Assembly (NCBI GenBank): GCA_964502005.1
Contig: CAZCUX010000029.1
Coordinates: 32,468 to 96,467, forward strand
Length of the DNA: 64,000 nt
Direction: 5' to 3'
Source of the DNA: an uncultured Enterobacterales bacterium
Lineage (GTDB): Bacteria > Myxococcota_A > UBA796 > UBA2385
In this document: positions 1 to 64,000 of the stretch, in pieces
How positions within the stretch are numbered: position 1 is the first letter of the stretch
Layout: each line of letters opens with the position of its first letter
Position numbers and translations under genes: made by a program
Notes under the pieces: model-generated
Told to the model about the DNA's origin: nothing
The model's database searches: none
The model's input: the letters and a program-made list of their open reading frames with translations, nothing else

Positions 1-604
1 GGCGCCGGCGCTGCGTGGGTTGCATGGGTGGCCGCGGCTGGCGACCTTGGCCGTGCTGCCCTTGGCAATTGGCGTCGGAAAGGGCTTCCAACGGCTTCCC
101 GTGGGAGCGATTGCGCTGGTTGCGGTGTGGGGCATCGGGGTGGCGGGAGGCCCGGCCACCCCCCTTCCGACGGACGATGGTGTGGTCGAGGGGCCGGTGC
201 TCGACCTCGTGTCGCTCGACGCGACCATCCCGGAGCAAGCGGTGCGCCAGCGCGCGTTGGCCGATGCGGTATTGTGGCGGCGCTTGCAGGGCGGGGTGGC
301 GACCTCCCTGGCGCCGTCGACCCCGCGCCTTACGGCTGCGGCATCGTTCAGCCTCGCGACCCGCCGGTTGACCGGCTGGGAGTCTCCCGTGTCCGCCCGG
401 TGTGCGCAGGAGGAGGCTGCGCGCTTGGTCGCCCGTGGCTTTCGGGCGGTGGTGTGGCATGGCGGGCATTCGTCCCATCCACTCGCGGCGGATTTGATGC
501 GCGACTTGGGTCCTCCTGCGATGGTCGCGAGCGGCTGGATGTGGACGCTTGACCCCCAAACGCCGGCTCCTCGGGACTGTCCCCTCCTTTCAGAGGTTCA
601 CTGA
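1..604 (+). CDS. 3' end of a hypothetical protein, 5'-truncated by the window edge
   Basis: The frame of ORF 20-604 has protein-like composition; the two alternative frames are Arg/Gly-rich GC artefacts. Its TGA stop (602-604) lies inside a copy of the TGAATCGCCATTCA palindrome. Confidence 0.4.
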   Translation, partial: APALRGLHGWPRLATLAVLPLAIGVGKGFQRLPVGAIALVAVWGIGVAGGPATPLPTDDGVVEGPVLDLVSLDATIPEQAVRQRALADAVLWRRLQGGVATSLAPSTPRLTAAASFSLATRRLTGWESPVSARCAQEEAARLVARGFRAVVWHGGHSSHPLAADLMRDLGPPAMVASGWMWTLDPQTPAPRDCPLLSEVH

Positions 605-616
605 ATCGCCATTCAT
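601..616. repeat. Palindromic element copy cTGAATCGCCATTCAt
   Basis: Half-sites TGAAT/ATTCA. The TGA at 602-604 is the stop codon of the plus-strand ORF. Confidence 0.9.
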
Positions 617-631
617 TTTGGGTGGACCGAA

Positions 632-647
632 ATGAATCGCGATTCAG
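632..647. repeat. Palindromic element copy aTGAATCGCGATTCAg
   Basis: The stop codon of the minus-strand dynamin gene (644-646) lies inside it. Followed by TTTTT. Confidence 0.9.
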
Positions 648-3139
648 TTTTTCGGAGAAGCGGCGTTATCCCCAGGGAGGGAGGTTTCGCGAACGAGCAG
701 CACGCCGATGGTCTCGACGCGCGTATTGGGTGCTAGGTTCCACGGTTCTTGGTTTCGTTCCGCGACGAGCTGGGTGCCCGCGCGGCCGGGAGAACGGGTC
801 CAAAAGGCGCGGGCGCCGGGGAGGTCGTACGGAATTCCGTCGACTACGACCTGCGCTTCGTCTACATCGGGCAAGCGCCAGCCAGGCAGCGCATCGGCCA
901 AGCGCGTGGCTTCTGCGTAAGTCAAGCAAGGAGCGGCAGCGTTGGCGTCGTTGGGGAGCACGCAGTCTCCGGGACTTGTTCCTGCCGGGAGCCGTGGTCC
1001 GCCCGCAAACGCCGCGCCGAACAGCGCCTCTACCTCGGAGGGGCGCAGTGTATGTCCACAGACCCCCTGTTCGGCGTTGCCATCGCAGGTGAAGCCGAAG
1101 ACCTCGGACGTTGCCAAGGGGTACTTCCAGATAGACACGCTCCGGCCAATGTCGGCCCAGGCCGAAGACAGGGCCTCGCGCGCTTCTTGCCAGACGGGGG
1201 CGTTCCAAGCGCTGCCCACGGAGTCTGCTGCGGTGCGCAGCTCGGTGGCGAGGTCGTGTCGCAGAGCGGGGTCGACCCCTATCGCCGTGAGTTGGGCGTC
1301 GATGTGGTCCAGGGTGGCTTGGGTGGACACCGCCAAGTAGATGCCTCCCGTCGCGGCAACCACCGTCGCCGCCTTTCCTGCGCGCATCGTCGCCTGGGTG
1401 AGGGCCCATCGGTGAAGCGCGCGAAGCGAAAGCTGTGTGGGGGGCTGGAGGAGGACGGCGAGCCGGTGGGCCATTTCGAGGTCAGTGGGGGCGGGCGGCG
1501 TGGTGGTGGCGGACGGTTGATTCAGGACGATGCTGTGGGCGACCTGAAGAAGAGCACGCTGTTTTGCCGGGAGCAGCCACGATTGCGAGAAACGTTGGAC
1601 CCATGTATTGCGTTGTGTATGCAACGCATGTTGGAGCGCGCTTCCTATCCACGGAAGGCCGGTGCAGGGGGCGGGCTGCCAGAGGCTTGGCGCGGTGCAA
1701 CCTTCGCCGAACCGCGTGGGAACGTCGAGGTTCAGTATTGTGTCGCCAGAAAGAAGAAGCGAAATCAGGGTGTCGCGCGCGGTGGGGTCGGCGTGGGTCC
1801 ATCGCGCCGGTCGTGCCGCCAGTCGCGACAATTCGACGAGGCAACGCCGCCAAGTGCCTCCCGCTGGACTTCGGAGCAGAAACTCGTGGGTGTCCAACAG
1901 ATGGACCGCCTGGAGACACACCTGCAATTGGGGGTCGGATTGGCGCTGAAGCCATGCGAGCACGGGAACAAGACTGGCCTCGTCTGGCGGAGGCACGGTA
2001 GACCGCTGCACACGCAGAATGCGCAGCTCTTCGCGCCAGTCCGCGTGGAACTGCTGCAGCACGTTTTCTACGGCGGAGGGGCCTTTGTCACGTTGCTCGT
2101 CCAGCACGCGTTGGGCGACGAGGCGTCGGATGCGGTTGTGCTCGACGGAGCGCTTGGTTTGCACGAGGCGCTTTCGCTGTATGCGTTCGGCTTGGAGATT
2201 TCGCAATACATCGCGGACGGGACCGGTGCCGGGCAAGTGGAGGTCGGTTCCTTGGGTGGAGCAGTAGACGACGCCCGCCAGATTGCCGCGAAAGCGCGCG
2301 CGGAGGTCTTCTTCTAACTCCTTGAGTTGCTCTTCGCGGCTTGGGCCCCTTCGGCGGACACGAACCTTGTCGACCATAGTAAGCACAATCCAGGTGCGGC
2401 CGGTGATGCGCGCAAGTCTCTCCAATAGCTGCGTTTCGTCTTCGGAGCCGGCGCGGGTTGCGTCGCAAATCAACAATGCAGCATCACAGCGCCCCAGCTC
2501 TTCGTCGACGCGCAGCAGGTGGGACGGGTGCTCGCTTCCGACGCCGGGAGTGTCTACCAGCACGAGGTCTGCGAGGAGGGGATGGGACAATCGAAGACGC
2601 ACCCGCGCGGGTGCGTTGGGGCCTTGTGCGCGAAGGGCGGTCGCCAAACGTTCGCTTGGGAGCGGTCCCCAACTTCCGTCCGAGAACTGTTGGTCACAGT
2701 CGTTGGTGGTGCCTTCCTGCAACTCGGTAACGCAGCCGGTGGTGGGTTCGACGTCGGCGGGGAGGCGGGTGCCCAGTCCTACCAGCGCATTGAGCAAAGA
2801 TGACTTTCCGCTCGAAAACCCGCCCACCAAGGCGACGCGAAGTGCGGGTCCGTCATCGGGGGGCGTGCCCAAGGCCCGCGTGAGGACCGACTGTGCGCAA
2901 GGTGTGAGCAGCTCGGGCGACAGCGTTATATTGGACGTTCGGGTGTCCGCGCGCAGCTCGTCGAGCATCGTAGCGACGAGGTCTTCGGATAGGGCGGCGG
3001 ACGAAGTGGGTGGCGCGAGCGCGGGCCCGAGCGTTTCGAAGAGCGTGGCGGTCGAGGTCCATGGGCCGCGGTGCGCGAGTTCTGCGAGCCATGGCAAGGT
3101 GACGCGTTCGGGCACGGCCATGTGACGCGTCCCGTTCAA
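644..3139 (-). CDS. Bacterial dynamin-like GTPase (BDLP family), 831 aa, with a ~250-aa C-terminal extension
   Basis: P-loop ALVGGFSSGKSSLLNAL, G3 motif DTPGVGS, and a long helical stalk. The start ATG overlaps the stop of the upstream dynamin (ATGA at 3136-3139). The stop codon (644-646) is embedded in the TGAATCGCGATTCA palindrome. Confidence 0.85.
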   Translation of the reverse strand: MNGTRHMAVPERVTLPWLAELAHRGPWTSTATLFETLGPALAPPTSSAALSEDLVATMLDELRADTRTSNITLSPELLTPCAQSVLTRALGTPPDDGPALRVALVGGFSSGKSSLLNALVGLGTRLPADVEPTTGCVTELQEGTTNDCDQQFSDGSWGPLPSERLATALRAQGPNAPARVRLRLSHPLLADLVLVDTPGVGSEHPSHLLRVDEELGRCDAALLICDATRAGSEDETQLLERLARITGRTWIVLTMVDKVRVRRRGPSREEQLKELEEDLRARFRGNLAGVVYCSTQGTDLHLPGTGPVRDVLRNLQAERIQRKRLVQTKRSVEHNRIRRLVAQRVLDEQRDKGPSAVENVLQQFHADWREELRILRVQRSTVPPPDEASLVPVLAWLQRQSDPQLQVCLQAVHLLDTHEFLLRSPAGGTWRRCLVELSRLAARPARWTHADPTARDTLISLLLSGDTILNLDVPTRFGEGCTAPSLWQPAPCTGLPWIGSALQHALHTQRNTWVQRFSQSWLLPAKQRALLQVAHSIVLNQPSATTTPPAPTDLEMAHRLAVLLQPPTQLSLRALHRWALTQATMRAGKAATVVAATGGIYLAVSTQATLDHIDAQLTAIGVDPALRHDLATELRTAADSVGSAWNAPVWQEAREALSSAWADIGRSVSIWKYPLATSEVFGFTCDGNAEQGVCGHTLRPSEVEALFGAAFAGGPRLPAGTSPGDCVLPNDANAAAPCLTYAEATRLADALPGWRLPDVDEAQVVVDGIPYDLPGARAFWTRSPGRAGTQLVAERNQEPWNLAPNTRVETIGVLLVRETSLPGDNAASPKN

Positions 3140-4872
3140 GGCAAGGAGTCCAGTTCGGCGACGAGGGCGCGCAATTTTGCGGTGTGTTCGCTGGATGCAG
3201 GAGCGGAAATCGCGTCGATGCGACGGCGAAGCGCTTGTATTTCCGCTGTGACGTGCTGGTTGATGGCTGTCTGAAGCCTTTGCTCATGCTGGTCTATCGC
3301 GTTGCGCATCGACGCTCGAAGACCAGCGATGGCTTGCTGTGTGGTGGCGTCGGCGTCGACCACACTCCGGGTGGTGGTCGAAGACATTGTCGCTGCGCCC
3401 CATGCGATGAAGGGGAGAAGCCCTGGCGCGGTGAAGAGCGCGACGAGACCGGCGCCGACGGCCACTGCGAGCATATCGTTGCTCTCTTTGACCGTGCGCA
3501 TGCAGACATCGACATGTTGTGCTTCGACGCGCTTCGGGCCTTGGAGGGATAGCTTGGCTTCGGAGTCAATCAGCTCGGCCATTGCAAGCTGTAGCGCGCT
3601 TTTTGCGGCGTTTTGGTGGTGCTTGAGGTGGGCTTGGAGTCGGTCGGCAACTTCCTGAAGGACGGCTCTTGCCGCGTCTTTGTCGTCGGAACGGAGCTGA
3701 TTGGCCAAACGAATCCGCGCTTCGTCCAAGTCGACGTCGAGGCGAGACCGAAGCTGCTCTATGTGCGGCTTTTCGGAGGCGTGTACCTTTGTGGGCACAT
3801 TCGCCAGGACCTGTTGGAGCGTTCGTAGACGCTCGATGCGTCGGTTTGCTGCCTCTGCATCGAGGTGGGCGTCTTCGAGGCGCGCGCGGAGGGACAAACG
3901 CAAGCGTCGTTGCAGCGAGGTTTGCCGCTCGTTGTGCGCGTCCATCAACACTTCTACGCGTTGTTGGACGAGGTGTTCGTCCAGGAGCCCACGGAGCGTG
4001 GGGATACCCGAGGATTCGAGCGCCTCTATCTCTCCTGTGCCGACCTCGGGCCTGCCTATGCCCTCTACCTCGGCGATTGCGTCCTGGGCGTCGCGAGCGT
4101 CGGCGGCGGACACAAAAAGGATAGGTGGACAGCCGCCTGTCGCCTCCCGAACGGCGGACGCTATCCGGTCTTGTACGCGGGCCCGCTCGGCGCGGGTCGC
4201 GAGGGCGTCGGTGTGGTTGACGACGAGGAATGCGTTCTTGCGGTCCCCCAGAAGGACGTGCTCGCGCAGCAAACGAAGCTCGGCTTTGCCAAGTGGACGG
4301 TCGGCACGCGTCACGAATACCACAGCGTCGGCGCGGGGAAGCCACGCGAGGGTACAGCGTTCGCCGGCTAGCCCACCGGCTTGGGCGCCGGGTGTATCGA
4401 CCAGTTCTACTTCGGGCCCAGGCCAGCCCGGCGTTGTAATGGTGACCTCGACCTCCTCGGCGTCGGCCGAGCGGTCTTGGGCGAGCGTCGCGAGGTCGCG
4501 CAGCGGGCGTACGGGGCCGAGTGGTCTTCCCGGCAAACGTGCGCGGATGCCCTCGGTGCCCCGAGGGTCGCGGCGCACGCGGCAGACGGTCGCCGTGCAT
4601 TCACGCAGCTTCACGGGCACCACCTCGTCGTTCAGCAGCGCGTTGATGAGGGTGGACTTCCCCGCCTTGAATTCACCAACGAATGCAATTCGAAGGCGCT
4701 CCACCCGCAACTCTTGGTCCATTCGCCGCGCTTCACGCGCCAACTCTGGCTCTTCGGCACGTTCGGCCAGCGATGCGAGCGCCTGCAAGCGACTCCGCAG
4801 CTTTGGAATCTGGGTACGCAGGGCAGCAACGGCTTCGGAGGGGCGCGCGTCGCGTTCGAGAAGTGTGGACAC
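3136..4872 (-). CDS. Bacterial dynamin-like GTPase (BDLP family), 578 aa, first gene of a tandem pair
   Basis: P-loop FVGEFKAGKSTLINALL, G3 motif VDTPGAQ, a coiled-coil N-terminus, and a hydrophobic hairpin (LVALFTAPGLLPFIAWGAA) typical of a BDLP paddle. It is translationally coupled to the downstream paralogue. Confidence 0.85.
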   Translation of the reverse strand: MSTLLERDARPSEAVAALRTQIPKLRSRLQALASLAERAEEPELAREARRMDQELRVERLRIAFVGEFKAGKSTLINALLNDEVVPVKLRECTATVCRVRRDPRGTEGIRARLPGRPLGPVRPLRDLATLAQDRSADAEEVEVTITTPGWPGPEVELVDTPGAQAGGLAGERCTLAWLPRADAVVFVTRADRPLGKAELRLLREHVLLGDRKNAFLVVNHTDALATRAERARVQDRIASAVREATGGCPPILFVSAADARDAQDAIAEVEGIGRPEVGTGEIEALESSGIPTLRGLLDEHLVQQRVEVLMDAHNERQTSLQRRLRLSLRARLEDAHLDAEAANRRIERLRTLQQVLANVPTKVHASEKPHIEQLRSRLDVDLDEARIRLANQLRSDDKDAARAVLQEVADRLQAHLKHHQNAAKSALQLAMAELIDSEAKLSLQGPKRVEAQHVDVCMRTVKESNDMLAVAVGAGLVALFTAPGLLPFIAWGAATMSSTTTRSVVDADATTQQAIAGLRASMRNAIDQHEQRLQTAINQHVTAEIQALRRRIDAISAPASSEHTAKLRALVAELDSLP

Positions 4873-5189
4873 CGGTGCTTTCCTGGGAGTCTACGGATGG
4901 AAATGCGAAGATACACCGATAAGGAGACACAATGCGGAGCCGTTCGTCCGCTCGGGAATACACAACGGAAGGGAATGCGCACGTTACGCGGTTTTACGAA
5001 ATACCATCGTGGTACGCGATGGCTGCATTTCTCTTGCATTCCCACCTTCGGTCGGGAAAAGCAAGGCCATTTCATGGGTGCGCGTGCCGGTACCCCCATG
5101 TTTCCGACCGAAATTCGTGGTCGACGACGCCCAACGCGAAATCGTCCGGTTCGATTGCTTTGTGCCTGGAATCGTGCGTTGTCGCCCAA

Positions 5190-5205
5190 CTGAATCGCCA
5201 TTCAT
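5190..5205. repeat. Palindromic element copy cTGAATCGCCATTCAt
   Basis: In the dynamin-operon upstream / desaturase downstream gap. Followed by TTTTCT. Confidence 0.9.
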
Positions 5206-5234
5206 TTTCTGGAAGGGCCACAGGCGGAGCATCA

Positions 5235-6212
5235 TTACGTGCGAGAGGGCCCCTCTCTATTTTTTTGTGACCGACCCGGAAGACCGGGCTGACCGGCTTG
5301 CTCGGGGTGTCGTTCTACAAATGCGGCCTTCATCTCTTGTGCGGTTTGGCGAGAACCATCGTGGCTCCACCCCGGTGGACCCAACACGTAGCCCAATCGT
5401 TGTTGCAGCGAGAGGCCGGGTTGGCTCGCATCATGGGCCATGGCGAGTAGCTCGTGAAATGCAATGCGCAGCGGATTGAAGGTGTAGACTTGGGTGGTCA
5501 GGCCATAGATGGGAGGGTCTGCTGCATTTTCGGGGACAAATGTGCCGAACATGCGGTCCCAAAGAATAAAAACGCCGGCATAATTGGCGTCGAGATACCT
5601 TGGGTTGGTGGCGTGGTGAACGCGGTGGTGCGACGGTGTGTTGAACACCGCTTCAAACCAGGGCGGCATGCGATCGACCAGCTCGGTGTGAATCCAGAAC
5701 TGGTAAACCAAGTTGACGCCTCCGACGAATGCGAGCATCGCGGGATGAAAGCCCATCGCCAGAAGCGGTAGGTGAAAGAGAAAGCCCAGGGTCAGCTCAC
5801 CGGCCCAGGTTTGTCGCAAGGCAGTCGAGAGATTGTAATGTTGGGACGAATGGTGGGTGACGTGCGCGCCCCAAAACCATCGAATTTCGTGCATATATCG
5901 ATGATACCAATAATAACGGATGTCATCCAACACAAAGCAAAGCACAAACACCCACGGCGACCAACCGTAGGACTGGTCTGCAAACGAGAAGGGTGCCCAT
6001 TTGGTGACGACAGCCAACAACGTGCCCACGACGGCGCCGAGGGTCAGGCCGAGGAACAAGTTTCCGGTGCCCATGGTCAGGCTGGTGATGGTGTCGCGCA
6101 TCTCATAGCGGACCCGGCCCTTGCGCATCCCCCACGCGACCTCTGCGACCATCGCGAGGACAAAGCCGGGCACTGCCAAGTTGACGATGTCGGGGAGTTC
6201 GGGCATTGGCAT
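5235..6212 (-). CDS. Fatty-acid hydroxylase superfamily enzyme, sterol desaturase / C4-methyl sterol oxidase-like
   Basis: Three histidine boxes (HRYMHE, HVTHHS, HHRVHH) in a polytopic membrane protein, with LWDRMFGTF following the last box. Confidence 0.8.
   Translation of the reverse strand: MPMPELPDIVNLAVPGFVLAMVAEVAWGMRKGRVRYEMRDTITSLTMGTGNLFLGLTLGAVVGTLLAVVTKWAPFSFADQSYGWSPWVFVLCFVLDDIRYYWYHRYMHEIRWFWGAHVTHHSSQHYNLSTALRQTWAGELTLGFLFHLPLLAMGFHPAMLAFVGGVNLVYQFWIHTELVDRMPPWFEAVFNTPSHHRVHHATNPRYLDANYAGVFILWDRMFGTFVPENAADPPIYGLTTQVYTFNPLRIAFHELLAMAHDASQPGLSLQQRLGYVLGPPGWSHDGSRQTAQEMKAAFVERHPEQAGQPGLPGRSQKNREGPSRT
5243..5266 (+). terminator. Rho-independent terminator-like hairpin (GAGAGGGCCCCTCTC plus TATTTTTTT), plus-strand sense only
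   Basis: A GC-rich 6-bp stem is followed by a T7 run. It overlaps the last codons of the minus-strand desaturase gene. No plus-strand protein gene lies upstream. Confidence 0.45.
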
Positions 6213-6219
6213 CCGTACC

Positions 6220-6648
6220 TCACTTTGCGCCGGCGACGAGGGTAGACAAGCGGGCCATCCACATCGACCGCAACACGGGGTCCGTCAAAGGAAAGGACAG
6301 CTGGGCGAAGGTGGGGTCTGCGAGCACGACCCACAGCCTTTGGGGCTCCGAATAGACGGACCGTACCGCGCCGGGCTTCCACAAGCGCGTGACGAGGCGG
6401 TCGCCCAACACCGCCACGACCCCCATACCGGCAGGCGTCCACAACAACGCCGCCGAGCCATCCTGTGCCAACAAGGAGTCCGTCACCGTATCTGTCGGAT
6501 GGGACAACGCAAAACGCGCCGCAGCCATTTGGACGTCGGCAATCTTGGCGACACGAGCGCCTCCCAGCCCATACACGAGGCCCAGCACCAACGCCGTGCC
6601 CGCACTGATGACGGCCAGGAGAAGGGGCAGCGGAATGGACGTCGCCAT
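6220..6648 (-). CDS. Hypothetical membrane-anchored protein
   Basis: N-terminal TM helix (LPLLLAVISAGTALVLGLVYGL). It sits between recN and the desaturase on the same strand with small gaps. Confidence 0.45.
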   Translation of the reverse strand: MATSIPLPLLLAVISAGTALVLGLVYGLGGARVAKIADVQMAAARFALSHPTDTVTDSLLAQDGSAALLWTPAGMGVVAVLGDRLVTRLWKPGAVRSVYSEPQRLWVVLADPTFAQLSFPLTDPVLRSMWMARLSTLVAGAK

Positions 6649-6666
6649 TGAACCTCCTACGGTACC

Positions 6667-8445
6667 CTACCCCAAGGATAGAGCGGTTGTGGCGGTTTCC
6701 GCAGAGAGAGTTGGTGCTGTGGGCGAGGCGTCTGCGGGACTCCGTGCGGCGCGTGCGGCAGCCCGCAGCTCACGGGCGGCTGCGCGGGAGGCGGAGCTCA
6801 CATCGATTCCGCCCAGCATCCGGCTGATTTCGTCGAGGTGGCCCGCCTCGTCCAGCTTTTTTACCCGGCTGTGCGTGCGACCGTCGACTTGCACCTTGTG
6901 GACATGGTGGTGGTGCCGCGCGTACACCGCAACCTGGGGGCTGTGGGTGATACAGAGGACTTGGTTGTGGCGTGCAATATCGGACAGTTTTTGTCCGATT
7001 ACCTCAGCGACCGCGCCACCCACGCCGGTGTCCACTTCGTCGAACACGAACGTACCTACCGGCCCGATATCGGCCAGCACGCGCTTGAGTGCCAGCAATG
7101 CCCGCGACAACTCGCCGCCGCTCGCAACGCGGGCGAGAGGGCGAGGCTCTTCTCCGGGGTTGGGGGCAATCAAAAACTCCACCCGGTCGATGCCCCGCGC
7201 GGAGAAACGCTGGCCATCGAGGGCGATGCCCCCGTCGCCGTCAAGCGGTGCGACATCGACCATGACCCGTGCCCCGCCCATACCAAGGCTCGAAAGCTCT
7301 GCCGTCATGGCCGATGCCAAGGTGCCCGACGCCGCGTGGCGGCCCCGCGACAAGGCGCGGGCGACAGAGCGGGCCGCATCGCGCGCCGCTTCGACCGCCT
7401 TGGACAGTGTATCGACTCTGGCTTCGCTATCACCCAGCTGCGCAAGCTCCTTTCGCGCGGCATCGGCCCACTCCAATAGGTCGTCGAGGGTGTGGCCATG
7501 CTTTCGCACCAACCGGCGCAGCGCGACCATTCGCTCCTCCGCTTCTGCAAGCGCGCCGGGGTCCATCGAGACATCGGAGGCGTAGGCTTCTAAGTCGCGG
7601 GCGACCTCTTCAATCTCCATGCGCGCGGAGTCGAGGCGGGAAGCAAACACGCCAAACTGGGCATCGTGCCGGAGCGCGGCTTCTAAGCGGCCGGCAATTT
7701 TGGCCAGGCGTGCGGTAACGGCGTCATCGGCGCCATAGAGTGCGTGTTCGGCTTCCCCGGCTGCACGGGCGAGGTCGACGGCGTGGCGCAGGCGCCGTGT
7801 GGTGGCTTCTAGTTCATCAAGCTCGCCTGGCTGGGGCTTGAGCTTGTCCACTTCTTGAAGCTGAAATCGGAGGAGGTCTTCTCGCTCGGCACGTTCGCGA
7901 AGGGTAGCCGAAACCTCGCGGAGTGCTTGTTCTGTGTCCACCAAACGTTTGTGGGCTTCAGCCACCGCAGAACGATTGCCCATGAGCGCGCCGAACGCGT
8001 CGAGATGGTCGATGTGGGTGCGCGCATCGACGAGGGTGTGGTGCTCGTGTTGGCTAGAGATGTCAACCAGACCCCGTGCAAGCTCCTGCAGGGTGCGGGC
8101 GGGTGTGAGGCGGCCGCCAACAAACGCGCGGCTACGACCCGACCGGAGAACCACGCGTCGCACAATCAGCTCATCGTCAACCTCAATCCCCCTTTCCGCC
8201 AGCGCCGCACGCAGCTTTGGTGCGGGTCCCAGTTCGAACAGCGCTTCGACCTCCGCTTGGTCGGCGCCGGTTCTCACCAACCCCGCATCGGCGCGCCCAC
8301 CCAAAACCAGGGCCAGCGCGGCGATAAGGATGCTTTTGCCTGCCCCTGTTTCGCCGGTCAGAACATTGAGACCGGGACCGAGCTCAAGCTCGGATTCCTC
8401 AATGATGGCCAGATTTCGGATTCGCAACAGTTGGAGAGACATCGG
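6667..8445 (-). CDS. recN: DNA repair protein RecN (SMC-like ATPase)
   Basis: N-terminus MSLQLLRIRNLAIIEESELELGPGLNVLTGETGAGKSILIAAL is the Walker A region of RecN, followed by a coiled-coil middle and a C-terminal signature/Walker B region. The start is placed at the internal MSLQ (ORF aa 58); the longer upstream extension looks non-native. Confidence 0.9.
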   Translation of the reverse strand, partial: PMSLQLLRIRNLAIIEESELELGPGLNVLTGETGAGKSILIAALALVLGGRADAGLVRTGADQAEVEALFELGPAPKLRAALAERGIEVDDELIVRRVVLRSGRSRAFVGGRLTPARTLQELARGLVDISSQHEHHTLVDARTHIDHLDAFGALMGNRSAVAEAHKRLVDTEQALREVSATLRERAEREDLLRFQLQEVDKLKPQPGELDELEATTRRLRHAVDLARAAGEAEHALYGADDAVTARLAKIAGRLEAALRHDAQFGVFASRLDSARMEIEEVARDLEAYASDVSMDPGALAEAEERMVALRRLVRKHGHTLDDLLEWADAARKELAQLGDSEARVDTLSKAVEAARDAARSVARALSRGRHAASGTLASAMTAELSSLGMGGARVMVDVAPLDGDGGIALDGQRFSARGIDRVEFLIAPNPGEEPRPLARVASGGELSRALLALKRVLADIGPVGTFVFDEVDTGVGGAVAEVIGQKLSDIARHNQVLCITHSPQVAVYARHHHHVHKVQVDGRTHSRVKKLDEAGHLDEISRMLGGIDVSSASRAAARELRAAARAARSPADASPTAPTLSAETATTALSLG

Positions 8446-8519
8446 GACTCCGCAAGAGACGACGTTACCTGTTCTCGCGTCTCTTGCCTGCACACTATCC
8501 CTGGATCTTTCTCCATGTC

Positions 8520-8536
8520 CGGTCAGTTTTTGACCG
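8520..8536. promoter_or_regulatory. Inverted repeat CGGTCA-GTTTT-TGACCG about 75 bp upstream of the recN start, candidate operator
   Basis: Perfect 6-bp arms inside an otherwise GC-rich leader of an SOS-type gene. Confidence 0.3.
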
Positions 8537-8581
8537 ATGTTGATTTTTCTCCCGTCTCTCGTCTCCAAAAGACCGTAAAAA

Positions 8582-9100
8582 TCAGTGGTTTGTGCCTTCC
8601 CGATACCAAACGTCAAAGAACGTCAGTTCTACGGCTGGCTCCGCACAGAAATACATCGTTGCAATTCCGTATGACCCCAACTCGCCGCCTTCGGTCTGCT
8701 CTACCCAAATTTGCTCTGGTTCGGGGAAAAAGAACGCGCCGCCGTCGTCCACCCAGTTTTCAAGATTGGGCGAGGTGCCCACGATGAATTCCCAGCCATT
8801 GACGGGACCCCCTTCGTTTTTCAGGCGAAGCTCCATACACGCGCCGCCGTCCCACACACTGGTTTGGGCCCAGTAGAGTTTGAAGCCGTTGGCGACGAGG
8901 ATGCCGCGACCGGAGCCGACGGGAGTGCTACCACCACCTTCCGAAGAGCCGTCTCCCGATTCCGTTTGCTCCGCGCCCAATCCCGAGCCGAGGCCCGACG
9001 CAGATCCCTCCACGCCGGTGTCGGTCTCCGAATTGGCCATGTAGCAACCCGTTGCCAAAAAAAGCGGCATCAGCCATTGAATTTGGGTTCCAAGGGACAT
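8582..9100 (-). CDS. Lipoprotein with a CBM2-like (carbohydrate-binding) domain
   Basis: Lipobox LFLATGC. A Gly/Ser/Glu-rich linker precedes a beta-sandwich-like C-terminus with conserved Trp and NGW motifs (LYWAQTSVWDGGACMELRL..VNGWEF). Start placed at the internal MSLG. Confidence 0.5.
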   Translation of the reverse strand: MSLGTQIQWLMPLFLATGCYMANSETDTGVEGSASGLGSGLGAEQTESGDGSSEGGGSTPVGSGRGILVANGFKLYWAQTSVWDGGACMELRLKNEGGPVNGWEFIVGTSPNLENWVDDGGAFFFPEPEQIWVEQTEGGELGSYGIATMYFCAEPAVELTFFDVWYREGTNH

Positions 9101-9403
9101 TGCGTGTTCTCCGGGGCGGAAATGCGGGGTGGTGCGAGGGGGCATTCGTTTTGACGATAGACCAGAGATGGACGGAATTCCACTCGGTTGATGCGTTTGC
9201 AGAACCGCGCGGACCTACAACCATCTTTCACGGTCATCGGAAAATCGCTCACGGGAGATGATAGCCGGATGGCACTCGATTGGACAGCCCCCCAACTTGG
9301 GCGTGTCGACATGAATGTCTGCTTTGTCGGGTTTCGTGTCGTCTACTGCCCTTTCACGGAAGCGTCACCCGTCGACGTACCTCCCCGGAGATAGCCGGCC
9401 GCC

Positions 9404-10111
9404 ATGGAAGACCTCATTCTCATCGTCGATGACGAGCCAGATCTGGTCGCTGCCCTCACGTTCGCACTGCGGCGTGAGGGATTCCGCACTCGTTCCGCGA
9501 GCGATGGTGCGTCGGCGCTGCGTGGTGCCAACGGCGACCCTTTGCCCGACTTGGTCCTTCTTGACCTCATGTTGCCGGATATGCAGGGCACCGAAGTGTG
9601 CCGCCGCCTCAAGAGCGATCCCGTGACGGCCGACATTCCCGTCATCATGCTCACCGCGCGTGCCGAGGAGATCGACCGCGTGGTTGGCTTTGAGGTGGGT
9701 GCCGACGATTATGTGCCCAAGCCGTTTTCGACTCGCGAGCTCGTGCTGCGTGTGCGTGCGGTGTTGCGGCGGGCGCGCGGTCGTGAAGACACGCGGGAAA
9801 TGGTCACTTTTGGCGTGCTGAAGGTCGACGAAGCCGGTCATCAGGTGTGGGTTGACGGCGAAGAAGCGGTGATTACCGCGCTCGAATTCCGGCTCCTGAG
9901 CTTGTTCCTCAATCGTCGCGGCCGCGCCCTCACGCGCGAGGCTCTGCTCGACGAAGTGTGGGGCCAAAGCACCGCCGTCACCGTGCGAACGGTCGACACC
10001 CACGTCAAGCGTCTCCGCCAAAAACTGCGCGCGGCGGGGGATTACATTCAGACCATTCGCGGTGTGGGCTACAAATTTGCCGCTACCCCCGACGGGCCGT
10101 CCCCCGGATGA
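9404..10111 (+). CDS. phoB: OmpR/PhoB-family response regulator (PhoB-like)
   Basis: The receiver domain (DDEPD...D...K) and winged helix align closely with E. coli PhoB, e.g. MLTARAEEIDRVVGFEVGADDYVPKPFSTRELVLRVRAVLRR and IQTIRGVGYKF. Its stop overlaps the downstream kinase start (ATGA at 10108-10111). Confidence 0.85.
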   Translation: MEDLILIVDDEPDLVAALTFALRREGFRTRSASDGASALRGANGDPLPDLVLLDLMLPDMQGTEVCRRLKSDPVTADIPVIMLTARAEEIDRVVGFEVGADDYVPKPFSTRELVLRVRAVLRRARGREDTREMVTFGVLKVDEAGHQVWVDGEEAVITALEFRLLSLFLNRRGRALTREALLDEVWGQSTAVTVRTVDTHVKRLRQKLRAAGDYIQTIRGVGYKFAATPDGPSPG

Positions 10112-12003
10112 ACACCGAACCGCCGTTTGGGATGTTTTGGCCCACACGGGGCGGGTTTCGAACCCGGCTCCTGAGCATCTCGTTTTTTTTGCTGGTGCTC
10201 TTTTCCTTGTGCAGCGTGGGCTGGATTGAAGTCTCGCTCCGGCCTGCGATGGAGCGACGCGCCGTCGACGACCTCCTGCACAACGCCGCGACCACCCGCA
10301 TGGTGCTCGCCGAGGTCGCCGACCGTGAGCTGCATCGCTCTACCGCGCTCGATGAGACCATCTCCGCGCTGTCGACCCACGCCGGAATCCGTCTCACGCT
10401 CATCAATGCAAACGGTGAAGTGGTCGCCGATTCCGAACCCATCGATCCCATTGCCCAACAAAATCTCCAAGTGCGAGACCGGCCAGAAATTCAGGCGGTC
10501 TTGAACCCATCGGTGGCCGAGTACGGCGCCGCACGCCGCACGCCGCCCCAAGTCGACCGCGAGATGTTGTTTGTGGCCGTGCGCTTTCCCGACGCATCCC
10601 AGGGGCCGGGCGTCTTGCGGGTCGCAATGCCCGCCGAGCGCGCCGACTCGCCAGTTTGGTCCATTTATAAGCTGTTGGCCGTCGCACTCGCCGCGGGTCT
10701 CGCTGTCATGTTGATGATGACAGGTCTCGCGTCTTCGATGATGAGCCGCGATGTCGAGGCGCTCCTGCAACACACCGCGGCGCTCGCCAACGGCGAACCC
10801 CTCGCGCCGCTCCATATGCGGTCCAGCGTAGAGCTTGCGGGCATCGCCGGCACCATCGACCAAATCTCGCAAGAGACCCAACGCGCAATCCGTGCGTTGG
10901 CGGACGAGCGGCGGCGCTCTGCGGCCGTCTTGAAGACCATGCGCGAAGGATTGCTTTCCGTCGATGGCGAAGGGAAGCTCACGCTCGTCAATCCGGCGGG
11001 AACTTCGCTCATCGGGCTCACCGCAGACCACCTCGGGCAATCTATCGACGAAGCCTGCGGTCACCCCGTCATCGTCGACCTGATTCGCTCCGCGCGGCGC
11101 GATGGGCACGCCATCGGCGAGTTGTCGCTGTCCGATGGCACCGAGGTCGACGGCGAAGGGCCGCGCGTCATCCAAGCGTGGGCGCGGGTGGGCGAAGAGG
11201 GCGATTGTGTCGTGTCACTGCACGAAATTACGCATATTCGCCGTCTGGAGACCATCCGGCGCGATTTCGTGGCCAACGTCTCCCACGAACTACGAACGCC
11301 CGTCAGCATCGTGCAAGCGAGCGCCGAAGCCTTGCAAGATGGCGCCATCGACGACCCCCGCTACGCCGCACAATTCATCGACGCAATCTTGCGAAACACC
11401 GAACGGCTGCGTCTTTTGACCGAGGATATCCTCCAGCTTTCCCGCATTGAAGCCGGACACATTGGGGTCGACCTCGAAGCGGTCTACATCGACGGCGTCG
11501 TTGCGGATGTGGCCGACATTTTGAGCCCACGCGCCACCACCCGCCGCCAAACCATCACCACCGATGTCCCCGACGACATCGAGGTCCTGGCCGACGCAGG
11601 CGGGCTAGAACAAGTCCTCGTCAACCTCCTCGAAAACGCCATGAAGTACACACCCGAAGGTGGGCACATCGCGATTACCGTAGAACGGCGTGAGGGCGCA
11701 CGAATTCGACTGCGGGTCACCGACAATGGGCCGGGCATTCCCGCCGCGCATCGGTCCCGCTTGTTTGAGCGTTTCTACCGGGTCGACCCTGGCCGTTCGC
11801 GGGCCATTGGCGGCACGGGCCTGGGCCTCGCTATCGTCAAGCATTTGGCAGAAGCGATGGGCGGAAGTGTGGGAATGGAGCCGAATCGGCCGTCTGGGTC
11901 GGTGTTTTGGATTGAGTTGGCCGAGGCGCCGCCGGCCGAGCCGGTCGCAGAAGACCTCGAAGTCACGGCCACCGGCGAACCCAGTCCGGTTGTGGCAGGA
12001 TAG
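10108..12003 (+). CDS. phoR: Sensor histidine kinase, PhoR-like (TM, HAMP, PAS, HisKA, HATPase)
   Basis: H-box HELRTPVSIVQASAEAL, plus N, G1 (DNGPGIP) and G2 (GGTGLGLAIV) boxes, with two TM segments near the N-terminus. Coupled to the PhoB-like gene. Confidence 0.85.
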   Translation: MNTEPPFGMFWPTRGGFRTRLLSISFFLLVLFSLCSVGWIEVSLRPAMERRAVDDLLHNAATTRMVLAEVADRELHRSTALDETISALSTHAGIRLTLINANGEVVADSEPIDPIAQQNLQVRDRPEIQAVLNPSVAEYGAARRTPPQVDREMLFVAVRFPDASQGPGVLRVAMPAERADSPVWSIYKLLAVALAAGLAVMLMMTGLASSMMSRDVEALLQHTAALANGEPLAPLHMRSSVELAGIAGTIDQISQETQRAIRALADERRRSAAVLKTMREGLLSVDGEGKLTLVNPAGTSLIGLTADHLGQSIDEACGHPVIVDLIRSARRDGHAIGELSLSDGTEVDGEGPRVIQAWARVGEEGDCVVSLHEITHIRRLETIRRDFVANVSHELRTPVSIVQASAEALQDGAIDDPRYAAQFIDAILRNTERLRLLTEDILQLSRIEAGHIGVDLEAVYIDGVVADVADILSPRATTRRQTITTDVPDDIEVLADAGGLEQVLVNLLENAMKYTPEGGHIAITVERREGARIRLRVTDNGPGIPAAHRSRLFERFYRVDPGRSRAIGGTGLGLAIVKHLAEAMGGSVGMEPNRPSGSVFWIELAEAPPAEPVAEDLEVTATGEPSPVVAG

Positions 12004-12036
12004 ATTACCCGCCTATTTTTTCCCTGGAAATCCACC

Positions 12037-12978
12037 ATGCGCTTGTTGTTGCTGTCTTGTCTTTCGTTGTGGGTGGGATGTGCCGGTGCGTCCAAAAACG
12101 ACGGTACAGGCGCCACAAGCAGCTCCACCGCTGGCGAGGGAGAAGGGGAAGGCAGCGTTGACGCCGATGGCGACGGTGTTTCCGCAGGCGACGACTGCGA
12201 CGATAACGATAGCAACGTGTTCCCCGGTGCGCCGGAGCTGTGTGATGGCATCGACAATGATTGTGATGGCGCGCCCCACAGCGAAGAAGCCGATGACGAC
12301 GGCGATGGCGTCGCAGATTGTATGGCCTGTGCCGATGCCGGCTATTGGAATGCGCTGCGAGACGGCCTGACCGGCGAGGAGCTTCGGGCAGAGCTGTCCC
12401 AAAACCCTGACCCCACCTGCGATTACAGCCAGTCGAAGCGTGCGATTTACCAGAGCTTTGATTTGGAGTCCGGCAACGTTGTGACCTGCGTGTATACCGG
12501 CGACCAGGTGGCCATCGTCGGCGGCGGTCCCGAAGACGACGCCATGAACATCGAGCACACTTGGCCGCGCAGCGAAGGCGCCGAATCGGAGCCCGCATTG
12601 TGCGATGTGCACCACCTTTACCCCACCATGGTCGATGCAAACTCCGAGCGCGGCAGCAACCCCCTCGGCGAAGTGACAGGCACGGTCTATTGGAGTCGCG
12701 GAGGCTCTTCGCTTGGCCGTGACAGCGGCGGCACGACGGTCTTCGAGCCTCGCGACGCCCACAAGGGAAATGCTGCGCGCTCTATGTTGTATGTGTGGAC
12801 CCAATACGGCTACGCACCCTCGGCTGCGGAAAAAGACATGTACGCGGCCTGGAATGCCCTCGACCCCGTCGCTACGCGCGACGTCGAGCGCGATGCGGCC
12901 ACCAGCCGTTACCAATTCAACCACAATCCCTTTGTGGTGTGTCCCGCCTTCGCAGAACGTTTGTTGAATGCCCGCTGA
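12037..12978 (+). CDS. Secreted lipoprotein, extracellular endonuclease I (EndA/Vvn) family
   Basis: Lipobox LWVGCAG and an Asp/Cys-rich MopE-like linker (DADGDGVSAGDDCDDND...CDGIDNDCDG). Endonuclease-I motifs NIEHTWPRS and CDVHHLYP...N.ERGSNP. The stop TGA (12976-12978) lies inside the CTGAATCGCGATTCAG palindrome. Confidence 0.7.
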   Translation: MRLLLLSCLSLWVGCAGASKNDGTGATSSSTAGEGEGEGSVDADGDGVSAGDDCDDNDSNVFPGAPELCDGIDNDCDGAPHSEEADDDGDGVADCMACADAGYWNALRDGLTGEELRAELSQNPDPTCDYSQSKRAIYQSFDLESGNVVTCVYTGDQVAIVGGGPEDDAMNIEHTWPRSEGAESEPALCDVHHLYPTMVDANSERGSNPLGEVTGTVYWSRGGSSLGRDSGGTTVFEPRDAHKGNAARSMLYVWTQYGYAPSAAEKDMYAAWNALDPVATRDVERDAATSRYQFNHNPFVVCPAFAERLLNAR

Positions 12979-14269
12979 ATCGCGATTCAGTGGTTGGAAG
13001 CGCAGGAAATACCTGGGTTTTCTTGCTGGCTTGGATAACGCTGGACATTGTGTACTTTTTGTGGTATTGTTCGGATGTTCCTCGTCGACGGGCAAGCTGC
13101 CGGTGGCATCGTTGTTTGCGTCGTCCAGCGAGGCTGGTTCGACCTACGAAACGGTCACCGAAGAGAGCCCCTCGCCAACCGAAGACAGCGCCGCCATCGA
13201 CGGCTTGCCCGAAGACCCGCCATGGCCCACCGACGGCGATGGTGTGGATGCAGGCGGCGACATGGACTGCCCCGACCTTCTGACGCCGTGCAATCACGCC
13301 GTTCGACTGGCTGTGCGCGACGAAGCGGGTGCATTCTGGCCGATGGACGGCCCTCTCGCAATCCGTGCGAGTGTCCCCGATGTGATGATTGTAGACCACG
13401 GCGTTCTCGACGGTCGCCATTGGCGCTCGCTGTGGCTGACTTGGGTGGATGTCGACCCTTCCCATATTCCGGCGGAAGCCAACGCCGAAAACATCCTTAC
13501 TACGGCTGTGTTGGCCTTTCCCGATGATTTGGTGACCAACGCCGCGGCCTTTTTGGACCTATTGCACGGTGCCGGGCCCTACGATTGGGTGCGTCAACGA
13601 ACCGACACCTGGAAACAAGGGTACCGCATCGTCGACCCTGACCGGGAGGTCTTCTCCGACGGCGACACCGTCCAGCACGCGCTTCTCGTTATCGACCTTG
13701 ACTTGGAGAGCGCGCCGGAGTCCGTGCAAAACCACTTTTATGTGCTCACCTCCAACGATGGCTTTTCGTTTGAACGGGGCGCAGAGCTCGTCTCTGACCG
13801 CATTGGCACCGACCCCGATTGCTACCCGCTCGGGTCCGCCGACTTCCCTGCGCCCGACCAGTACCCGTCCGTGTTGCCCTTCTCACAATCGTTGGCCGGC
13901 GATGGCCGCTGGGCCTGCAATGTCGCGGGCTACCAACAATTCACGCGCTACGAAGGCACGTTGGCCCGGCAAGCGGAGACCGGCGAAGGCGCGCGGGGCA
14001 TCACCGTCACATCGACCACGATTGTCGATGGCGTGCGGCATGTATGGGGCCACGTCGACGCCGACCCCCCAACTACCGCGGGCCAGGTGGACTTTGTACA
14101 CACCATCGCCTACGACGATGGCTCCTACGCGCCTGTCGACCTTGTGGTCGATGCCGACGACCTTCCAGGCGGCGAGCATGGCATCCATGCGCCAACGCTG
14201 CTGCGGATTGGTTCCGGCATCGAATTGCTCGTCTACCACACACTGTTGGAGCCGCCGGGTGTCCACTGA
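12968..14269 (+). CDS. Hypothetical lipoprotein
   Basis: The n-region KRRK plus LFVVLFGC lipobox is followed by an acidic Pro-rich linker. It overlaps the nuclease gene by 11 nt, and its TGA stop (14267-14269) is again inside the palindrome. Confidence 0.5.
   Translation: MPAESRFSGWKRRKYLGFLAGLDNAGHCVLFVVLFGCSSSTGKLPVASLFASSSEAGSTYETVTEESPSPTEDSAAIDGLPEDPPWPTDGDGVDAGGDMDCPDLLTPCNHAVRLAVRDEAGAFWPMDGPLAIRASVPDVMIVDHGVLDGRHWRSLWLTWVDVDPSHIPAEANAENILTTAVLAFPDDLVTNAAAFLDLLHGAGPYDWVRQRTDTWKQGYRIVDPDREVFSDGDTVQHALLVIDLDLESAPESVQNHFYVLTSNDGFSFERGAELVSDRIGTDPDCYPLGSADFPAPDQYPSVLPFSQSLAGDGRWACNVAGYQQFTRYEGTLARQAETGEGARGITVTSTTIVDGVRHVWGHVDADPPTTAGQVDFVHTIAYDDGSYAPVDLVVDADDLPGGEHGIHAPTLLRIGSGIELLVYHTLLEPPGVH
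12975..12990. repeat. Palindromic element copy CTGAATCGCGATTCAG (perfect 16-mer)
   Basis: Contains the nuclease stop TGA (12976-12978) and codons 3-8 of the next gene. Confidence 0.9.
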
Positions 14270-14281
14270 ATCGCCATTCAG
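14266..14281. repeat. Palindromic element copy CTGAATCGCCATTCAG
   Basis: Contains the lipoprotein stop TGA (14267-14269). Confidence 0.9.
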
Positions 14282-14291
14282 TCGGGCAACC

Positions 14292-14744
14292 GTGCTTCCG
14301 TTGGTCGCGGTGGGCTTAGGTTGGGCTGCGTTGTGTTGGCAACTCTCCAACGCCGGCCACCAGCCGCGTGGCCCGACGCCCTTGCCCGATTGGTATCGGG
14401 TGCAGGCGTTGTTGGTGCCGGTTTTGGTGCCGGCCTTGGGCATCTTCGCCGGGTGGTTGGCGCGGCGCGTGACGGGCGGGACGGAGCGCCTCGCTGCGGA
14501 GGTCGCGCGTTCTATCGCGTGGCCGCTTGGCGCCTTTGTTTTCGTCGATGCGCTCACCTATACACTGGGAGGGTTCGCGGCGTTGGCGCCCGTGTTTTTG
14601 GTGGCCGGACCCTTGGCCGTCTTGGCGGCGATGGGCAGCGCCGGTCGTGCGGTGGCCGCACATTCTGCCCATACCCGTCCTTACGTCGTCGGCGCGGTTT
14701 CTGTGGTGTTGGCGCTCGGCTTGGGGGCACCGCTTTTGCGCTGA
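14292..14744 (+). CDS. Small polytopic membrane protein (about 4 TM helices)
   Basis: Only the 3' part of long ORF 13569-14744 is hydrophobic and protein-like. A GTG start at 14292 is assumed; the upstream part of that ORF is a frame artefact. Confidence 0.3.
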   Translation: MLPLVAVGLGWAALCWQLSNAGHQPRGPTPLPDWYRVQALLVPVLVPALGIFAGWLARRVTGGTERLAAEVARSIAWPLGAFVFVDALTYTLGGFAALAPVFLVAGPLAVLAAMGSAGRAVAAHSAHTRPYVVGAVSVVLALGLGAPLLR

Positions 14745-14762
14745 ACGGGGTATGTCGCCCGT

Positions 14763-16001
14763 ATGCCTGTGTTGAGTGACCTCCACGACATCGTCATCGT
14801 TGGCGGCGGACCCGCGGGGCTCGTTGCGGCGGCGGCCCTCGTTCGACAAGCGCCCCACCTGCGGAAGCGCGTGATGGTGGTGGAAAAAACGCCGTATCCG
14901 CGTGAGAAAATCTGTGCAGGCGCCGTGGGCGACCGAGGCTGGCGCTACCTCGAACAACTCGACATCGCGCCCGAGGTGCCGCATGTGCGCATCGATGGCA
15001 TCAGTGTGTGCAGCACTGAAGGGCACCATATGGTGCGACCGGGCGCCATCGGTCGGGTGGTGCGTCGGGTCGAGCATGACGCTGCCTTGGCCGACCGCGT
15101 GCGCGCGCTGGGGGTAAATGTGGTGGACGGCGTGCGGGTTACGCAGCTGGTCGACCATGGGGACCATGTCGATGTCGAGACCAGCGCGGGCAGCCTACGC
15201 GCGAACGTTGTGGTGGGTGCCGACGGCGTCGGGAGCCTTGTCCGGCGAAATATGGGCCTGCACGCCGGCGACCTGCGGGCAATGGCACTTGAAGTCGACA
15301 CTCCGCCCATTGCCACCGATTTGCCGCGCGACATCATTCACTTCGACGCGTCCGACCGGCGGTATGCTGGCTACATCTGGGACTTCCCGAGCATCGTCGA
15401 CGGACAAGAGGTCGTCTGCCGCGGCATTTACGTATTGCGGGCACGGGCCGGCTTGTTCGCCGACGTTCCCCCCGACGACCACCTCGACCTCGAAGCCCTC
15501 CTCGCGGAATACCTCGCCGAGCGCGACCTCGATTTGTCTGCCGTACGACGCAAGCGATTTGCCGAGCGCGGCTACGTTATCGGCGACACCGTCGTAGATG
15601 GACGCCGAATGCTCATCGGCGAAGCTGCGGGCATCGACCCCATCAGCGGCGAGGGAATCGCGCAGGCCATCGAGTCGGGCGCGCGGGCGGGCGCATTCCT
15701 CGCTGCTTGGGACGGCACTACGCGTGGTTTGTCCGCCTGGACCCGCACGGCACGCCGCTCGCGCCTTGGACGCGACCTGTGGGTGCGAAGCCGGGGTGTG
15801 CCGTGGTTTTATGGACAGCATCGGGACCGGCTGGAGCGCGGGTTTGCCCATGCACAGGCGCTTTTGGAAGCGGGGGCCTTGCACTGGGGTGGACGCACAC
15901 CGTCGCTCGGAATGCTTGTGCAGGGTGCGACAAAGGCTATGGCGGGCGCACTTCGGGCGGCACCAAGCCAAGCTGCCCGCAGCCCCAACCGCAGCCCGTG
16001 A
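14763..16001 (+). CDS. FAD-dependent oxidoreductase, geranylgeranyl-reductase-like
   Basis: N-terminal Rossmann dinucleotide motif IVIVGGGPAGLVAAAAL..VMVVEK and a second GADG motif (VVVGADGVGSLVRR). Confidence 0.75.
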   Translation: MPVLSDLHDIVIVGGGPAGLVAAAALVRQAPHLRKRVMVVEKTPYPREKICAGAVGDRGWRYLEQLDIAPEVPHVRIDGISVCSTEGHHMVRPGAIGRVVRRVEHDAALADRVRALGVNVVDGVRVTQLVDHGDHVDVETSAGSLRANVVVGADGVGSLVRRNMGLHAGDLRAMALEVDTPPIATDLPRDIIHFDASDRRYAGYIWDFPSIVDGQEVVCRGIYVLRARAGLFADVPPDDHLDLEALLAEYLAERDLDLSAVRRKRFAERGYVIGDTVVDGRRMLIGEAAGIDPISGEGIAQAIESGARAGAFLAAWDGTTRGLSAWTRTARRSRLGRDLWVRSRGVPWFYGQHRDRLERGFAHAQALLEAGALHWGGRTPSLGMLVQGATKAMAGALRAAPSQAARSPNRSP

Positions 16002-17203
16002 ACGACCGCACGCTTTTGTGGGTCAGCGTCGTCGTTGTGGTCGGATTGCACCTTCCCGGCCTCGCGGCGGGGCCCCTCGCCGATGACCCTTTGCGTTGGG
16101 TAGAGGCTTGGACCGACGGGAGCGCGACGCTGCGCTGGTTTACGCAGCCCTTCCCGGACACGCCGGGGCCACTGCCCGAAGCATTCAGCCCAAAGCTCTA
16201 CCGGCCGATATGGCACCTTTCGTTTTATTTGGACGTTGTGCTCTTTGGCGCGCCGCGCGGGTTTGCGCCCTTGCTCGGCCCGCGGTTGGAGAGCCTGTGT
16301 TTGCACGTGCTCAACGTATGGCTGTTGGGGCGACTGCTTCGGAGGCACTTCCCCGATGCCCCGTGGAGCCTCGTAGCGGCTCTCTACGCGGTGCATCCGC
16401 TCCTCGTTGAGCCGACAGCCTGGGTGAGCGCGCGGTGCGGTCTGCTGGCCACCACGGGCCTGCTGTGGGCCGGCGTCGCGCGGCACCCGGTCGCGGTGGT
16501 GGGGGCGGTGATGCTTGCCGCGCTGTCGAAAGAAACGGGTCTCGTGGCGCCGTTTTTGCTCGCGGTCTGGTTGCCCGCCGAAACGCCCGGCCGAACCCGG
16601 AACGTAGCGTTGGCGACGGCGGTGGTTATCGGTGTGTTGGGTGTGCGCACCGTGATTTTGGGCACGCCCCTCGGGGGCTATGCCGACACCCTGCCCCTTG
16701 CCTCGGGAGCATGGTGGACCGGTTTGCGGGGACACATCAGCTTTCTCGTTGTGCCCGTGCCGCTGACGGTCGTGGGCGGGTGGACGCGCGTTGTTTTGGG
16801 AATGCTTGTGCTTCCGTTGCTCGCGGTTGGGTTTCGCAAAGGACAGGGACGCGTGGTAGCATGGCTGTTGGTCGCGCTCTTGCCCACTCTGTCTCTGTTC
16901 GCGCGTCCGTTGGATGGCCTCGATGCGCGCTTCCTCGCGGACGCGGTGCCGCCGGTTGTAGTGGCCCTGGTGATGGGCATACAAAGCGTGCCCGGCCGTT
17001 GGGCGGCGGTGCTGGGAGGAATCATTTGGCTTGGCTTGGTGGGCGCAGCAGCGGAGCGGGCGGACGCATTTCGAGAGGCCGCGATGCGCATCGAAACGGC
17101 ACGGGAGCAGCCGGTTCCGGTGCTTCCCGCGACGCAACGAGGGGTCCATTTGAATGCCAACTTATGGCCTGCGCTGTCCGAAGCGCCTTGGGCAGACAAA
17201 TGA
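15998..17203 (+). CDS. Polytopic membrane protein of the GT-C / DUF1736 (TMTC/PMT-like) family
   Basis: A YRPIWHLSFYLD motif and multiple TM helices. The GTG start overlaps the upstream stop (GTGA). The TGA stop (17201-17203) is embedded in the TGAATGGCGATTCA palindrome. Confidence 0.55.
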   Translation: MNDRTLLWVSVVVVVGLHLPGLAAGPLADDPLRWVEAWTDGSATLRWFTQPFPDTPGPLPEAFSPKLYRPIWHLSFYLDVVLFGAPRGFAPLLGPRLESLCLHVLNVWLLGRLLRRHFPDAPWSLVAALYAVHPLLVEPTAWVSARCGLLATTGLLWAGVARHPVAVVGAVMLAALSKETGLVAPFLLAVWLPAETPGRTRNVALATAVVIGVLGVRTVILGTPLGGYADTLPLASGAWWTGLRGHISFLVVPVPLTVVGGWTRVVLGMLVLPLLAVGFRKGQGRVVAWLLVALLPTLSLFARPLDGLDARFLADAVPPVVVALVMGIQSVPGRWAAVLGGIIWLGLVGAAAERADAFREAAMRIETAREQPVPVLPATQRGVHLNANLWPALSEAPWADK

Positions 17204-17215
17204 ATGGCGATTCAG
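17200..17215. repeat. Palindromic element copy aTGAATGGCGATTCAg
   Basis: Contains the GT-C membrane protein stop TGA (17201-17203). Confidence 0.9.
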
Positions 17216-17294
17216 TCGGACGGCTCGAAGCCGTTGCCCCCAAGGTGCCGCGGTTTTACGCCGTGTCCGCCAGATGCAGCCACGGCGCAGACGC

Positions 17295-19193
17295 TTAGGG
17301 CGTAGTCGGGGGCCAAGGAAGCGTGGGAGCATCGGCCAATAGGTCATTGTCGTGGATTTTGATGAGGGCGCTTGTGAAGTGCCACACATTGTCCATCCAG
17401 ACCACCGAGTTGATCATATCGCTCTTGAAGCCGCCGATGACGCGCTCGCGGTGTTTGACGTAGTAGGTATTGTCCGGCGTGAACTGGATGCGCAGGAGGT
17501 AGGCAGTGGCGTGGCGCACAACCGTTGTATAGCGGCGGTAGCGCTCCATATCGCCATCCTTTCGGGCGACGATTGCGGCATCGGCCAACGATTCCAATGC
17601 GGCGGCGGTGACGCTGGTGTTGCCATAATAGCCGAGCTTCGGCGTCAGGATGCCATCGTAATCGTAGTAGACCATTCCATTGCGATTGTGCGCGTGAAGG
17701 CGTTCCACACGGTCGTTGATAGCATACACGAAGTCGCGGTAGCGGTTATCGCCGGTTTTGTGGTACATAAATGCGGCGGGCTGGGTGTACCACGCAGGTG
17801 CGAGGGGATGAAGACGCTCGTCGCCCAGGTCCATGAGCTGATAAATGGGGGTTTCATAAGCGTCGTAGATGCTTTGGAACCAGTTGAGGTAGGTAGGGTC
17901 TTCTAATTTGTCATAGTGGTATGCCAAACTAAGCATCAGGTGACCCGGCATAAAATATTGGGACTCGGCAAATTGGGTCCACATGATTTTGTCGTCCCGC
18001 TGGAACCCCATGACCCATTCCATCACCAAGCGGTCCTCTTGGAGCCATCGGTCGCGGTCGGCACGTTCCAGAATCGCGGCACCAAGGAAGCTTCCCGCCG
18101 TATACCGATTGGTGATGGTGTTGCCGTTCGGCAATGAAGCAGGCCAAGGCACGATGCGTCCTTGCTTTTTGGACTCCTCGATTTGGAAGTAGGTCTTGAG
18201 GTAATAGTCGATGGTTTCCGCGCCGTAGGCCTTGAGTTGGGCGTCGTCCAAGAACTCACCCAGGCGGTTGAGAATCCAAACGGCCATGAGGGAGCGCACC
18301 ATCGTGCGGTCTTTGTCTCTGTACTGCCCCGAAGACGGCGAATATTCGTAGACCACCTCGGAGCCAATGACGTTGTGGCTGTACCACGCGCCAATCAGGT
18401 CGAGACGCTCGCGGACGAGCGCCTTGGTGACCTCTTCTGGCTTGAGAATTGTGTGGCCGCGGTGGAAGTCGGCAAACGTGCCGTCGGAGACCCGCTCTCC
18501 AAAATGCGCGACCTTGTAGACCTCCAAGATGATGTCATTGGCATTGTCGAAGAGGTCAATCTTGGAGCCGAGCTGCTCGTTGATAGCGGAACGAAGGTTT
18601 TTGGGACCATGGTTGGCCTCGGATTGCAGCGCGGGGTCGTATTCGACACGCTTTCCGTTTCGTTCGACTGCGAGGCCATTGACCTGCGGCTCAAATACCT
18701 TGTATTCAAAGATGCCTTTTTCGCCAAAGTTGGGCAGGCGGGCGGTGTAAGTGACCACCATGAGGTGCAGTTGGTCGCCTGATGCGGCCTCTTTGCATAC
18801 TTCGGAGGCAGCGGTTTCTACCTGCGCGGTGAGAGACGCGCCTTTCGAATCCGCGCGATGATGGGCTTTTCGGCCACCGTTTTTGTCAAACAAAATCGCG
18901 ATGACGGGCGCTTCGGGATTGGCAAATGTCGCGGGCTTGGCGAGGGCCTGGGCGGCCGATACATCCCCATCACAGACTTCGCGACCATACGAAAGCAAGT
19001 AACGACGGCTTTCTTCGTCAATGGAAAGCTCGGGCGCCCGATGGGACTGGTAGGTGTTCTGCTTGGCCTGCGCCTCTGTGACCACAGCTTCGGGGCGCGC
19101 CCACCGCTCCGCGGGGGGCGTGGACGGCGAAGGCTGCGTGGTGGTGCAGGCCATCATAGCGATGGTGGGGGCAAGCCAGTGTGAGGCGCGCAT
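17295..19193 (-). CDS. Hypothetical secreted lipoprotein (632 aa)
   Basis: Signal/lipobox MMACTT. The ORF is long, clean and aromatic-rich, with locally lower GC than its neighbours. Confidence 0.6.
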   Translation of the reverse strand: MRASHWLAPTIAMMACTTTQPSPSTPPAERWARPEAVVTEAQAKQNTYQSHRAPELSIDEESRRYLLSYGREVCDGDVSAAQALAKPATFANPEAPVIAILFDKNGGRKAHHRADSKGASLTAQVETAASEVCKEAASGDQLHLMVVTYTARLPNFGEKGIFEYKVFEPQVNGLAVERNGKRVEYDPALQSEANHGPKNLRSAINEQLGSKIDLFDNANDIILEVYKVAHFGERVSDGTFADFHRGHTILKPEEVTKALVRERLDLIGAWYSHNVIGSEVVYEYSPSSGQYRDKDRTMVRSLMAVWILNRLGEFLDDAQLKAYGAETIDYYLKTYFQIEESKKQGRIVPWPASLPNGNTITNRYTAGSFLGAAILERADRDRWLQEDRLVMEWVMGFQRDDKIMWTQFAESQYFMPGHLMLSLAYHYDKLEDPTYLNWFQSIYDAYETPIYQLMDLGDERLHPLAPAWYTQPAAFMYHKTGDNRYRDFVYAINDRVERLHAHNRNGMVYYDYDGILTPKLGYYGNTSVTAAALESLADAAIVARKDGDMERYRRYTTVVRHATAYLLRIQFTPDNTYYVKHRERVIGGFKSDMINSVVWMDNVWHFTSALIKIHDNDLLADAPTLPWPPTTP

Positions 19194-19266
19194 CAGTTCG
19201 ACTCCATTTGCGCGCTCCTATTGCGTTTTTCGCCGTTCCGCCGCTACCGGTGGCTGCGGATTTCCG

Positions 19267-22200
19267 TCAGGAAACGCCGCGCAGGCGCCAAACCAGCGCA
19301 AACAAGGCGGGGACAACCACCAACGTCAATGCGGTGGCCACGGACAGGCCGCCGAGCACGATGGCCCCAACCCCCCGATAGAGTTCGGAGCCTGAGCCGG
19401 GAAAGAGCACCAGCGGGAGCAAACCAACAAGAGACGTAAGCGACGCCATAAAAATCGGACGCACACGGGCGGATACCGCTTCGGTGGTTGCGGTGGCCAG
19501 TGCGTCGCCTTCGCGCAGGCGGGCCAACGCGCCGTCGACAATCAGGATGGCGTTGTTGACGACGACGCCAATAAGAATAACAAACCCAAGAGCGGTCATC
19601 ATGTCAAGTGGCTGTGGGCCGAGGCCCCAGTCGACCAAACGGAGCCCCAGCACACCGCCTGCGCCCGCGAGAGGAATGGTCACGAGAATAACCAATGGTG
19701 CCAAAAAGTCCTCAAACAAGGCGGCCAGCAACAAAAACGAAATCAACGTGGCGAGGGCGAGCACTTCGAGCATTCGCTGCTGTGCATCTTCGAGCTTCCC
19801 CGCCGCGCCGGACAAGGACACCTCGATGCCGTCGGGCAATGTCATTTCGCCGAGCACTTCGCTTCGAATTCGGCCGAGAGCGGCTTCAATTGGCACGTCA
19901 TTGGGGGGCGAGACTTCGAGTGTGATGGCCCGGCGACGTTCGATGCGGCGAATGGTGGTGGGGGACAAGGTCTCGACGGCATCGGCCACGGATGCGAGGG
20001 GTACAATCGTGCCTTCGGGCGTGACCATCGGCATCGCAAGGAGCGAGTGGGGGTCCGTAGCGGCGGGCTCCGCCTGAACGACCACATCCAAGCGTGGCTC
20101 ACCCGAAGGCGCGAGGTCCCCGACGTAACGACCGTCGACGAACGCATCGACCGCTTCGCCAATGTCCGCGGCGTGAAGCCCCATCGTTGCGGCCACTTCC
20201 CGCTTGGGGCGCACCTGCAGCTCGGGGCCTCCGAGGTCGAGCGCGGGATTGGGCCGCACACTCGCCTCGGGCATCACTTCGTTGAGACGCCCCATGACGG
20301 TTTTCCCGGCGCCCACGAGGGTCGGAATATTGCCCCCGGACAGCTCCAGCTCAATCCCGCGTCCGCTGGACAAGGAACGGCCAAACAAGCTGGCTTGGCT
20401 ACCAAATCCCATCACGCCCGGCACGCTCCGCAACGCGCCATTGACGAGGTCCACCACAGGCCCAATCTCATCAGGATTGGCCGCGCCGGCACCCATAAAG
20501 CCACGTCCAGGCAAGGCCACAAAAAAGCTGCGATAAACAGCGGGAAACTTGGCCTCACCGGAAGCCAAATGCGGCAACATACGTTGCTGCACCCGCTTGC
20601 CAACGTCGTACATTTCTTCGACGCCATAACCGGTCGGTGGGACCACTACGGCAAACATAAAGTTGCGGTTTCCAGTAGGCAGGTATTCCATCGGGGGGAT
20701 GAGGGTCGCGCCAATGCCCAATGCGAGGGCCAATGCGGTACCGACTGCCACGAGGCTCGCGACGCGAGATGCGACGACCGAATGCACACGGGCCACCAAA
20801 CCGTCACGCAGGCGGGAAAAGCGTCCTGGGGTCGTGGTTGTGGTGGTTGGAGCGTGGCCAAGCCACCGTGCGGCCGCCGACGGAATCACGAGCACCGACA
20901 CGACCAACGACAACCCCACGGAAACCGAAATCGCCACCGCGACGTCGCGCAACAGCTCGCCGACTTCGTCCTGCCAAGCCACAATGGGCAAGAACACCGC
21001 CGCGGTGGTGGCAGTGGACGCAACGAGCGCGCCCCATACTTCGCGGGTGCCTTGGTAGGCGGCTTCGGCGGGCGACAAGCCCTTTCGTCGCCAGGTATCG
21101 ATGTTTTCGAGTACGACGATGGCATTGTCCACCACCATTCCCACCGCAAACGCCATCCCCGCAAGCGACACGACATTCAAGCTGCGACCCAAGAGGGTCA
21201 TGCCGAGCATCGTGCCGACCACACAGGTAGGAATCGCAGTCGCGATAATAGCAGACGCAGAGACACTGCGCAAGAACATAAGCAATACAACGACAGCGAG
21301 CACACCACCGACCAAAAGGTTGTTTTGCACCAATGTCAGTGCGCCGCGAATATATTCGCGTTGGTCGGAAACAACCGAGATATGTAGTCCCCGCGTTGCG
21401 AGGACTTCTGCGTCCAATCGCTCCGCTTCGGCGATGACCTCTTCGGTTACTTCCAACACATTCGAGCCGGATTCGCGGTCGAATAGCAGCGCCAGCGACT
21501 CCTTGCCGTCGTTGATGACGTAACGCTCCGCTTGCCGCAAGCCGATGCGTGCGGTGGCCACGTCGCCAACGCGCACCACCGAACCGTCCGTCTGCACGCG
21601 AACCACGAGCTGTTCAAGCTCCTCGGCTACGCTGGGCGCGACTTCGGTGCGCACCACAAATCGCTGCTTGCCGAGTTCAATGTCGCCGCCCGACACATCC
21701 GTGAGGCCGCGGCGAACCGCTGCAACCAGCTCGCCGACGGGAATGCCGCGGCTTGCGAGCGCGCGGCCGTCAAAGGCCACTTGTACTTCGCTGTCGCGGC
21801 CCCCGAACACACGCACCGAAGCTACGCCCGGAATTCGCTCAAAGCGCGGGATGACGTCCTCTAGCACCCAGGTTCGTGCCGCAATGGGCGTGCGACCATC
21901 GAGCCCCGTAATCGTGAGCACCGCCATGGGTGGCCCCGAGGTGTCCGCCGTCGCCAACACAGGTTCCCGCGCAGCTTCTGGATACTCGGGCACCTGCGCG
22001 AGCCGGTTCGAAACCCGCACCAGCGCCTCTTCCATTGGCGTGCCGACCTCGAACTCCAACGTCAACGTTGCCGCGCCATCGGTCGCCTCGCCTACCATTC
22101 GGTCGAGGCCGTCTACCGCCTTGAGCACCTCTTCTTGCTCGAGTAGAATCTCGTTCTCGACCTCGGACGGCGCCGCGCCGGGCCACGCCGTTGTCACCGT

Positions 22201-22329
22201 GATGGTCGGCACCGAAACGTCAGGCGTAAGCTGAACGGGGAGGTCCGAGATGCTCAGGATGCCAAACAGCATCACCAGCAGAATGCCGACCACCACACCA
22301 ACGGGGCGTTCGATGGAGAGACGAATCAT
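19267..22329 (-). CDS. RND-superfamily efflux transporter (AcrB/HAE1-like), orphan
   Basis: 1020 aa with the AcrB N-terminus MIRLSIERPVGVVVGILLVMLFGILSISDLPV and twelve TM helices plus two large periplasmic loops. No adjacent membrane-fusion or outer-membrane partner was seen. Confidence 0.9.
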   Translation of the reverse strand: MIRLSIERPVGVVVGILLVMLFGILSISDLPVQLTPDVSVPTITVTTAWPGAAPSEVENEILLEQEEVLKAVDGLDRMVGEATDGAATLTLEFEVGTPMEEALVRVSNRLAQVPEYPEAAREPVLATADTSGPPMAVLTITGLDGRTPIAARTWVLEDVIPRFERIPGVASVRVFGGRDSEVQVAFDGRALASRGIPVGELVAAVRRGLTDVSGGDIELGKQRFVVRTEVAPSVAEELEQLVVRVQTDGSVVRVGDVATARIGLRQAERYVINDGKESLALLFDRESGSNVLEVTEEVIAEAERLDAEVLATRGLHISVVSDQREYIRGALTLVQNNLLVGGVLAVVVLLMFLRSVSASAIIATAIPTCVVGTMLGMTLLGRSLNVVSLAGMAFAVGMVVDNAIVVLENIDTWRRKGLSPAEAAYQGTREVWGALVASTATTAAVFLPIVAWQDEVGELLRDVAVAISVSVGLSLVVSVLVIPSAAARWLGHAPTTTTTTPGRFSRLRDGLVARVHSVVASRVASLVAVGTALALALGIGATLIPPMEYLPTGNRNFMFAVVVPPTGYGVEEMYDVGKRVQQRMLPHLASGEAKFPAVYRSFFVALPGRGFMGAGAANPDEIGPVVDLVNGALRSVPGVMGFGSQASLFGRSLSSGRGIELELSGGNIPTLVGAGKTVMGRLNEVMPEASVRPNPALDLGGPELQVRPKREVAATMGLHAADIGEAVDAFVDGRYVGDLAPSGEPRLDVVVQAEPAATDPHSLLAMPMVTPEGTIVPLASVADAVETLSPTTIRRIERRRAITLEVSPPNDVPIEAALGRIRSEVLGEMTLPDGIEVSLSGAAGKLEDAQQRMLEVLALATLISFLLLAALFEDFLAPLVILVTIPLAGAGGVLGLRLVDWGLGPQPLDMMTALGFVILIGVVVNNAILIVDGALARLREGDALATATTEAVSARVRPIFMASLTSLVGLLPLVLFPGSGSELYRGVGAIVLGGLSVATALTLVVVPALFALVWRLRGVS

Positions 22330-22651
22330 TGCAGGCCCAAGACGAGAGGAAGCGAGGGCCTATCGCAATGGGTTCGGTCTGTTTGTGTGTTTTTTGGTGG
22401 ATGCAAGGGGTTGGGATTCCCGGGTCGGCCCAAGCGTCGCTTCCTTGACACCTCGGCTGTCGACTGCGCGCTTGTTCTCGTTTGTTCTGCGTACGGCAGC
22501 AGGCGTGCGAGCGGCAGAACCCGCGGGAGGAGCCGAGGCCCACCCAAGTGCCCGAAAAAAACATCCCCCATTGGTAACGCTCGGGGCCTCGCCCCCTTGA
22601 ACAAGGGTGTCGAGCCGCTCGGTCGACATCCTCGCACTGTCGGAGAGTCCG

Positions 22652-22963
22652 ATGTTCAAGTCCTTGTTGGTGGTTGTGTCGTTGTTTGCCGTCTCTTCTC
22701 CCGCGCTTGCAGGTGACACCCGAAGCGCTTCACTTAGCACCGTTATGGATGAAGAAATCTATTGTGATTGGATTGGTGATTCGGATGCAGACGCAGAGTA
22801 CGTCTGTACCGATATTTACGGAAACTCTGTCGCGCGCACGACCATCACCTGCGGCGACGGCACGGTGATTGTGCTCCTGGAAAATCCGTCGGGCAACGGC
22901 TGCAACTCCGCGCAGGGCATCAATGAATGCCGTGGTCATCGGGGTTGTGTGAGCTTGCAGTAG
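22652..22963 (+). CDS. Small secreted Cys-rich protein
   Basis: Signal peptide MFKSLLVVVSLFAVSSPALAG followed by about 80 aa containing 8 Cys. Divergent from the RND gene. Confidence 0.45.
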   Translation: MFKSLLVVVSLFAVSSPALAGDTRSASLSTVMDEEIYCDWIGDSDADAEYVCTDIYGNSVARTTITCGDGTVIVLLENPSGNGCNSAQGINECRGHRGCVSLQ

Positions 22964-23047
22964 TCGGCATGGGGTGCGCTGGCACCGGTTGGGGGGACGT
23001 GACGCGACGGGGCCACCGCGCTACCAGACCGCCACCGGAGGTGCGCG

Positions 23048-24196
23048 TTGGTTCGTTGGGCGATGTTGATGCTCGGTGGTATCGGTTGTGCCAGCAAGCC
23101 CGCGGACAGCGGGGATTCGCAGGCGCCTGCACCCCCTGTCTCCGATGACCCCAGCGCGCGGGGGCCGTATGCGGTGGGCGTCACGACGCTTCAAGTGACA
23201 GACCCCCGCGGAAAGCCTCTTACGATCGAGGTTTGGTATCCAGCCGAGGTGGCTGAAGGTGCCGAGCCAGCGACGTACCCGCCAACGACCATCGCCGGCA
23301 CGGCGGTGCGAAATGTGCCGCCGGACTTGCGGGGCGCGCCGTACCCTTTGTTGGGGTTTAGCCACGGTTTTTCGGGAATTCGCTTTCAGTCCGTCACGTT
23401 GATGGAGCACATTGCCAGCCATGGCTATGTGTTGGTTTCCCCGGACCACACCGACAATACATTTCTCGATATGGACATCGATGCCGTCCCCCGTGTCGTG
23501 ATGGAGCGCCCGGACGACGTGCGTTATAGTATCGACGCGCTCGTCGAAGAAGCAACAAGCGATAGTCCCTATTTGGGTGGCTTGGTTGATAGTGCCGACG
23601 AATGGAGTATTCTCGGTCATTCGTTTGGCGCGTATACTGCGCTTGTGTTGGGTGGTGGTGAGATTGACTTTTCTGGATTTGAGGAGTATTGTTCTCGCCA
23701 TTCCAATCTGGCGTGCAGTTTTGTGGGCAACTTGGACCCCGCAGAACTCGAAAACCATGGACAAGCGGACGACCGTGTGGGCCTGACCATTCCGTATGCG
23801 CCGGGTCTTTGGTATGCATTTGGAATTGACGGCGCGGGGCTCGCGTCGGTACGTCGACCGTTTTTGTTTGCGGGTACCAAAGACGATGTGTTGCCGTATG
23901 AGGACGAAGCGGTCTATACATACGAATACTTGTCGTCCCCAAAGAAGATGGCTACCTTTGAAAACGCGGGCCATTATCCGTTTAGCGACATATGTGTATT
24001 GCTCAACGACATTTGGGCTGAATGCGACCCATCATCGGGCGACTGGGCAGATGTGCCAACCGTGCAGGCCCACACCAACACGCTGACCACCGCCTATTTG
24101 GAGGTGGAGCTACGGGGCCGCACGGAGCTGTCGTCGTATTTGGCGCCGGAAATGTGGGAGCCCGTCGCGGGAGTCACCCTCGACGTTGCGGAGTAA
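23048..24196 (+). CDS. Secreted alpha/beta-hydrolase lipoprotein (lipase / PAF-acetylhydrolase-like)
   Basis: Lipobox LGGIGCAS, a nucleophile elbow GFSHGFSG, and downstream Asp/His residues. Locally lower GC. Confidence 0.65.
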   Translation: MVRWAMLMLGGIGCASKPADSGDSQAPAPPVSDDPSARGPYAVGVTTLQVTDPRGKPLTIEVWYPAEVAEGAEPATYPPTTIAGTAVRNVPPDLRGAPYPLLGFSHGFSGIRFQSVTLMEHIASHGYVLVSPDHTDNTFLDMDIDAVPRVVMERPDDVRYSIDALVEEATSDSPYLGGLVDSADEWSILGHSFGAYTALVLGGGEIDFSGFEEYCSRHSNLACSFVGNLDPAELENHGQADDRVGLTIPYAPGLWYAFGIDGAGLASVRRPFLFAGTKDDVLPYEDEAVYTYEYLSSPKKMATFENAGHYPFSDICVLLNDIWAECDPSSGDWADVPTVQAHTNTLTTAYLEVELRGRTELSSYLAPEMWEPVAGVTLDVAE

Positions 24197-24232
24197 AGCC
24201 TCGCTTATCCCCTCATCTTGTCGTGTTACGGT

Positions 24233-27160
24233 TTACCACGACACCGGGTATTCGGGGGTACGGCCAGGCTCGACCCGAATCGTCAGCCAGGACGACCACG
24301 CGGCGCCTTCTTTGCAGCGTTTGACGTCGATGGAGCCATCTGTCTCGGAAATCGAGCAAGCGAGACCTCCCGACAGCGAGAGCGCAGGGACACCGGCAAT
24401 CGGAATCGCACCTGTTCCCGTGCGCAAATCTGCGCCCAAAAACCAAAGCGGCGCGTCGACGGGCGTACATGCCGCACAGGTCGTGACATCGAGCAATTCG
24501 CCGTATACACCGATGGCTTCTTGCGCGAAGCGTGCTTGGCCGCGTGCGCGAATGGCATTGTCAAGTGAGCCCACGTCCGCGGGTAACGTTGGCCACCACG
24601 GCGTTCCCATAGAGCGGATTTCGGGTTGGAGACCAGAACGTATGGTGCCGGCGGTGAAGTCCTGGCCCGTCACCCATTCCCCTTCTGCCCCAAGCTGCCA
24701 TTCGGCTTGTCCGACGGAAAGGCTAGACAGCACGTTCAGAACGGACGAATCTTGAAAACGGCCGCTGGTGAGCAAGCGGCCAGACACGAATACCGTACCA
24801 GCCGGTATCATTTGTCCAACGCCGAACCGACCTGCCGCGCCCGGAAGCACGGCCTGCTCCGTGGTTTCAACAGTCGCACCGGCCAACGCTTCGAGTCCGC
24901 CGCCAAACCAGCGTCGGTGGTAGCGACCGGTCCAGGCGCCGCCAAATGCGGGCGTATCTAACGCGCGTCCCGCAGCGTCGATGGGCAGCCACCATGCGTC
25001 GATGGTGCTGTGAAGCGCAAACCGGCGCCACGTCCAAGCCGCGCGAGCGCCCAGCTGGTCGAAATAGCCGTCTACATCTGGGTTGTTTTCGATGCCGACG
25101 AGCGCAATCAACTCCGACCGACCCGCGAGGTCGCTGACCAGCAGGCCCAGCTGCAAATTTTTGGTGTCGGGAATACCGCGTGTGGTTGTTGCGCCGGACA
25201 ACGTTCGCACGCTCTGGGGGCCAAACCCGTAGGGCGTCGGCTTGGGCGCCGTTCCGGTGGGCAAGTCGGGTGCGTTGGTCACGGGAGGCGGCCGCACGAC
25301 GCCGCGGGTCCACGTGGGGTCGACGCTTGCACCTTCGGTCACCGGTGCAGCGTCGGCCGACAACGTGCGCAGGTCGAAGCCCCGTGCATCGGTTGACAAA
25401 AAGAAGACGGTGCCGTCGGGTGCTACTTCGGGGTCAAATGCGCCACCAGAACGGTGTGTTCGCCGAATCCACCCCTCATCATTGACCAGCGACAAGTCCC
25501 AAAGGTCGATAAAACCGCCCAGACCCAGCGCAGCGGTGACTATCGTGCCATCGTTGGAGAGGTCGAAGCTAAGGAGCTGTCCCGCAGTGGGCAATGCGAC
25601 ATTTTGCACGTCTGCAAGGCCGTTTTCGTTCCATGAACCGATAGCGATGCCCCACTCGCCTTCATGGCGCATCCACGCGACCTTGGAACAGGCGACGTCG
25701 GTGCGCGGGCTGGCCTCGACACGGGTAACGGATGGCTCTGTGAGCGCCTGCGTCTCCCCGTTTTCAAGATGGACGGCGACGAGCGCGGAGTAGCCGTGCT
25801 GCCGATGCACTGCGACGGCGCGGTCTCCGCACGGCTCTGCCTCCCGCAGATTTGCATTGCGGCTTACGCGTTTGGTGCGCTTGTTTTCTAAGTCATAGAG
25901 AAACAAATCGGGTTGTTGGGTGCCGTGGCTGTCGGAAACCCAAGCCGCAAACAGAATCGTGTGGTCGTCCACCCACCGAGGGTCGTGGGGAACGCGCAGG
26001 AGGTCGTGTCGGCGGGCATCTTCGGCGTGTGGCTCCGCGCGCGGCGCCATCGGTGCTACGACTTCGGGGTCATTTTCGAGCATCGTCTTGAGGGACTCAG
26101 CGCGCTTTTCTTGTGCCTCCGTGTCCTCTGCGATGGTGTAGACCACCAGTTCGGGGGGACCGTCTTCGGCGCGGGTGACAAGCGCCACGCGGGTGCCGTC
26201 GGGCGAAACTGCGGGACGGCCAACTTCGCCCGATAGGTCGAGAAACAGCGCCGAACGGTTGTCATCGACATCCAATGCAATAGCGCCCGCCGTCATCTCC
26301 GCAACAAATCGGCCGTATAAGGTTGCCGGGAGCTGCCCGAAGGTGGCCTCGAATGCTTCGTCAAAGGAGGCCATCTCTACGCCGGTCATGCGCGCCCAAA
26401 GTTCGGGCAAACGGGCGTCGCCGTAGGTTTCGGCCAGCCATTCAAGATAAGCCGAGCCGACAAGGTATCGCATAGACCGCGACCGCCATCGCTCCGACAT
26501 ATCCAACTCTAGGTATGTGGGAAGCTGCCCTTCGCGTGCGAGGGTCCGCAAAAACGTCGCCCGCCCGTCGCTGTTGGGACGTCCTTGGCCGGTGAGCACG
26601 CCCTCCACCAACGTTGCATAGCCTTCTGCAATCCAAGCCGGTGATTTGACAGCCATGGCGGAAACGCCGAGAACGTTGTCGTAAAGTATTTTTTCGACGA
26701 TATTGCGCGACGGGCGAATCAGGTGAACAACGTGCGCGTCTTCGTGAACCACGAGGTCTTCGGACCACAGCCGGTAGTTGCCAATGCCGGTGCTCGCGCC
26801 GGGTGCGGTCGGAAATACGCCGATACGCGGACGACGCACGAAGGGGAGCGCGAAGCCGTTGGCGTCGCTGAAGGGGTCGAGCACGACCATTTCCGTGCGC
26901 ACATCGGGGGTCCAGCCGACGATTTCAGCGACACGGTCGCGCATCTCATCGGCGCGTGCGGCGAGGTCGAGGGCCCAGGCTTCGGTGTCTACGGGGTAAT
27001 GTATGCGGTAGTACTTCGTTTCGACGGTTCGCCACGGCTCGTCGATAGTCCAGGCGTGGGCCGGCTGCGTGACGAGCATTGCACCGAGCAGAAGTCCCGC
27101 ACAGACGGCACTGCGAAGGGCGTGGGTTGCGAAACGGATGTCGCGGCTGCCAGGATACAT
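24233..27160 (-). CDS. Secreted multidomain protein with an N-terminal HExxH metallopeptidase-like domain and TolB-like (PD40) beta-propeller repeats
   Basis: Signal peptide AVCAGLLLGAMLVTQPAHA, zinc motif VVHEDAHVVHL, and repeated DxxGT/PD40-like segments (SPDGTRVA, APDGTVFF, DGTIVTA). Confidence 0.65.
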   Translation of the reverse strand: MYPGSRDIRFATHALRSAVCAGLLLGAMLVTQPAHAWTIDEPWRTVETKYYRIHYPVDTEAWALDLAARADEMRDRVAEIVGWTPDVRTEMVVLDPFSDANGFALPFVRRPRIGVFPTAPGASTGIGNYRLWSEDLVVHEDAHVVHLIRPSRNIVEKILYDNVLGVSAMAVKSPAWIAEGYATLVEGVLTGQGRPNSDGRATFLRTLAREGQLPTYLELDMSERWRSRSMRYLVGSAYLEWLAETYGDARLPELWARMTGVEMASFDEAFEATFGQLPATLYGRFVAEMTAGAIALDVDDNRSALFLDLSGEVGRPAVSPDGTRVALVTRAEDGPPELVVYTIAEDTEAQEKRAESLKTMLENDPEVVAPMAPRAEPHAEDARRHDLLRVPHDPRWVDDHTILFAAWVSDSHGTQQPDLFLYDLENKRTKRVSRNANLREAEPCGDRAVAVHRQHGYSALVAVHLENGETQALTEPSVTRVEASPRTDVACSKVAWMRHEGEWGIAIGSWNENGLADVQNVALPTAGQLLSFDLSNDGTIVTAALGLGGFIDLWDLSLVNDEGWIRRTHRSGGAFDPEVAPDGTVFFLSTDARGFDLRTLSADAAPVTEGASVDPTWTRGVVRPPPVTNAPDLPTGTAPKPTPYGFGPQSVRTLSGATTTRGIPDTKNLQLGLLVSDLAGRSELIALVGIENNPDVDGYFDQLGARAAWTWRRFALHSTIDAWWLPIDAAGRALDTPAFGGAWTGRYHRRWFGGGLEALAGATVETTEQAVLPGAAGRFGVGQMIPAGTVFVSGRLLTSGRFQDSSVLNVLSSLSVGQAEWQLGAEGEWVTGQDFTAGTIRSGLQPEIRSMGTPWWPTLPADVGSLDNAIRARGQARFAQEAIGVYGELLDVTTCAACTPVDAPLWFLGADLRTGTGAIPIAGVPALSLSGGLACSISETDGSIDVKRCKEGAAWSSWLTIRVEPGRTPEYPVSW

Positions 27161-27222
27161 CGTTCTCTCCAGATTTTCTGTTCTATCCCGCTCCAAATCC
27201 GGTGGGTTGAGGGTGTTGCGCT

Positions 27223-27642
27223 ATGAAGACAGTTGTGAGCCGATGTCGCTGCCACTCCCGAAAAAAAGCCCACCGTTGTTGTGGGCCATACCATGCAGGC
27301 CGTATGGCGGAATCGCCCGAAATATTGATGCGTTCGAGATTTTCGGCGTATGCACTCGGCCTTGTCGATTATATTCAGCGGACCACAGACCCCCAAGGGG
27401 ATGCGTGGGAGGCGGATACCGCAGCTTGGGCCGCGTCGATTCGACGATTTTCGGAGGGAACCCGTTTTGCCGGACTGGTCATCGATTCGGCACCGGCGCC
27501 TGTTGGCGACCACGGCGAGGTCGTGTTCACGGCGGTGCTCGTCCAAGGTGGAAAGGACGCCACGTTTGTGGAACGGAGTCGCTTTCGGAGGGACAACGTG
27601 GCCGGTTGGTTGTATGTCGATGGTGACCGCCTCAACGGATGA
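27223..27642 (+). CDS. ychJ: YchJ-family protein (UPF0225) with N-terminal SEC-C-type zinc motif
   Basis: CRCHSRKKAHRCCGPY (C-x-C-x8-CC) followed by PEILMRSRFSAYA, matching E. coli YchJ CPCGS..CC..PEHLMRSRY. Confidence 0.7.
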   Translation: MKTVVSRCRCHSRKKAHRCCGPYHAGRMAESPEILMRSRFSAYALGLVDYIQRTTDPQGDAWEADTAAWAASIRRFSEGTRFAGLVIDSAPAPVGDHGEVVFTAVLVQGGKDATFVERSRFRRDNVAGWLYVDGDRLNG

Positions 27643-27685
27643 ATGGGCGGGTGTTCGTGTGCGGGGTCGCCCATTTGCCCCGTAG

Positions 27686-28408
27686 CTATGGCCACGCCGC
27701 AGCGTGGAACGAGTCGCGGTTCCACTGAAGCAGCACCAGCGGCAGGGGCCATGGCACATCATTTTGTACTTGAACTGCGGTGCGATAAAGTGCGTTGATG
27801 TAACCATTTAGAGTGTATAATACTACACCACGGGCTGGACAGCAAGTGTGCAGTCGGTTGGTCGCACCCAGCGCCCGCCACGGCTCGGGCAGCAGCACCA
27901 GCGCGCTATCGAGGTCGCCATCCAGCACCAATCGGTCCACTTGGCCAAGTCGTTGTCGCTGAAGAACCGCAGCACGCGCCTTTAGGTTGTTGTGTGCCAC
28001 GTGGAACAAGCGGGAGTCATGGAGCTGAAGCAAGTCAGCATCGATTCTTCGGACCAAACGTCTCGTGTACGGGCCGTCCAATGCCGTCGCGACGAACAGG
28101 GGGCCGGCAAACGGCAGTTGGGGTGCGAGAGAAGGCAGGCTGTCTCGGGTTCGTAGCACTGGAACCAGGTGGGCTGCGTCCCGGCCGGGCGTTGTGGAAA
28201 CCGCGCCCGCGATTTGGTCGAGGCGGTGCCGAAACTGCGCGGGCTCGGCATGGACCGTCCACCAAAGGTTGTGGAGGCGCAGCTCCATCGGCGCGCCACC
28301 TTCCGGCGTGACGGTGATGGACAGCGGCCCGTGTACTTCGACGGTGGGTGGTGGGTGGAGCTGCCCCAAGCGCGCGCACACAGCCGTCAAAAACCCGTGT
28401 GCGTCCAT
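27686..28408 (-). CDS. Hypothetical protein
   Basis: Clean 240-aa ORF coupled to the upstream gene (TGATG overlap at 28408). Confidence 0.45.
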   Translation of the reverse strand: MDAHGFLTAVCARLGQLHPPPTVEVHGPLSITVTPEGGAPMELRLHNLWWTVHAEPAQFRHRLDQIAGAVSTTPGRDAAHLVPVLRTRDSLPSLAPQLPFAGPLFVATALDGPYTRRLVRRIDADLLQLHDSRLFHVAHNNLKARAAVLQRQRLGQVDRLVLDGDLDSALVLLPEPWRALGATNRLHTCCPARGVVLYTLNGYINALYRTAVQVQNDVPWPLPLVLLQWNRDSFHAAAWP

Positions 28409-29217
28409 CAGCGTTTGCGACCCCGCGCGGCCATCCGTGCGCGCACTTGCTCGTAAAGGGCTTTTTGGCGCGCTTCGTGGTCACTGGTGGGCGCTACATC
28501 CGAGCAGCCCCGCGGGCCGGTTGGTGGTGGTGGTGGTGCTTCAGCGGCCCCCAATGCGACTGCCAACGGGCACGCGGGCACGGCAGGCTCGCCGTCTCGG
28601 TATCGCTGCAACACGCGCCGAGATTGTTCGGCGAGCTGGCGACGTACCTCTCTCCGCTTGCCCTTGACACGTTCGATATACATGTTATCATACGCGGTGG
28701 TTTGGTGACGCATCCACGCAATCACCGCGGCTTCTGCGCGCTGTTCGACGGGGATTGTTTCCGTTCGCGCGACGGTGCCGCTGCCAACAGGCGTCGCGTG
28801 TTCGGCGATGCGCTGTGCGAGCACCTTTTCCATCGCCCGATGGCGCGGGTCAAAGGCCAAGAAACGGCGCACGGCGACGGTGAACGCAGCGACGTAGTTT
28901 TCTTGTTCGCGCTCCCGGCGACGACGGCCGGCCTCAAGTTTTCGTTGGTGCTCGGGGTCGGCGCGCTGGGTCTCCATCGCTTCTTGTGCGGCGCGAATAT
29001 TCTCCGCGGGCGCCCACACGCCCTTGGAAAACAGCTTGCGGCCTACCTTTTCTTTCATCGCCCAAGTGGGACCGAGTGCCTTGAGGCGACGGGTAACCCC
29101 CGCGTCGCCCGGCGGAAGCAAGTCCCAACCATCGGGCACATGTATTACCGTACCATCGGCATCCTTGACGGTTCTACTGCGTGGTCCGGGTCGAAATTCT
29201 CGATTTTCGTCCGACAA
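28408..29217 (-). CDS. Conserved hypothetical protein (DUF2293-like)
   Basis: Basic, coiled-coil-rich 269-aa protein. Family assignment is from memory of motifs only. Confidence 0.45.
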   Translation of the reverse strand: MSDENREFRPGPRSRTVKDADGTVIHVPDGWDLLPPGDAGVTRRLKALGPTWAMKEKVGRKLFSKGVWAPAENIRAAQEAMETQRADPEHQRKLEAGRRRREREQENYVAAFTVAVRRFLAFDPRHRAMEKVLAQRIAEHATPVGSGTVARTETIPVEQRAEAAVIAWMRHQTTAYDNMYIERVKGKRREVRRQLAEQSRRVLQRYRDGEPAVPACPLAVALGAAEAPPPPPTGPRGCSDVAPTSDHEARQKALYEQVRARMAARGRKR

Positions 29218-29278
29218 ATCTTATTCCTTATTGCGGTGCGTCAAAACACGCGCACGGCAGCGTGTGTTGGGTGCGGCC

Positions 29279-31018
29279 TCAGGGCGCTGGGGGCCCTTTG
29301 GCCAAAAGCGCCGTGCGCACCAGGGAAAGGGAAATCGGTCCTTCTGCCAACAATGCGTCGTGAAAGGCCGTTTCGGAGAAATTGTCGCCCCATTTGGCTC
29401 GACACTCCTCCTTTATGGCTTCGATTTGTTTCATTCCTGCGTAGTACGAGACGAGCTGCGTTGGCCAATGCACTGCGCGAAGGAGCTCAGGGTCGACCTT
29501 TCCTTCGCCCGGCTTCGCGCCGTGCTTCCAATCGGCAGCCTCTTGGAGCGTCCATACGCCCGTTTCAACCTTTACGTCGAAAACCACGCGCTTTACCCGT
29601 GCGCGGTACGAGCGCAGCATCATCAATCGGCCCACTTCGGATTGCTCGAATCCACCGTTGCTTTCAAACAATGACTCGGCATAGAGCGCCCAGCCTTCTA
29701 CCGATGCGGTGTTTTGGAACAACCGGCGCACGGGTCTTTGGTGCGTCCGCGCGATTGAAAGCTGGAGGTGGTGTCCCGGAACGCCCTCGTGGACAGCGTA
29801 GGGCCCCATCCAGGTCTCACTTGCACGCTGCATCGACACCACTTTTCCGACGCGGTCGGCGTAGGACATGTCCGCGTCGTGGTGCTCGACGTTCCACCAT
29901 GCGCCCTCGGTGGGCCCGAAGAGCGGCACAGGATTCATGCTTCCGCCGTCGCCGGTGAGCGGTACGAGCGCGTCGGGCGTGGGTCGGGCGCGCAAGGGCG
30001 GAAGGTCCGTGGGAACGGTCAGAACCCCCATGGCGCGCAAGCGGCCGAGGTAGTTTGCCACCACTTCGTCGTAAAGCCGCAATACATCTGCTTGGTCGAG
30101 GGCGAGGGCGCGCTGGGCTTCCTCAACCGTAGGGGGTGCCTCGGGCGGGCGGTTGGCCTCGAGTTGGGCAATCTGCGCATCGAGGGCGGCAAGGTCGGTC
30201 TCGGCCATCTGGAGGAGCGTCTCTGCGTCCCACGGCAGGCCCAACAGATACGTGAGCCGCCAACGAAAGCCTTCGCCACCCAACATATGGTCTTCGGGGA
30301 GGTCGGTTCGGGACATCCACTGCGCGCGGCTTGTCTGGACGGCCGCACGCGCCGCAGAAATTCGAGGGTCTTCGGGCGACAACGACAGCATGGTGTCGAT
30401 GCTTTCAAGAAGTTCCGTGGCGGTATCGACATCGCGGCGGGTGGGTGCGGTGACCTCGGCCTCCACTTCGGCCAGCATCGCCGGAAGCTGGGCTGCAAGC
30501 GTGGGAATGGCGTCGGGAACGGGGTTCGGCGCCGACAGGTGTGCCAACAGCAAGCTGGCGACGGGTTCGAGCCATTCGCCGGGGCGGTGGGTCCAGCGCC
30601 GTTCGACGCGGAGGGTGTGGTCCATCACTTGCACGACGTTTTGTAGCACCGCGAGGTCGATTTGGTCGTCGATGTCCAAGCCCGCGACGGGTACTGCGGC
30701 GAGACGTTGGCCCAGTGTTTCCAACGTGTCTATGTGCGCGGCAACATACGTTGGCGCGAAGGAAGGAAGGTGGAGACCATGGACGAGGAGACCCGCATCC
30801 GCCGCACCTTCTGGATGCAGAGTCGCCCATTCGTGGGTGACCTCTCGCGCGAGCGCAGCGACGGTAGGGTCGCCTGGAAAATCGATAGAAAGCAGACTTG
30901 GGAATTGCTCGGCCAAAGAAGATTCGGGCGAGGAAGCGACGTTCTTCCCGGAGGCAATATTCGGTACTATACTACACAATGCGCAGATTGTCAATAGTGT
31001 GGCGGCGCGGCGTTTCAT
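29279..31018 (-). CDS. DUF885-family secreted protein (putative metallopeptidase-like)
   Basis: Signal peptide MKRRAATLLTICALCSIVPNIASG. The DUF885 hallmark HEGVPGHHLQ with downstream E/Y residues. Confidence 0.75.
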   Translation of the reverse strand: MKRRAATLLTICALCSIVPNIASGKNVASSPESSLAEQFPSLLSIDFPGDPTVAALAREVTHEWATLHPEGAADAGLLVHGLHLPSFAPTYVAAHIDTLETLGQRLAAVPVAGLDIDDQIDLAVLQNVVQVMDHTLRVERRWTHRPGEWLEPVASLLLAHLSAPNPVPDAIPTLAAQLPAMLAEVEAEVTAPTRRDVDTATELLESIDTMLSLSPEDPRISAARAAVQTSRAQWMSRTDLPEDHMLGGEGFRWRLTYLLGLPWDAETLLQMAETDLAALDAQIAQLEANRPPEAPPTVEEAQRALALDQADVLRLYDEVVANYLGRLRAMGVLTVPTDLPPLRARPTPDALVPLTGDGGSMNPVPLFGPTEGAWWNVEHHDADMSYADRVGKVVSMQRASETWMGPYAVHEGVPGHHLQLSIARTHQRPVRRLFQNTASVEGWALYAESLFESNGGFEQSEVGRLMMLRSYRARVKRVVFDVKVETGVWTLQEAADWKHGAKPGEGKVDPELLRAVHWPTQLVSYYAGMKQIEAIKEECRAKWGDNFSETAFHDALLAEGPISLSLVRTALLAKGPPAP

Positions 31019-34000
31019 CGCGAACGCCTCCGCCGCAGCCCGACGACTGCCGGCACCAGCAACAACCAAGAGCCGGACCAACCCGGACGCGCGGAACATC
31101 CACAGCCATCTTTCGCCTCCCCTTCTGGTGTGGCGGCGTCCGGTGCGTCGGTAGGCGCCGCCGAGTCTTCGTCGGGAAGGTCGGTGGTGCTATCGCCGGA
31201 GTCTTCGGGCAAAGGCTCGCCGGTATCGATGGGGTCGGCGGCGCGGCGCACCGTGACGCGATTGTCGCCGTCTGCAAGTGCCGTCTCCCACACGGGAGCG
31301 CCGTCTGCATCGACCGCTGCCGCGGAAACCAATGCGTAGGTTCGGACGTCGCCTGGCGCGAGGGGTACGGGGTCGGAAAACGTTCCCGGTTCTCCGGGTG
31401 CAACATCGACGCCGGACCACTGGATGCTCGCCAAAGACACGTCCTCAAGGGTCTCCTCATCGATGGAAACCAACTGAATGCCGGCGAGCGGAGCAATCCA
31501 AGGTGCTTCCCACGCTAACGTAACTTGGAAGGCGTCGTCGACCTCTGCGGTAAGTTGCATGCGGCGGTAGTGCGCCGGAATGTCGTCGAGCTGCACCACA
31601 CATACATCGTCGATGGCCCACCCACCAAACTCTAGGCCGGGGTCGGTCGTGAGGGTCCATTGGAGCACCACTTCGCCATCTGCTGCGACGCCCGCTCGCA
31701 GGGGGTCTGCTTCGATTTCGACGAGCTTCCAGTCCGTGTCGAGGGTGTGGGCGACTCCGCTGGGCGTCGACGGATTTTCAAACAATCGGAAGTCGTCGGC
31801 CCATAGTTCAGCACGGTCGTAAATGCCGTCCTCAACGGTCAAGAACCGCTGGAACGTAAGCAGTGTCATCCGCCCGTCGGGAACCGGTATCGGTGGACTG
31901 GTCAACATCTGTTGGTTGTTGGGCAAATACAAACCAGCAATATTGGTTCCTACAACAGAAGTTCCCGAAACGGCAGAATGGGGAACAAATAAACCATCGG
32001 TGCTGGGGGTGCCGACTTCCCACTCATCGGTGAGATCGGGACGGGGTTGGCCGGGCAAGCCAGGGCCGTGGGACCACCCTGCAGGCCAGCCTCCTTCGAA
32101 GTCCTCGCACCAAACGGTTGCGCGGTCGCCGACGCGGAACGAGTGCACGCCGGCGCGGTTGTTCGCGTGCGTGCGCAGCACCGTGGTGCGGGCGGTGTCC
32201 CACACTTCGGCGAAGTAGTGGACCTCGGTGGTGGCGAGTTGGCGCGGTATCTCGCCTGTGAACACGCCACCGGATTCGACGAGGGGCACTTCGGTCCACG
32301 CGGACCACACCGCGGGGTCGGCGTCGTCGATACCCGGCACGAGCGCCATGGGTCCGGTGCTCATGTAGAGCGCGAAGCTCGATAGGTCGAGGTCGGAGCA
32401 GGCCTCGGTGGGGGAAAACAACGCAAAGGAAACGGGGTAACTGGGAGCGGTGCTGCTTTGGGGGCCCAGGGCTTCGTGCTCGATGACGACAACACCCAAT
32501 GGTCCTGGACCCAATCCATGCTGGTCGAGCAACGTAACGAGCTCACAAGCGTGGGGTGTGCCGTCGCTCAAGTCGCCGTTGTCATCATCGGAAAGAATGA
32601 CGGCCTCGTACAAGTCCGTGAGCGTAGGGCCGTAAGAGAGCGCGCCCAAGAACAAGCGGTCGGTTTGTTCGGCGCCCGCTTCCGTTCCATACGTTGTCTG
32701 CCAGTTGGTGCGCAGGTTCCACAAAAAGCTGCCCCACACGAGACCGTCGTTGTGCACTTCACCGATAATGTCGTCGGGATAGACTTTGTCGGTGTCCAAC
32801 TCGCGAATGTAGCCCGTACCATTGCGGCTTCCCGGCGCGAGAATCGGGTCGTTGGTGATGGTTGCCGACACGTAGTCGGCGGAACCTTCGGAGACATCGC
32901 CCGCGAACGTCCCGCCTGTGAGGATGTAGTGGTGAATGCCGTGTCCGACCTCATGGTAGACAACATCTGCGATTTGCCCGAAGTTGGAACAAGAGGTGGA
33001 AGAGCCTACGAGGAAGTTGATGGTGCCGCTGGTGTACCATGCGTTGCAGGAGCCGGAGCTTATATCGACGTTGGCGACGACCTTTTCGCCAATCCAAGGG
33101 TGCGAGGGCCAGCGGTCGGTGAGCCAATCGAATACCACCGGCGTGTGCGCCAACACGGTCGCCGATGCATCGGAAATGTCGGTGCCGCCGACCAAAGTTG
33201 CCAGCCCGCTTTCGTCTGGCGTCACGCCGGTTCGCGTTTGGGACGAACCATTGGACAACACTTGGAGGTATGGTCCGTCCAAGTCAACGGTCAATGTACC
33301 CGTGAGGGAGTGGGAGCCATCTACAGCGGTGGTATCACTGGTTCCGGCGAGGTCGGCTATCCATAGGTCCCGTGCGGGCGATGAAACATGGGCATCGCCG
33401 ACCGTGCGCTCCAGATGGGAGACGTCGAGGCTATCGTAGCGATGCTCGGTGTAACGTAGCACTTCGTGCCCTAAGCGGTCAACCCAAGTGATGACTCCCT
33501 GTTCTTCACGTCTTTGTGCCAATACAGATGTAATTCCACGAGCAGATTCGATTGGAAAAACGACTTCACCGGGTCGTGGTTGCAGGGGCATCGCGACGGG
33601 AGACAAGCGAACCCAGATGCCACCAATGTGGCCGTTCTTCACCACCATTCGGACTTCGTCGCCCACAACTTGGGCGCCGTTCCACTCCCGCGACCAACGC
33701 AACACCGTTTGGTCCTGGTTGAACACCGCCTTGTCTTGGCGCAACTCATGGGGGTCTACCCCACACAAACGCGCCACGTCGACCAGCAGAAGGCTTGCGT
33801 CGCGCGCGTCCACGCCGGGCGCGTACAAGAACCGCGGATTGCCGGTACGGCTGTCCCAACGTGCCGCCCATTGGCCGGGCCATTCGGACGTAAACGTGCG
33901 CCAGCGAGCACTTTGGGTCCACTGTATGCCCAGCTCGTTCGCCGCATCGAGGTGCGGCGCGGGGGGACCAACGGGCAAAGTGGCGGTCTCGGGGGCCAAC

Positions 34001-34056
34001 GAAGGGCCATGCCACGGCGCAAAGCCAAACATCCACAGCAACGGCAGCACGGGCAC
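31015..34056 (-). CDS. Secreted thermolysin-like (gluzincin, M4-like) zinc metalloprotease with C-terminal MYXO-CTERM sorting domain
   Basis: VVYHEVGHGIHHY followed after ~20 aa by EGSADY (HExxH...E..D gluzincin pattern). The C-terminus GCGCSARPGWSGSWLLLVPAVVGLRRRRSR is a MYXO-CTERM signal. ATGA overlap with the DUF885 gene. Confidence 0.8.
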   Translation of the reverse strand: MPVLPLLWMFGFAPWHGPSLAPETATLPVGPPAPHLDAANELGIQWTQSARWRTFTSEWPGQWAARWDSRTGNPRFLYAPGVDARDASLLLVDVARLCGVDPHELRQDKAVFNQDQTVLRWSREWNGAQVVGDEVRMVVKNGHIGGIWVRLSPVAMPLQPRPGEVVFPIESARGITSVLAQRREEQGVITWVDRLGHEVLRYTEHRYDSLDVSHLERTVGDAHVSSPARDLWIADLAGTSDTTAVDGSHSLTGTLTVDLDGPYLQVLSNGSSQTRTGVTPDESGLATLVGGTDISDASATVLAHTPVVFDWLTDRWPSHPWIGEKVVANVDISSGSCNAWYTSGTINFLVGSSTSCSNFGQIADVVYHEVGHGIHHYILTGGTFAGDVSEGSADYVSATITNDPILAPGSRNGTGYIRELDTDKVYPDDIIGEVHNDGLVWGSFLWNLRTNWQTTYGTEAGAEQTDRLFLGALSYGPTLTDLYEAVILSDDDNGDLSDGTPHACELVTLLDQHGLGPGPLGVVVIEHEALGPQSSTAPSYPVSFALFSPTEACSDLDLSSFALYMSTGPMALVPGIDDADPAVWSAWTEVPLVESGGVFTGEIPRQLATTEVHYFAEVWDTARTTVLRTHANNRAGVHSFRVGDRATVWCEDFEGGWPAGWSHGPGLPGQPRPDLTDEWEVGTPSTDGLFVPHSAVSGTSVVGTNIAGLYLPNNQQMLTSPPIPVPDGRMTLLTFQRFLTVEDGIYDRAELWADDFRLFENPSTPSGVAHTLDTDWKLVEIEADPLRAGVAADGEVVLQWTLTTDPGLEFGGWAIDDVCVVQLDDIPAHYRRMQLTAEVDDAFQVTLAWEAPWIAPLAGIQLVSIDEETLEDVSLASIQWSGVDVAPGEPGTFSDPVPLAPGDVRTYALVSAAAVDADGAPVWETALADGDNRVTVRRAADPIDTGEPLPEDSGDSTTDLPDEDSAAPTDAPDAATPEGEAKDGCGCSARPGWSGSWLLLVPAVVGLRRRRSR

Positions 34057-34112
34057 CTCCGAGGGAGAGAAGTGCTATTGTATCCCCTGCGGGGTCCGGG
34101 GGGGCTGCCGAG

Positions 34113-35426
34113 ATGTTCGCCGGACGAAATTCCCAGAGATCTGGTCAAAAAATGTCCGCCAGTTCTCCTTGGGGGCGGCTATCCGGGTTGTGTTGTCGCC
34201 CCACACCGCTTGTCGTGGGGGGTTGTGCCTTGGTGGGAGTGCTATTGCCGGGCTTGTGTCACATCATCACCCTCTTGCTGTTCCTCGTGGGTTGCCTTGG
34301 GTTGGGCCTGCCGGGCGTGGCGCGGGCGCAGCACGCGGAAACTTCGGGGGGATGCGCGCTCGCGGTCATTGTGCTCCCCGAGCACACACTCTCGCTCCCC
34401 GTCGGCGCCACCTCCTTGCGCCGGGATACGCTCGTGTTGCGTACGCATAATCGTTGCGAGAATGGCGAGCTGGTGCGTACCCTCTCCTTGCCCGACGTCT
34501 ACGCTGGCGCCATCGAGGCCACGCCTGTCGGCGAAACCGTTTGTGTGCCTGACGCAGTGCTCGCTTCCCCAACCCCCTTCTCATTTATTGCCCAAGGGTG
34601 GGGCCCCGCTGCGCCTTCACAAACGCCCGGCCAAGTGTGGGGAGGTCCTCCCGCAGCGCTCGCTTGCGATGCGGCCGTCGTCCGATTTGGCCAGGATTAC
34701 CTGCCCATCGATAAGCTCACCAATCTCCGTCCCATCACCTCTGACACCCTCGCGCGCGTGCGATGGGTGGCGGAAGAAGCATCCAAACGATTTGGGCCGG
34801 TGAGCATCGCATCGATTGGATTCACCCACACCGGCCGCGTTTCGCTGCCGTGGACCCATTGGGTCACGCCCGAAGAACGCGCCGAAACCTTGGCGCGCGA
34901 AGCGCTCGATACGCCCGCCCGCGCCGAGCGGGCCATCACCGCCCACGGTCCGTTCCACGTTTACCAGCGCTTCGACGGCGCCGACCCTCCACGGGCCGAC
35001 GTGTGGGGAACTCCCGACGCCGTCGTCGCGCTCCTCCATCTTCTCGCTGACTGGCGCGACGAATGTGCGCGTTTACCCGGCACCACGCCCGAGCAATGTG
35101 TCGTGCAGTTGGGCGATATGTCTTGGTATACCTCCCTCCGCCCTGACCCCCTGGGCCACAAAGACCACTACCTCGGAAATTGTGTCGATGTTCGCTTGTT
35201 TCGCAGCGATGCGTCGCGCTACGAAGCGTGGTGGAATCGCGCCGACGACCGCCCTTCCTTTGCCGCATCCGACGGATACAGCCGCACCATTACGGCCGCA
35301 TTCGTGGCCTTTGCGCGAACGCGCCCCGAGGTGCCTCAAGTGTTGTTCAACGACCCCCACGTCCCGGGTGCTACCTCCGCGCGCGGCCACGACGACCACC
35401 TCCACTTGTGCTTTGTGACCCCATGA
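34113..35426 (+). CDS. LAS-family murein endopeptidase, MepA-like (peptidase M74)
   Basis: Motifs HKDHYLGNCVDVRL and HDDHLHLCF (H..H...G..VD and H.DH.H zinc ligands of the MepA family). N-terminal signal/TM. The true start may be internal. Confidence 0.65.
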   Translation: MFAGRNSQRSGQKMSASSPWGRLSGLCCRPTPLVVGGCALVGVLLPGLCHIITLLLFLVGCLGLGLPGVARAQHAETSGGCALAVIVLPEHTLSLPVGATSLRRDTLVLRTHNRCENGELVRTLSLPDVYAGAIEATPVGETVCVPDAVLASPTPFSFIAQGWGPAAPSQTPGQVWGGPPAALACDAAVVRFGQDYLPIDKLTNLRPITSDTLARVRWVAEEASKRFGPVSIASIGFTHTGRVSLPWTHWVTPEERAETLAREALDTPARAERAITAHGPFHVYQRFDGADPPRADVWGTPDAVVALLHLLADWRDECARLPGTTPEQCVVQLGDMSWYTSLRPDPLGHKDHYLGNCVDVRLFRSDASRYEAWWNRADDRPSFAASDGYSRTITAAFVAFARTRPEVPQVLFNDPHVPGATSARGHDDHLHLCFVTP

Positions 35427-35998
35427 ATGAAACGCCGCCACCACCGCGCCCGCCTACGGAATTTCAACTTCGCCAGGCGGCCGTGCGCCATGTCGAACGA
35501 TTTGTGCCGTCGATTGCCCAAGTCACCGAAGCCTTGTGGCGTCGGGTGCGCAAAGCCACAGGGTTGATGGCCGACGGAACCGACGCCGCACCGGTGATTC
35601 GGGCGATTGTCACTGACTTTGTGCAGCGCGGCATCCTCGACGACCACCGCCTCGCGCGCACCTTGGTCACGGAGTGGCAGCGGCGGGGCGACCCCTTGCC
35701 AGCCATGCGCGGCAAGTTGATGCGAAAGCGAATTCCGAGCGCCATTTCCGCACAAGTGCTCGCGGAGCTGAACACACAACTTCTGGAGCAAGGCGTCGAC
35801 CCCACCCGCCAGCGGGCCATCGCGTATGCGCGCCGGCGTCGCTTGGGACCTTGGCGCTTCGACCCCATTCGCCGGGCAGACCGCCGCCAGAAAGACCTCG
35901 CCGCACTCGGTCGGGTAGGCATTCCGTGGGCTTTGGCAAGCGAAATTGTGGACCACGAAGATGGAGACGCACTTCTCGCCGAGCTGGTTTCGGACTGA
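35423..35998 (+). CDS. recX: RecX-like regulatory protein
   Basis: About 190 aa, all-helical, with repeated Arg/Leu-rich helix motifs typical of RecX (QLRQAAVRHVERF, ALWRRVRK, LVTEWQRRG). ATGA overlap with the MepA-like gene. The start is an internal Met of the longer ORF 35180-35998. Confidence 0.6.
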   Translation: MNETPPPPRPPTEFQLRQAAVRHVERFVPSIAQVTEALWRRVRKATGLMADGTDAAPVIRAIVTDFVQRGILDDHRLARTLVTEWQRRGDPLPAMRGKLMRKRIPSAISAQVLAELNTQLLEQGVDPTRQRAIAYARRRRLGPWRFDPIRRADRRQKDLAALGRVGIPWALASEIVDHEDGDALLAELVSD

Positions 35999-36048
35999 AC
36001 CGGCCGGGCGTATGTTGGAAATACGCTGCGCGCGGACGCTTTGGGGAA

Positions 36049-36064
36049 ATGAATGGTGATTCAT
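36049..36064. repeat. Palindromic element copy aTGAATGGTGATTCAt
   Basis: About 50 nt downstream of recX. Confidence 0.8.
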
Positions 36065-36160
36065 TCTTGTCTGCGTGACCTTGGCTTTCCGAGCGTTGCC
36101 CGAACCTAGATGCAGCAATATGCGATTTTTTCGCACGTCCAATGCCGGAAGTCCAAGCAT

Positions 36161-36622
36161 ATGGCCAGCATTCTGGAAGATGTCCATCTCGGAGCGGCCT
36201 TCATGGCAGAGGCGCTCACGAGCGAAGGGTATCGGGCGGATTTCTCGCCGGATTCGTTGTGGGAAATCGACCGTTTTTTTGACGAACAATCGTCGCGGGG
36301 AAAGCCCGTTGCGGGTGGCCTGCTGTCGGCAGGTCTGGGCGGTCACTTGTTTACGATTGGCGCTTATGTTGGGGAAGTAATTCGTCGCGGTGTTGGCGGA
36401 GAGTGGTATGGCGACGACAACGACCCTGACGCCGAAATCAATGTGAAGCTGGTTCTACCCAATGGAACGGCGTGCTGGCCCGTGCAGCGGGTCATGAAGC
36501 GGTTCAAGGAAGGAGAAGAAGCCGCCATTGCGCCATATGGGGCAGCTGCGGGGCTCGTGATGCCGCCGCGGCCTCCTCCGGAGGAACCGATTCCCGTGCG
36601 CCCGTGGTGGAAGTTTTGGTAG
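36161..36622 (+). CDS. Hypothetical protein
   Basis: Clean ORF with a Pro-rich C-terminus. Start placed at MASILEDV. Confidence 0.4.
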   Translation: MASILEDVHLGAAFMAEALTSEGYRADFSPDSLWEIDRFFDEQSSRGKPVAGGLLSAGLGGHLFTIGAYVGEVIRRGVGGEWYGDDNDPDAEINVKLVLPNGTACWPVQRVMKRFKEGEEAAIAPYGAAAGLVMPPRPPPEEPIPVRPWWKFW

Positions 36623-36633
36623 CGAAGGCGCAC

Positions 36634-38097
36634 CTACCGCGCAGAACCCGGTAGGTCCGCGATGCGGGTGCCGAAACCAAAGCCGGCGCCAACAGCGAGG
36701 TCAACCGACCACACCACTTCGCCATCGGGCGTCACTTCGTCCATATGGCCTAGGCTTGACCATGTTGTGAAGGTGTTTCCCGAACCCAAGCGCCACGCAT
36801 TTCCAAGGAAGTTGTTTTTGGCGCAGAAGCCACCATCCCACGACCATACAACATTGGATTCATGGGCTTCGGGTTCCAACTCGATTTCGAGCACCGTCGA
36901 GCAGGTGGTAGGGTCGGAGGGCATCGTTCGGTTGAAGACCAGAATGCCATCGGGCATTGCTTGCACGCTATGGGGCATCTCAATGGACATCGCGCCATCG
37001 CCGGCGAAATCTGGCTGTCCGCGACCGAGCATCCAACTCACCTCGCCACTGTCCAATGCAATCCGCGCGACGAGGCTCGGTTCGGTCACTGTGACGTAGC
37101 AGGCATTTTCCGCCATGGTGCATGACAGGCCATTCGCATGGGACCAATCTTCGGTTGGTTGCCCGCCCAACGAAAACCCGTTGGGGTAGATGCGGCCCAA
37201 GTCCGGTGTCAGGTGGTCGAAGATGTCCCACAATACGCGGGTGGAGCCATCGGTCTCTCGCACGACGAGCGTGTCACCGAGTATTCGTCGGCCATCGAAC
37301 TCCCCGACCGACCAACCGAGGGTCACGAGGCGACCATCGGGAAGGAGGTCGAAGTCGGTATGTGCGGTCGGGATGCTCCACAAGTCGAGCACTTCGCCCG
37401 ACCAGCCGACGGTGACAAAGTCTCCCATCTCGGCGTTCTCTGCACCCTGCACATTGTAGAGCACGCCGCGGCCGTGTGGGTCGAGGCGCGTTCGGAATGC
37501 GACGGGCGGACCACCCATGTTCATTTCATCGCCGGGCTGTCCAAGAAACCAGGTGCGATGGGCCCACACCGTCTCGCCTTCTTCGTTGATGACGGCGACA
37601 TACACGCTCGATTCAGAAAGGACCGATACGAGGGTCGACTCCCCGTTCGATGCGAGGCCGGAACCCATCGTGGCGGGCAGGGAGGCGTCGAATCGGCCTG
37701 TTTCGACGCGAGTGACCGCACTGCACACTTCGTCGCCGTTGGGAAGGCGCAACACGGCTTGAATATCGACCTCTACGCCCGGCTTGAGGCCGGTCAGCAA
37801 GGTCTCTTGTGGCCCTGCCTGCTGCGCGACGGCGCTGGTGACGCGGATGCTGCCATCCTCTCCCCGCACCGCGAGCCAACCTTCGCCATCTTCGGTCGTC
37901 TCCCAACTGACGCGTGGAACGGTGGGGACATCGGTGATTTCCGTGAAGAGAAGGTCGATTTCATCGGTGTTTTGGAGACAGTCCACCCAAACGGGCGGCA
38001 GGTCCGCCGCATCCTCTTCGGTCGACGATGAAGTTTTCGATTCGGGCGTACAGCCGGACGCAAACGCCAATGGCAAATAGATAGCAAGAATCGACAT
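36634..38097 (-). CDS. Beta-propeller lipoprotein, arylsulfotransferase (ASST)-like
   Basis: Lipobox LAFASGC and repeated W/D-rich blade motifs (VVWSWDGG, VVWSVDL, TVWAH). Confidence 0.5.
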   Translation of the reverse strand: MSILAIYLPLAFASGCTPESKTSSSTEEDAADLPPVWVDCLQNTDEIDLLFTEITDVPTVPRVSWETTEDGEGWLAVRGEDGSIRVTSAVAQQAGPQETLLTGLKPGVEVDIQAVLRLPNGDEVCSAVTRVETGRFDASLPATMGSGLASNGESTLVSVLSESSVYVAVINEEGETVWAHRTWFLGQPGDEMNMGGPPVAFRTRLDPHGRGVLYNVQGAENAEMGDFVTVGWSGEVLDLWSIPTAHTDFDLLPDGRLVTLGWSVGEFDGRRILGDTLVVRETDGSTRVLWDIFDHLTPDLGRIYPNGFSLGGQPTEDWSHANGLSCTMAENACYVTVTEPSLVARIALDSGEVSWMLGRGQPDFAGDGAMSIEMPHSVQAMPDGILVFNRTMPSDPTTCSTVLEIELEPEAHESNVVWSWDGGFCAKNNFLGNAWRLGSGNTFTTWSSLGHMDEVTPDGEVVWSVDLAVGAGFGFGTRIADLPGSAR

Positions 38098-38210
38098 GTA
38101 TGGTGAATAAGTCTTCAATCCAATCTCCGTATACACTCCCTACAATGACACGGCGGCTGGCTCCCAATTGTTAGCATTTGGTGGGTTTTTCACCCCCCCT
38201 CATTCTTGAA

Positions 38211-38290
38211 GCCGGCGAGACTTCGGCTCGCCGGCCGCCGCGAAGACCCGCAGGGGCTTCGCGGCGCCGCCGGAGCCCGCAGGCTCCGGC
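38211..38290 (-). terminator. Three consecutive GC-rich hairpins downstream of the MVP gene
   Basis: GCCGGCGAG-loop-CTCGCCGGC (38211-38235), CGCCGCGAAG-loop-CTTCGCGGCG (38236-38266) and GCCGGAGCC-cgca-GGCTCCGGC (38269-38290). No clear U-tract follows. Confidence 0.4.
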
Positions 38291-38301
38291 GGGCCCATAA
38301 C

Positions 38302-40863
38302 TTATGCTTTCGCCTCAGCTTTGTCGTTTGTTTCGACCGACAACACCGATGCCAAGGGTGTTCCCGCGAGGAGACGCCGCAGCACGTCGGCTACACTCTC
38401 GCCGCCCAGAATGGCCAAGGGTGCCATCGATGCGCTGACCTTCTCGACCATCGCGCGGTCGCTAAACGCCTGGAGCGCCGCGATGAGGTCCGGCGACACG
38501 GCCTCGGCTTTGGAAACCACAGCCTTGACCTCCGCCTCTAGCTCTCGAATGCGTTGCTCCATCGCGACTTTCGCCGCCTCCGCTTGTGCTTGCTGACTGC
38601 GTGTGCTTCGGACAAGCTCTGCGGTATGAATGGCGTCGAGGTCGGCCTGCGCGGCCTTCTCGGCATCCAGACGACGCGCGCGGAGGGCCAGCTCGCCCTC
38701 GACCCGCGACCGGTTGACGGCTTGCTCTTTGTCTATGCGCGCGACATCGAGGGCCAGCTCCATTCGGCGGGTCTCTTGCTCGGCTTCGACAATCTGGCGC
38801 CGAATCTCCTCACGACGCCGCACCAAAGCCAGTTTTCGCTCTTCGGCCGCCAAGGTGAGTGTCTCATCGACCACCGCGTGCTGTGCGCCGACCAGCAGCT
38901 CCGAGATGTGCTCGTCGCCAATGTCGATGCCGAGCACTTCTACGTCATACACACGCATTCCGTTTTCGGAGAACAAGCGGCCCGGTCGCTTTCCGTCTTC
39001 GCCGGGCCGACCGAGCAAGGTGTCTCGCACCATTTCGATGGCATCGGCGTGAAACTGCTGGATGCCGACTTTCTTGATGGCATTTCGCAGCACCGAGCGG
39101 AGGTGGTCGGTCAGGAACTTGACGTAGTTTTCAACGTGAAACCACTTTGCTGGCTCGCCTTCGAAGTTGACGCGGTAGGACAAGGTGAGGGAGACGGAGC
39201 AGAGGTCGCGGGTTTCGGCATCGACGCGGTCGGAGACGTTGTTGTGCAGCGACCGGAGGTAGACTGTGCGGTGGGGCTGTGCGTCGGACTTGGGGATGCC
39301 GGTGGAAAGCGTGATGGTCTCAAGCGTTTCGTCGTATTCGAGCAGCCGCGCTTTGGGTCCGACGACCACCTCTCGCTCCCCCGTGCGACTTACGACTTGG
39401 ATGGCGTAGCCCGTCCACACGGAAATGGTGACCGCGCCGTCGTAACGGGTGTCGAGGGTGATGGTGCGGGGCGGCGTGAACGACGTAGCGCGCTCAATGC
39501 CGTCGCCCACGGCGCGCTGCCGCCCGCGCTCGGCCGCCACCACCGGCGCTTGCTGCGGAGCGGACTCGCCGGCGCCGACAGCCTCTCGCAATCGCCGATT
39601 GACCTCCATGGCTTCGGTGTTTCCGGGAAACCACAGCGCGACTTGGTGGGGTTGCAGCACGCGCCGCACGATGACTTCTTCGCGTGGGTCGGCGAGGAAC
39701 ATCTTGGGACCGCGGACGAGCCGAATCTGTCCTGAATGGCGATTCAGTACGTACCGACCTTCGCCCGCGGGGATGGCGACCGCGTAATGAATCTGCTGGT
39801 CGCCATAACGGATGATGGCATGCTCGGGACGCGGGAAATAAATCATTTGGTCGCGGCCGGTGACGAACAGTTCGTCGCCGACATTGTGCTTGCCCTTGTC
39901 GTCTTCGTAGGGCGCGATGACCTTGATATAGAGACCGCTGTTTTCGTTGAGTTCGATGGCACGGAACTTTCGCCGGCCACCTTCCTCGACGAACGCTTCG
40001 GTGGGTTCGGGAAAAACCACCGCTGGTCCTTGAATGAAGCGTTTGTTGCCATCTTCATCCAGAAGGACACAATATTCGAGGCGTTCGAGCGTGACGGCAT
40101 CTTGAACGTATTCGCCGTGGGGGCTGCGCAATACCTCGACACCCGTAGGCGGAATATAAAAGCTGACCTCCGTGCCCTGAATGACGAGGCGGCGGCCCAA
40201 CGTGAGGGCGGAGGTGTCGACCTCGGTGGTGGCTGGGTCGGCTTCGTCGCCGCCGGCCTGCCGCTCGACAACCGCGTCATTCCAGTTTTTGCGTGCGGCC
40301 TCTTCATCGTAAATGCGCACCAGCAGGAATTGATTGGACCGAAGCTGGTGCCCTTGCACGACGCGCGCCATTTGGCCGGGCCACAACGCGAAGCTCACGG
40401 GACCCGGAAGATTGACCTTGTGGCCGACATGCAACTCAGTGAGATTGTTGACAGTTCCGTTCTTTGGAGGCCGGCCGTCGAGACTTGGATTCTTGACTGT
40501 GACGTACCAGCCTTTGGGTGCGGTCGGGAACAGCAGGGTGGAGCGCTCGAGCAAGCAGGCTTCGAAACGCTTGGTGTCTTCGTTGAAGAAGACGGGTTGG
40601 TCGGTGTTGGCGAGGCTCGTTTTGTAGGGACCGACGTAGACGTTGATGTTTCCTTTCGTTTGGTCGGAGATGAAGGCGAACTCGTTGGGGGCGAGGACCA
40701 AGTCACGTTCACGGGAGTTGCTCAAGAGACCTCCAGGGCGCACTTCGTAGATTCGTGTCGAAGTGACACCATCTAAATTGTCCCTTTTGGCACCGGAAGT
40801 CCAGTTCGTTGCTTCGATCATGACCGATGGTGACAATGTGAAAAACGACGCGACTTGATACAC
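38302..40863 (-). CDS. Major vault protein (MVP) homologue
   Basis: N-terminal LAPNEFAFISDQTKGNINVYVGPYKTSL parallels human MVP [26 protein letters not shown]. Reiterated vault-repeat motifs (VRGPKMFLADPREEV, IQGPAVVFPEPTEAFV, ELFVTGRDQMIYFP) are followed by a shoulder-like domain and a long C-terminal cap-helix coiled coil (EERKLALVRRREEIRRQIVEAEQ...). Confidence 0.75.
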   Translation of the reverse strand: MYQVASFFTLSPSVMIEATNWTSGAKRDNLDGVTSTRIYEVRPGGLLSNSRERDLVLAPNEFAFISDQTKGNINVYVGPYKTSLANTDQPVFFNEDTKRFEACLLERSTLLFPTAPKGWYVTVKNPSLDGRPPKNGTVNNLTELHVGHKVNLPGPVSFALWPGQMARVVQGHQLRSNQFLLVRIYDEEAARKNWNDAVVERQAGGDEADPATTEVDTSALTLGRRLVIQGTEVSFYIPPTGVEVLRSPHGEYVQDAVTLERLEYCVLLDEDGNKRFIQGPAVVFPEPTEAFVEEGGRRKFRAIELNENSGLYIKVIAPYEDDKGKHNVGDELFVTGRDQMIYFPRPEHAIIRYGDQQIHYAVAIPAGEGRYVLNRHSGQIRLVRGPKMFLADPREEVIVRRVLQPHQVALWFPGNTEAMEVNRRLREAVGAGESAPQQAPVVAAERGRQRAVGDGIERATSFTPPRTITLDTRYDGAVTISVWTGYAIQVVSRTGEREVVVGPKARLLEYDETLETITLSTGIPKSDAQPHRTVYLRSLHNNVSDRVDAETRDLCSVSLTLSYRVNFEGEPAKWFHVENYVKFLTDHLRSVLRNAIKKVGIQQFHADAIEMVRDTLLGRPGEDGKRPGRLFSENGMRVYDVEVLGIDIGDEHISELLVGAQHAVVDETLTLAAEERKLALVRRREEIRRQIVEAEQETRRMELALDVARIDKEQAVNRSRVEGELALRARRLDAEKAAQADLDAIHTAELVRSTRSQQAQAEAAKVAMEQRIRELEAEVKAVVSKAEAVSPDLIAALQAFSDRAMVEKVSASMAPLAILGGESVADVLRRLLAGTPLASVLSVETNDKAEAKA
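39732..39747. repeat. Palindromic element copy CTGAATGGCGATTCAG inside the MVP coding region
   Basis: Perfect half-sites. It is in-frame coding on the minus strand and may be coincidental or a genuine intragenic copy. Confidence 0.7.
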
Positions 40864-40893
40864 GAATCGTGAATCATGGATTTACCTACTGAC

Positions 40894-40912
40894 AATTCGA
40901 GCTAATCGAATT
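40894..40912. promoter_or_regulatory. Inverted repeat AATTCGA-GCTAA-TCGAATT in the divergent MVP/sulP promoter region
   Basis: Perfect 7-bp arms in a locally AT-rich 70-bp gap between divergent starts. Confidence 0.3.
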
Positions 40913-40930
40913 GTGATTTCAGGAGCGACG

Positions 40931-42535
40931 ATGAACACCACCGGACCCACCCGCGCAGGCTTGGCACCCGCCGACCATCCCTCGTTGATTTTTACGGGAT
41001 TCGGTCGGCCGACTCTCGCCGATATGGGCGCAAGCGTCGTCGTTTTCCTCGTTGCCCTGCCACTGTGCTTGGGAATTGCGCTCGCTTCTGGCGCGCCGCT
41101 TCTTTCGGGCGTCGTCTCCGGGATTATCGGGGGCCTGGTGGTGGGCTTGTTGTCGCCGAGCCATGTGCAAGTGAGCGGCCCTGCGGCGGGGCTCACCGCA
41201 ATCGTATTGGCGGCGATTGTCTCCCAAGGCTCGTTCGCGGCCTTCTTGCCCGCGGTCGTGCTGGCGGGCGCGCTCCAAGTCGCAATGGGCGTGTTCAAGC
41301 TCGGCTTTGTGGCACGCTTTGTGCCTGGCTCGGTCATCAAAGGGATGCTCGCAGCGATTGGCCTGATTCTCGTGCTCAAGCAACTTCCGCACCTTGTCGG
41401 TTGGGATGCGGATGCGTTCGGCGACGAGTCCTTTGTGCAGTCCGACCAGGAGAACACGTTCACGGAGCTATTGGTGGCCGCCACGCACATTCAGCAGGGT
41501 GCGTTGGTGGTTGGTTTGGTGTGTCTCGCCCTCGTAGCGGCCTGGGCAAAGCTTCCATGGGCCGCGCTCAAGCGGGTTCCGGCGCCGCTCGTGGCCGTTT
41601 TGGTTGGTACGATACTATCGGAGGTGTTTGGCGCACTTGGGGGCGATTGGGCCATCGAGGCCTCGCACAAGGTCGCTTTGCCCGCGGGTGGCCCAACGGA
41701 GCTGCTCGGTGGCCTCACCCGGCCCGATTGGGCGGTGGTCACGCAAAAGGGCACCTGGACTGTGGCCATCACCCTCGCGTTGGTGGCCAGTCTAGAAACA
41801 TTGCTCTCGCTCGAAGCGAGCATACAGCTCGACAAGTGGCGGCGAGAAAGCCCACCCGACCGTGAGCTTGTGGCCCAAGGTGTCGGAAACATCCTCTCGG
41901 GCTTGCTGGGCGGCTTGCCCATTACCGGTGTCATCGTGCGCTCGTCGGCCAACGTCGAGTCGGGCGCCCAGACTCGTTTTTCGGCGATTGTGCATGGCGC
42001 TTGGTTGGTACTGGCCGTCGTTGTGTTCGCGGCGATCCTCAATCGAATCCCGCTCGCCGCTTTGGCCGCGATTTTGCTGCACGTAGGGTATCGTTTGGCC
42101 CGCCCTGCCTTGTTCCGGGACAGTTGGCGTGCCGGCCTCCACCAGTTCTTGCCGTTCCTCATCACCGTCGTCGCAATTTTGTTTACCGACCTCCTCACGG
42201 GAATCGGGATTGGCTTGGCGGTGGGGGTCGTGTCGATTTTGCGGGAAAGCGTTCGTATGCCTGCGCTCCGCATCGTGCAGGGCACAATGCCTGGCGTCAC
42301 CCGGTATGAGCTGGCCGAGCAGGTCACCTTCTTGCACAAAGCAGGCGTGACCGAAACCTTCGCGAGCTTGCCATCGGGCGTGCGGGTGGTCATCGATGGC
42401 ACCGCCTGCCGCAGCCTCGACCCCGACGTGCTGGACACCATTCACGCCTTCCAAGCATCGGCGGGGATTCGCGAAATCGACTGCCACCTCATCGGCCTTC
42501 CGGCGGCATCGGGCAGTGGTGGAAGTGGTCACTAA
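40931..42535 (+). CDS. SulP-family anion transporter (sulfate/bicarbonate permease) with C-terminal STAS domain
   Basis: SulP TM core (LPLCLGIALASGAPLLSGVVSGIIGGLVVGL) and a C-terminal STAS-like segment. ATG start with an AGGAG Shine-Dalgarno 5 nt upstream. Confidence 0.85.
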   Translation: MNTTGPTRAGLAPADHPSLIFTGFGRPTLADMGASVVVFLVALPLCLGIALASGAPLLSGVVSGIIGGLVVGLLSPSHVQVSGPAAGLTAIVLAAIVSQGSFAAFLPAVVLAGALQVAMGVFKLGFVARFVPGSVIKGMLAAIGLILVLKQLPHLVGWDADAFGDESFVQSDQENTFTELLVAATHIQQGALVVGLVCLALVAAWAKLPWAALKRVPAPLVAVLVGTILSEVFGALGGDWAIEASHKVALPAGGPTELLGGLTRPDWAVVTQKGTWTVAITLALVASLETLLSLEASIQLDKWRRESPPDRELVAQGVGNILSGLLGGLPITGVIVRSSANVESGAQTRFSAIVHGAWLVLAVVVFAAILNRIPLAALAAILLHVGYRLARPALFRDSWRAGLHQFLPFLITVVAILFTDLLTGIGIGLAVGVVSILRESVRMPALRIVQGTMPGVTRYELAEQVTFLHKAGVTETFASLPSGVRVVIDGTACRSLDPDVLDTIHAFQASAGIREIDCHLIGLPAASGSGGSGH

Positions 42536-42561
42536 CCCGTGACGATGCGTGTTCTGGAAAA

Positions 42562-42577
42562 CTGAATGACGGTTCAG
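42562..42577. repeat. Degenerate palindromic element copy cTGAATGACGGTTCAg
   Basis: 27 nt downstream of the sulP stop. Followed by TTTGG. Confidence 0.7.
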
Positions 42578-42611
42578 TTTGGTCGCGGGCGCAGACAAGG
42601 GCCGCGCGGGC

Positions 42612-43064
42612 CTACAAGCTTACTTGGCTCTCCGCGACCAAGGACACCCGCTCAAATCCGGCCTGCTGTGCGGTCAACAAGACCTTTCCGACCAGCTTCC
42701 ACGGAGCAGCGGCGTGGGCGCGTACAACGGCAGCGCGCCCACCGCTTTGCTGGAGAGGCGCGTAGAGGTCGGTGACGAGCGCACCTTCGGCGTTTTCCCA
42801 GTAGGACGACGAGCCTGCCCGCCAACCATCGACGTACAAGCCATCGGGGGCAACGTCGATGACCACACCGCGCTCGGGGGGCGCTTCGTTGCGGGTGCGC
42901 GGCAGTGAAAACGCGCCCTCTGGCGTGTCGAGGGGCGGCTCGGCGCTCCAGGTGCGCAACACGGCCACGATGAGCAGCGTAAAGAGGTCGACCATTGGTG
43001 CGAGGGCACCGGTGGACAGACCCGCCGCAGGGGGCGCAGACGACGAAAACATACGCCGCTTCAT
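42612..43064 (-). CDS. ExbD/TolR-family biopolymer transport protein
   Basis: Single TM helix (MVDLFTLLIVAVL) plus periplasmic domain. Start at the internal MKRRMF. ATGA overlap with the upstream paralogue. Confidence 0.7.
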   Translation of the reverse strand: MKRRMFSSSAPPAAGLSTGALAPMVDLFTLLIVAVLRTWSAEPPLDTPEGAFSLPRTRNEAPPERGVVIDVAPDGLYVDGWRAGSSSYWENAEGALVTDLYAPLQQSGGRAAVVRAHAAAPWKLVGKVLLTAQQAGFERVSLVAESQVSL

Positions 43065-43552
43065 GGTGTACCCGGCGACTGGAGGATGATGTCCGGAAAG
43101 AGCTCGCCTTGGTTGTCGGCCTGCACGGCGTCCATCCACGCGACGACGAGGTCTGTGCGGGTATCGGGGCCGGGCATCAACGTCGCGCGGGTGCGCCGCT
43201 GGTCCAACGTCTTGAGGGTGCGCAGAACGCCCTGCAACGCCAGGAGGTCGTCTGCAAAGAGCTCACGACGTTCGACATCCCCCGATGAAGCAAGCACGTC
43301 TGTAGTGCGCACATCCGCGATGATCCGCCATCCTCCTGCCTCGGGCGAAATATCGAGGCGCTCGACGGGGCCGGGGGGGAGCGGCGGCAAGGCGGCTCCC
43401 GGCGCCGATACCGAGAGGGGGAGACCGGCCAAACGTTGTACGCTGGTGGTCATCAGCAGCAGGGGCAGCACAATGACCATGAGCGACACCACCGACAAAA
43501 TCGCCGGAAATTGGTCGGGGGGCGCGGGAGGCCGTGAGAACAACCGACCCAA
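43061..43552 (-). CDS. ExbD/TolR-like protein (second copy)
   Basis: Same architecture (TM ILSVVSLMVIVLPLLL plus periplasmic domain). Confidence 0.6.
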   Translation of the reverse strand: MGRLFSRPPAPPDQFPAILSVVSLMVIVLPLLLMTTSVQRLAGLPLSVSAPGAALPPLPPGPVERLDISPEAGGWRIIADVRTTDVLASSGDVERRELFADDLLALQGVLRTLKTLDQRRTRATLMPGPDTRTDLVVAWMDAVQADNQGELFPDIILQSPGTP

Positions 43553-43555
43553 GCG

Positions 43556-44155
43556 TCACCGTTCCTGCGCACCGCGCGCGGCGGCAGTTGCGGCGGCCAC
43601 CGCTTCACAGAAGGCGAGCACCCGTCGAACCCGCGCGTCGAGCAGCGCGTGGGCAGCCAATGCGGGAATGCCGATGAGAAGGCCATACGCGGTGGTGGAC
43701 ATCGCGGTCGCAATCCCATCCGACAGGCGCGTTGCGCGCTCGACGGCGCTCGCGTCGCCCAAGCCATGGAACGCGACAATGAGCCCATAAACGGTGCCCA
43801 ACAGGCCAAGCATCGTGGCAATGTTGCCGACGGTCGCGAGATAAGGCACCCGCTGGGACACTTCCGCCTCGACACGGGCGGCACGGGCCATCATGGCATC
43901 CCACACGACGCCTTCGTTGGCCGTGCAACCGGCTTCGACGATGTGACGGGCAGGGTGTTGGGGCAGCATCCCGACAACGGTTTGCAAATTCGAAGAAATC
44001 GCTTGCAGCACTTGGTCTTCGGGGGCCCGCCAGCGAACCCACAACAAAAATCCGCGCTCGAAAAGCACAGCCAGACCAAACGCCAACACCGCTGTCAGCG
44101 CGTACATGAAGGCGGCACCCGGGCCTTCGAACGCAGAAAGCAACGCGTTGACCAT
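43556..44155 (-). CDS. MotA/TolQ/ExbB-family proton channel
   Basis: Three TM helices and a conserved C-terminal channel region (TAMSTTAYGLLIGIPALAAHALLDARV). Confidence 0.8.
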   Translation of the reverse strand: MVNALLSAFEGPGAAFMYALTAVLAFGLAVLFERGFLLWVRWRAPEDQVLQAISSNLQTVVGMLPQHPARHIVEAGCTANEGVVWDAMMARAARVEAEVSQRVPYLATVGNIATMLGLLGTVYGLIVAFHGLGDASAVERATRLSDGIATAMSTTAYGLLIGIPALAAHALLDARVRRVLAFCEAVAAATAAARGAQER

Positions 44156-44279
44156 TCATTCCTCCCGGTGCCTCGACCGTCGCTCCGTCGTACCACGTCC
44201 GCCCGCAATCGTACACGAGGGGTGGCCGGAACCATGACCGATGCGCTATCACTCTGGCCCGCGAACGGAGGAAGCACCG

Positions 44280-44756
44280 ATGCGAAATCTCGCTGTTACA
44301 GCAGGTCTGGTGTGCACCTTACTTGCCTGCGGCGGTCCAGCTGGCGGTCCATCGGACTGTGAAGCAATGGGCGCCGGCGCCGCCCGCGATGAGTGCTGGT
44401 CGACCCACGCCCCCACGCTGTTTCGGGCCACCAGCGACCCTGACGCGGCTGTCGCCTTGATTTCCCAGCAGGTCGAAGACCAGCAGATTCGTGACTTTAT
44501 TTGGCTCACGATTACCCGTGAGGTCGACCCCAGCAGCTACCGCTACTGTCGCCTCATCGAAGAGCAAGCCCTGGCGGAGCGTTGCCGCGTGTTGGTGAGC
44601 CGACCGCACTTGCACCGCGAGCTGGTGGGGGGCCAAGCGGGTGGCGCAGGAGGCGGCCCTCCTCCAGGTGGTGGACCTCCGGGTGGTGGACCTCCGGGTG
44701 GTGGACCTCCGCCGGGGCATCGGCCACCACCGGGGCAGAATGCGCCGCAACCCTAA
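44280..44756 (+). CDS. Lipoprotein with C-terminal (GGPP)n repeat
   Basis: Lipobox LLACGG. C-terminal GGGPPPGGGPPGGGPPGGGPPPGHRPPPG. Confidence 0.45.
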   Translation: MRNLAVTAGLVCTLLACGGPAGGPSDCEAMGAGAARDECWSTHAPTLFRATSDPDAAVALISQQVEDQQIRDFIWLTITREVDPSSYRYCRLIEEQALAERCRVLVSRPHLHRELVGGQAGGAGGGPPPGGGPPGGGPPGGGPPPGHRPPPGQNAPQP

Positions 44757-45909
44757 GGTGACGCCGTCCAACCCTAAGTTGGTTCGCGTGGAACATACAA
44801 AGTAGGCCATGCGTTCCGCAAAGGCGAACCAGCTGAACTCGCCCGTCAGCGGCGCTCTGGACTACGTGCTTGCGGCGAGAACGTCGTGGTGTTCTGCCGT
44901 TTGGGTGCTTCCGGCCCTCGCCTGACCCGCAGCGGTATTCGGTGTACGATTTTCACGCGTCCGCACGTATCGTTGTGCGTACCCGTCGCGTGCGTAGAAA
45001 CGAAGGCCGGTCGCGTGTGCTCACCGACGACATGACGCGTCGAAAAGCCGCCTCCTGCGCCGTTCTCTTCTGCGCCAACGGTGGCGACGGGACGGCGCAG
45101 GGTTGTCGGCGCTGGATGACGCGACGAAGACTTGCCGCGGGCCAAGGCGAAGAACCTGGGGGCGGAGCTTGGTACGCAGCGGGCCCGGTCGTGGGTGGGC
45201 GGATGCGGCTGCGCAGACGATGCCGGACATTGGCGTCGCGGTGGGGCGTCGCGGTGGGGCGTCGCGGAGGCTGCGGAGCGGCTTGGCTCCGGCATGCTCC
45301 AAGAACACCAATACCTCGAAGAAGGTCCTCCCCGCAATCGGGCCTCACCGCATATAGATGGAGGAGACGCTGAGACGATTGCAGAATGTGGTCCGGCGAG
45401 GAGGACGATTCTTCAAGGTATTTGGGGACACGCACGGTTTCTGTTTTGCTTCGTAAGGCCGGAAGACCAGCAACGAAAAACAGACCCTCGGTTTGCTTTG
45501 GAGAAGCGAAGATGAGGTGAGGGAGTGCGTTGTGGCGGGGGTGTTCCCCGCTCGGCACACTCTCATCTTACGGCACCGCGACATCGCACGCAAGTGTTTT
45601 TCCACGAAGTGAAGGCCGTTCTGTGACAAAAATCGGAGAACGATGGGTGTTTTTGTCGGTGATCGCGCCCGAAACATACGCCAAAAAGAACGTGCTCATC
45701 GCTGTTGTCGCGGAATGATGTTGGGCTTTCCGCTTGCACAAGTCTGCGACAATTCGGGACAATCGAAGGCGTGGAACGGTGCGTTCTGAGATCGCGACAT
45801 CGATGTCAGGGTCATACGGCAAGAATCGTGCCAACGTATGTGGGCATAAGATCTCGCCGCGCAAGATCCGTTGTATGCGCGATGCGGCAGGAGCGCAGCC
45901 GTTGTGCGC

Positions 45910-46284
45910 TTAGGCCTCTTCGATGTCGAGGTGTTCGCGTAGTAGCTGGGCCACCCGACGCATCGAAAACGGTTTGCGCAGAGCGACGGTCCAGTCGGCG
46001 TTTTTTCGCTCGCCCGTGGACAGCGGGCTGCCTGAAGCGACGATGACGGGGACGTTTCCCCATCGCTCGCGCACGGCGGCGACGACGCCTTGGCCGCCGA
46101 TTCCTGGGAGGTGCCAATCCACAACGGCCGCGTCTACCTGCATGGTGCCCGCAGTCAGCGCATCGACGGCATCCCGACCGCTCGCAAATGCGACGACCTC
46201 AAACCCGCTCCATTGGAGGAACTCGGTGAGGGCCTCTCGTTGTGCGGTGTCGTCCTCCACAAGCATGACCTTGGCTGGGGTCAA
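45910..46284 (-). CDS. Single-domain response regulator (CheY-like receiver)
   Basis: Receiver signature VMLVEDD...DWHLPG...K, and no output domain. Confidence 0.8.
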   Translation of the reverse strand: MTPAKVMLVEDDTAQREALTEFLQWSGFEVVAFASGRDAVDALTAGTMQVDAAVVDWHLPGIGGQGVVAAVRERWGNVPVIVASGSPLSTGERKNADWTVALRKPFSMRRVAQLLREHLDIEEA

Positions 46285-46436
46285 TTGGTTGCCTCCTTGC
46301 GGGGTTACCGTCGGTCCACCGGGTGCGTTGGGGGGTCCTAACCCAATGGGGGGGACCGACGAAATGGTACCCAGACGTATTACACTCCGTCGATGTGTAG
46401 CACAGTGGAAGAAGTCCCAACCGACGGAGACCCATC

Positions 46437-47444
46437 GTGAAAGTAAACTTGGAATTTATCGCCGATAGCAGCGATGGTGTGCTTTGGTCGGTCAGACGGG
46501 GAACAAGCCGCATTGGCCGTGCGCCCGACAACGACCTTGTGATTCCCGAGTCTGCGGTATCGGCCTACCACCTCGTATTGATGAACGATGCTTCGTGTGT
46601 TTCGATTCGAGACCTTGGCAGCACAAATGGCACCTATGTCAACGAGGAAAAAGTTGACGGGACAACCGCGCTTCACGACGCCGACCTCTTGCGGATTGGT
46701 CTTCATGTGCGGGCGCGGGTGGTCTTGCAGCCGGACGATTCGCCGGGGCAGCGGGCGGACGGCTGGTTGGTCCACCTCAATACGGGGCGCTCGTTTTCCC
46801 TCACCGGCGCCATTTCCTTGATGGCGCTCCTTGAAAATGAGCACCCATTGGAAGATTTTGCAGACGCGCTCGAGCCGGACGAAGAGACGGAAGATGGTGT
46901 GTTGACGCATCAACTTCGAATTGCGGGTGACGTGGTGGTGGTGGACGGACCCGAAGGCGTGCGGCGCCATCCGCTCAATGCCCGGTTTGACATCGGACCG
47001 CATCGCTTCGTGGCGCTCAGCGCCGATGATGCTGTCAGCACGACGGTTTCGTCGGTCGATACCCGGTGGACACTCCGGGTGGACATCGGAGGACGCGCGG
47101 GCGCTCAAGCGTATGTGGTGGACCCCGAGGGTCGCAGCCAGGGTTCCATTCGTGCGGCCAACCGTGTCGCGGTGCTGCATCAGCTTGTGCAGCAGCTTGT
47201 GAATGACCGAAGCGGCGGTGTGGGCGAGAACGACGTCGGCTGGGCCTCGGATGAAGACCTCATGCAAGGGGTGTGGGGTCGATTGTGGCGTAGCAAAGGG
47301 CCAGCATCATTTCAAGTGTTGGTCCATCGTGTCCGAAAAGACCTTGCACGCATGGGTTTGTCTGGCTCCATGATAGAAAAACGTGCTGGTTTTACGCGTT
47401 TGAAGCCGGGCACGGTTCGCGTTGAGCCATCCGACCTCGGCTGA
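46437..47444 (+). CDS. FHA-domain protein
   Basis: N-terminal FHA fold (RIGRAPDNDLVIPESAVSAYHLVL...STNGTYVNEEKV). It overlaps the downstream kinase gene. Confidence 0.7.
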   Translation: MKVNLEFIADSSDGVLWSVRRGTSRIGRAPDNDLVIPESAVSAYHLVLMNDASCVSIRDLGSTNGTYVNEEKVDGTTALHDADLLRIGLHVRARVVLQPDDSPGQRADGWLVHLNTGRSFSLTGAISLMALLENEHPLEDFADALEPDEETEDGVLTHQLRIAGDVVVVDGPEGVRRHPLNARFDIGPHRFVALSADDAVSTTVSSVDTRWTLRVDIGGRAGAQAYVVDPEGRSQGSIRAANRVAVLHQLVQQLVNDRSGGVGENDVGWASDEDLMQGVWGRLWRSKGPASFQVLVHRVRKDLARMGLSGSMIEKRAGFTRLKPGTVRVEPSDLG

Positions 47445-49110
47445 CCGCGCAACGCCGGAGATTGCTTTCGTGTTGGAAGTTCCCCCTCTCTTGGCAGGCC
47501 GGTATCGCATTGTCGACAAGGTCGGCGAAGGCGGCGCCGCGACTGTCTACCGCTGCCTCGACCAGCGCTTGGGGGTGATTTGCGCGGTGAAGGTGCTGTT
47601 GCCGCAGTCTGCGGAGGCGCGGGCGGGAATGCGGCAGCGGCTTCAGGCCGAAGCGAAAGTGATGGCGCGGTTGTCCCATCCCCACATTCTGGCTGTGACC
47701 GATGTAGGCCGAGAGCAGGACTTCGATTTTGTGGTCATGCACTTTGCCGCGGGCGGTAGCTTGTCGGACCGGCTGCGGGCGGAAGGCCCCATTTCTCCGC
47801 GGCAGGCGGTCATTTGGACCCTTGAGGTGCTCTCGGCGCTGGATGCGGCCCACAAGGCGGGCGTGGTCCACCGGGACGTGAAGCCGCAAAACCTGCTGCT
47901 CACCCACGACAACCGCATTCAGTTGGCGGACTTTGGCATTGCGCTCATCGACAGCCCCGAGTTTGACCGGAAGACCCGGACGGGCGTGGCGATGGGCTCC
48001 ATGGCGTTTATGGCCCCTGAGCAGCGGCTTGATGCGTCGCGGGTAACGCCCGCCGCGGATATTTATGCCGTGGGCGCGACCTTATATACGCTGTTGACGC
48101 ATCGCAGCCCGATGGACCTCTTTACGGCGGACGCCGCGTCGCCTCGCTGGGCGTTGGTTCCCGAAGCCTTGCGCCCGGTGTTGCTTGGCGCCACACGCTA
48201 CGAACCCGCCGAACGAATTGCCGATGCAGCGGCATTTTCGATGCTTCTCGAAGATGCTCTCTCTACGCTTTCGGACGATGGGATACCGAAGTTCGTGCTG
48301 TTGCCCACGGGAAACACAGCGCCATCGACGTCCCCGGCGACACGCGCGCCCACGTTGGCGCCAGTCGCGCTTGCGCCCACGTTGGGACCGCCCGCGCCAA
48401 CGACCGTTTTGCCGCCGAGGTTGGCGCAACCATCGCGGCGAAAGGAATGGGCGGCGGGTCTGTTGGTCCTACTGGCAGGGGGAGGCGCGTACTTCCTGTT
48501 TGCGGCCCCTCCAAGGGCGGTAGAAGCGCCGCAGATAGAGGATGCCGTCACCCCCCCTGTGCCTGTCGCGATTGCTCCTGTCGAGGCCCCAGTAGCGCCC
48601 ACAACGCCCCTTCCCCCGCCCGAGGAGCCTCCACCAGCGCAACCGGAGGCGGTTTCACCGGCGCCCCAACGGGAACGGGCGCCTGCGCCGCGACGTGCCG
48701 CGGCCCCCGCTTCGCCGCTCCCGACCAACCTCTCGTCCGAGGCTCCCCAAAACATTGGGCCCGCGGCGTATCCCTTGGGCCACGCGCTCCCGCCTCCTGC
48801 CGGGCAATGGAGCTTGGGCGTCAACGGTGTGCAGCAGGTGCTTCGTTTCGCCTTGAACGGCGGGCAAGTGCGGGGTACTGTCGAGTCGCGAATGGGGGAA
48901 GCACGGCACCGTACGCACATTCGGGGCGAATGGCGAGGGGACACCCAGACGCTCGCATTGGAAGAAACAGGCTTGCCTGCGGGTGAAGTGGGGGCGCGGT
49001 ATGTGTTGCGCCTTGATGAATCCGCAAATGTGGTGGTAGACGGCAAACTCATCACCTCCAACGGCATGGTCCGCGTGGCCGGAACCCGCGACACCGAGGA
49101 CCAATGGTGA
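47422..49110 (+). CDS. Hanks-type Ser/Thr protein kinase with Pro/Ala-rich linker and C-terminal extracytoplasmic domain
   Basis: Kinase subdomains GEGGAATVY, AVK, HRDVKPQNLL, DFG and APE, followed by a single TM segment and a Pro-rich low-complexity region. Confidence 0.85.
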   Translation: MSHPTSADRATPEIAFVLEVPPLLAGRYRIVDKVGEGGAATVYRCLDQRLGVICAVKVLLPQSAEARAGMRQRLQAEAKVMARLSHPHILAVTDVGREQDFDFVVMHFAAGGSLSDRLRAEGPISPRQAVIWTLEVLSALDAAHKAGVVHRDVKPQNLLLTHDNRIQLADFGIALIDSPEFDRKTRTGVAMGSMAFMAPEQRLDASRVTPAADIYAVGATLYTLLTHRSPMDLFTADAASPRWALVPEALRPVLLGATRYEPAERIADAAAFSMLLEDALSTLSDDGIPKFVLLPTGNTAPSTSPATRAPTLAPVALAPTLGPPAPTTVLPPRLAQPSRRKEWAAGLLVLLAGGGAYFLFAAPPRAVEAPQIEDAVTPPVPVAIAPVEAPVAPTTPLPPPEEPPPAQPEAVSPAPQRERAPAPRRAAAPASPLPTNLSSEAPQNIGPAAYPLGHALPPPAGQWSLGVNGVQQVLRFALNGGQVRGTVESRMGEARHRTHIRGEWRGDTQTLALEETGLPAGEVGARYVLRLDESANVVVDGKLITSNGMVRVAGTRDTEDQW

Positions 49111-50324
49111 ACCTACTTTGGATATTGGCGTCCATCACGGCGGCCTCTGCGGGGCCGGTCGTCGACGCGCACCTTTTGGGCGAAGTGGGTACGGCTGCTG
49201 CTCCGGGCGCGCGCGCCGGCGGTGCGGGTGTCGGCGTCGCGGTGCCCGCGGGTGCCCACCCGTTTGACCTTGGCCTGCGGGTGTCGGGAGTAGACCGCGC
49301 ATTGGATGGACGGCTGACGGGACGATTTTACCCCCTGGGGGTCGGGCCGTCGGTGGGACTGTCTGTCGGTGCGCGTCGAGGCCTGTTCGGTTCCTCTGCC
49401 GGGACAACCGCGCCCATTGCCGACCTCGATGCAGCGTGGGACGTAGCGCTCGCGGCGTCGCACCGGATGCGCATTTCGACGCGCTTGCAGTGGGCTCCCG
49501 CGTCGACGCGCGGTGTGTTGGCCGTGGGTTGGGTTTGGGCGCCTCCCGCTCGCTCTACCCCGCCCCCACCCGTAGAGGCGCCCCGCGAGACGCCGTCTAT
49601 CGATATCTCGCGCTTCCCTTTGGAGGCAGAAGTTTGGTTGCCACATCCGGTGTGCCAATGGGTGCCCATCACCGAAATCGACGCGCGGCTGGCGACTTTG
49701 CCTCCCGACCAACGTTTGCATGTGCAAGCGGAAGCCCACGCTACGCTCTTCTCCGATGCACAACATATCTCTGGCTCCCATCTGCGGGTGGTCGGACCCC
49801 AAGGCACCCTGTTTGTGGTGGGCCAGCCAGGCGACCATTTGCGGTTGGGGGACCAAGACATCGCCGCGGGAGCGGACGGTGTTGTACAGCTCAAGGTGCC
49901 TGAAGGCAATGTAGAGGCCGTCTGGTTCGGGGGAGGGCGCATACAGACTCTTCAGGCGTCGGTCCAGCGGAACCACGCGACGTGGATTCGTACTTCGAAT
50001 CCCCCGCCCGTCACCATTCAGTTTGACCAAGGAAGTGATGAAGTCGACGCCGCGACACGCGCGCAGCTCGCGGCGTTGGTTCCGCTCGCGGGAGATTGGG
50101 TGTTTGAGTTACAAGGTGGTTTTTCACCGGAAGGAAACCGAACTGCCAATGTAGACCTGGCGAATCGCCGGTCAAGGGCGGTTGCGGAGGTGTTGGTGGA
50201 GCTTGGACTTCCCGCATCCCAAGTCGAAGTGGTGGCGCCTGCGGTGCCCGAAGACGCGACCCGCGCCGCTGCGCAGCGGGTGTGTACGCTCAAACCCCGT
50301 CCTGCAGCGGGAGGTGCGCCATGA
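49104..50324 (+). CDS. OmpA/MotB-like peptidoglycan-binding domain protein
   Basis: C-terminal OmpA-like domain (FDQGSDEVDAATRAQL...NRRSRAVAEVLVELG). ATGGTGA overlap with the kinase gene. Confidence 0.65.
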   Translation: MVNLLWILASITAASAGPVVDAHLLGEVGTAAAPGARAGGAGVGVAVPAGAHPFDLGLRVSGVDRALDGRLTGRFYPLGVGPSVGLSVGARRGLFGSSAGTTAPIADLDAAWDVALAASHRMRISTRLQWAPASTRGVLAVGWVWAPPARSTPPPPVEAPRETPSIDISRFPLEAEVWLPHPVCQWVPITEIDARLATLPPDQRLHVQAEAHATLFSDAQHISGSHLRVVGPQGTLFVVGQPGDHLRLGDQDIAAGADGVVQLKVPEGNVEAVWFGGGRIQTLQASVQRNHATWIRTSNPPPVTIQFDQGSDEVDAATRAQLAALVPLAGDWVFELQGGFSPEGNRTANVDLANRRSRAVAEVLVELGLPASQVEVVAPAVPEDATRAAAQRVCTLKPRPAAGGAP

Positions 50325-51331
50325 CGGGATTTGGTTGGCTTCTTTATGTTGCGTTTTCTGCTGAACATGTGGTGGTCCACACAGGCGACACCATCGAATC
50401 GATTGCGCAACAGTATGCTGGAATGGACCCTTTGGCGTTGCGTGCGGCGAATGGGCTGTCGGCGGACGAGCAGCCGCGCCCGGGGACGATATTGCACGTG
50501 CCAAGTCCGCCCGAAGCCGGCGAGGATGCCGCGGTGGTGTTGAGTGTATTTGGCGGAGGCTCGGTCCAGCTTCCCACCGGCGAAACCGCGGACTTGGCGC
50601 CGAGCCTCCGCTTGGCGGCAGGCGCGCAGGTGTGTACCCAAGAAGGTGCTTATGCAACGATTCGTTTATCGGTCGCCGAAAACAATGTGCATGACGACAT
50701 CACATTGCTTCCCGGCACTTGTCTTTCGATTCGGTCCACTACACGCAACGCCCCGCAGCGAAGTTCGCTTCTCACCCTCGAACAGGGGTCGGTGACCGTG
50801 CCGCGCGCGGAAACGGGCGCATCCAACGGAACCATCACCATTGAGACGAAGTCGGGCGTGACCTCCGCGGAATCCGGTGGGTTTCGCGTTCACGTCGAAC
50901 AGGACGCCGCTCGCACGGAAGCCTTGTATACGCCGTTGCGTGTGTTTGGAGCGGGAGTGGAGCAAGCGCTGCTGGCAGGCCAAGGAAGTCGCACGCGGAC
51001 GGGAGAAGCGCCGTTGCCGCCCGTCGCGCTTCCGCCATCGGGCCAACTTATCGCGCCCATAGATGGCGCAACGTTACGAAGACCCGACTTTTCGTGGACC
51101 CGGAGTGAAACGGCGCTCGCCTACCAACTGGAGCTGGCGCGGTCGGAAGACTTTCGGGACATGCTGCTTGGCATGCCGGTCGACCGACCGAGCTGGGAGC
51201 CCGACCGCCTGATGTTGCCGTCCAATGTAGAAGGATTGTGGTGGAGGGTCGCGACGGTTGACCGTCACGGGTTTGTTGGCATTCCAACGCAACCTTGGCG
51301 TTTGGAGTTGCCGGTGGGGGTGGGGCCATGA
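50321..51331 (+). CDS. LysM-domain plus FecR-like domain protein
   Basis: LysM motif (VHTGDTIESIAQQYAGMDPLALRAANGL) and a FecR-like beta-rich region. ATGA overlaps on both sides. Confidence 0.6.
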   Translation: MTGFGWLLYVAFSAEHVVVHTGDTIESIAQQYAGMDPLALRAANGLSADEQPRPGTILHVPSPPEAGEDAAVVLSVFGGGSVQLPTGETADLAPSLRLAAGAQVCTQEGAYATIRLSVAENNVHDDITLLPGTCLSIRSTTRNAPQRSSLLTLEQGSVTVPRAETGASNGTITIETKSGVTSAESGGFRVHVEQDAARTEALYTPLRVFGAGVEQALLAGQGSRTRTGEAPLPPVALPPSGQLIAPIDGATLRRPDFSWTRSETALAYQLELARSEDFRDMLLGMPVDRPSWEPDRLMLPSNVEGLWWRVATVDRHGFVGIPTQPWRLELPVGVGP

Positions 51332-52188
51332 TGCTCTGGTTGTGGAGTGGGTGCACGGTGGCTTTGGCCGCAGGCACCGTGCCGGTGCCCCCAGCAATTG
51401 CGGCGGATTCGGTTCGTCCCGACCTCTTTGCGGCGGCAACTACCGTCACGCCAGACACGAATTCATTTTCCGGATTTCGGGGTCTGTTGTTCGCCAGTCA
51501 TGTGCGGGACCCCCTCGTCTTCCAGCCGGTGGGAGCCAGCGAGCCTATCGCCATTGTCGGGCCGACTACGGGAGTCTTCGCGGGAATAGCCGGGGCAGTG
51601 GGGCCGCTCGCTTTCGGCGCGTCGGTTCCCGTTGCGCTTTGGATACAGTCCGACCTGTCGCCCACGGCGTCGGGGAGTGGCATTGGCGACTTGGCGCTCG
51701 ATGTGCGCGGTTTGGTGCTGGACGGCGCACAATCGCCCTTGGGCGTTGCGCTGCAAGGTCGGTTGACCGTTCCGCTGGGTGGCGCGGATGTTTACCTGGG
51801 ACAACCCGGCGTGTCCTACGAACTATTGGGCGTGGGTTCCGCCACGCACGGCGATTGGCGGTTGTCCGCGGCATTGGGCACGCGCGGCATGCCCGAAACC
51901 CAAGTCGGCGACGAAGTGCTCAACGACCCCCTTCTGTTTCGCCTTGCCGTTGGACACGCCATCGGACCGGCGATGGCCAATCTTGAACTATTGGGCCAGC
52001 GCCAATACAAGGGTTTTTTCGAAGAACCGACGAACAGCCCCGTGGAGGTGATGGCGAGCGGTGCGTATTCCGCGTCAGAGACGGTCGTGCTTCGTGGTGG
52101 CTTGGGAATTGGCCTCAATCCGAGTATTGGGTCACCATCTGTTCGTGTGCTCTTTGGGGTCGGCCCGACGGCGGCGCCGTTGCCGTAG
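51328..52188 (+). CDS. Hypothetical secreted / outer-membrane protein (Gly/Ala/Leu-rich, beta-strand-like)
   Basis: Signal peptide MMLWLWSGCTVALAAG and alternating hydrophobic pattern. Last gene of the coupled five-gene operon. Confidence 0.45.
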   Translation: MMLWLWSGCTVALAAGTVPVPPAIAADSVRPDLFAAATTVTPDTNSFSGFRGLLFASHVRDPLVFQPVGASEPIAIVGPTTGVFAGIAGAVGPLAFGASVPVALWIQSDLSPTASGSGIGDLALDVRGLVLDGAQSPLGVALQGRLTVPLGGADVYLGQPGVSYELLGVGSATHGDWRLSAALGTRGMPETQVGDEVLNDPLLFRLAVGHAIGPAMANLELLGQRQYKGFFEEPTNSPVEVMASGAYSASETVVLRGGLGIGLNPSIGSPSVRVLFGVGPTAAPLP

Positions 52189-52688
52189 TCTTCAGGGGTG
52201 TTCGGGAGAATACGCACACTTGACTGTAATATACTACACAAAGCTGAAATAGTCAAGTAGACGAGCGGCGACATTGAGAAGGGTGTTTCGGCGTGTCTGG
52301 CGCAACGAATGGAGACAAGCGGTGGTCGCCGGCCGATGGGCTTTGGCGCTGTGTCGCTTCACCGGTCGCGCCTTTGGTGCAGCGCGTACAACGCGTTGTT
52401 CGCCGACGCTGCCACAGGCGCGCACAGTGGGGCGGCGGAAACACGGAAATTTGCGGGCCTATGTCCATGCGGTCGTTGTGGGCCGGATAGCGCTGATTTT
52501 CGTCGTCGGGCAAGCTACGGGCTTAGGGGTTTTTGGTGCCGGTATTCGTTGCGACAATGAGGGCTCCCCATTGACGATGCACACTGTTGCACAGTTGCGT
52601 GTGCCTTCTACGGTAGAGACAGTGCGCGATGTGTTTCTCACAACACTTTTCCAAAACAGTCGCCTGTCCAATCTTTTGAGGGTCCATC

Positions 52689-53999
52689 ATGCAACAGACT
52701 GAGCTCAATCCCAATCCACCCAAAGTAGACTTTTTTGAACAAAAGGTCGTGTTCGGTAGCATTCGCGTCGGCTACCTCCTGCTATCGGCGACCGCGATTG
52801 TCTCGATTGCGATTGCAGTAGCGATGGGCGTATACGGAAATACGCCGGTCGTCGAAGGCGAAGAACCTCCCCAGCCGGCCCTTGTGGCCCCCAAGCCAGT
52901 AGACGCGGAATCCCTCAAGCGCGCGCTGAGCGCCCTGACGGGGGACGATGAAGAGATGTATATGGAAGGCAACGTGGATAGGGAGTACGAGGAGGTAGAA
53001 TCCGTGGGTGATGGCTATGACCCCACGTGGGATGCAAATGAAGAGGCGCTCGCCCAGATGTTCGACCAGCCGACCAAGTATCCGTATAAGGATGGCAGCG
53101 AGTGCGCGCGCTATGGGTGGGGAGATCGGTGTATGCAATACAAGCGAAAGCGTGGCGCATTGTCTGTATTGCGAGAAAGTTATAAGTTGATTCCCCGTCA
53201 CAGCGACGCGCCCGGAACCCACGAGGCGAAAATCGCTGCTCTCGCAGCGAAGCTGGTTGCCGTCGCCGCGCCCAACGACGACAGCCGGTTTGTGTATGTC
53301 GGCCTGCTCAAAGACTTGATGTACGCGACCGATGGTCGTCCCAATGATGCGGTTGCAGCGATTGAAGCGGTCCTTTCGGCCCACGCATCGTGGGATGAAG
53401 AGACGCGAAATGCATTCGCGGTAGGTTTGATTACGGCGGAAACCAAAGGCGCGGGAAGCGCGCAACTCACAGCATTGATCGAACAGACGCCAGAAATCTT
53501 GGGGGTGTTTTCTCCCGACACCTTCGCTGAAGCCATCAAGGGTGCGTGGTCTGTCACCAAGGATATGTCGCCGTCGGCGGCAAAAGAAGCCCGGTCGCTG
53601 TTGCTGTCGGTCGCAAAAACCCAACCCATTGGGTATCGGAAGCTCGTGTTCACGGCCTATACGCAGACATTGGAGTCCAATGCAGAGACTGCGATGGCGG
53701 AGAACCTGCGCTTGCGGTCTGCGTGGGACGAGAAGGTGCAAGAGCGTATGCGTGACATCGCCCTGGCCGAGCAAGGACGCGCCGAAGCGCGCGCGACTTC
53801 GCTCAATGGAATCGTGATGGGCACAGGCGCGCTCTGTGTGTTGGGTATGTTGCTCGCCGTGTTGAGCGTAGAACGCAATACGCGCCGAACGGAAGCGCTG
53901 CTGCGCGCCCTCCAGCCGGCAAATCGTCCCAACGAGGGCGACCAGACGGATGCGTTGGCGCTCACGGACGACGCTCCCGCGCCCCAGCCTGTCGCCTGA
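52689..53999 (+). CDS. Hypothetical membrane protein (two predicted TM helices)
   Basis: Clean 436-aa ORF with acidic N-terminal region and noticeably lower GC. Confidence 0.5.
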   Translation: MQQTELNPNPPKVDFFEQKVVFGSIRVGYLLLSATAIVSIAIAVAMGVYGNTPVVEGEEPPQPALVAPKPVDAESLKRALSALTGDDEEMYMEGNVDREYEEVESVGDGYDPTWDANEEALAQMFDQPTKYPYKDGSECARYGWGDRCMQYKRKRGALSVLRESYKLIPRHSDAPGTHEAKIAALAAKLVAVAAPNDDSRFVYVGLLKDLMYATDGRPNDAVAAIEAVLSAHASWDEETRNAFAVGLITAETKGAGSAQLTALIEQTPEILGVFSPDTFAEAIKGAWSVTKDMSPSAAKEARSLLLSVAKTQPIGYRKLVFTAYTQTLESNAETAMAENLRLRSAWDEKVQERMRDIALAEQGRAEARATSLNGIVMGTGALCVLGMLLAVLSVERNTRRTEALLRALQPANRPNEGDQTDALALTDDAPAPQPVA

Positions 54000-54016
54000 G
54001 CGGCGAAAGCCGTGGG

Positions 54017-54796
54017 TTAGCTGCTGCGTCCCGACAACCAAGCATCGAGAGCCGATACCGTGCCCTCGATGCCGAGCTGGTCGGTGTGAAGGGCGATATC
54101 CGCCTCCCCATACAAGGGCGCGCGCTCGGCGAGAATGGCCTCCAACTCGACCAATGCGTTGGGGCGCCCCCGCATTGGCCGGAGGTCGCCTTGGGCGCGA
54201 ACGCGCGCGAGGTGCGCGTCGGGCGACGCTTGCAGCCAAGCGGTGCGGCAGCTCGCTCGTACCCGCCGCCACGTCTCCGGGTTGGTGACGAGGCTGCCGC
54301 CCGTTGCGACAACGCAGGGCTTGGGCTGCGCCAAAAGTGCGTCCACGACGGCGGCTTCCATGAGCCGATACCCGGCGTCTCCCCGCAGTTCGAATAGCTC
54401 GCCCAAGCGCATGCCCGCGCGGGACTCGACCTCGCGGTCGAGCTCGACAAACGGGATGTTTCGAAGCCTGGCCAGCGCCGCACCGATGGTGGACTTTCCC
54501 GCGCCGCGCAAACCGACCAGCGCGACCACGGGCGGTCCCCCCGGTCCAAGGCCGGAAAACAGCGTGCTCAAGGGCAATTCGAGTGCTTCGCAGACTTCTG
54601 CCAAGCGCACGACGGAAATATTGCCCTCCCCCTTCTCCAATTGCACCAAGAATCGTTGACTGACGCCTGCTTTCCCCGCGAGCTGGCTTTGGGTGAGGCC
54701 CAAGGCCAGGCGCCGGTTGCGAAGACGTTGGCCAACGAGAGGCAGCAGCGACATTGGGTTTCCACGAGGTCGGAGAGCGGTTCGATTCTTCGGCAT
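54017..54796 (-). CDS. XRE-type HTH domain fused to shikimate kinase (AroK-like)
   Basis: HTH (LGLTQSQLAGKAGVSQRFLVQLEKGE) then shikimate-kinase P-loop (LVGLRGAGKSTIG) and body (DREVESRAGMRLGELF...VVATGGS). Start is uncertain (Met at 54796 or 54754). Confidence 0.65.
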   Translation of the reverse strand: MPKNRTALRPRGNPMSLLPLVGQRLRNRRLALGLTQSQLAGKAGVSQRFLVQLEKGEGNISVVRLAEVCEALELPLSTLFSGLGPGGPPVVALVGLRGAGKSTIGAALARLRNIPFVELDREVESRAGMRLGELFELRGDAGYRLMEAAVVDALLAQPKPCVVATGGSLVTNPETWRRVRASCRTAWLQASPDAHLARVRAQGDLRPMRGRPNALVELEAILAERAPLYGEADIALHTDQLGIEGTVSALDAWLSGRSS

Positions 54797-54857
54797 ATCC
54801 CCAAACCCGATGCCGTGTGCGATTCGCGCGGTTTGCTCCGGCGCGCTACATTCGGTG

Positions 54858-55674
54858 TGTGAGATGGTTCCAGACAATCCTTGTGCTCCTGGTCGTCTTG
54901 TGGGCACATAATGCGGAAGCCAGCGTGATTGACCCCATTGGTCAAGTCACCTTGCTCGACCCCTTGACATTTGACGGCGGTGTGTTGCGCCGCAGTTTGC
55001 GGGTCGCCGGCGGGGCAGCCGGCAGCGGCGGCGCATTGTCCCTCTCGGGGGAGTCCACCTTCTTTCGCGAACTTTCGGTGCGGGTGGACTACGACCACGA
55101 CTTTTGGTACGCCGCTGCGGACGGGCACCGCATCGGGTGGCGGCTTCGCTTGCCGGTCATCCAGTCCCATCGTTTTGGACGCCTCGACGCTTGGCAGTTC
55201 AACTACCGGCAAGAGGCGCACATCGGCCCGGTCGACCCCCTCTCGCCCGCCCACGTTTTTGATTCCGCCTTTATTTGGGCGCGCGGCGCGCGAGGCTGGC
55301 CGACGTCGGCGCACCTACAGCTTGGGCCAGTCGTGCGAGACCGCGTGCAGGCCGGGCGAGAAGGGGCGCGTGCGGGTGCGACAGTGCGGGTGGCCCATGC
55401 GGTCCTCCTCGGGAGGCCCAGCACTGAAGGCCGATGGTTTGCGTCTCTCAACACCGTCGAAGCGGTGTGGTTGCACTATGGCCTTGTCCACAAAATGGAC
55501 GCGCGCCTCGATGTGTCTGCCTTGGCCCCAAGCGTGCATTTTGGGCGGGGCACCCGTGGCGTCTCGTTGGGCGTGCTCCCGCGTATGCGGTTTGCATATT
55601 CGCCGGCGGGCGTCGACATCGACTGGGGCGGCTATGCCGTGCTTCAGTCCAACCAAGTGCCCCGTTTGGAGTAG
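54858..55674 (+). CDS. Hypothetical secreted protein
   Basis: Putative GTG start giving the signal peptide VRWFQTILVLLVVLWAHNAEAS. Confidence 0.4.
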
Positions 55675-55677
55675 ACC

Positions 55678-57222
55678 GTGTGGCTTTGTCGATGGCTCCT
55701 GATGGGGATGGGCATGTGGGGATGCGGACGCGGCGGGGGCGCCCCCGAAGTCGCGCCACCTCCAGCGCGCGGACAGGTCGCGTTTTTGGTGCATGGCTAT
55801 ATCTCCGATGCCGAAGATTTTGACCCATTGGGTGACGCGCTTGCCCATGGGGGTATGCATGGTGAGCCCGTTCACACGCATCGGTTTGATTTTGGGCGAT
55901 TCTCTCGCGTTGGATATGATCACAACTTGGGCGTCGCGCGGCTGGGCGACGCTTTGGGAGAGGCCGTCTCCGTTGCCCGCCGGGACTGCCCGGTGTGTCG
56001 CGCCGAAGCGGACAAGCCGCTCTCCGTGACCCTAATTGGGCGCAGCTTTGGCGGCTTGGTGGTGCGGGAAGCGTGGTTACAGCAGGTGGACCAGGAGTGG
56101 GGGCCATGGTCCATTGACCGCATCATCACGTTGGCTACGCCGTATCATGGCTCGAAAATGACCCGTTATTCCACTGGCTTTTTGTCGGTGCTCATCAACG
56201 GCGGCATTCGTACTGTGCTTTACGGTTTTGTGAACCCGGAACGCGGCGGGGCATTTGGACAGGTCTATGATGACCAAATCCGCGCCATGCGTCTGGGGAG
56301 TCCGTATCAGTTGGACGCTGACGACCGCATTCACGCCCGATTGAGCGAACAGGAAGCACCGCCTTGGCTTGTGTTACCATCGGTGGGGGCGCGAGACTAT
56401 GTGCGCGAAGGGGATGGCGTGGTGCGGTTTTCGTCGGGCAACGTCGCGCCGACGATGCCGCGACTGGGTGTCGAGACCGTGCCCCTTTCGGTGCGGCATG
56501 GGCGGCTGTTTTCTGGCACGCCCAAGGGACAAGAAGAGGAGGAGCTGGCGCGCGCGTTGGTTGCCATTCGGTATTTTATGGACCACGGAACCATGCGGGG
56601 TGCACCGGGCTTTTCGCCTTATCTTTTCGACGGCTCCGCCTTCGTGCCAGGGGAAGCACCCGGAACTACGGTGTTTCTCCCCACCGAACGTGAACAACAC
56701 AAGCGACTGGTCGACCGTTTGGAAGGATTGGCACGCGCGGATTTGGGAGACGTATGGCTCCGTTTTTTCTCGGGCACTCCTGGTGATGCGCGTCCCGTCG
56801 GCATTCTTCCTGGCTTGACCTTGTTGCAGTCGAGCGAAGAGTGGTCCCGGCAATGGGTGGATGTGGCCCTCGACCAAACGTCGCCGTCCAACAACCCCGT
56901 CGTGGCGGCCTTGCCTGTCGAGAGTCGGCACCTGTTCTTGTCCGATGTCACGCCTTCCGGGACGTGGCGCATTGCGGTCGATGTCGAAGGGGTCGGCACC
57001 ATCGCCGACGAGCAACTGCAAGTCGTCGTCAATGCGGGGGCCCCACACGCAGGGGGGGCTATCGAAGTCCTGCCGTTACAAAACATCGTTGTGGATGTGT
57101 ATATCGACATTGATGAAATGCCCGTCGGCGCGCGTATCGCAGGCATTCACTGGCGGTCGCCCGATGACCGACGGCGCCAACGCCCCACCGGCAAAACGAA
57201 CGAATCGACGCCGTCCCGATGA
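55678..57222 (+). CDS. Alpha/beta-hydrolase lipoprotein (lipase/PGAP1-like)
   Basis: Lipobox MGMWGCG and a GxSxG nucleophile (LIGRSFGGLV). Confidence 0.6.
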   Translation: MWLCRWLLMGMGMWGCGRGGGAPEVAPPPARGQVAFLVHGYISDAEDFDPLGDALAHGGMHGEPVHTHRFDFGRFSRVGYDHNLGVARLGDALGEAVSVARRDCPVCRAEADKPLSVTLIGRSFGGLVVREAWLQQVDQEWGPWSIDRIITLATPYHGSKMTRYSTGFLSVLINGGIRTVLYGFVNPERGGAFGQVYDDQIRAMRLGSPYQLDADDRIHARLSEQEAPPWLVLPSVGARDYVREGDGVVRFSSGNVAPTMPRLGVETVPLSVRHGRLFSGTPKGQEEEELARALVAIRYFMDHGTMRGAPGFSPYLFDGSAFVPGEAPGTTVFLPTEREQHKRLVDRLEGLARADLGDVWLRFFSGTPGDARPVGILPGLTLLQSSEEWSRQWVDVALDQTSPSNNPVVAALPVESRHLFLSDVTPSGTWRIAVDVEGVGTIADEQLQVVVNAGAPHAGGAIEVLPLQNIVVDVYIDIDEMPVGARIAGIHWRSPDDRRRQRPTGKTNESTPSR

Positions 57223-57288
57223 ACCGTTCACGGCAACGGGCTACACGCGGGGGGTGCCCCACAACGTCGACGGGCCGGAGGAAGACAA

Positions 57289-59916
57289 ATGCGGTGGTGG
57301 CCTTGCTTGTTGTGGGTGGCATGCGCGTCACCGGAGCCGGAACGCCCGGTTGTCGCGCCGAAATGGTCCGTGCCTGAAGGCCCGCTGCCGGACACGGTCT
57401 CGTTGTCGTCGGTCGACCTGTCGCTCACCCTTGACCCCCGCGCCGACCGTTTTGATGGCAGCATCGACCTACATGTGACGGTGAATCGCGCCGAGACCGG
57501 CATTTGGCTCCATGGTCAAGACCTAACAATAACGCAGGTCTCCATTACTCCGCAAGACAGTGGTGTGCTTCCCGCAACATGGACCACACATGGGTCTACG
57601 GGTGTTTCGCGCATCGAAACCAACACAAATCTGCCCCTTGGGCCGGCGACCGTTCATATCGAGTGGTCGGCCCCGTTCGCCACCGACCTCTCGGGTTTGT
57701 TTGTCTTCGAAGAGCGGGGAAATCGGTACGTCCTCGCCAAGTCCGAGTCCATTCAAGCCCGCCGCGCGTTGCCGAGCTTCGATGAACCGCGGTTCAAGGC
57801 GCCTTATCGCATTCAATTGACAGTTCCTGCCGGCTATGTCGTCATCGGAAATCGGGCTGAACGCGCGCGGGAAACCGTCGCCGACGGCATGGAGCGCGTC
57901 ACCCTCGCAGAGACCGCCGCACTCCCGACCTACCTCCTCTCCCTGGCGGTGGGACCATTCGAACGTCGTGAGGGTGCGTCTCTTGGCGCCACTACCGCCC
58001 GCGCGGCTGTGCCCATCACGGGCTATGCGCGACCAGGCCGCACGGTCGACTTGGGCGTCTTGCTGCACACCACCGCCCCCCTCATCCAAACCCTCGAAGC
58101 GGAGACCGGCCTCCCGTTTCCCGACCCCAAACTCGACCTCGTCGCGGCCCCCGCGTGGCCCAGCGGTGCAACCGAGCTCGCTGCCGCCATCACCTACCGC
58201 GAAGAAAAGGTACTGCTCGGCCCTCTCGACGACGCGTCCATAGACCCCGCGGCGCGTCGCGAGATGCTGCGCACCCACGCCCACGAACTTGCGCATATGT
58301 GGTTCGGAAACGCCGTAACCCCCGCGTGGTGGGAAGATTTGTGGCTCAAAGAGGCCTTCGCAAGCTGGGCCAGCCGCCGCGCGCTGACCACCTGGGAACC
58401 CAACGGAGGCCACGACCTCGAAGCAGAGAAGCGGGTCCTCGCCGCGATGGCCAGCGATGGTCTCGCGAGTGTGCGCGCGATTCGTGCCCCGATTTTGGGC
58501 GACAACGACATCCGAAACGCCTACGACAGCATTACCTACGGCAAAGGCATGGCCGTCATCGACATGGTGGACCACGGCTACGGTCCCGACGTCTTCCGCG
58601 CCGCGTTGCGCGACCATCTGCGCACCCATGACGGGCAAACCACCGACACACCCACGTTCTTGGCCGACCTTACCCGCGCTTCGGGGAACCCCAACATCGC
58701 GGAGACCTTCAGCAGCTTCTTGTCGCAGACCGGCGTGCCAGTGCTGCGCGTCGCGGTCGATTGTCCCAACAACGGCGACGCGACGGCAACCTTGCGCCAA
58801 GACCGCTACCGCCCGCGCGGCTCGACCATCGACCCCCACGCCACCTGGACGCTCCCCGTATGCCTCGAAGTCGACACGAGTGAAACGCCCATCTGCACGA
58901 TATTGTCGAGTGCCTCGGGAGAAATGAATCTCGGTTCAGTTTGTCCCACCTGGATTCGACCCAACCCCGGCGGCCACGGCTATTACCGTTTTGCGCTGTC
59001 CCCCGCGCATTGGCGCGCCCTCGCCCTGCACCTCCCCGAGCTGCCCGCGGTCGAGGCCCTGCGAATCGTCGATAGCGCGGCCGCTGGCGTAGACGCAGGA
59101 TGGGTGGGCATCGCCGATGCCTGGACCGTGTTCCGCGCAGCCGCACAGCACCCCGTTGCCGCCGTCGCCGAAGCGCCCTTGGCCCCCCTCGCCCAATGGC
59201 GCAGCCGAATGCCCGCCGAAGACCGCACAGTGTTCGACCCCATCGTGCAGGCCGCGTTCCCCCCCAAAGGTTCAGACGCCACGGCCCTGCTCGCCTTCTC
59301 CGCCACGATTCTCGGCGACGCCACGGCGCGAAAGCACCTCCTCCACGCCCTCGAACGACGTATCCACGGAGACACCCGCGCCCTCCCCGCCGACCTCCTC
59401 GACGCCGCGCTGCGCGTATTCGCCGAAGACAACGGAATCGCCGGTCTACGCGCCCTGCGCCAGACCGTCGTCGCCCAAGACGTCCCCCAGCTCGAACAAG
59501 CCGTCGAAGGCGCATGGGGCTGGGTGACCGATCCGGCCGAGCGCAGCCTCGTCCTCGACGAAACCCTCTCCGGCACCCTCGATCCCCGGGCCGCCGTCGC
59601 CCGCTTGCACAACCTGCTCTCCCACCCGGACGACCGCGTCCGCGTCGCCACCACCGAAACCGTGCGCAGTCGCTTCGATGCCGTCATCTCGGTCACCCCA
59701 AACCAATGGCGCCGAGACACGCCCGCGCTGCTCGGAAATGGCGCCTGCTCGGACGCCGAAGCACGAGTGCTCACCGACTTTTTCGCGGGCCCAGCTGGCG
59801 CGTTGGCACCCGGACACGCCCGAAGCCTCGCCCGCACCCTCGAATCTATTTCCCTGTGCAAAGCCCGCAGCGAGTTGGGAACGCAGATAGCAAGGGCACT
59901 CTCGACAATACCCTGA
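57289..59916 (+). CDS. M1-family zinc aminopeptidase (aminopeptidase N-like), secreted
   Basis: [29 protein letters not shown] (HExxH-x18-E gluzincin, M1 pattern), an upstream GAMEN-like region, and an N-terminal signal peptide. Confidence 0.85.
58924..58939. repeat. Degenerate palindromic element copy aTGAATCTCGGTTCAg inside the M1 aminopeptidase CDS
   Basis: Weaker match. Possibly coincidental. Confidence 0.4.
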
Positions 59917-59950
59917 GCACTTTCGCACACAATCGACTTCCTACGCCTTG

Positions 59951-59975
59951 CGTGTGCCAAACTGTGTGCATAGAT
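59951..59975. promoter_or_regulatory. Inverted repeat ACTGTGT-N11-ACACAGT about 45 bp upstream of crtI, candidate operator
   Basis: 7-bp arms with an 11-nt spacer. Carotenogenesis genes in myxobacteria are typically repressor-controlled. Confidence 0.3.
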
Positions 59976-60019
59976 TGTACACAGTGACGCGGCAGCTATC
60001 GTTGCCCAAGGAGTCGTCG

Positions 60020-61687
60020 ATGAACGCACAAAATCCCGCCCCTCGCACAACGGCAATCATCATTGGTGCGGGCTTTGGCGGCCTCTCCTTGGCCATCCGC
60101 CTACAAGCCATGGGTGTGCAGGTCACCGTCGTCGAAGCCCTGGAAATGGCCGGCGGTCGCGCCCGCGTGCGGGAAGAAGGCGGCCACATCTTTGATATGG
60201 GGCCCACCGTCATTACCGTCCCCCACTTCATCGAAGAACTGTTTGCACTGCAACCGGGAGACACCAGCAGCCTCGACGCGCCCGATTTCCCCCAAGAAAT
60301 CCTCGCCCCCGACGCGCGAAAGACCAGCGGAAACTCCGGCGGCCCGGCAACGCAGAAATACTGCACCCTCACGCCCATTTTGCCGTTCTACCGCATCTAT
60401 TTTGATGACGGTACCTACTTCGACTACGACGGCGACCCTGAGAGCACCCGTCGGCAAGTCGAAGCCATCTGTCCTGCCGACCTCGCTGGCTACGAGCGGT
60501 TTCACACGGATGCGCGGGCCATCTTCGAGCGCGGCTTCTTGGAGCTTGGCTACACCTGCTTCCTTGACTTGCAAACGATGTTGGCTGTAGTCCCAGACCT
60601 CTTCAAGCTCGATGCAGTGCGAAATCTGTTCCGATTCGCCTCCAAGTATTTTACATCGGACAAACTGCGGCAAGTATTCAGCTTTGAGACCTTGCTCGTG
60701 GGCGGCTCCCCCCTCCGGGTGCCGGCTATCTACGCTATGATTCACTTCGTCGAGAAAACCTGGGGCATTCACTACGTCATGGGTGGTACCGGTGCGCTCG
60801 TGCGCGGATTCGTGCGCAAGTTCGAAGAGCTGGGCGGCACCCTCCTCACCCACGCGCCGGTTGCCGAGATTTTGGTGGATGACGGAAATGGCGGCCCCGT
60901 GTCTTCGTTCTCTCGACGGGTCGCGCGGGGCGTGCGCCTCGAAGACGGCCGCGTGCTCCATGCCGACCGCGTTGTGAGCAATGCCGATGTCGGCCACACC
61001 TTCCTCAAACTGTTGCCGGCAGCCGCGCGGCGTTGGAACCCCGACTTGCGCGTCACGTCGATGCGTTGGTCGATGTCGCTCGTGGTCATCTACTTTGGAT
61101 TCAAAGACGACCCCGAGCGTCCCCTCGATTTGCGGCACCACAACATTATTCTTGGACCGCGCTACGAGGGGCTGCTGACCGACATCTTCGACCGAAAGGT
61201 CCTCAGCCCCGACTTTAGCCAGTACCTCCATGTGCCGTCGTTGACCGACCCGAGCATGGCGCCAGAAGGCTGTCATACCGCATATACGCTCATTCCTGTG
61301 CCCCACCAAGGCAGCGGACTCGATTGGTCCGTAGAAGGCCCGCGCTTGGTCGAAAAGGTCATTGGAATGTTGGACGACGAAGGTTACATTCCCAATCTTC
61401 GCAATCGTATTACCGTTCAAAGCTATATTGACCCGCGGTATTTCGCCGGCGACTTGCGCAGCCACCTTGGAAACGCCTTTGGTCCCGAGCCGGTGTTGAC
61501 CCAAAGCGCGTGGTTCCGCACGCACAACCGGTCCCAAGATGTCGAAGGGCTGTACTTTGTCGGCGCAGGTGCGCAACCTGGCGGGGGCACGCCGAGCGTG
61601 ATGATGTCCGCCAAAATGACCGCGCGTTGTATGCAAGAAGACATGCGCAAAACGGGTGTTTTGGAAAAAGCGAAGCATACGGTCTGA
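60020..61687 (+). CDS. crtI: Phytoene desaturase (CrtI-family FAD-dependent carotenoid desaturase)
   Basis: N-terminal FAD fold ([17 protein letters not shown]...[12 protein letters not shown]) and the CrtI C-terminus ([24 protein letters not shown]). Start at the internal MNAQNP. Confidence 0.75.
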
Positions 61688-61758
61688 TTCCGAAATCGGC
61701 GGCGCTCCCAAATCGCGGGCAACCGGATAGGGCCTCGGCATCGACTGCGAGGTGCGTG

Positions 61759-63441
61759 ATGGCCGAACAAACGCTTCGGATACTTCGATTGGCCGGAAAC
61801 GAGGCCGAGATGGGCCGACAGCATGGCGCCATCGTCCGGTCGTGCGGTGGGCGCCCCGACCTGGCGACGTTCTACCCGCAGATGGCCGGGAGAATGTTGA
61901 CCCTGCGTATGGACCACAGCGTACGGCCAGCGGTGCGCGCGGTGTTTCAGCCATTCCTCGCCGCGGCCGCAGACCGGCTCCATGCGCGACGCCTCCGCAG
62001 CTTCGAGTCCCTGGTGCGACGGTCGGAAGCAGGAATGCGCGAGTCCGGCGTCGATATGGACGTCGTGCGCTGGCTCACCGTGATGGATGTGTTCCAAAAC
62101 GGCGTGTCTACCTTCGCACGCATGAAGATGCCCTCGATTACCGGGCTTCAAACGCCGGGCATCGGAATGTGCTCGAGCCTCGCTGTGTGGGGGGAAGCGT
62201 CCGTTGATGGCACCCTCCGCCATGCGCGTAACTTTGACTTTCCGGGAATTGGGGTATGGGACAGCGCACCCACTGTGGTTTTTTGTTCACCCGATGAAGG
62301 TGTGCGCTACGGTTTTGTGACCTCATTGGGAGTGGACCTCCCGGGTGTCACTGGGTTCAACGAAGCGGGAATCACAGTTTCGGCACATACGCGAATGCAT
62401 GTTGACACAGACCCCGATGGTGTGTGTATTGCAGACCTGGGCCACGAGATTGTGCGGCGCGCGCGAAGCATCGCGGATGCCATCGACATCGCCAAAACAT
62501 TGGGTTCGTCGTCGACGTGGGGCCTGTTGGTGTCTTCGGCCAACGAGCAGCGTGCGGTGGTCATTGAAACCACGGGGCGCGCCGTTGCGGTCGTGGACCC
62601 TGGCACGCGTACGTTTCATGCCTGCACCAACCGGTACCAAGACGCGGCCTTGGCGAAAGGCGAGGTCGTGTCGAGCGACGGGTTTACCATCGACTCGGAC
62701 GCGCGCTTCGAGAGCCTGCAACGCACCGCGCGGCGGGGCGGCCTGAGCGCCGAGGACTTGCAAGAGCTGCTGGGGGCCACCTGGGACCCCGCTGCACCCG
62801 CCGACGACCCCGCCGACCGACGCACCGGCAGCTGTATTGTGTCGCCGATTACCGTACAAAGCGTCGTCGTGGAGCCTGCTCTCGGGCAGGTGCGCGTCGC
62901 AGCCGGCCGAGCGCCGACCAGCCGGTCTCCTTGGCGCACCGTGCCGTGGTCGTGGGACGGCGCGCCGGGGCTTGTCGAGGCGGTGGACATCCCGCTCGCT
63001 TCTCCCGAAAGCCCCCTGGCAGCGGCTGAAGCGGCCTATGTCGAAGCGGCGCGGCTTGAGGTAGAAGGCGGTCCCGCGCGGCAGGTGCGCAATCGGCTGC
63101 ACAGCGCGGCGGAGCTTGCGCCCAAGGAGCCGCACCTGCAGTTCTTGGGTGCATTGGCCGCGTTGTCCGACGCGGACCCCGACCTTGCGCGGCAGAGATT
63201 GCAACGCGGTTTGGAGGTCGAGTTCGTGCCGTATCGCCGCGCGCAGCTATTGCGATGGTCGGCGCGCATAGAGGATGCGCTGGGCGCGCCCGCCGGTGCA
63301 GCGGAGCTGCGGGCGACGGCACGTGGGTTGGGGGATGGCGCAGGCCCCGTGTTGCGGCTGTTGGAACGCGACGAGAAGTCGCCCCCGCGGCGAGGGCAGT
63401 TGTACCGCGTCCTTCCCGATGTCTTGTTGGTCGATGCTTGA
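61759..63441 (+). CDS. Peptidase C45-family protein (acyl-CoA:6-aminopenicillanic-acid acyltransferase-like, Ntn-hydrolase)
   Basis: N-terminal LAGNEAEMGRQHG and a candidate nucleophile GMCSS, about 560 aa. Start at the internal MAEQ. Confidence 0.5.
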   Translation: MAEQTLRILRLAGNEAEMGRQHGAIVRSCGGRPDLATFYPQMAGRMLTLRMDHSVRPAVRAVFQPFLAAAADRLHARRLRSFESLVRRSEAGMRESGVDMDVVRWLTVMDVFQNGVSTFARMKMPSITGLQTPGIGMCSSLAVWGEASVDGTLRHARNFDFPGIGVWDSAPTVVFCSPDEGVRYGFVTSLGVDLPGVTGFNEAGITVSAHTRMHVDTDPDGVCIADLGHEIVRRARSIADAIDIAKTLGSSSTWGLLVSSANEQRAVVIETTGRAVAVVDPGTRTFHACTNRYQDAALAKGEVVSSDGFTIDSDARFESLQRTARRGGLSAEDLQELLGATWDPAAPADDPADRRTGSCIVSPITVQSVVVEPALGQVRVAAGRAPTSRSPWRTVPWSWDGAPGLVEAVDIPLASPESPLAAAEAAYVEAARLEVEGGPARQVRNRLHSAAELAPKEPHLQFLGALAALSDADPDLARQRLQRGLEVEFVPYRRAQLLRWSARIEDALGAPAGAAELRATARGLGDGAGPVLRLLERDEKSPPRRGQLYRVLPDVLLVDA

Positions 63442-63560
63442 GGGTTCGGGAGCGCCCTCCTCCCGTTGACTGTGGGTGTTGCTTCGGGTTGGTTTTTCTG
63501 TAGGATGTTGGCTTGGTTTGTTGCGGTTTGTGTTGGGCTATCGTTGGTATGTTCCGTAGC

Positions 63561-64000
63561 ATCGCGATTCAGCCCAAGAAACAAACGCCCAACGCCCATG
63601 ACACAAGCCAACCCACCCCCAACCAAGAATGCAGCGAAAAAGTTGTGTGTGTGGGTGTCGCACACGCGAAGCGGTGGACTCCTCCCTCGGAGTCTGGACG
63701 AAAGGAGGCCGCCCTGGCAACCAAGAAGCCAAGAACCCAAGCCATCCGCAAGCCCCTGAATCGCGATTCAGCCCAAGAAACAAACGCCCAAAGCCCATGA
63801 CACAAGCCAACCCGCCCCCAACCAAGAATGCAGCGAAAAAGGGGGGTGTGGGGGTGTCGCGTACGCGAAGCGGGAGCCCACCCCCACCGGGGAGAGCCCG
63901 AGGGAGCCCCCTCCCTCGGAGTCTGGACGAAAGGAGGCCGCCCTGGCAACCAAGAAGCCAAGAACCCAAGCCATCCGCAAGCCCCTGAATCGCGATTCAG
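63561..64000. repeat. Tandem array of ~200-230-bp noncoding units delimited by CTGAATCGCGATTCAG palindromes (array truncated by the window end)
   Basis: 63573-63771 and 63772-64000 are about 90% identical. Each unit starts CCCAAGAAACAAACGCCCAA, contains GTGTG...CACAC and GGACTCC...GGAGTC hairpins and an AAGGAGG motif, and ends in the palindrome (63756-63771, 63985-64000; a half copy lies at 63561-63572). Unit lengths of 199 and 229 nt are not multiples of 3. Confidence 0.85.

Follow-up and report, generated by a model that had tools for sequence, protein, structure and literature searches.

Why should one short palindrome recur at the ends of unrelated genes, in places with their stop codons inside it? 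The question is raised by the 64,000-nucleotide stretch of DNA analysed here (the window), in which an earlier note had pointed out a dispersed element of this kind.

The palindrome and its position at gene ends

The motif TGAAT-N4-ATTCA has ten exact matches in the window (starting at 602, 633, 5191, 12976, 14267, 17201, 36050, 39733, 63757 and 63986), where 100 dinucleotide-preserving shuffles of the same sequence gave an expectation of zero, and 13 sites lie within three mismatches of CTGAATSGSSATTCAG, against about 1.2 expected. The dispersed palindrome is therefore real and strongly non-random. The earlier count of at least 12 copies includes two degenerate ones, at 42562 and 58924, in which GTTCA replaces ATTCA; a third degenerate copy lies at 63557. 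The description as a perfect palindrome holds for the copies at 12975, 63756 and 63985, whereas the others depart from symmetry through their four central bases (CGCC, GGCG, GGTG) or through the outermost ones (C/A, G/T). All ten exact copies read [A/C]TGAAT-N4-ATTCA[G/T]; the conserved unit measures 16-18 bp, beyond about 18 bp the flanks are unrelated, and 19 identical nucleotides are common to three copies. Variation is limited to the spacer and the outer positions, where positions 1 and 16 vary independently (complementary pairs in 7 of 12, as expected without pairing) and no covariation was found. A strain of 99.7% identity keeps the half-sites, with a SNP in the spacer of the 12975 copy (TGAATTGCGATTCA). 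This pattern of variation fits a protein site better than a stem.

Five genes stop at a TGA inside the palindrome (ends at 604 on the plus strand, 644 on the minus strand, 12978, 14269 and 17203), as had been claimed, and all five stops were confirmed by codon-statistics gene calls and by independent gene calls on identical Logan contigs. The same calls confirm that the first two belong to convergent genes at 596-653, each stopping in its own copy. Eight of the nine copies outside the tandem array lie no more than 70 nt past a stop codon, in zones that make up about 5% of the window, and copies occupy three of the seven convergent gaps and none of the seven divergent intergenic regions, in agreement with the proposed link to gene 3' ends and convergent junctions. 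Window copies sit at 3' ends, between convergent genes and at the junctions of operons, and from 12 to 17 kb they mark three gene ends in a row. None has promoter context (a TTGACA-type promoter at the proper spacing was not found for any of them), none adjoins fatty-acid degradation genes, and the neighbouring genes are functionally incoherent.

Table 1. Copies of the palindrome and related features in the window.
Feature	Position	Strand	Context
Palindrome CTGAATCGCCATTCAT	601-616		TGA 602-604 is the stop of a plus-strand 543-aa gene
Palindrome ATGAATCGCGATTCAG	632-647		Minus-strand TGA 646-644 is the stop of a dynamin-like gene, 644-3139(-)
Inverted doublet of the 601 and 632 copies	590-660	+	Centres 31 bp apart
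Palindrome CTGAATCGCCATTCAT	5190-5205		29 nt downstream of the stop of a fatty-acid hydroxylase gene (5235-6206, -); 318 nt upstream of the dynamin-like operon
Perfect palindrome CTGAATCGCGATTCAG	12975-12990		TGA is the stop of an Endonuclease_1/MopE gene; also codons 3-8 (A-E-S-R-F-S) of an overlapping lipoprotein gene, ATG 12968
Palindrome CTGAATCGCCATTCAG	14266-14281		Lipoprotein gene stops at its TGA; overlap with the likely GTG start (14259) of the following membrane-protein gene
Palindrome ATGAATGGCGATTCAG	17200-17215		TGA is the stop of a 401-aa membrane-protein gene, 15998-17203; convergent gap with gene 17295-19193(-)
Palindrome ATGAATGGTGATTCAT	36049-36064		50 nt past the stop of gene 35408-35998(+), 46 nt ahead of the next gene
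Intragenic palindrome CTGAATGGCGATTCAG	39732-39747		In-frame L-N-R-H-S in a Major-Vault-Protein-like gene, 38302-40863(-)
Degenerate palindrome CTGAATGACGGTTCAG	42562-42577		AAAA and TTT flanks; convergent gap between SulP gene stop (42535) and ExbD gene stop (42612)
Weak match ATGAATCTCGGTTCAG	58924-58939		3 mismatches; within an M1 peptidase gene; probably chance or a decayed copy
Tandem array, 199- and 229-bp units	63557-64000		Runs off the window end; palindrome at each unit junction (63756-63771, 63985-64000); leftmost copy (63557-63572) retains only ATCGCGATTCAG

The stem had been judged too weak for a classical terminator, and folding bears this out. Single copies give RNA hairpins of -1.3 to -10.4 kcal/mol, no better than shuffles, and we rejected them as intrinsic (Rho-independent) terminators because of these weak stems and because most lack a U tract; the T runs said to follow several copies are present after 601, 632, 5190, 42562 and 58924 and absent from the others. 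The doublet folds into a single long hairpin (-32 kcal/mol, z -5.5) with U5 behind it on the plus strand, and is the only site that looks like an intrinsic (two-way) terminator. Myxococcota have few classical terminators, and in the first 20 kb scanned we found no enrichment of them.

Sequence identity with the FadR operator

The Bacillus FadR box is WTGAATGAMTANTCATTCAN, and in the FadR crystal structure the monomer reads ATGA(A/G)T and the dimer occupies 16 bp, an inverted repeat whose halves stand 4 bp apart (PMC5397183). The window copies have this form, with 6-bp ATGAAT-type half-sites, inverted, around a spacer of 4 bp. In both sequence and geometry, the palindrome matches the operator of a TetR-type FadR (YsiA), which the earlier note had missed. 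At about 30 Myxococcota loci relatives use the identical sequence as operator of fadR and beta-oxidation genes; at 40 Myxococcota loci the exact 16-mer lies just after TTGACA-N17-TAnnnn promoters or over the start of a TetR gene. The TetR beside the box matches B. subtilis FadR (3WHB/1VI0) with E = 1.7e-33, shares the recognition helix AGVADGTIYLYFKNK with it and has the Pfam YsiA-like C-terminal domain, and the genes downstream encode acyl-CoA dehydrogenases, thiolase, SCP2, ETF and an Fe-S CCG protein. The 19-mer variant of the three window copies was found at 49 metagenome loci, mostly promoters of fadR or acyl-CoA dehydrogenase genes with a fadR gene alongside. There is one box per locus in other Myxococcota and in the metagenome loci; the former have one copy per 8 kb and no additional degenerate copies. 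No window copy lies at a fatty-acid degradation promoter, and fadR was found neither in the window nor in a further 5 kb of flanking sequence. About 62 kb from relatives at 50-55% protein identity contain no copy, so any function would be dispensable or lineage-specific.

The half-sites also resemble the M. xanthus LexA box (CTG AAC / GTT CAG) and the ARG box, whose core is TGAAT-N4-ATTCA, which could make the palindrome an operator of one of these regulators. Yet it has five mismatches to the published M. xanthus LexA consensus CTRHAMRYBYGTTCAGS, the ARG box requires an A/T spacer where the palindrome has SGCS, and at some 30 loci the genes conserved beside it are fadR and those of beta-oxidation rather than of the SOS response or arginine metabolism. 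Regulon content refutes both regulators, to which we give practically no weight; the earlier remark that the LexA box is not matched was correct. DNA uptake sequences occur about once per kb, on both strands, coding DNA included, in all members of a family. This candidate was rejected, given that other Myxococcota have one copy per 8 kb and the closest relatives none, where about one per kb family-wide is needed.

Boxes on stop codons: a possible roadblock and its alternatives

The many copies on the stops of unrelated genes suggest, without proving it, putative protein-bound barriers at gene ends. Our preferred reading, held tentatively and somewhat short of even confidence, is that FadR-type sites on TGA stops would act as two-way transcription roadblocks. 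The box, (A)[C/A]TGAAT-N4-ATTCA[G/T](T), 16-18 bp long, would be recognised by a dimer of an acyl-CoA-sensing TetR-family FadR (YsiA type). In most Myxococcota and several other phyla a single box sits directly after the fadR or beta-oxidation promoter and serves as an ordinary operator. Here, and independently in at least one MAG of the Polyangiales, extra boxes may have built up at the 3' ends of genes, between convergent genes and at junctions within operons. Origin in place is most likely: in a GC-rich genome, a TGA stop gives three of the five rare bases of the TGAAT half-site. Selection for a site close to a gene end would therefore tend to use the stop codon, and two convergent stops 8 nt apart could make a whole box. 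A bound FadR-type dimer might form a symmetric, ligand-releasable roadblock to RNA polymerase, ending or insulating transcription both ways where no intrinsic terminator exists. A box that covers a stop codon would arrest polymerase while the stop is still untranscribed, the situation known from LacI-O3 in E. coli. LacI at O3 truncates lacI mRNA, leading to SsrA tagging (PMC3711431), and DNA-bound proteins stop polymerase ahead of the stop codon (PMC13584721). Binding in vivo, roadblock function and origin in place are what we infer, the last with the support of one orthologue comparison. FadR could even have been recruited as a genome-wide gene-end factor, in which case covered stops would give non-stop mRNA and tmRNA-tagged protein, and lipid status, through acyl-CoA-releasable two-way roadblocks on TGA stops, would set how much many unrelated genes yield, acting at the 3' end of each; we consider this extension quite unlikely.

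That orthologue comparison comes from the locus L006 of the Polyangiales MAG, where the 3'-end use with embedded stops recurs and where both convergent stops lie inside a single box. Its orthologue L163 (85% nucleotide identity) has the same GGC TGA stop at the same codon and lacks the palindrome, which shows, for this one pair, a stop codon older than the palindrome. Embedded stops also occur at L031, L050, L052 and L032, the convergent housekeeping pair parB/folD carries a box, and in the Polyangiales MAG ME-04may21-LR-79 all four sites found lie between convergent, unrelated housekeeping genes. In simulated seeding on random sequence of this composition, over a zone of 40-60 nt, the stop-TGA register gave the nearest pre-site outright in 14-19% of trials and tied for it in another 23-26%; an average register would be nearest in about 2%. 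The observed embedded fraction (5 of 8-9 near-3'-end copies) is about twice the simple seeding prediction, which counts against the roadblock reading. Further points weigh in the same direction: at a density of about one per 6 kb, the sites would titrate away an ordinary transcription factor; the 39732 copy has perfect half-sites inside a long gene, where a tight block would be harmful; fadR is missing from the window and its 5-kb flank, and relatives at 50-55% identity have no copies; and the doublet at 596-653, a good RNA hairpin with a U tract, may have an RNA-level role.

Alternatively, the boxes could be by-products, i.e. spurious FadR boxes drifting up at AT-rich TGA stops, tolerated or only buffering the FadR concentration. 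The 10-20-fold preference of the simulation for the stop register suits such decoys, as do the relatives that manage without copies, the incoherent function of the neighbouring genes and the one intragenic copy. Drift alone is insufficient, however, for ten exact 10-base cores in 64 kb where none is expected. Moreover, the half-sites are perfectly kept in all copies and across the 99.7%-identical strain, all four MAG sites lie specifically in convergent gaps, and AT follows only two of the 23 other TGA stops of the window (near the chance value of about one), so that there is no large pool of half-formed sites. We regard decoys as rather unlikely. A REP-like palindrome working as a nucleic-acid hairpin, which some trans-acting enzyme (RAYT-like or other) would spread or maintain, has a real, if still small, chance. 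Copies would then act as mRNA 3' stabilisers, processing sites or weak terminators, and the FadR-box identity would reflect operator ancestry or be incidental. As with REP elements, which are extragenic, at 3' ends and enriched between convergent genes, the palindrome occurs at 3' ends and in convergent gaps but not in divergent regions; yet several copies are inside overlapping coding sequence rather than outside genes. The inverted doublet resembles a REPIN, common descent could explain the 19 nt identical in three copies, the high copy number is lineage-specific, and the change in both degenerate copies gives a G-U wobble on the sense strand. Against this, REP elements are imperfect palindromes of about 20-40 nt with a conserved GTAG/GTGG head, and the window element has just 16-18 bp and no such head; its single hairpins (-1 to -10 kcal/mol) do not go beyond shuffles, its variable outer pair lacks covariation, and only one doublet occurs among about ten copies. 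No transposase gene, RAYT/Y1 included, was found among the window genes, and it is very improbable that chance alone gave a match of 16-18 nt, counting the flanks, to the conserved operator of a transcription factor.

Two further readings concern the joining or insertion of DNA. The palindrome could be a crossover or cleavage point for a recombinase or nuclease, or a microhomology, at which segments are joined in insertions and tandem duplications. Homology of L006 to the orthologous locus ends right after CTGA, where a 2.1-kb reverse-oriented inserted gene begins with ATCGCGATTCAG and the box lies exactly at the insertion edge; the palindrome, which the earlier note had seen to delimit the tandem array at the window end, lies where its units are joined; and the three successive gene ends at 12-17 kb resemble a cassette array. 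The L006 edge and the tandem-unit junctions suit a recombination role equally well. Nonetheless, no integrase or recombinase gene was found in the window, the L006 insertion has a copy at one edge and none at the other, the box is also present in convergent housekeeping pairs such as parB/folD, a break after the stop is where any gene-level homology must end, and arms beyond the 8-bp centre would be only 4 bp. We consider this role distinctly unlikely. A MITE-like module that brings its own TGA and remodels C-termini is very unlikely and largely refuted, although TGA is present in one frame per strand and five genes stop inside the element. MITEs have terminal inverted repeats around internal sequence and target-site duplications; the window element, at 16-18 bp without conserved flanks, is not one, as it lacks internal sequence and target duplications as well. 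Insertion predicts twice as many read-through cases as in-frame stops and none was seen, and two convergent genes stopping in one copy, as at L006, would hardly be possible by insertion. The proposed creation of stop codons or remodelling of C-termini is not supported either: the palindrome-free L163, the one close orthologue compared, has its stop codon unchanged, and in the window the Endonuclease_1 domain is complete and ends 11 aa ahead of the stop at 12978, so this C-terminus is native.

Significance and comparison with known systems

If the 3'-end copies are bound, they would provide a naturally occurring example of how the operator of a transcription factor can be put to repeated new use as terminator or insulator, extending the single known LacI-O3-type 3'-end roadblock to genome-wide scale, and TGA seeding would offer a simple explanation for regulatory sites fused with stop codons in GC-rich genomes. 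The question bears on how Myxococcota end transcription between convergent genes. Even if the copies are decoys, motif-based prediction of FadR regulons in these lineages would be swamped by non-promoter sites.

Among known systems, the Neisseria DNA uptake sequences paired as terminators are likewise short, protein-recognised and family-conserved, with inverted pairs downstream of genes; unlike them, the window element is far sparser than about one per kb, shows no sign of a competence link, and has a coherent fad regulon with neighbouring fadR in relatives. The likeness to REP/BIME (REPIN) elements of Enterobacteria and Pseudomonas, drawn in the earlier note, stands for the 3'-end location with its convergent-gene bias, for the one inverted doublet able to form a long hairpin and for a possible way of working, REP elements being bound by proteins too (gyrase, IHF), as proposed here. 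It fails for length and head: the window element has half the length, unrelated flanks and no GTAG head, with no RAYT in view, mostly singletons, very weak single hairpins and copies often inside overlapping coding sequence. At LacI O3 in E. coli a repressor operator also overlaps the end of a coding region, and bound repressor halts polymerase before the stop, so that the mRNA is truncated and tmRNA tagging follows; O3, however, is one locus and serves autoregulation, whereas in the window many unrelated genes would be involved. Compared with the FadR box of B. subtilis and B. halodurans, known from a handful of copies per genome, the window has about ten in 64 kb, which occupy stop codons, the gaps between convergent genes and the junctions of operons rather than promoters or the vicinity of fad genes. 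Yet the inverted ATGAAT-type half-sites of 6 bp with a 4-bp spacer for one dimer are the same, and in other Myxococcota and other phyla the identical sequence follows fadR and beta-oxidation promoters, with an adjoining FadR orthologue whose recognition helix is unchanged.

Copies of the palindrome and their surroundings

The exact pattern TGAAT-N4-ATTCA occurs ten times in the window and not once in 100 dinucleotide-preserving shuffles, so that the dispersed, non-random palindrome described in an earlier note holds, and we are certain that the copies are real. With as many as three mismatches to CTGAATSGSSATTCAG tolerated, the window has 13 sites against about 1.2 expected, adding two degenerate copies and one half copy; the count of at least twelve that had been proposed stands for the ten exact copies, those at 42562 and 58924 being degenerate and the latter probably a chance match. 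Given that the window has a G+C content of 61-65%, the AT-rich core stands out. When all copies are aligned with 50-nt flanks, only a leading A and a trailing T are kept outside the 16-mer, and longer flank conservation is found only among the three copies of the terminal tandem array; the unit is therefore 16-18 bp long and not a longer mobile element. The palindrome is perfect, as had been stated, in three copies only. The others differ in the central four bases (CGCC, CGCG, GGCG, GGTG) and at two outer positions, where 7 of 12 pairs are complementary, which is the expectation under independent variation; covariation is absent. In a strain 99.7% identical to the window, positions 133-146 of locus L107 (window 12976-12989) read TGAATTGCGATTCA, a spacer change that is the sole difference in any copy and leaves the half-sites intact. 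Literature searches found the exact 14-mer in no paper and nothing on REP elements of myxobacteria. Additionally, the 5-kb left flank of the window held no further copies, Rfam gave nothing relevant (gathering thresholds for the window as a whole, E up to 1 for the array) and four hits in viral contigs were without association.

Positions and settings of palindrome copies and other features
Feature	Position	Setting
Exact pattern	602	stop codon at 604
Exact pattern	633	stop codon at 644 (-)
Doublet	596-653	two inverted copies
Exact pattern	5191	copy 5190, 26-50 nt past a stop codon
Exact pattern	12976	stop codon at 12978
Exact pattern	14267	stop codon at 14269
Exact pattern	17201	stop codon at 17203
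Exact pattern	36050	copy 36049, 26-50 nt past a stop codon
Exact pattern	39733	copy 39732-39747, perfect half-sites, inside gene 38302-40863 (-)
Degenerate copy	42562	26-50 nt past a stop codon
Degenerate copy	58924	
Half copy	63557	
Exact pattern	63757	
Exact pattern	63986	
Tandem array	63557-64000	units of 199 and 229 bp, runs off the window
TGA stop followed by AT	27640-27653	TGAATGGGCG
TGA stop followed by AT	35424-35436	TGAATGAAAC
Dynamin-like gene pair, adjacent	644-4872 (-)	
Polyangiales MAG site (L006)		radical SAM / GT-C-like gene
Polyangiales MAG site		acyltransferase / phosphoketolase
Polyangiales MAG site		methyltransferase / GATase-like gene
Polyangiales MAG site		parB / folD

Genes were called in two sets, by codon statistics and by independent calls on Logan contigs that match the window fully or at 99.7% identity. 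As the earlier note had it, five genes end, in both sets, at the TGA of a copy of the element. Within the window, copies are associated with three of seven convergent gaps and with none of seven divergent ones, and a sigma-70-like promoter at operator distance was found beside no copy. Copies 12975 and 14266 are not strictly extragenic. The lipoprotein gene downstream of the former most plausibly starts at ATG 12968; a KRRK n-region and an LFGC lipobox come after that start, and given this start the palindrome would double as lipoprotein codons 3-8. The two further TGA stops followed by AT lack the second half-site, and their number is close to chance expectation.

The 853-aa product of the gene that houses the only clear intragenic copy is a bacterial homologue of the Major Vault Protein of eukaryotes (Pfam MVP_shoulder 1e-26, Vault_3 6.5e-8). 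Gene content is Myxococcota-like (MopE motifs, FHA, Ser/Thr kinases); the best named matches of an M1 peptidase are from Gammaproteobacteria at about 41% identity and do not help in placement. The larger dynamin-like protein has one relative only (51% identity) among 5.8 billion proteins, and the organism therefore belongs to a very poorly sampled lineage. The array at the end of the window has no Rfam match and no copies elsewhere, and short-read assemblies break at it (L169). Since each unit carries, on the minus strand, a sigma-54-like GG-N10-GC motif (TGGCTTCTTGGTTGC) and a GC-rich hairpin with T5 after it, the array may consist of small-RNA genes in tandem.

Correspondence with the FadR operator

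An exact 16-mer scan of one genome per species found at least 102 loci, and among the matches listed Myxococcota make up about 40%, far above their chance share. About 30 of the 41 Myxococcota sites lie directly 3' of a TTGACA-N17-TAnnnn promoter or across the GTG start of a TetR gene; by their Pfam matches, the genes that follow encode acyl-CoA dehydrogenases, thiolase, SCP2, ETF and an Fe-S/CCG protein. The TetR product has a YsiA-like C-terminal domain (Pfam) and matches the acyl-CoA-sensing repressor FadR of B. subtilis (PDB 3WHB/1VI0) at E = 1.7e-33; the recognition helix, AGVADGTIYLYFKNK, is the same in both. The box bound by FadR in Bacillus reads WTGAATGAMTANTCATTCAN. The structure of B. 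halodurans FadR on DNA shows one ATGA(A/G)T read by each monomer and each dimer seated on an inverted repeat of 16 bp, whose half-sites are separated by a 4-bp spacer (PMC5397183). This half-site and spacer geometry is exactly that of the window element. The 19-mer ACTGAATCGCCATTCATTT, common to three window copies and used as a metagenome query, matched 49 loci with a G+C from 0.33 to 0.71, mostly fadR or acyl-CoA dehydrogenase promoters with one site each, many of them adjoining a fadR orthologue; that scan found no more 3'-end copies, but FadR operators of other phyla instead. Because geometry, sequence and the regulon in relatives agree, the window element is very probably a FadR box by sequence. 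Two reservations apply: no fadR gene was located for the organism, being absent from the window searched, and a normal regulator would be titrated by boxes this numerous.

Two other operators were rejected. The LexA box, which the earlier note had rightly set aside, has five mismatches between its published form CTRHAMRYBYGTTCAGS and the element, and its regulon does not fit that in relatives; for the ARG box, spacer composition and regulon are both wrong.

Embedded stop codons and occurrence in other genomes

Orthologues with and without the element could be compared, as had been suggested, between L006, a locus of the Polyangiales MAG ME-04may21-LR-79, and its orthologous locus L163; the window loci did not permit this, their relatives being only 50-55% identical in protein with unalignable intergenic DNA. 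The L006 orthologues at 95% and 90% protein identity share the same LPAG C-terminus. L163 (90% protein, 85% nucleotide identity) ends ...CCC GCC GGC TGA TGC AGC, without palindrome, and L006 ends ...CCC GCA GGC TGA ATC GCG ATT CAG TGA... The stop codon of L006 and the C preceding it are therefore ancestral, so that the palindrome would have been built on the stop instead of creating it. In L163 and relatives including L167, the radical-SAM gene overlaps the UbiA gene (TGATG, at 5066-5070 of L163). In L006, a 2.1-kb reverse-oriented gene (5270-7390) with a weak PMT_2/GT-C match lies between the two; the 3'-3' junction created in this way is covered by the palindrome, which is missing from the other junction. 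In the window, the gene that stops at 12978 encodes a complete Endonuclease_1 domain (profile 42-233 of 235, 11-aa tail), and the dynamin-like protein has a tail of 12 aa past the last conserved block, against 16 aa in its relative.

A simulation at window base composition asked how often, among the registers of a 40-60 nt zone, the stop-TGA register already comes nearest to the core. It was the sole nearest in 14-19% of trials and shared first place in another 23-26%, against about 2% for an average register; TGA seeding therefore accounts for a large part of the embedding. Since embedding is seen in 5 of 8-9 copies, somewhat more often than predicted, a functional preference for box-stop overlap is possible.

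Because ordinary genomes have one box per locus, with no excess of degenerate copies, and the closest relatives (G+C 0.68-0.71) have none in about 62 kb even with one mismatch, the density of about one box per 6 kb and the 3'-end placement appear specific to the window lineage. The 3'-end use of the box is not unique to this organism. All four exact sites found in the Polyangiales MAG are in gaps between convergent, unrelated housekeeping genes, and four of the eight stops involved lie inside the palindrome or directly against it; in L006 a single palindrome contains the TGA stops of both convergent genes. Elsewhere, a GHMP kinase stop is embedded in a box (L052), and in Myxococcales MAG_44 (L032, 3861-3899) a pair of perfect copies, separated by 23 bp, sits between co-directional genes, with the stop of a Mur-ligase-family gene inside the second, a second case of a doublet. 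The palindrome-free nearest relatives (L106, L108, L111) are also, at 68-71%, richer in G+C than the window, and L108 encodes flagellin, unusual for the lineage if within Myxococcota.

Proposed protein-binding sites and alternatives

As RNA, single copies form AU-rich stems of 5-9 bp (-1.3 to -10.4 kcal/mol) that mostly equal shuffled controls, and most have no U tract after them; the earlier view that the stem is too weak for a classical terminator is borne out, with the doublet excepted. There, both copies together are predicted to fold into a single hairpin (-32 kcal/mol, z = -5.5) with U5 behind it, a respectable RNA terminator and a reservation to the protein-site reading. Classical terminator-like and promoter sites in 1-20000 are as numerous as in shuffles. 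Given that variation affects spacer and outer positions but spares the half-sites, that covariation is absent and single-copy stems are weak, and that the sequence, flanks included, is that of a conserved operator, the copies are most likely protein-binding sites and not hairpins.

A MITE-like module creating stop codons, as the earlier note suggested, is essentially excluded, since the flanks are not conserved beyond 16-18 bp and L163 has the same stop without the palindrome; the earlier interpretation is partly supported. We retain two other readings because in L006 and the window array the palindrome coincides with places where rearranged DNA is joined: a REP-like element, which we consider unlikely, and a recombination-junction site, which is less likely still.

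If the copies are FadR-type binding sites, a bound TetR dimer would be a symmetric obstacle to RNA polymerase, and, at convergent junctions and within operons, could terminate or insulate transcription from either side until its ligand releases it. We rate the chance that the copies are bound in vivo as even; that bound copies act as roadblocks is a more tentative proposal, for which the intragenic copy at 39732 is awkward. There is good precedent for proteins that halt RNA polymerase on DNA. When LacI occupies O3, lacI transcripts are truncated and their products SsrA-tagged (PMC3711431); proteins bound to DNA can also stop the polymerase ahead of the stop codon, and trans-translation then provides the rescue (PMC13584721). 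By its sequence, the element very probably belongs to a known class, the FadR operators; its deployment here is not described for that class.

What the first reader, a model, noticed from the sequence alone, without database searches (positions are those of the whole stretch)
644..4872. Translationally coupled tandem pair of bacterial dynamin-like proteins
Two BDLP-family GTPases (578 aa and 831 aa), each with a P-loop and DTPG motif, are fused by an ATGA overlap. This is the two-gene arrangement seen for DynA/LeoA/BDLP-type systems. Those systems are implicated in membrane remodelling and repair, and in at least one case in limiting phage-induced lysis.

The upstream copy carries a hydrophobic paddle-like hairpin. 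The downstream copy carries a ~250-aa C-terminal extension (see the separate finding on the 644-1400 tail). The 360-bp leader (4873-5234) contains a palindrome copy.
Basis: partly seen in the sequence, partly recalled or inferred. Interest (0 to 1): 0.55.

Follow-up and report, generated by a model that had tools for sequence, protein, structure and literature searches.

The report
Bacterial dynamin pair with receptor-like partner
Two adjacent genes encode an ordinary-looking pair of bacterial dynamin-like membrane-remodelling GTPases, but the second protein seems to cross the membrane once and carry a small lectin-like binding domain outside the cytoplasm, an arrangement not described for bacterial dynamins in the papers I searched.

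Summary
On the minus strand, dlpA (3136-4872, 578 aa) and dlpB (644-3139, 831 aa) both score well above Pfam's Dynamin_N threshold. Both have P-loop, DTPG and G4 motifs. Their overlap is 4 nt, but it reads TTGA, not ATGA.

DlpA is a canonical BDLP: G domain, helical stalk and a 32-residue hydrophobic hairpin paddle.

DlpB has a dynamin G domain and an all-helical region. From residue 290 onward it is nearly an orphan: three or four orthologues among about 15 billion proteins. In place of a paddle hairpin it has one 23-residue uncharged segment with positive-inside flanks. A poorly conserved linker follows, then a roughly 135-aa domain with the CxTWxEA...GWRLPxxE signature of the Lcl_C/DUF1566 and FGE-sulfatase lectin-like group. 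That homology is weak but consistent.

In relatives of the pair, the second protein carries FGE-sulfatase, SH3_3 or a Cys-rich Sel1-like region behind a similar hydrophobic segment.

Best reading: a heterotypic BDLP pair whose second member is a bitopic, receptor-like dynamin with an interchangeable extracytoplasmic binding module.

The neighbourhood is housekeeping, not a defence island. Paired BDLPs are a known kind; this is a new variant. The topology is inferred, not shown.

The parts
3136..4872 (-). dlpA coding sequence: 578 aa, GTG start, TGA stop. A canonical bacterial dynamin-like protein.
   Evidence: ORF found. Pfam Dynamin_N E 2e-19. PADLOC LeoBC model matches residues 30-557. Full-length relatives are aligned in A6.
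4878..4884 (-). Shine-Dalgarno-like AGGAAAG, 5 nt upstream of the dlpA GTG start
   Evidence: Read directly from the sequence.
4216..4689 (-). DlpA GTPase domain (Dynamin_N match, aa 62-219), with G1 GEFKAGKST, G3 DTPG and G4 NHTD
3382..3477 (-). DlpA hydrophobic hairpin ('paddle'), aa 466-497
   Evidence: Kyte-Doolittle mean 2.0-2.1. A Gly/Ala-rich hydrophobic block is conserved at this position across the A family.
3136..3139 (-). TTGA junction: the TTG start of dlpB overlaps the TGA stop of dlpA
   Evidence: The orthologue L001 has GTGA at the same place.
644..3139 (-). dlpB coding sequence: 831 aa. A dynamin-like GTPase with a putative membrane span and a C-terminal lectin-like domain.
2378..2836 (-). 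DlpB GTPase domain (Dynamin_N match, aa 102-254), with G1 GGFSSGKSS, G3 DTPG and G4 TMVD
   Evidence: AF2 pLDDT is 84-95 over most of aa 100-340.
1373..2239 (-). DlpB helical region (presumed neck and trunk), aa 301-589. It includes the DWREE motif shared with the partner proteins of related pairs.
   Evidence: The AF2 model is all-helical here, but confident only for aa 306-352. Foldseek aligns 520-630 columns with IniA, BDLP and Cj-DLP at low TM-score. W368 and E371 are invariant in alignment A2.
1304..1372 (-). DlpB single uncharged segment, aa 590-612 (AATVVAATGGIYLAVSTQATL...). Putative membrane span.
   Evidence: Kyte-Doolittle mean 1.46, with net flank charge +3 before and -2 after. The orthologue L001B scores 1.82 with +4/-2. 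Related partner proteins show the same pattern.
1100..1303 (-). DlpB helical linker, aa 613-680. This is the least conserved part of the protein.
   Evidence: Alignment with P0002. AF2 predicts helices 573-671.
680..1099 (-). DlpB C-terminal lectin-like domain, aa 681-820 (Lcl_C/DUF1566- or FGE-type), with 4 conserved Cys and the motif C-L-T-Y-A-E-A...P-G-W-R-L-P-D-x-D-E-A
   Evidence: Lcl_C hits in three orthologues in the same register, E 0.0026-0.011. hhalign against the FGE domains of paralogous partners gives 76.5% probability. The only metagenome match is a Fib_succ_major lipoprotein.
5190..5205 (.). Copy of the dispersed palindrome CTGAATCGC(C/G)ATTCA in the dlpA leader, about 30 nt after the stop of the upstream fatty-acid hydroxylase gene
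601..647 (.). Two more copies of the same palindrome (601-616 and 632-647) at the 3' end of dlpB. The TGA of the second copy is the dlpB stop codon.

Best explanation
dlpA and dlpB encode a co-expressed heterotypic pair of bacterial dynamin-like proteins.

DlpA is a standard BDLP: G domain, helical neck and trunk, and a hydrophobic hairpin that dips into the cytoplasmic leaflet of the inner membrane.

DlpB keeps the dynamin G domain and a helical stalk. Where a paddle hairpin would be, it has a single 23-residue uncharged helix that most likely spans the inner membrane, N-terminus in and C-terminus out. That would place a roughly 65-aa helical linker and a roughly 135-aa C-type-lectin-like domain (Lcl_C/DUF1566 and FGE-sulfatase group) in the periplasm. 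The layout resembles receptor kinases such as PknB: cytoplasmic enzyme, membrane span, external binding module.

Proposed mechanism: the outer domain binds an envelope glycan or polymer, and so fixes or triggers where the DlpA/DlpB complex assembles. GTP-dependent G-domain dimerisation and stalk movements then tether, fuse or reseal the inner membrane at that place, as proposed for other BDLP pairs.

Shown here:
- the family assignment of both G domains;
- the full BDLP architecture of DlpA;
- conservation of the pairing;
- the rarity of DlpB;
- clearly significant FGE-sulfatase domains, and a weaker but above-threshold SH3_3 domain, behind a hydrophobic segment in the partner proteins of related pairs.

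Inferred:
- the membrane-spanning topology;
- the lectin-like fold of the window's own tail (remote homology only);
- heterodimerisation;
- the ligand;
- the physiological role.
For: 1. Both proteins pass Pfam Dynamin_N. PDB sequence matches and Foldseek matches are all BDLP, IniA, mitofusin or Cj-DLP.

2. Eight loci carry an A-type gene followed directly by a long B-type gene. The junction ranges from an 11-nt overlap to a 98-nt gap. In a bit-score matrix, A proteins score 100-1200 bits with other A proteins and B proteins 46-925 with other B proteins. A-to-B cross scores are 69 bits or less. This points to an old, co-evolving pair.

3. DlpB has one uncharged segment, aa 590-612, with net flank charges of +3 and -2. 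L001B (+4/-2), L005B (+5/0), L007B (+3/-4) and L088B (+4/-4) show the same positive-inside pattern. L090B has a very hydrophobic segment (Kyte-Doolittle 2.64) only about 22 residues before its C-terminal domain. That is too short a distance for the chain to run back along a dynamin trunk.

4. Domains found behind that segment in partner proteins are FGE-sulfatase (L090B, E 7e-27; L005B, E 2e-18), SH3_3 (L004B, E 6e-7) and a Cys-rich Sel1-like repeat region (L088B, 16 Cys in 290 aa). From my own knowledge of these families, such modules are typical of secreted or periplasmic proteins.

5. The window's tail:
- Lcl_C is the top Pfam hit in three orthologues in the same register (profile positions 7-95 of 117, E 0.0026-0.011).
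- hhalign against the FGE domains of L090B and L005B gives 76.5% probability on the signature motif.
- The only hit in 241 million metagenome records is a lipoprotein of the related Fib_succ_major family.

6. The linker after the segment is the least conserved part of DlpB. That fits a spacer better than helices packed into a neck bundle.

7. The published Cj-DLP1/2 operon includes a gene for an HcpA-like protein (PMC6104087). From my own knowledge, HcpA-type proteins are Cys-rich Sel1-repeat proteins that are exported. That would be a precedent for linking DLP pairs to such envelope modules.
Against: - The hydrophobicity of the window's own segment is marginal (Kyte-Doolittle 1.46). No dedicated topology predictor was available.
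- The window's tail gives no Pfam hit at all, even at E up to 10. The orthologues' Lcl_C scores (16-18.5 bits) are far below the gathering score of 34.9. A profile of the tail finds nothing in the PDB.
- AF2 models of the tail are unusable (pLDDT 37; below 50 in the full-length model). The stalk is also modelled with low confidence.
- The roughly 65 helical residues after the segment are about as long as DlpA's post-paddle helices. A classical BDLP fold with a degenerate paddle and a cytoplasmic appended domain therefore remains possible.
- FGE-sulfatase domains also serve as cytoplasmic sensors in STAND NTPases (PMC13581612).
- One paralogue (L002B) has a two-segment hairpin and no recognisable end domain.
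- No experimental data exist for any member of this clade.
Confidence: 0.55

Rival explanations
1. This is an ordinary, wholly cytoplasmic BDLP pair. On this reading the hydrophobic stretch of DlpB is a shortened paddle that only dips into the inner leaflet. Residues 613-671 run back along the trunk as in Nostoc BDLP. The C-terminal domain is then a cytoplasmic adaptor or self-assembly module sitting near the neck and G domain.
For: - The order of elements matches a BDLP: G domain, helices, hydrophobic tip, about 65 helical residues.
- Foldseek aligns 520-630 columns with IniA, BDLP and Cj-DLP2.
- Hydrophobicity of the window's segment is modest (1.46).
- The published Lcl C-terminal domain lacks disulfide bonds and forms trimers (PMC11162425), so a lectin-like fold need not be extracytoplasmic.
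- FGE domains do occur in cytoplasmic STAND proteins (PMC13581612).
Against: - A single uncharged helix of 17-23 residues cannot form the two-helix hairpin seen in DlpA.
- Positive-inside charge bias is seen in 5 of 6 B proteins.
- In L090B and L005B only about 20-35 residues separate the hydrophobic segment from the FGE domain. The chain cannot return along the trunk in that distance.
- The post-segment helices are the least conserved region of DlpB.
- The L088B tail has 5.5 Cys per 100 residues in an Hcp-like pattern, which suggests disulfide bonds.
Confidence: 0.27
2. This is an Eleos-type (LeoA/LeoBC) anti-phage dynamin system, with the C-terminal lectin-like or FGE-like domain acting as a sensor of a phage component.
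For: - The PADLOC models LeoBC and LeoA hit DlpA (E 3e-24 and 4e-22), and LeoA hits DlpB (E 1e-12).
- A two-gene dynamin operon protects Bacillus against jumbo phages, and that protection needs both P-loops (bioRxiv 10.1101/2022.05.11.491447).
- FGE-sulfatase domains are sensors in defence-associated STAND proteins (PMC13581612).
Against: - No neighbour within about 8-10 kb hits any PADLOC model, in the window's organism or in L001.
- The neighbours are RecN, a fatty-acid hydroxylase and a two-component system.
- NCBIfam's LeoA/HP0731 model scores 19.5 and 16.8 bits against a cut-off of 325.
- The PADLOC hits are what any BDLP would give, and the match to DlpB covers only its N-terminal region and the start of the G domain.
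- A domain behind a membrane span would face away from the cytoplasm, where phage components accumulate.
Confidence: 0.1
3. These are not dynamins at all but Era/EngA/HydF-type small GTPases fused to unrelated helical regions.
For: NCBIfam lists EngA, Era and HydF among the top hits, and MMR_HSR1 is also matched.
Against: - Those hits are confined to the G domain, mostly the P-loop, and lie 100-300 bits below their cut-offs.
- Dynamin_N is the best Pfam match and covers the whole profile.
- DlpA matches a full-length BDLP model.
- All of the top 50 structural matches for DlpB are dynamin-superfamily proteins.
Confidence: 0.01

Closest known systems
Campylobacter jejuni DLP1/DLP2 heterotypic pair (PDB 5OWV/5OXF; Liu, Noel and Low 2018, PMC6104087)
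   Same: - Two side-by-side DLP genes in one operon.
- Both have BDLP-type G domains and helical stalks.
- 5owv_C is the best PDB sequence match of DlpB (E 9e-9).
- The Cj operon also carries a gene for an HcpA-like protein (PMC6104087). From my own knowledge HcpA-type proteins are Cys-rich Sel1-repeat proteins. In relatives of the present pair (L088B, L007B) such a region is fused to the second DLP itself.
   Different: - The Cj pair is cytosolic and peripheral.
- Neither Cj protein has a membrane span or an appended binding domain.
- Sequence identity is confined to the G domain.
Nostoc punctiforme BDLP and Mycobacterium IniA (PDB 2J68/2J69, 6J72/6J73)
   Same: DlpA has the same order of parts: G domain, neck, trunk, hydrophobic paddle, returning helices. 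These are the top PDB sequence and fold matches for both proteins.
   Different: These proteins were studied as single proteins. They have no C-terminal globular domain. DlpB replaces the paddle hairpin with a single uncharged helix.
LeoA/LeoBC of ETEC and the Eleos two-gene dynamin defence system
   Same: Two-gene dynamin operon. PADLOC Leo models hit both proteins.
   Different: - No defence-island context.
- NCBIfam's LeoA/HP0731 model scores far below its cut-off.
- No lectin-like tail has been described for Leo proteins (my own knowledge; I did not check it here).
Mitofusin/Fzo1
   Same: Dynamin-superfamily fusion GTPases of the BDLP class that are anchored by true membrane-spanning segments placed after the helical domain. 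They are among the best structural matches.
   Different: They are eukaryotic, have two spans (or a debated single span), and carry no lectin-like domain on the far side of the membrane.
Receptor-type Ser/Thr kinases such as PknB (cytoplasmic enzyme, single span, external PASTA domains). An analogy of architecture only, from my own knowledge.
   Same: A large cytoplasmic nucleotide-dependent enzyme, one membrane span and an outer ligand-binding module that varies between relatives.
   Different: No sequence relationship. The output here would be mechanical membrane remodelling rather than phosphorylation.
Lcl C-terminal domain (DUF1566, PF07603) of the Legionella collagen-like protein (PMC11162425)
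   Same: The DlpB tail shares the core motif. Its orthologues give Lcl_C as the best Pfam hit. Lcl-CTD has a C-type-lectin-like fold and binds sulphated glycosaminoglycans.
   Different: Scores are below threshold. [quoted passage not shown] No GTPase is involved.

Membership tests
Dynamin superfamily, bacterial dynamin-like proteins (BDLP class) | Dynamin-type large GTPase domain scoring above Pfam's Dynamin_N gathering score | tested here: met
   DlpA 70.5 bits and DlpB 67.7 bits against a cut-off of 27. Both matches cover profile positions 1 to about 166 of 168.
Dynamin superfamily, bacterial dynamin-like proteins (BDLP class) | G1 (GxxxxGKS/T), G3 (DxxG) and G4 ((N/T)xxD) motifs intact in both proteins | tested here: met
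   Read from the sequence and from alignments A2 and A6. DlpA: GEFKAGKST, DTPG, NHTD. DlpB: GGFSSGKSS, DTPG, TMVD.
Dynamin superfamily, bacterial dynamin-like proteins (BDLP class) | Helical neck and trunk (stalk) following the G domain | tested here: inconclusive
   DlpA: effectively met. The full-length match to PADLOC LeoBC covers residues 30-557, and relatives carry PF21808. DlpB: the AF2 model is all-helical from 306 to 671 but confident only for 306-352. Foldseek aligns 520-630 columns with IniA, BDLP and Cj-DLP at TM-score 0.2-0.3. No sequence family matches this region.
Dynamin superfamily, bacterial dynamin-like proteins (BDLP class) | Membrane-binding paddle (hydrophobic hairpin) at the tip of the trunk | tested here: inconclusive
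   DlpA has a 32-residue hydrophobic hairpin, aa 466-497. DlpB has only one uncharged segment of about 23 residues, so it is not a hairpin.
Dynamin superfamily, bacterial dynamin-like proteins (BDLP class) | Side-by-side gene pair in one operon | tested here: met
   TTGA overlap in the window. The same A-then-B order is found in L001, L002, L004, L005, L007, L088 and L090.
LeoA/HP0731 family (NCBIfam NF041922) and DynA (NF052648) | Score above NCBIfam's curated cut-off | tested here: not met
   LeoA model: 19.5 and 16.8 bits against 325. DynA model: 34.6 and 28.7 bits against 1600.
Eleos (LeoA/LeoBC) anti-phage system | Both genes match the Leo models | tested here: inconclusive
   DlpA matches LeoBC (E 3e-24) and LeoA (E 4e-22). 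DlpB matches LeoA (E 1e-12), but only across its N-terminal region and the start of the G domain. Any BDLP would be expected to give such hits.
Eleos (LeoA/LeoBC) anti-phage system | Placement among known defence genes (60% of cases according to bioRxiv 10.1101/2022.05.11.491447) | tested here: not met
   None of 10 neighbouring proteins in L006 and L001 hits PADLOC. The neighbours are RecN, a fatty-acid hydroxylase and a histidine kinase with its response regulator.
Eleos (LeoA/LeoBC) anti-phage system | Protection against phage that depends on both P-loops | not testable with these tools
   Needs experiments.
Lcl_C / DUF1566 (PF07603), C-type-lectin-like group | Score above Pfam's gathering score (34.9 bits) | tested here: not met
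   The window's tail gives no hit even at E up to 10. The orthologues P0183, P0181 and P0002 score 18.5, 17.4 and 16.4 bits (E 0.0026-0.011). All three align in the same register, profile positions 7-95 of 117.
Lcl_C / DUF1566 (PF07603), C-type-lectin-like group | Core signature (C-x-T/D-W-x-E-A ... G-W/Y-R-L-P-T/D-x-x-E) and a C-type-lectin-like fold | tested here: inconclusive
   The motif is present and invariant in all orthologues. hhalign against the FGE domains of L090B and L005B gives 76.5% probability over 29 columns. The fold could not be checked because the AF2 model had pLDDT 37.
FGE-sulfatase (PF03781) | Score above the gathering score (23.3 bits) and a full domain of about 255 residues | tested here: not met
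   The window's tail gives no hit. P0002 scores 13.4 bits. At about 135 aa the tail is too short for the full domain. The feature is met by the paralogous partners L090B (95 bits) and L005B (67 bits).
Bitopic (single-span, N-in/C-out) membrane protein | One hydrophobic span of about 20 residues with positive-inside charge bias, and experimentally external C-terminus | tested here: inconclusive
   A 23-residue uncharged segment with Kyte-Doolittle mean 1.46 and flank charges +3/-2. It is stronger in the orthologue (1.82, +4/-2) and in paralogues. No dedicated topology predictor and no experiment were available.

The most novel reading that the evidence does not exclude
DlpB and its relatives are 'receptor dynamins'. 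On this reading, a periplasmic binding module (Lcl_C-like here; FGE-sulfatase, SH3 or Cys-rich Sel1 repeats in relatives) reads the state of the cell envelope. It passes that information through a single membrane span to a cytoplasmic dynamin GTPase pair. Inner-membrane fusion or repair is then switched on, or positioned, by an extracytoplasmic ligand. That would be a mechano-enzymatic counterpart of receptor kinases.
Probability: 0.3. Interest if true: 0.7.

Novelty: new variant of a known kind. Interest (0 to 1): 0.45.

Why it matters
What triggers bacterial dynamin pairs, and what places them on the membrane, is largely unknown. Published work speculates about envelope stress. An example is the HcpA-like gene in the C. 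jejuni operon (PMC6104087).

A clade in which the second dynamin is itself fused, through a membrane span, to interchangeable extracytoplasmic binding domains would give a direct, testable link between the envelope and the cytoplasmic GTPase machine. It would also provide constructs, such as tail swaps, to test that link.

It would add a bacterial example of a truly membrane-spanning BDLP-class protein. That bears on the long debate about mitofusin topology.

If the topology inference is wrong, this is simply one more divergent BDLP pair with an odd C-terminal domain.

Tried and rejected
Searches and models that gave little:
- AF2 on the tail alone with a 5-sequence alignment gave pLDDT 37.5. 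The model was unusable, so no fold search was run on it.
- AF2 on full-length DlpB with 53 sequences was confident only for the G domain and the first stalk helix.
- A sensitive HMMER search with DlpB residues 290-831 against 1.84 billion representatives found only DlpB itself and two fragments of orthologues.
- A profile of the tail searched against 5.8 billion proteins, and against the PDB, found only fragments of orthologues or nothing.
- A metagenome scan with the tail found one motif-level match, a Fib_succ_major lipoprotein.
- BLASTP of the window's tail against the L005B FGE domain found nothing.
- hhalign against L005B alone gave only 25% probability. Against a two-sequence FGE alignment it rose to 76.5%.

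Ideas tested and dropped:
- P0181 (249 aa) first looked like a free-standing tail protein. It is almost certainly the C-terminal fragment of a close relative of P0002, on a 1-kb contig.
- Synteny: the 142-aa genes upstream of the pair in the window and in L001 are unrelated, so the neighbourhood is not conserved.
- The leader shows no excess RNA structure (z = 0.96), no Rfam match and no sigma-70-like promoter.
- The 12-nt inverted repeat at 5047-5058 and 5101-5112 is only marginally above chance when searched across the window.
- Defence-island reading: rejected.
- EngA/Era-type reading: rejected.
- The scan of GTDB species genomes did not find the window's own organism. The best A-type relative there is 38% identical.

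Full report
**1. Observation**

On the minus strand there are two long ORFs at exactly the reported coordinates:
- dlpA, 3136..4872, 578 aa, GTG start preceded by AGGAAAG at 4878-4884;
- dlpB, 644..3139, 831 aa.

Both score far above Pfam's gathering threshold for Dynamin_N (70.5 and 67.7 bits against 27). They are real genes rather than the shadow ORFs that abound in this roughly 64% G+C sequence.

The junction reads ...CTTGCC-TTGA-ACGGG. An ATG lies 18 nt downstream, at residue 7, and the identical Logan protein P0001 (825 aa) was called from it. The orthologous locus L001 has GTGA at the same junction and no Met at the position of residue 7. The overlapping start is therefore the conserved one.

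The other details check out:
- P-loop, DTPG and G4 motifs are intact in both proteins.
- DlpA carries a 32-residue hydrophobic stretch with a central Pro/Gly turn, aa 466-497, with a Kyte-Doolittle mean of 2.0-2.1.
- The 362-bp leader contains a copy of a dispersed palindrome at 5190-5205.

**2. Family assignment**

DlpA aligns nearly end to end with PADLOC's LeoBC model (residues 30-557, E 3e-24). It also aligns with full-length relatives that share the Gly/Ala-rich hydrophobic block (alignment A6). Its best PDB sequence matches are Nostoc BDLP, IniA and mitofusin-2.

DlpB matches Cj-DLP (5owv_C), BDLP and IniA, but only through its G domain. An AF2 model of DlpB is confident for the G domain and the first long stalk helix (pLDDT 84-95 over most of aa 100-340). 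It is all-helical, but at low confidence, up to residue 671. All of its top 50 Foldseek matches in the PDB are dynamin-superfamily proteins: IniA, BDLP, Fzo1/mitofusin, Cj-DLP1/2, OPA1, dynamin, EHD and SynDLP. None is EngA or Era.

NCBIfam's LeoA/HP0731 and DynA models score far below their cut-offs. These are generic dynamin-family proteins, not members of those named families.

**3. Pairing**

The published view is that most bacterial DLPs occur as side-by-side pairs in operons and probably act as heterotypic complexes (PMC6104087).

Relatives of DlpA were located on their contigs. Each one is followed directly by a long second DLP:

| Locus | A protein (aa) | B protein (aa) |
|---|---|---|
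| L001 | 578 | 833 |
| L002 | 621 | 899 |
| L004 | 606 | 948 |
| L005 | 598 | at least 903 |
| L007 | 769 | at least 790 |
| L088 | 768 | 1036 |
| L090 | 574 | 897 |

Junctions range from an 11-nt overlap to a 98-nt gap.

An all-against-all bit-score matrix shows two lineages:
- A proteins score 100-1200 bits with other A proteins.
- B proteins score 46-925 bits with other B proteins.
- A-to-B cross scores are 69 bits or less.

The pair is therefore old and has evolved as a unit. The B protein of the window and of L001 is the most divergent branch.

**4. DlpB is nearly an orphan**

Among 5.8 billion clustered proteins, DlpB has only two full-length relatives:
- the identical Logan sequence;
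- P0002, 51% identical, from an ENA metagenome.

All other hits cover only the G domain.

A filter-free HMMER search with residues 290-831 against 1.84 billion representatives returned only DlpB itself and two fragments. A profile of the tail found only fragments of orthologues and nothing in the PDB. P0181, at 249 aa, looked like a free-standing tail protein. It is a fragment of a close relative of P0002, on a 1-kb contig.

**5. Anatomy of the DlpB C-terminal third**

The alignment with P0002 shows four zones:
- a strongly conserved G domain;
- a moderately conserved helical region that includes a DWREE motif shared with other B proteins;
- a poorly conserved zone at aa 585-680;
- a well conserved end domain, aa 681-820, with four conserved cysteines and the string C-L-T-Y-A-E-A-x(9)-P-G-W-R-L-P-D-V-D-E-A.

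At aa 590-612 there is a single uncharged stretch of 23 residues. Its Kyte-Doolittle mean is 1.46, and net flank charges are +3 before and -2 after. In P0002/L001B the corresponding values are 1.82 and +4/-2.

This differs from DlpA's hairpin. One helix of that length can span a bilayer but cannot form a two-helix paddle.

**6. The tail domain**

The window's own tail gives no Pfam hit, even at E up to 10. Its orthologues do give weak hits:

| Orthologue | Lcl_C score (bits) | E-value |
|---|---|---|
| P0183 | 18.5 | 0.0026 |
| P0181 | 17.4 | 0.0054 |
| P0002 | 16.4 | 0.011 |

- Lcl_C (PF07603, formerly DUF1566) is the best hit for the tail in all three.
- All three align in the same register, profile positions 7-95 of 117.
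- FGE-sulfatase is the next hit in the tail region of P0181 and P0002.
- All scores are below the gathering score of 34.9 bits.

Profile-profile comparison of the tail alignment with the FGE-sulfatase domains of two paralogous B proteins gives 76.5% probability (E 2e-5) over the signature motif.

The single match in 241 million metagenome records is a 197-aa lipoprotein of the Fib_succ_major family. That protein also weakly matches Lcl_C.

From my own knowledge, Lcl_C, FGE-sulfatase and Fib_succ_major are grouped in Pfam's C-type-lectin clan. The solved Lcl C-terminal domain is C-type-lectin-like and binds sulphated glycans (PMC11162425).

I conclude that the tail is probably a small lectin-like binding domain. 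This rests on remote homology, because the AF2 model of the tail was unusable (pLDDT 37.5).

**7. What the relatives show**

This is the most informative result. In the sister pairs, the B protein carries a hydrophobic segment or segments followed by a recognisable domain:

| Protein | Hydrophobic segment(s) | What follows |
|---|---|---|
| L090B | One very hydrophobic segment (Kyte-Doolittle 2.64, aa 637-653) | After about 22 residues, a full FGE-sulfatase domain (aa 676-892, E 7e-27) |
| L005B | One segment (flank charges +5/0) | FGE-sulfatase (E 2e-18) |
| L004B | Three segments, compatible with an in-out-in-out path under the positive-inside rule | SH3_3 (E 6e-7) |
| L088B and its orthologue L007B | One segment (+4/-4 in L088B, +3/-4 in L007B) | In L088B, a 290-aa acidic region with 16 cysteines in an Hcp/Sel1-like pattern; L007B is cut off by the contig end about 45 residues after the segment |
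| L002B | Two-segment hairpin | No recognisable end domain |

From my own knowledge, FGE-type lectin domains behind a span, SH3_3 and disulfide-rich Sel1 repeats are typical of extracytoplasmic proteins.

The short linkers in L090B and L005B leave no room for the chain to fold back along a dynamin trunk.

The published Cj-DLP1/2 operon contains a gene for an HcpA-like protein (PMC6104087). From my own knowledge, HcpA-type proteins are exported, Cys-rich Sel1-repeat proteins. That would be an independent hint that DLP pairs work together with such envelope modules.

**8. Context**

Upstream of dlpA lie a fatty-acid hydroxylase family gene, a 142-aa gene, recN and a histidine kinase with its response regulator. 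Downstream, seen on the Logan contig L006, are uncharacterised genes.

None of ten neighbouring proteins in L006 and L001 hits a PADLOC model. The neighbourhoods of the window and of L001 are unrelated. There is no defence island.

The leader has no excess RNA structure, no Rfam match and no sigma-70-like promoter.

The organism is not among GTDB species representatives. The nearest A-type relatives there come from uncultured proteobacterial, Planctomycetota and Myxococcales genomes.

**9. Mechanism**

Best-supported model, confidence about 0.55: DlpA and DlpB are co-translated and form a heterotypic BDLP complex on the inner membrane.
- DlpA inserts its hairpin into the cytoplasmic leaflet.
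- DlpB is anchored by one span.
- DlpB presents a lectin-like domain on a helical spacer of about 65 residues in the periplasm.
- Binding of an envelope polymer positions or triggers the complex.
- GTP-driven G-domain dimerisation and hinge movements then tether and fuse or reseal the membrane, as proposed for Cj-DLP1/2 and DynA.

What is shown: the family, the architecture of DlpA, the conservation of the pair, and the domain content of the relatives.

What is inferred: the topology, the fold of the tail, the interaction between the two proteins, the ligand and the physiological role.

Main rival, about 0.27: a classical cytoplasmic BDLP fold with a degenerate paddle and a cytoplasmic appended domain. 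In its favour:
- about 65 helical residues follow the hydrophobic segment;
- the hydrophobicity of the window's segment is modest;
- FGE domains act as cytoplasmic sensors in STAND proteins (PMC13581612).

An Eleos-like defence role (about 0.1) cannot be excluded, but context does not support it.

**10. Novelty and score**

What is new is a clade in which the second partner looks like a bitopic, receptor-like dynamin with interchangeable extracytoplasmic modules. The window holds its rarest form, with the Lcl_C-like tail.

Three full-text searches of the paper library, on paired BDLPs, on dynamin with FGE-sulfatase, and on bacterial dynamins with periplasmic domains, turned up no description of such an architecture. 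That is not proof of absence.

I rate it as a new variant of a known kind, with interest 0.45. The score is limited by the fact that the key claim, the topology, is inferred from sequence statistics and paralogues, not demonstrated.

Noticed in passing
window 601-616, 632-647, 5190-5205, 12975-12990, 14266-14281, 17200-17215, 36050-36064, 39732-39747, 42563-42577, 58925-58939, 63558-63572, 63756-63771, 63985-64000: A dispersed 14-16 bp palindrome with core TGAATCGCGATTCA, often CTGAATCGC(C/G)ATTCA. There are 22 strand matches, about 13 sites, at up to 3 mismatches. The number expected by chance is 1.55, and none of 100 shuffles reached 22. Copies bracket the dlpAB operon. Many lie on or just after stop codons: the palindrome's TGA ends dlpB at 644-646, and apparently also ends the ORFs that finish at 12978, 14269 and 17203. 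As RNA the stem would be too short and AT-rich for a terminator. A DNA-level role seems more likely: a protein-binding site, a REP-like element or an uptake-type sequence.
   Followed up: partly
window 5243-5257: A perfect GC-rich hairpin, GAGAGGGCCCCTCTC, followed on the plus strand by TATTTTTTTG. It looks like a terminator for the plus strand. It lies inside the last codons of the minus-strand fatty-acid hydroxylase gene. It is a single copy in the window.
   Followed up: partly
window 5047-5058 and 5101-5112: A 12-nt inverted repeat, TTCGGTCGGGAA / TTTCCGACCGAA, with 42 nt between the arms, in the dlpA leader. Similar half-sites elsewhere in the window are only marginally above chance. It could be an operator for the operon.
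   Followed up: partly
L088 3811-6918 (and the orthologue at L007 7565-9934): The second dynamin of this related pair ends in a 290-aa acidic region with 16 cysteines in an Hcp/Sel1-repeat-like pattern, behind a single hydrophobic segment. The C. jejuni dlp1/dlp2 operon carries a separate gene for an HcpA-like protein (PMC6104087). A functional link between dynamin pairs and Sel1-repeat envelope proteins may be general.
   Followed up: partly
L090 1838-4528 and L005 3330-6038: Dynamin-like proteins with a bona fide C-terminal FGE-sulfatase domain (E 7e-27 and 2e-18) directly behind one hydrophobic segment. My literature searches found no description of this architecture. L090B would be a cleaner test case for the topology than the window's own protein.
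   Followed up: partly
whole window; L006 (Logan SRR23848398 contig, 19.9 kb): The only other copy of this locus in the collections searched is a Logan assembly contig (DlpB 100% identical, DlpA 99%). The scan of GTDB species genomes did not return the organism; the best DlpA relative there is 38% identical. The window appears to come from a poorly sampled lineage.
   Followed up: no
window 8582-9145 (minus strand) and L006 144-1085: Near recN there is a 187-aa ORF with no Pfam match. On the Logan contig there is also an Endonuclease_1 protein carrying a MopE-like copper-binding motif. Neither was examined further.
   Followed up: no

Follow-up and report, generated by a model that had tools for sequence, protein, structure and literature searches.

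The window, meaning the whole 64,000-nucleotide stretch of DNA analysed here, carries on its minus strand a gene for a protein related to the eukaryotic major vault protein (MVP). A mechanical list of open reading frames places this gene at 38302-40863 on the minus strand, as 853 codons running from a GTG to the stop, and the original prediction had adopted that length. The reading frame is real, but its start is over-extended. Judged from sequence comparison, translation almost certainly begins at the TTG at 40725, which gives a gene at 38302-40725 and a product of 807 rather than 853 amino acids. These boundaries were set because the product in the public assembly (P0001), 100% identical to the window protein, is itself 807 amino acids long, because the closest 120 proteins among the matches listed measure 804-868 amino acids (mostly 804-830), and because an alignment of upstream regions brings the ATG starts of three orthologues (79-81% identical) into coincidence with the TTG at 40725. 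A Shine-Dalgarno sequence lies 5' of this TTG, and GGAGG or GGGAGG precedes each ATG of the three orthologues. When the upstream DNA of the orthologues was compared for conservation, nothing aligned beyond the ribosome-binding site and the start codon. Residues are numbered throughout on the 807-residue product. The features at the level of the gene are as follows.

38302-40725, minus strand: coding sequence of the MVP homologue, 807 amino acids plus stop, TTG start; identified from the open reading frame, P0001, the orthologue ATGs and the Pfam, PDB and fold matches
40726-40863, minus strand: in-frame upstream extension of the mechanical reading frame, probably untranslated; contains the GGAGG at 40734-40730
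39732-39747, no strand assigned: in-frame copy of a 16-bp dispersed palindrome, encoding LNRHSG (residues 327-332)
38211-38292, minus strand: GC-rich hairpins, three in a row, immediately 3' of the stop codon

The internal palindrome copy had been noted at exactly this position, and it reads CTGAATGGCGATTCAG, a motif that occurs 10 times in the window where 0.05 copies would be expected. Of the encoded LNRHSG residues, N328, H330 and S331 vary between family members, and none of the nine related loci examined contains the motif. The hairpins after the stop codon (minimum free energy -91.4 kcal/mol, z = -4.4 against shuffles) had been described as a triple-hairpin terminator. The three hairpins do stand after the stop, but they lack a T-tract and a simple terminator scan does not call them; they may be a terminator or an RNA-stabilising structure. 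A dispersed element was also considered for them and rejected, the hairpins not being repeated elsewhere in the window.

Family membership and distribution

The window protein belongs to the MVP family with very little room for doubt, as had been proposed, and Pfam, PDB profile searches and structure matches all agree on this point. Searching with the Pfam vault and shoulder models, suggested earlier as a check, returned MVP_shoulder (PF11978) at 93.6 bits against a cutoff of 25 over profile positions 2-118 of 118, which bears out the predicted shoulder-like region, and Vault_3 at 33-36 bits, above its curated cutoff of 28.8. Within the N-terminal 495 residues, Vault_3 was the sole Pfam match at E<=10 and the other Vault models were silent, so that structure had to serve to validate the repeat region. 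Neither NCBIfam nor PADLOC matched the protein. A phmmer search of all PDB sequences retrieved major vault protein chains only (E about 1e-14), and MVP was likewise the only match when the PDB was searched with profiles built from 53 homologues (E 1.5e-25) and from 144 homologues (E 1.8e-41). Eukaryotic MVPs are only 18-23% identical to the window protein. Rat MVP is colinear with the 144-homologue profile in HMMER through R6-R8, R9, the shoulder and the cap helix, as far as residue 814.

Two of the sequence signatures originally put forward fared less well. The N-terminal vault signature is colinear with rat R1 (profile positions 13-50 against rat 10-46), but is insignificant when taken alone, at -0.1 bits; it is the structural match of the model, not the sequence alignment, that validates the correspondence with R1. 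The strict repeated motif G-P-x-x-[FY]-x-P-x-x-E-x-V has no exact occurrence at any of the five G-P turns. Its nearest approach is GPAVVFPEPTEAFV at residue 233, with the register shifted by one residue, and a looser G-P turn is found at residues 32, 108, 233, 339 and 456.

Bacterial MVP homologues had been called rare, a view contradicted by the size of the family. An exhaustive profile search of 1.84 billion representatives at 50% identity recovered 1,679 clusters at E<=1e-3, of which 772 reach E<=1e-30; scores of the top 150 run from 826 to 1,177 bits, and most of these 150 align over nearly their full length. A word-indexed protein search gave 6,346 matches at E<=1e-5 among 8,000 scored, and the best 120 of these are all full-length and 59-100% identical, many bearing the JGI label "major vault protein". 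Metagenome assemblies supply the nearest relatives (79-81% identical). Homologues from Nannocystaceae and Paraliomyxa are approximately 62% identical, those from Enhygromyxa salina 60-61% identical over 93-94% of the length of the window protein, and others derive from Polyangiaceae and from Planctomycetota, Melainabacteria and Sericytochromatia MAGs. Homologues are also carried by the huge-phage records LR756500, LR756501 and LR756503, at 42-48% identity to the window protein.

Bacterial homologues were listed by Daly et al. in 2013, including two Plesiocystis pacifica copies (PMC3762200). Sokolskyi (2019) analysed MVP proteins of Enhygromyxa, Saprospira, Microscilla and Moorea and set a Myxococcales/Cytophagales clade apart from a cyanobacterial-eukaryotic clade (10.1101/872010). 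Phage MVPs, which fall inside the bacterial clade, were reported in a 2023 preprint (10.1101/2023.11.10.566534), and a 2026 paper that described Asgard homologues with five repeats still wrote of "only a few Bacteria" (PMC12962969). The description of bacterial MVPs as functionally uncharacterised agrees with the published record (10.1101/872010; PMC12962969), and our literature search turned up neither experimental work on a bacterial MVP homologue nor bacterial vault particles. The locus is thus an ordinary sequence of a known, populous family, bacterial MVPs having been published in 2013 and 2019, some of them from organisms closely related to the one studied here. The proteins of Plesiocystis pacifica (A6FXM1 and A6FXE2), Enhygromyxa salina, Saprospira grandis and Microscilla marina share its family, length, architecture and Pfam domains, and the window protein differs from these Myxococcota and Bacteroidota relatives by sequence divergence only. 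Plesiocystis has two copies (PMC3762200) and the window one; one related assembly also has two.

Gene neighbourhood and origin

Pfam identifies the flanking genes as a divergent SulP permease and an ASST-like gene downstream, the same neighbours as had been named from the sequence. The MVP homologue and the SulP permease gene share a divergent promoter region, and the divergent SulP neighbour recurs in a contig encoding a 100%-identical protein and at the loci of the 79-81%-identical orthologues. Beyond SulP, genes for ExbB/ExbD, a response regulator, an FHA protein and a Ser/Thr kinase are common to the window and one orthologue locus (81% identical). The downstream neighbour varies even among close relatives (100% to approximately 80% identical), and at 60-65% identity every neighbour is different. 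A conserved operon partner was sought in ten related loci from six homologue sets and none was found, SulP being kept only in the nearest relatives. Because the neighbours differ across relatives in this way, the MVP homologue gene is a stand-alone unit without a conserved partner. A single-sequence scan of the genome contigs recovered just one locus, and synteny was therefore taken from contigs that encode homologues.

The partners of the eukaryotic particle are likewise not evident here. TEP1 is a TROVE/NACHT/WD40 protein. Pfam scans of 26 window ORFs revealed no TEP1-, PARP-, TROVE-, vWA- or NACHT-like gene, as had been surmised for TEP1 and PARP, and no TROVE-, vWA-, PARP- or NACHT-like gene is tabulated for the related loci L002-L009. 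Of the eukaryotic vault partners TEP1, PARP4 and vault RNA, none is evident at this locus.

These neighbourhoods also bear on where the gene came from. Some cyanobacterial MVPs are more than 50% identical to eukaryotic MVP and have been discussed as transfers (PMC3762200; 10.1101/872010), and homologues occur in huge phages, so that recent transfer from a eukaryote, or carriage as phage or mobile-element cargo, has to be considered for the window gene as well. Such an origin is very unlikely, since identity to eukaryotic MVP is far lower here, the GC content does not shift along the window, and synteny with the locus of the 81%-identical orthologue holds on the side that bears the SulP, ExbBD, FHA and kinase genes. 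The hundreds of diverse bacterial clusters also argue against it, and no phage or defence family was detected in the 26 ORFs scanned with Pfam or in the gene and four neighbours scanned with PADLOC.

Domain architecture and predicted structure

The domain layout was read from the DSSP string of an AlphaFold2 model, from profile alignments to rat MVP and from an hhalign self-comparison.

39250-40704, minus strand, residues 8-492: vault-repeat region, about seven beta-sheet modules
Residues ~8-52: repeat module 1, aligns with rat R1
Residues ~53-118: repeat module 2
Residues ~119-199: repeat module 3, split by a helix plus an acidic loop of poor conservation (141-176)
Residues ~200-250: repeat module 4, aligns with rat R6
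Residues ~251-305: repeat module 5, aligns with rat R7
Residues ~306-356: repeat module 6, aligns with rat R8
Residues 359-384: two helices, before module 7
Residues 386-430: disordered linker, before module 7
Residues ~431-492: repeat module 7, aligns with rat R9
38917-39249, minus strand, residues 493-603: shoulder domain with SPFH-like fold, PF11978, pLDDT 95-98
38506-38916, minus strand, residues 604-740: cap-helix equivalent, about 136 residues
38305-38505, minus strand, residues 741-807: C-terminal tail, conserved in the bacterial family, modelled at low confidence

An AlphaFold2 run on 53 close homologues (59-81% identity) reached a pLDDT of 52 and left the N-terminal half unusable. The run on 144 diverse homologues (40-81% identity) gave a mean pLDDT of 84.7 and a pTM of 0.65, with the repeats above 90, and the improvement of the N-terminal model is due to this change of alignment. 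Structure prediction had been suggested as a second check, and the confident model does match both full-length vaults and isolated repeat domains. In a Foldseek search of the PDB, the top matches were 12 full-length vault chains (E 2.5e-35 to 1.5e-27) over 820-925 alignment columns, with TM scores up to 0.49-0.53, and crystal structures of the murine R1-R7 repeat domain in isolation matched separately (E 6e-16, target-normalised TM 0.51). Eukaryotic MVP (rat, human and rabbit; PDB 4v60, 9bw5 and 9z4w) thus shares with the window protein a full-length structural match, the domain order of beta-sheet vault repeats, SPFH-like shoulder, very long helix and conserved tail, and colinear sequence from R6 to the cap helix. 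The long C-terminal helix that had been likened to the MVP cap-helix appears in the model as one continuous helix, residues 605-740.

Eukaryotic MVP has nine repeats, R1-R9, whereas the window protein has about seven, an estimate from the DSSP string of the model. Rat R3 and R5 show a weak alignment to the module-5-type repeat too, and we infer that a single R3-type repeat in the bacterial protein takes the place of eukaryotic R3, R4 and R5. A further difference from eukaryotic MVP is the 36-residue helix and acidic loop inside repeat 3; together with the lower repeat number, this insertion could alter lateral packing, an observation that counts against assembly. Across the 144 diverse homologues, conservation is highest in the repeats and shoulder, as expected for packing surfaces, and lowest in the long helix. 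The tail has invariant positions at 740-788 in the family alignment and a pLDDT below 50 over much of its length, and may be a cap-ring equivalent. That this segment, which would close a cap, is modelled at low confidence also weighs against assembly.

The shoulder has the SPFH domain fold, and SPFH structures match it in Foldseek. An SPFH/band-7 protein with a coiled-coil tail, its likeness to vault repeats being spurious, had been named as the finding that would overturn the assignment. This reading is excluded, or retains at most a trace of credence, because SPFH proteins match only the shoulder and helix and do so with far weaker scores, starting at E 2e-7 over approximately 240-430 alignment columns, against up to 2.5e-35 over the 820-925 columns of the MVP matches. 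The PDB profile searches, the Vault_3 score above its cutoff and the independent match of the isolated R1-R7 crystal structures all stand against it too. The SPFH cages themselves (HflK/C, QmcA, flotillin, prohibitin, stomatin and erlin) are membrane anchored and have no vault-repeat stack of about 490 residues. In contrast, the window protein has such a stack ahead of its shoulder, and hydropathy and the model agree that the N-terminal membrane anchor of SPFH/band-7 scaffolds is absent; the maximum of a 19-residue Kyte-Doolittle window is 1.16, which leaves no hydrophobic or membrane segment. The MVP homologue is predicted to be soluble and cytoplasmic. In solved structures, the SPFH relatives with the shoulder-plus-helix unit all form domed rings, an observation on the side of assembly.

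Proposed assembly of a vault-like shell

The eukaryotic vault is a two-halved shell of 78 MVP copies with D39 symmetry. By analogy with eukaryotic MVP and with SPFH cages, many copies of the bacterial homologue may pack side by side, joined along their repeat stacks and shoulders. A dome would arise from bundling of the long helices and a wall from the repeat stack, and the product would be a hollow shell, vault-like or half-vault; about seven repeats in place of nine would make its wall shorter than the rat vault's. Our main reading, to which we assign a probability of roughly 65%, is that the window protein is a soluble member of the bacterial MVP branch, encoded by a stand-alone gene, that would assemble into such a hollow vault-like shell. 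That the assembly would go on to form a closed cage is, by the same analogy, about an even bet.

The protein could instead adopt the MVP fold without building closed free vaults, and form open rings or half-domes, possibly docked on the inner membrane or another structure in the manner of SPFH proteins, or a smaller oligomeric scaffold. The SPFH-like shoulder and the score of some family members on Pfam Band_7 (PF01145) fit such an arrangement, as do the fact that SPFH cages are single domes on membranes and the smaller number of repeats than in eukaryotes, and non-vault roles were raised in the 2019 preprint (10.1101/872010). We nevertheless hold it to be rather unlikely, given that the window protein has no membrane anchor or hydrophobic segment and that its N-terminal repeat is strongly conserved; in eukaryotes this repeat makes the contact between the two halves, a contact that would serve no purpose in a dome docked on a membrane.

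A hollow vault-like shell built by the bacterial protein would still depart from the eukaryotic one. The basic NAD+/ADP-ribose pocket at the shoulder of human MVP is lined by R507, P508, H509, R511, L517, P565 and K573 (PMC12280208). At these positions the window protein aligns S, D, Q, H, R, E and D, so that none of the seven is identical, in a loop whose alignment is uncertain, and the family consensus departs from the human residues as well. The eukaryotic shell thus has at least one property that the bacterial protein does not share, this pocket being unconserved. The lack of conservation at these positions, together with the lack of a TEP1-, PARP- or TROVE-like gene in the window, also speaks against assembly.

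Beyond the earlier papers, the present analysis adds a confident model with about seven repeats rather than nine, homologues in huge phages, and a family much larger than "only a few Bacteria" (PMC12962969). We tentatively suggest, at somewhat less than even odds, that the bacterial family may build hollow vault-like cytoplasmic particles and that its seven-repeat form may lie near the ancestor of the nine-repeat shell, which would then have arisen through duplication of one repeat type. If bacterial vault particles exist, the novelty would lie with the whole family, not with a single locus. Nearly forty years after the discovery of the vault, its function is still a puzzle. A bacterial vault system would be far easier to manipulate, and myxobacteria, or expression in E. 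coli, would then provide a tractable system for asking what vaults are for. The Asgard (PMC12962969) and phage (10.1101/2023.11.10.566534) MVPs likewise have repeats, a shoulder and a cap helix, by prediction only, and the Asgard representative has five repeats (PMC12962969) as against about seven in the window protein.

Homologues in huge phages and paralogous copies

Homologues of the 807-aa MVP-like window protein were identified in the huge genomes, 462 kb and 735 kb in size, of uncultured phages:

LR756500.1, 20955-23363: phage MVP homologue
LR756501.1 / LR756503.1, 17686-19599: phage MVP homologue

Identity between the phage homologues and the window protein was 42% across 98% of the query and 48% across residues 5-627. 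These three records differ from the two gut phages named in a 2023 preprint (10.1101/2023.11.10.566534). Within a single bacterial assembly, GCA_046766455.1, two MVP paralogues (loci L004 and L007), sharing 81% and 65% identity with the window protein, were found in different neighborhoods. This two-copy state resembles that of Plesiocystis pacifica, for which two MVP copies have been reported (PMC3762200), whereas the window contains a single copy.

Start and flanks of the MVP gene

The mechanical ORF makes the MVP gene 46 codons too long (40726-40863). With the TTG start at 40725, the intergenic region shared with the divergent SulP permease gene is approximately 190–200 bp rather than the 49 bp given by the mechanical ORF start. 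On the other flank, the stretch that separates the end of the MVP coding sequence from the ASST-like gene contains a structured element:

38211-38292, minus strand: three GC-rich hairpins, one directly after another

This region has an MFE of -91.4 kcal/mol (z = -4.4). The hairpins lack a T-tract, and the absence of further copies in the window indicates that they are not a dispersed element. The close-orthologue locus L002 lacks the three post-stop hairpins, and only 10 nt separate the stop of its MVP homologue from the start of the next gene.

A dispersed palindrome

The 16-bp palindrome CTGAAT[CG]GC[CG]ATTCAG, counted at ≤1 mismatch, occurs 10 times within the window against 0.05 expected:

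601, 632, 5190, 12975, 14266, 17200, 39732, 42562, 63756, 63985: palindrome copies

Several copies (12975, 14266, 17200, and 42562) coincide with ORF ends, that at 42562 lying 27 nt past the SulP stop codon, and the motif carries TGA on both strands. Because it was absent from the nine related loci searched, the palindrome looks specific to the window's genome; its role could be that of a regulator site or of a REP-like element.

Kinase and dynamin-like genes

Five loci, which come from different lineages, have a gene for a Ser/Thr protein kinase within approximately 0.6–7 kb of the MVP homologue:

Window, 47422-49110: Ser/Thr protein kinase gene
L002, 1813-3513: Ser/Thr protein kinase gene
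L004, 6945-8084: Ser/Thr protein kinase gene
L008, 6484-9402: Ser/Thr protein kinase gene
L009, 4651-7524: Ser/Thr protein kinase gene

This proximity may simply be a consequence of how abundant such kinases are in the genomes concerned. Elsewhere in the window, two ORFs adjoin and overlap:

644-3139, minus strand: ORF with Dynamin_N GTPase domain
3136-4872, minus strand: ORF with Dynamin_N GTPase domain

Such a paired gene arrangement is usual for bacterial dynamin-like proteins.

Follow-up and report, generated by a model that had tools for sequence, protein, structure and literature searches.

The DNA analysed here (64,000 nucleotides, hereafter the window) ends in a stretch of non-coding sequence located 3′ of a gene for a C45-family peptidase. 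The features of this locus, in window coordinates, are the following:

61759-63441, + strand: gene next to the array on its upstream side, encoding a C45-family peptidase of 560 aa; TGA stop codon at 63439-63441; PF03417 is found on its homologues
63442-63556, + strand: G/T-rich non-coding leader (A 5%, T 40%, G 37%)
63557-63572: degenerate palindrome TAGCATCGCGATTCAG, left boundary of the array, 3 mismatches
63573-63771, + strand: unit 1, 199 nt, of which 63756-63771 form the terminal palindrome
63643-63680, + strand: variable core of unit 1, holding the hairpins that are found in this unit only
63772-64000, + strand: unit 2, 229 nt, of which 63985-64000 form the terminal palindrome
63842-63909, + strand: variable core of unit 2, with a 30-nt insert (about 63872-63901) and new inverted repeats

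Two head-to-tail repeat units

The original prediction placed two tandem units at this locus, and the alignments bear it out. Positions 63561-63674 match positions 63760-63873 with 93% identity over 114 nt, and the 3′ parts of the units (63681-63771 and 63910-64000) are identical over 91 nt. When both units were aligned with MAFFT, a single 30-nt gap was obtained, corresponding to about 63872-63901 of unit 2; this is the extra sequence of some 30 nt that had been noticed in the second unit. The differences in the G-tracts and the AAGGAGG motif can be read in the sequence as described, and neither 199 nor 229 nt is a multiple of three, as had also been stated. Each unit was said to be closed by a palindrome, and the exact sequence CTGAATCGCGATTCAG is indeed present at the end of each. 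Homology between the units begins at 63561, within the degenerate palindrome, and runs to the end of the palindrome; upstream of 63561 no similarity between the units is found. Both the junction between the units and the right end consist of a full palindrome.

The differences between the units are unevenly distributed. The alignment includes 12 substitutions, 10 of which cluster together with the 30-nt indel in a core of 38 nt in unit 1 and 68 nt in unit 2, the other two being isolated SNPs. It had been proposed that both units share conserved hairpins, and this did not hold: GTGTG..CACAC and GACTCC..GGAGTC are present in unit 1 only, and at that place unit 2 carries different inverted repeats (GTGGGGGTG/CACCCCCAC and AGAGCCCGAGGGAG/CTCCCTCGGAGTCT). 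What is new in unit 2 corresponds to adjacent sequence in reverse complement. A perfect AAGGAGG and five CCAAG motifs, the latter in roughly 10-fold excess, are found in each unit, and the body includes a short internal repeat (CCAAGAAC, 2.6 copies), as is typical of slippage-prone DNA. No copy of the unit body exists elsewhere in the window, and the comparative evidence on it consists of the two copies in the window, from one genome.

The final base of the window (position 64000) is also the final base of the palindrome of unit 2. Either this is a 1-in-200 coincidence, or the repeat boundary is where the source contig breaks; in the latter case, the homology ends at the palindrome and the array may comprise exactly two units.

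Two other tandem repeats were detected in the window, both near-perfect. One, at 44661-44711, has a 15-nt unit (CCTCCGGGTGGTGGA, 3.4 copies) that would encode a Gly/Pro-rich (PPGGG)n stretch if the frame is coding; the other, at 45232-45267, has a 13-nt unit (GGCGTCGCGGTGG, 2.8 copies) and lies in a region of about 1.3 kb (44.8-45.9 kb) where no gene is evident. The same gene-poor stretch includes, on the minus strand at 45819-45833, the sequence TGGCACGATTCTTGC, a perfect match to the sigma-54 promoter core TGGCAC-N5-TTGC.

The leader and the relatives of the locus

The sequence downstream of the C45 gene had been described as C/A-rich and non-coding. This is correct from the degenerate palindrome (63557-63572) onwards, where the strand turns C/A-rich and T falls to 7-11% in the units, but not for the sequence directly after the stop codon, which is the G/T-rich leader. 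The leader is the most extreme and the longest G/T-rich tract of the window; other 100-nt tracts of extreme composition were observed at 23570-23702, 36308-36407 and 51268-51368 (G/T-rich) and at 20884-20984 (C/A-rich). We also considered that the leader might be an inverted copy of the unit with which it would form a long hairpin, and rejected it. The fold z-score of -2.2 is an effect of base composition, which is segregated here; when reverse-complemented, the leader aligns to the unit no better than shuffled sequences do (p = 0.58); and three of the four strain SNPs break predicted pairs; for one of these the partner base was observed, and it is unchanged.

The C45 protein was used to search for relatives of the locus. 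In a set of 5.8 billion proteins, identities above 62% were obtained for two sequences only: P0121, which is identical to the peptidase of the window and is encoded on a 96,467-bp NCBI/Logan contig, evidently the one that the window comes from, and P0001, which differs from it by one amino acid. The nearest C45 peptidases in the GTDB species set are 59-60% identical and come from marine Myxococcota MAGs, and the scan of GTDB genomes with the C45 protein returned relatives at 42-60% identity. The host is a marine myxobacterium, of a marine Myxococcota lineage. In the closest GTDB relatives (59-60% identity), other genes lie directly 3′ of the C45 gene and no array is found; the palindrome is absent from about 70 kb of their sequence. 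A 22-nt pattern specific for the 5′ end of the units gave, in a scan of JGI metagenomes, one chance match in a coding region of an unrelated contig. Protein look-ups based on ORFs of the array and on neighbouring genes led to no further contig covering the array. The collections of plasmids and phages contain no match to the array, and a plasmid or phage origin was discarded on these grounds.

P0001 is encoded on a Logan contig of 4,010 bp (L006, sample SRR23848398) which is 99.5% identical to the window, with 20 differences. Through the leader and the degenerate palindrome the contig extends 27 nt into unit 1, where it breaks. Its last base (4010, equivalent to window position 63599) is an A where the window has a T, and the break falls directly past the first position that distinguishes unit 1 from unit 2. 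Such a break is consistent with one induced by a repeat, so the tandem repeat is probably present in the second strain too. Four of the 20 differences fall within the 131 bp between 63442 and 63572 (leader and degenerate palindrome), which corresponds to a divergence of about 3%, compared with about 0.4% in the genes and roughly 1.6% at their synonymous sites. The leader thus drifts at about the neutral rate, which is consistent with little constraint.

A dispersed palindrome at gene ends

Of the claims made about the palindrome, its role as the boundary of the units stands, but it is not special to the array, since it occurs at seven further places in the window. Altogether the motif (C/A)TGAAT-SGCS-ATTCA(G/T) was counted 9 times in 64 kb where 0.00 copies are expected, and no 12-mer of the window is more strongly over-represented; more copies exist in the 9 kb flanking it. 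The copies outside the array, together with one just outside the window, are:

601-616 and 632-647: two copies between convergent genes, each holding the stop codon of its own gene; the first is the stop of the gene for a 543-aa protein (+ strand), the second that of a dynamin-like GTPase gene (- strand), both from the L011 gene calls
5190-5205: copy located 30 nt past a stop codon, an exception
12975-12990: holds the TGA stop of the Endonuclease I gene (12037-12978)
14266-14281: holds the TGA stop of the gene for a 433-aa putative lipoprotein
17200-17215: holds the TGA stop of the gene for a 401-aa membrane protein, with a convergent gene next to it
39732-39747: copy lying inside a coding sequence (major-vault-protein-like gene), an exception to the location at gene ends
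L011 22176-22191, just outside the window: a single copy with the stops of both convergent genes (a histidine kinase and a CbiA/ArsA-type ATPase)

Seven of the nine well-matched copies lie outside genes or at a gene edge, and the TGA of the palindrome is the stop codon of seven independently called genes, at six sites. The independent gene calls were those of two Logan contigs of the same organism, from sample SRR14492199 (L008 and L011), which are identical to the window over 2-23 kb; Pfam matches and codon statistics agree with these stop-codon assignments. The palindrome is a gene-end motif specific to this lineage, and genes commonly use its TGA as their stop codon. Two further samples have an ortholog of the copy at 12975, in one strain with the central G changed to A, which indicates that the copies are not mobile on the timescale of strains. 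Beyond 16-18 bp, the flanks of the copies have nothing in common.

Two genes that carry copies of the palindrome deserve a separate comment. The 859-aa ORF on the minus strand at 38305-40881, which includes the copy at 39732-39747, shows the domains MVP_shoulder (E 1e-26) and Vault_3 of the eukaryotic major vault protein. The dynamin-family GTPase gene that ends at copy 632 (644-3121, minus strand, 825 aa) lies in tandem with the adjacent upstream gene of the same family (L008 1100-2836, 578 aa), the two forming the usual pair of bacterial dynamin-like genes. Degenerate relatives of the palindrome with a GGTTCAG right arm were also observed: CTGAATGACGGTTCAG at 42562-42577, 27 nt past the stop codon of a sulfate permease gene, and ATGAATCTCGGTTCAG at 58924-58939, within an M1 aminopeptidase gene.

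With respect to how the palindrome might be read, its arms TGAAT/ATTCA are invariant at all sites, while its centre varies (CGCG, CGCC, GGCG) and complementarity is not kept there. As RNA, the bare palindrome would form a hairpin of -3.2 kcal/mol only, and a T run follows it at some sites only; it does not qualify as an intrinsic terminator, that is, a stable GC-rich stem-loop with a U-tract. Taking into account this weak hairpin and the invariant arms, it is more likely that the palindrome is recognized sequence-specifically, on DNA or on RNA, by a putative protein than that it acts as a plain intrinsic terminator. Resemblances to sites of the CRP/FNR operator type, the ParB type or the LexA/SOS box were considered as its possible identity and set aside; its density and its position at stop codons argue against the operator of a regulon.

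Origin of the array

We propose that a non-coding intergenic segment of about 200 bp was recently duplicated in tandem at this locus, between copies of the palindrome, and that the array is hence an intergenic minisatellite; we assign to this reading a probability of about 0.6. That the repeat might be a minisatellite built by duplication between palindrome copies was one of the two options of the original prediction, and it fits the anatomy: homology begins inside the degenerate palindrome at 63561 and ends at a palindrome.

The starting state would have been a single segment flanked by two copies of the 16-bp palindrome that is dispersed in the genome, mostly at gene ends. These copies, which share 12-16 bp, may have misaligned in replication or recombination, and a misaligned replication or unequal exchange within the shared ATCGCGATTCAG would convert an arrangement R1-U-R2 into R1-U-R2-U-R2. 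The outcome would be the order seen at the locus: leader, degenerate palindrome, unit, palindrome, unit, palindrome. A full palindrome at the junction is what is expected of a crossover within ATCGCGATTCAG, and the dispersed palindrome supplies the microhomology that the duplication needs. Outside the core, 2 of about 160 sites differ between the units, which is about the neutral level of divergence between strains, and the duplication is thus young.

The core of one copy would have been rewritten later, in one or a few complex events in which neighbouring sequence was copied in inverted orientation, much as in a template switch at a quasi-palindrome, with a gain of 30 nt and several clustered substitutions. 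Template switching at quasi-palindromes can introduce many linked changes in a single event, and no selection is needed for it. The arms of the core are reverse complements of adjacent sequence, a signature that suggests such a switch. Selection or gene conversion could also account for the identical 91 nt at the 3′ end beside a heavily changed core.

The units probably belong to the 3′ untranslated region or the terminator of the C45 peptidase gene, and no feature of the sequence requires a function of their own. The array is then one more example of a repeat-mediated tandem duplication in bacterial intergenic DNA, and as such it matters little; it may serve to tell strains apart, and it illustrates how quickly hairpin-templated mutation can diversify the cores of repeats. 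Of more interest is the palindrome family, a by-product of the analysis, which would offer a compact gene-boundary signal, amenable to experiments, in a phylum that has been little studied, provided that a specific factor reads it.

Alternative readings of the units

The other option of the original prediction was an array of structured RNA units, for which an Rfam scan and the folding of each unit had been suggested as checks. Following this idea, each unit would be a small non-coding RNA gene or a regulatory RNA module with the palindrome marking its end, either as a minus-strand sRNA transcribed from a sigma-54-like core up to a T5 run or as a CA-rich plus-strand "sponge" for a protein or ribosomes, with GGA/AAGGAGG motifs. 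Several observations are in line with it. The palindrome marks the ends of transcription units elsewhere, local hairpins are present in the core of both units, and on the minus strand each unit includes a TGGC-N7-TTGC core (63717-63731 and 63946-63960), with a T5 run about 70-100 nt downstream. The retention in each unit of this core, of the AAGGAGG and of the five CCAAG may be meaningful.

The checks did not favour this reading. No Rfam family was matched at the gathering threshold over the whole window, and at E<=10 only noise was obtained for 63300-64000, the best score being 17 bits against a gathering score of 58.6. When the units were folded on both strands and compared with dinucleotide shuffles, the z-scores were -0.66, -1.18, +0.43 and +1.02; those of the putative minus-strand sRNA segments were -1.03 and -1.16, so that neither the units nor these segments fold better than shuffled sequence (z from -1.2 to +1.0). 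The hairpins differ between the units, as shown above, and RNAalifold, run on just two sequences, returned no compensatory pairs (0/46 on the plus strand and 0/62 on the minus strand); as there are only two units from one genome, this lack of covariation is weak evidence. The sigma-54-like core does not exceed chance (6 occurrences in the window against 3.9 expected), and we therefore rejected a sigma-54 promoter per unit. A minus-strand terminator at the T5 run was discarded as well, since no stem precedes the run in unit 1. The scan for sigma-70 promoters gave nothing beyond chance, and that for terminators between 63000 and 64000 detected 1 site against 1.6 expected, and not at the palindromes. 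The lack of related sequences in the JGI scan with the 22-nt pattern and in the plasmid and phage collections also counts against RNA modules. A non-coding RNA is the main rival to the duplication reading, and altogether we consider it unlikely that the units are RNA genes or modules.

A bolder version, to which we attribute a low probability, combines both elements: the palindrome would be a previously undescribed gene-end punctuation read by a dedicated putative protein, either as a bidirectional factor-dependent terminator or as an RNA-processing site, with the stop codon at its centre, and the units would be independent sRNA genes bounded by it instead of inert duplicated DNA.

The array might instead work as DNA, by offering three close sites, 199 and 229 bp apart, to a putative palindrome-binding protein, on which a local nucleoprotein structure would form 3′ of the C45 gene, for example a roadblock or boundary element. 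The three copies lie within 444 bp, compared with about one per 7 kb elsewhere, and both the invariant arms with a centre that varies irrespective of complementarity and the weak RNA hairpin point to recognition of the sequence rather than of a hairpin. Against this, duplication alone fully explains the clustering, the entire body of 200 bp was copied and not just the sites, and the first copy is degenerate, with its 3 mismatches. We regard such a role of the array as improbable.

There is also a slim chance that the tandem is in part an artefact of assembly, in which strain variants of a single-copy locus, or of a locus of different size, were strung together. The source is a metagenome-assembled contig, the window ends exactly where a palindrome ends, which is a possible repeat-induced contig break, and the Logan contig of the second sample breaks 27 nt into unit 1. 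However, the junction between unit 1 and unit 2 (...GCAAGCCCCTGAATCGCGATTCAGCCCAAG...) has only about 12-30 nt in common with the left boundary. Its k-mers require that a real tandem junction exists in the reads of at least one strain, which makes a misassembly possible but unlikely. Besides, the contig of 96 kb is otherwise colinear with independent assemblies.

Coding capacity was also analysed. The plus strand is so poor in T that nearly all of the six frames are open, and open frames are therefore uninformative here. GC contents at the three codon positions of the candidate ORFs are flat or inverted (GC1 0.51-0.63, GC2 0.54-0.68, GC3 0.54-0.62) when compared with those of verified genes (0.62-0.74, 0.42-0.59 and 0.68-0.79, respectively). 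For the frame closed by the TGA of the palindrome, a codon-usage log-likelihood ratio trained on the verified genes gave -0.22 and -0.33, whereas the ends of real genes score from +0.17 to +0.36. The concatenated six-frame translation of 63442-64000 matched none of 5.8 billion proteins. With no coding-like composition in any frame and no protein homologue, the ORFs across the repeat are most likely artefacts, in agreement with the original prediction. That each unit encodes a small low-complexity protein such as MTQANPPPTKNAAKK...EPKPSASP (53 and 63 aa), with the palindrome TGA as its stop, is hence extremely unlikely, even if this frame is open through each unit and is kept by the 30-nt indel (a one-in-three coincidence, given the other evidence), one of the two isolated SNPs is synonymous in it, genuine genes elsewhere likewise stop at the palindrome TGA, and ATG codons exist at 63598 and 63797, which are not preceded by a ribosome-binding site.

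Comparison with known systems

CRISPR, integron and MITE structures were considered from the anatomy and rejected. A CRISPR array has unique spacers between short identical repeats, and here the 183-213-nt "spacers" between the palindromes duplicate one another. Neither an integron cassette nor a MITE (with terminal inverted repeats of 8 bp) fits: the bodies are identical and include no ORF, and the body is not dispersed. Tandemly repeated sRNAs are represented by NrsZ of Pseudomonas, the multi-copy RsmX and Qrr, with units of about 100-200 nt. The array resembles them in its tandem non-coding units, its possible sigma-54-type core and its GGA/CA-rich motifs, and differs from them in that a conserved stem-loop architecture between units, a terminator, statistical backing for the promoter and homologues are missing.

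For the palindrome, terminators and REP sequences are the closest references. Inverted repeats are enriched in bacteria just after stop codons, mostly as terminators (PMC6060812). The palindrome shares with intrinsic terminators its location at or just past stops, including sites between convergent genes where one copy can serve both strands; it departs from them in its weak hairpin and the usual absence of a U-tract, and in that its sequence, and not the structure alone, is kept between sites, with the stop codon inside the stem. As the REP/BIME elements (PMC2817692), it is a short palindromic unit with many extragenic copies: 16 bp long, dense (about one per 7 kb) and located outside genes or at their edges. 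It concentrates at the 3′ ends of genes and between convergent genes, where one pair of copies is 31 bp apart (601/632). Nevertheless, a REP is an imperfect GC-rich stem of 20-40 nt (PMC2817692), and the palindrome is perfect over its 16 nt and has AT-rich arms; it lacks a conserved GTAG head and is embedded in the stop codon. REPs are also characterized by a 5′ GTAG/GGAG tetranucleotide and an associated RAYT (Y1 transposase). BIMEs, in turn, combine short linkers with alternating orientation, whereas the array is made of identical bodies of 200 bp.

The array itself is best compared with the intergenic minisatellites or VNTRs of bacteria, such as the mycobacterial interspersed repetitive units (MIRUs), which are head-to-tail repeats of tens to hundreds of bp found in non-coding DNA next to genes. 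Their origin is thought to be slippage or unequal recombination, and their unit variants differ by internal indels. The array is likewise made of head-to-tail direct repeats in gene-adjacent non-coding DNA, with units that differ by an internal indel; it differs in the greater length of its units (199 and 229 bp, against about 40-100 bp), in that only two of them are seen, and in that the body is confined to a single locus instead of being dispersed. MIRUs have been described as minisatellites (PMC3635867). Minisatellites and VNTRs are direct repeats of 10 bp to several hundred bp at one locus, and the array, with spacings of 199 and 229 nt and 93-100% identity between its units, fits this class.
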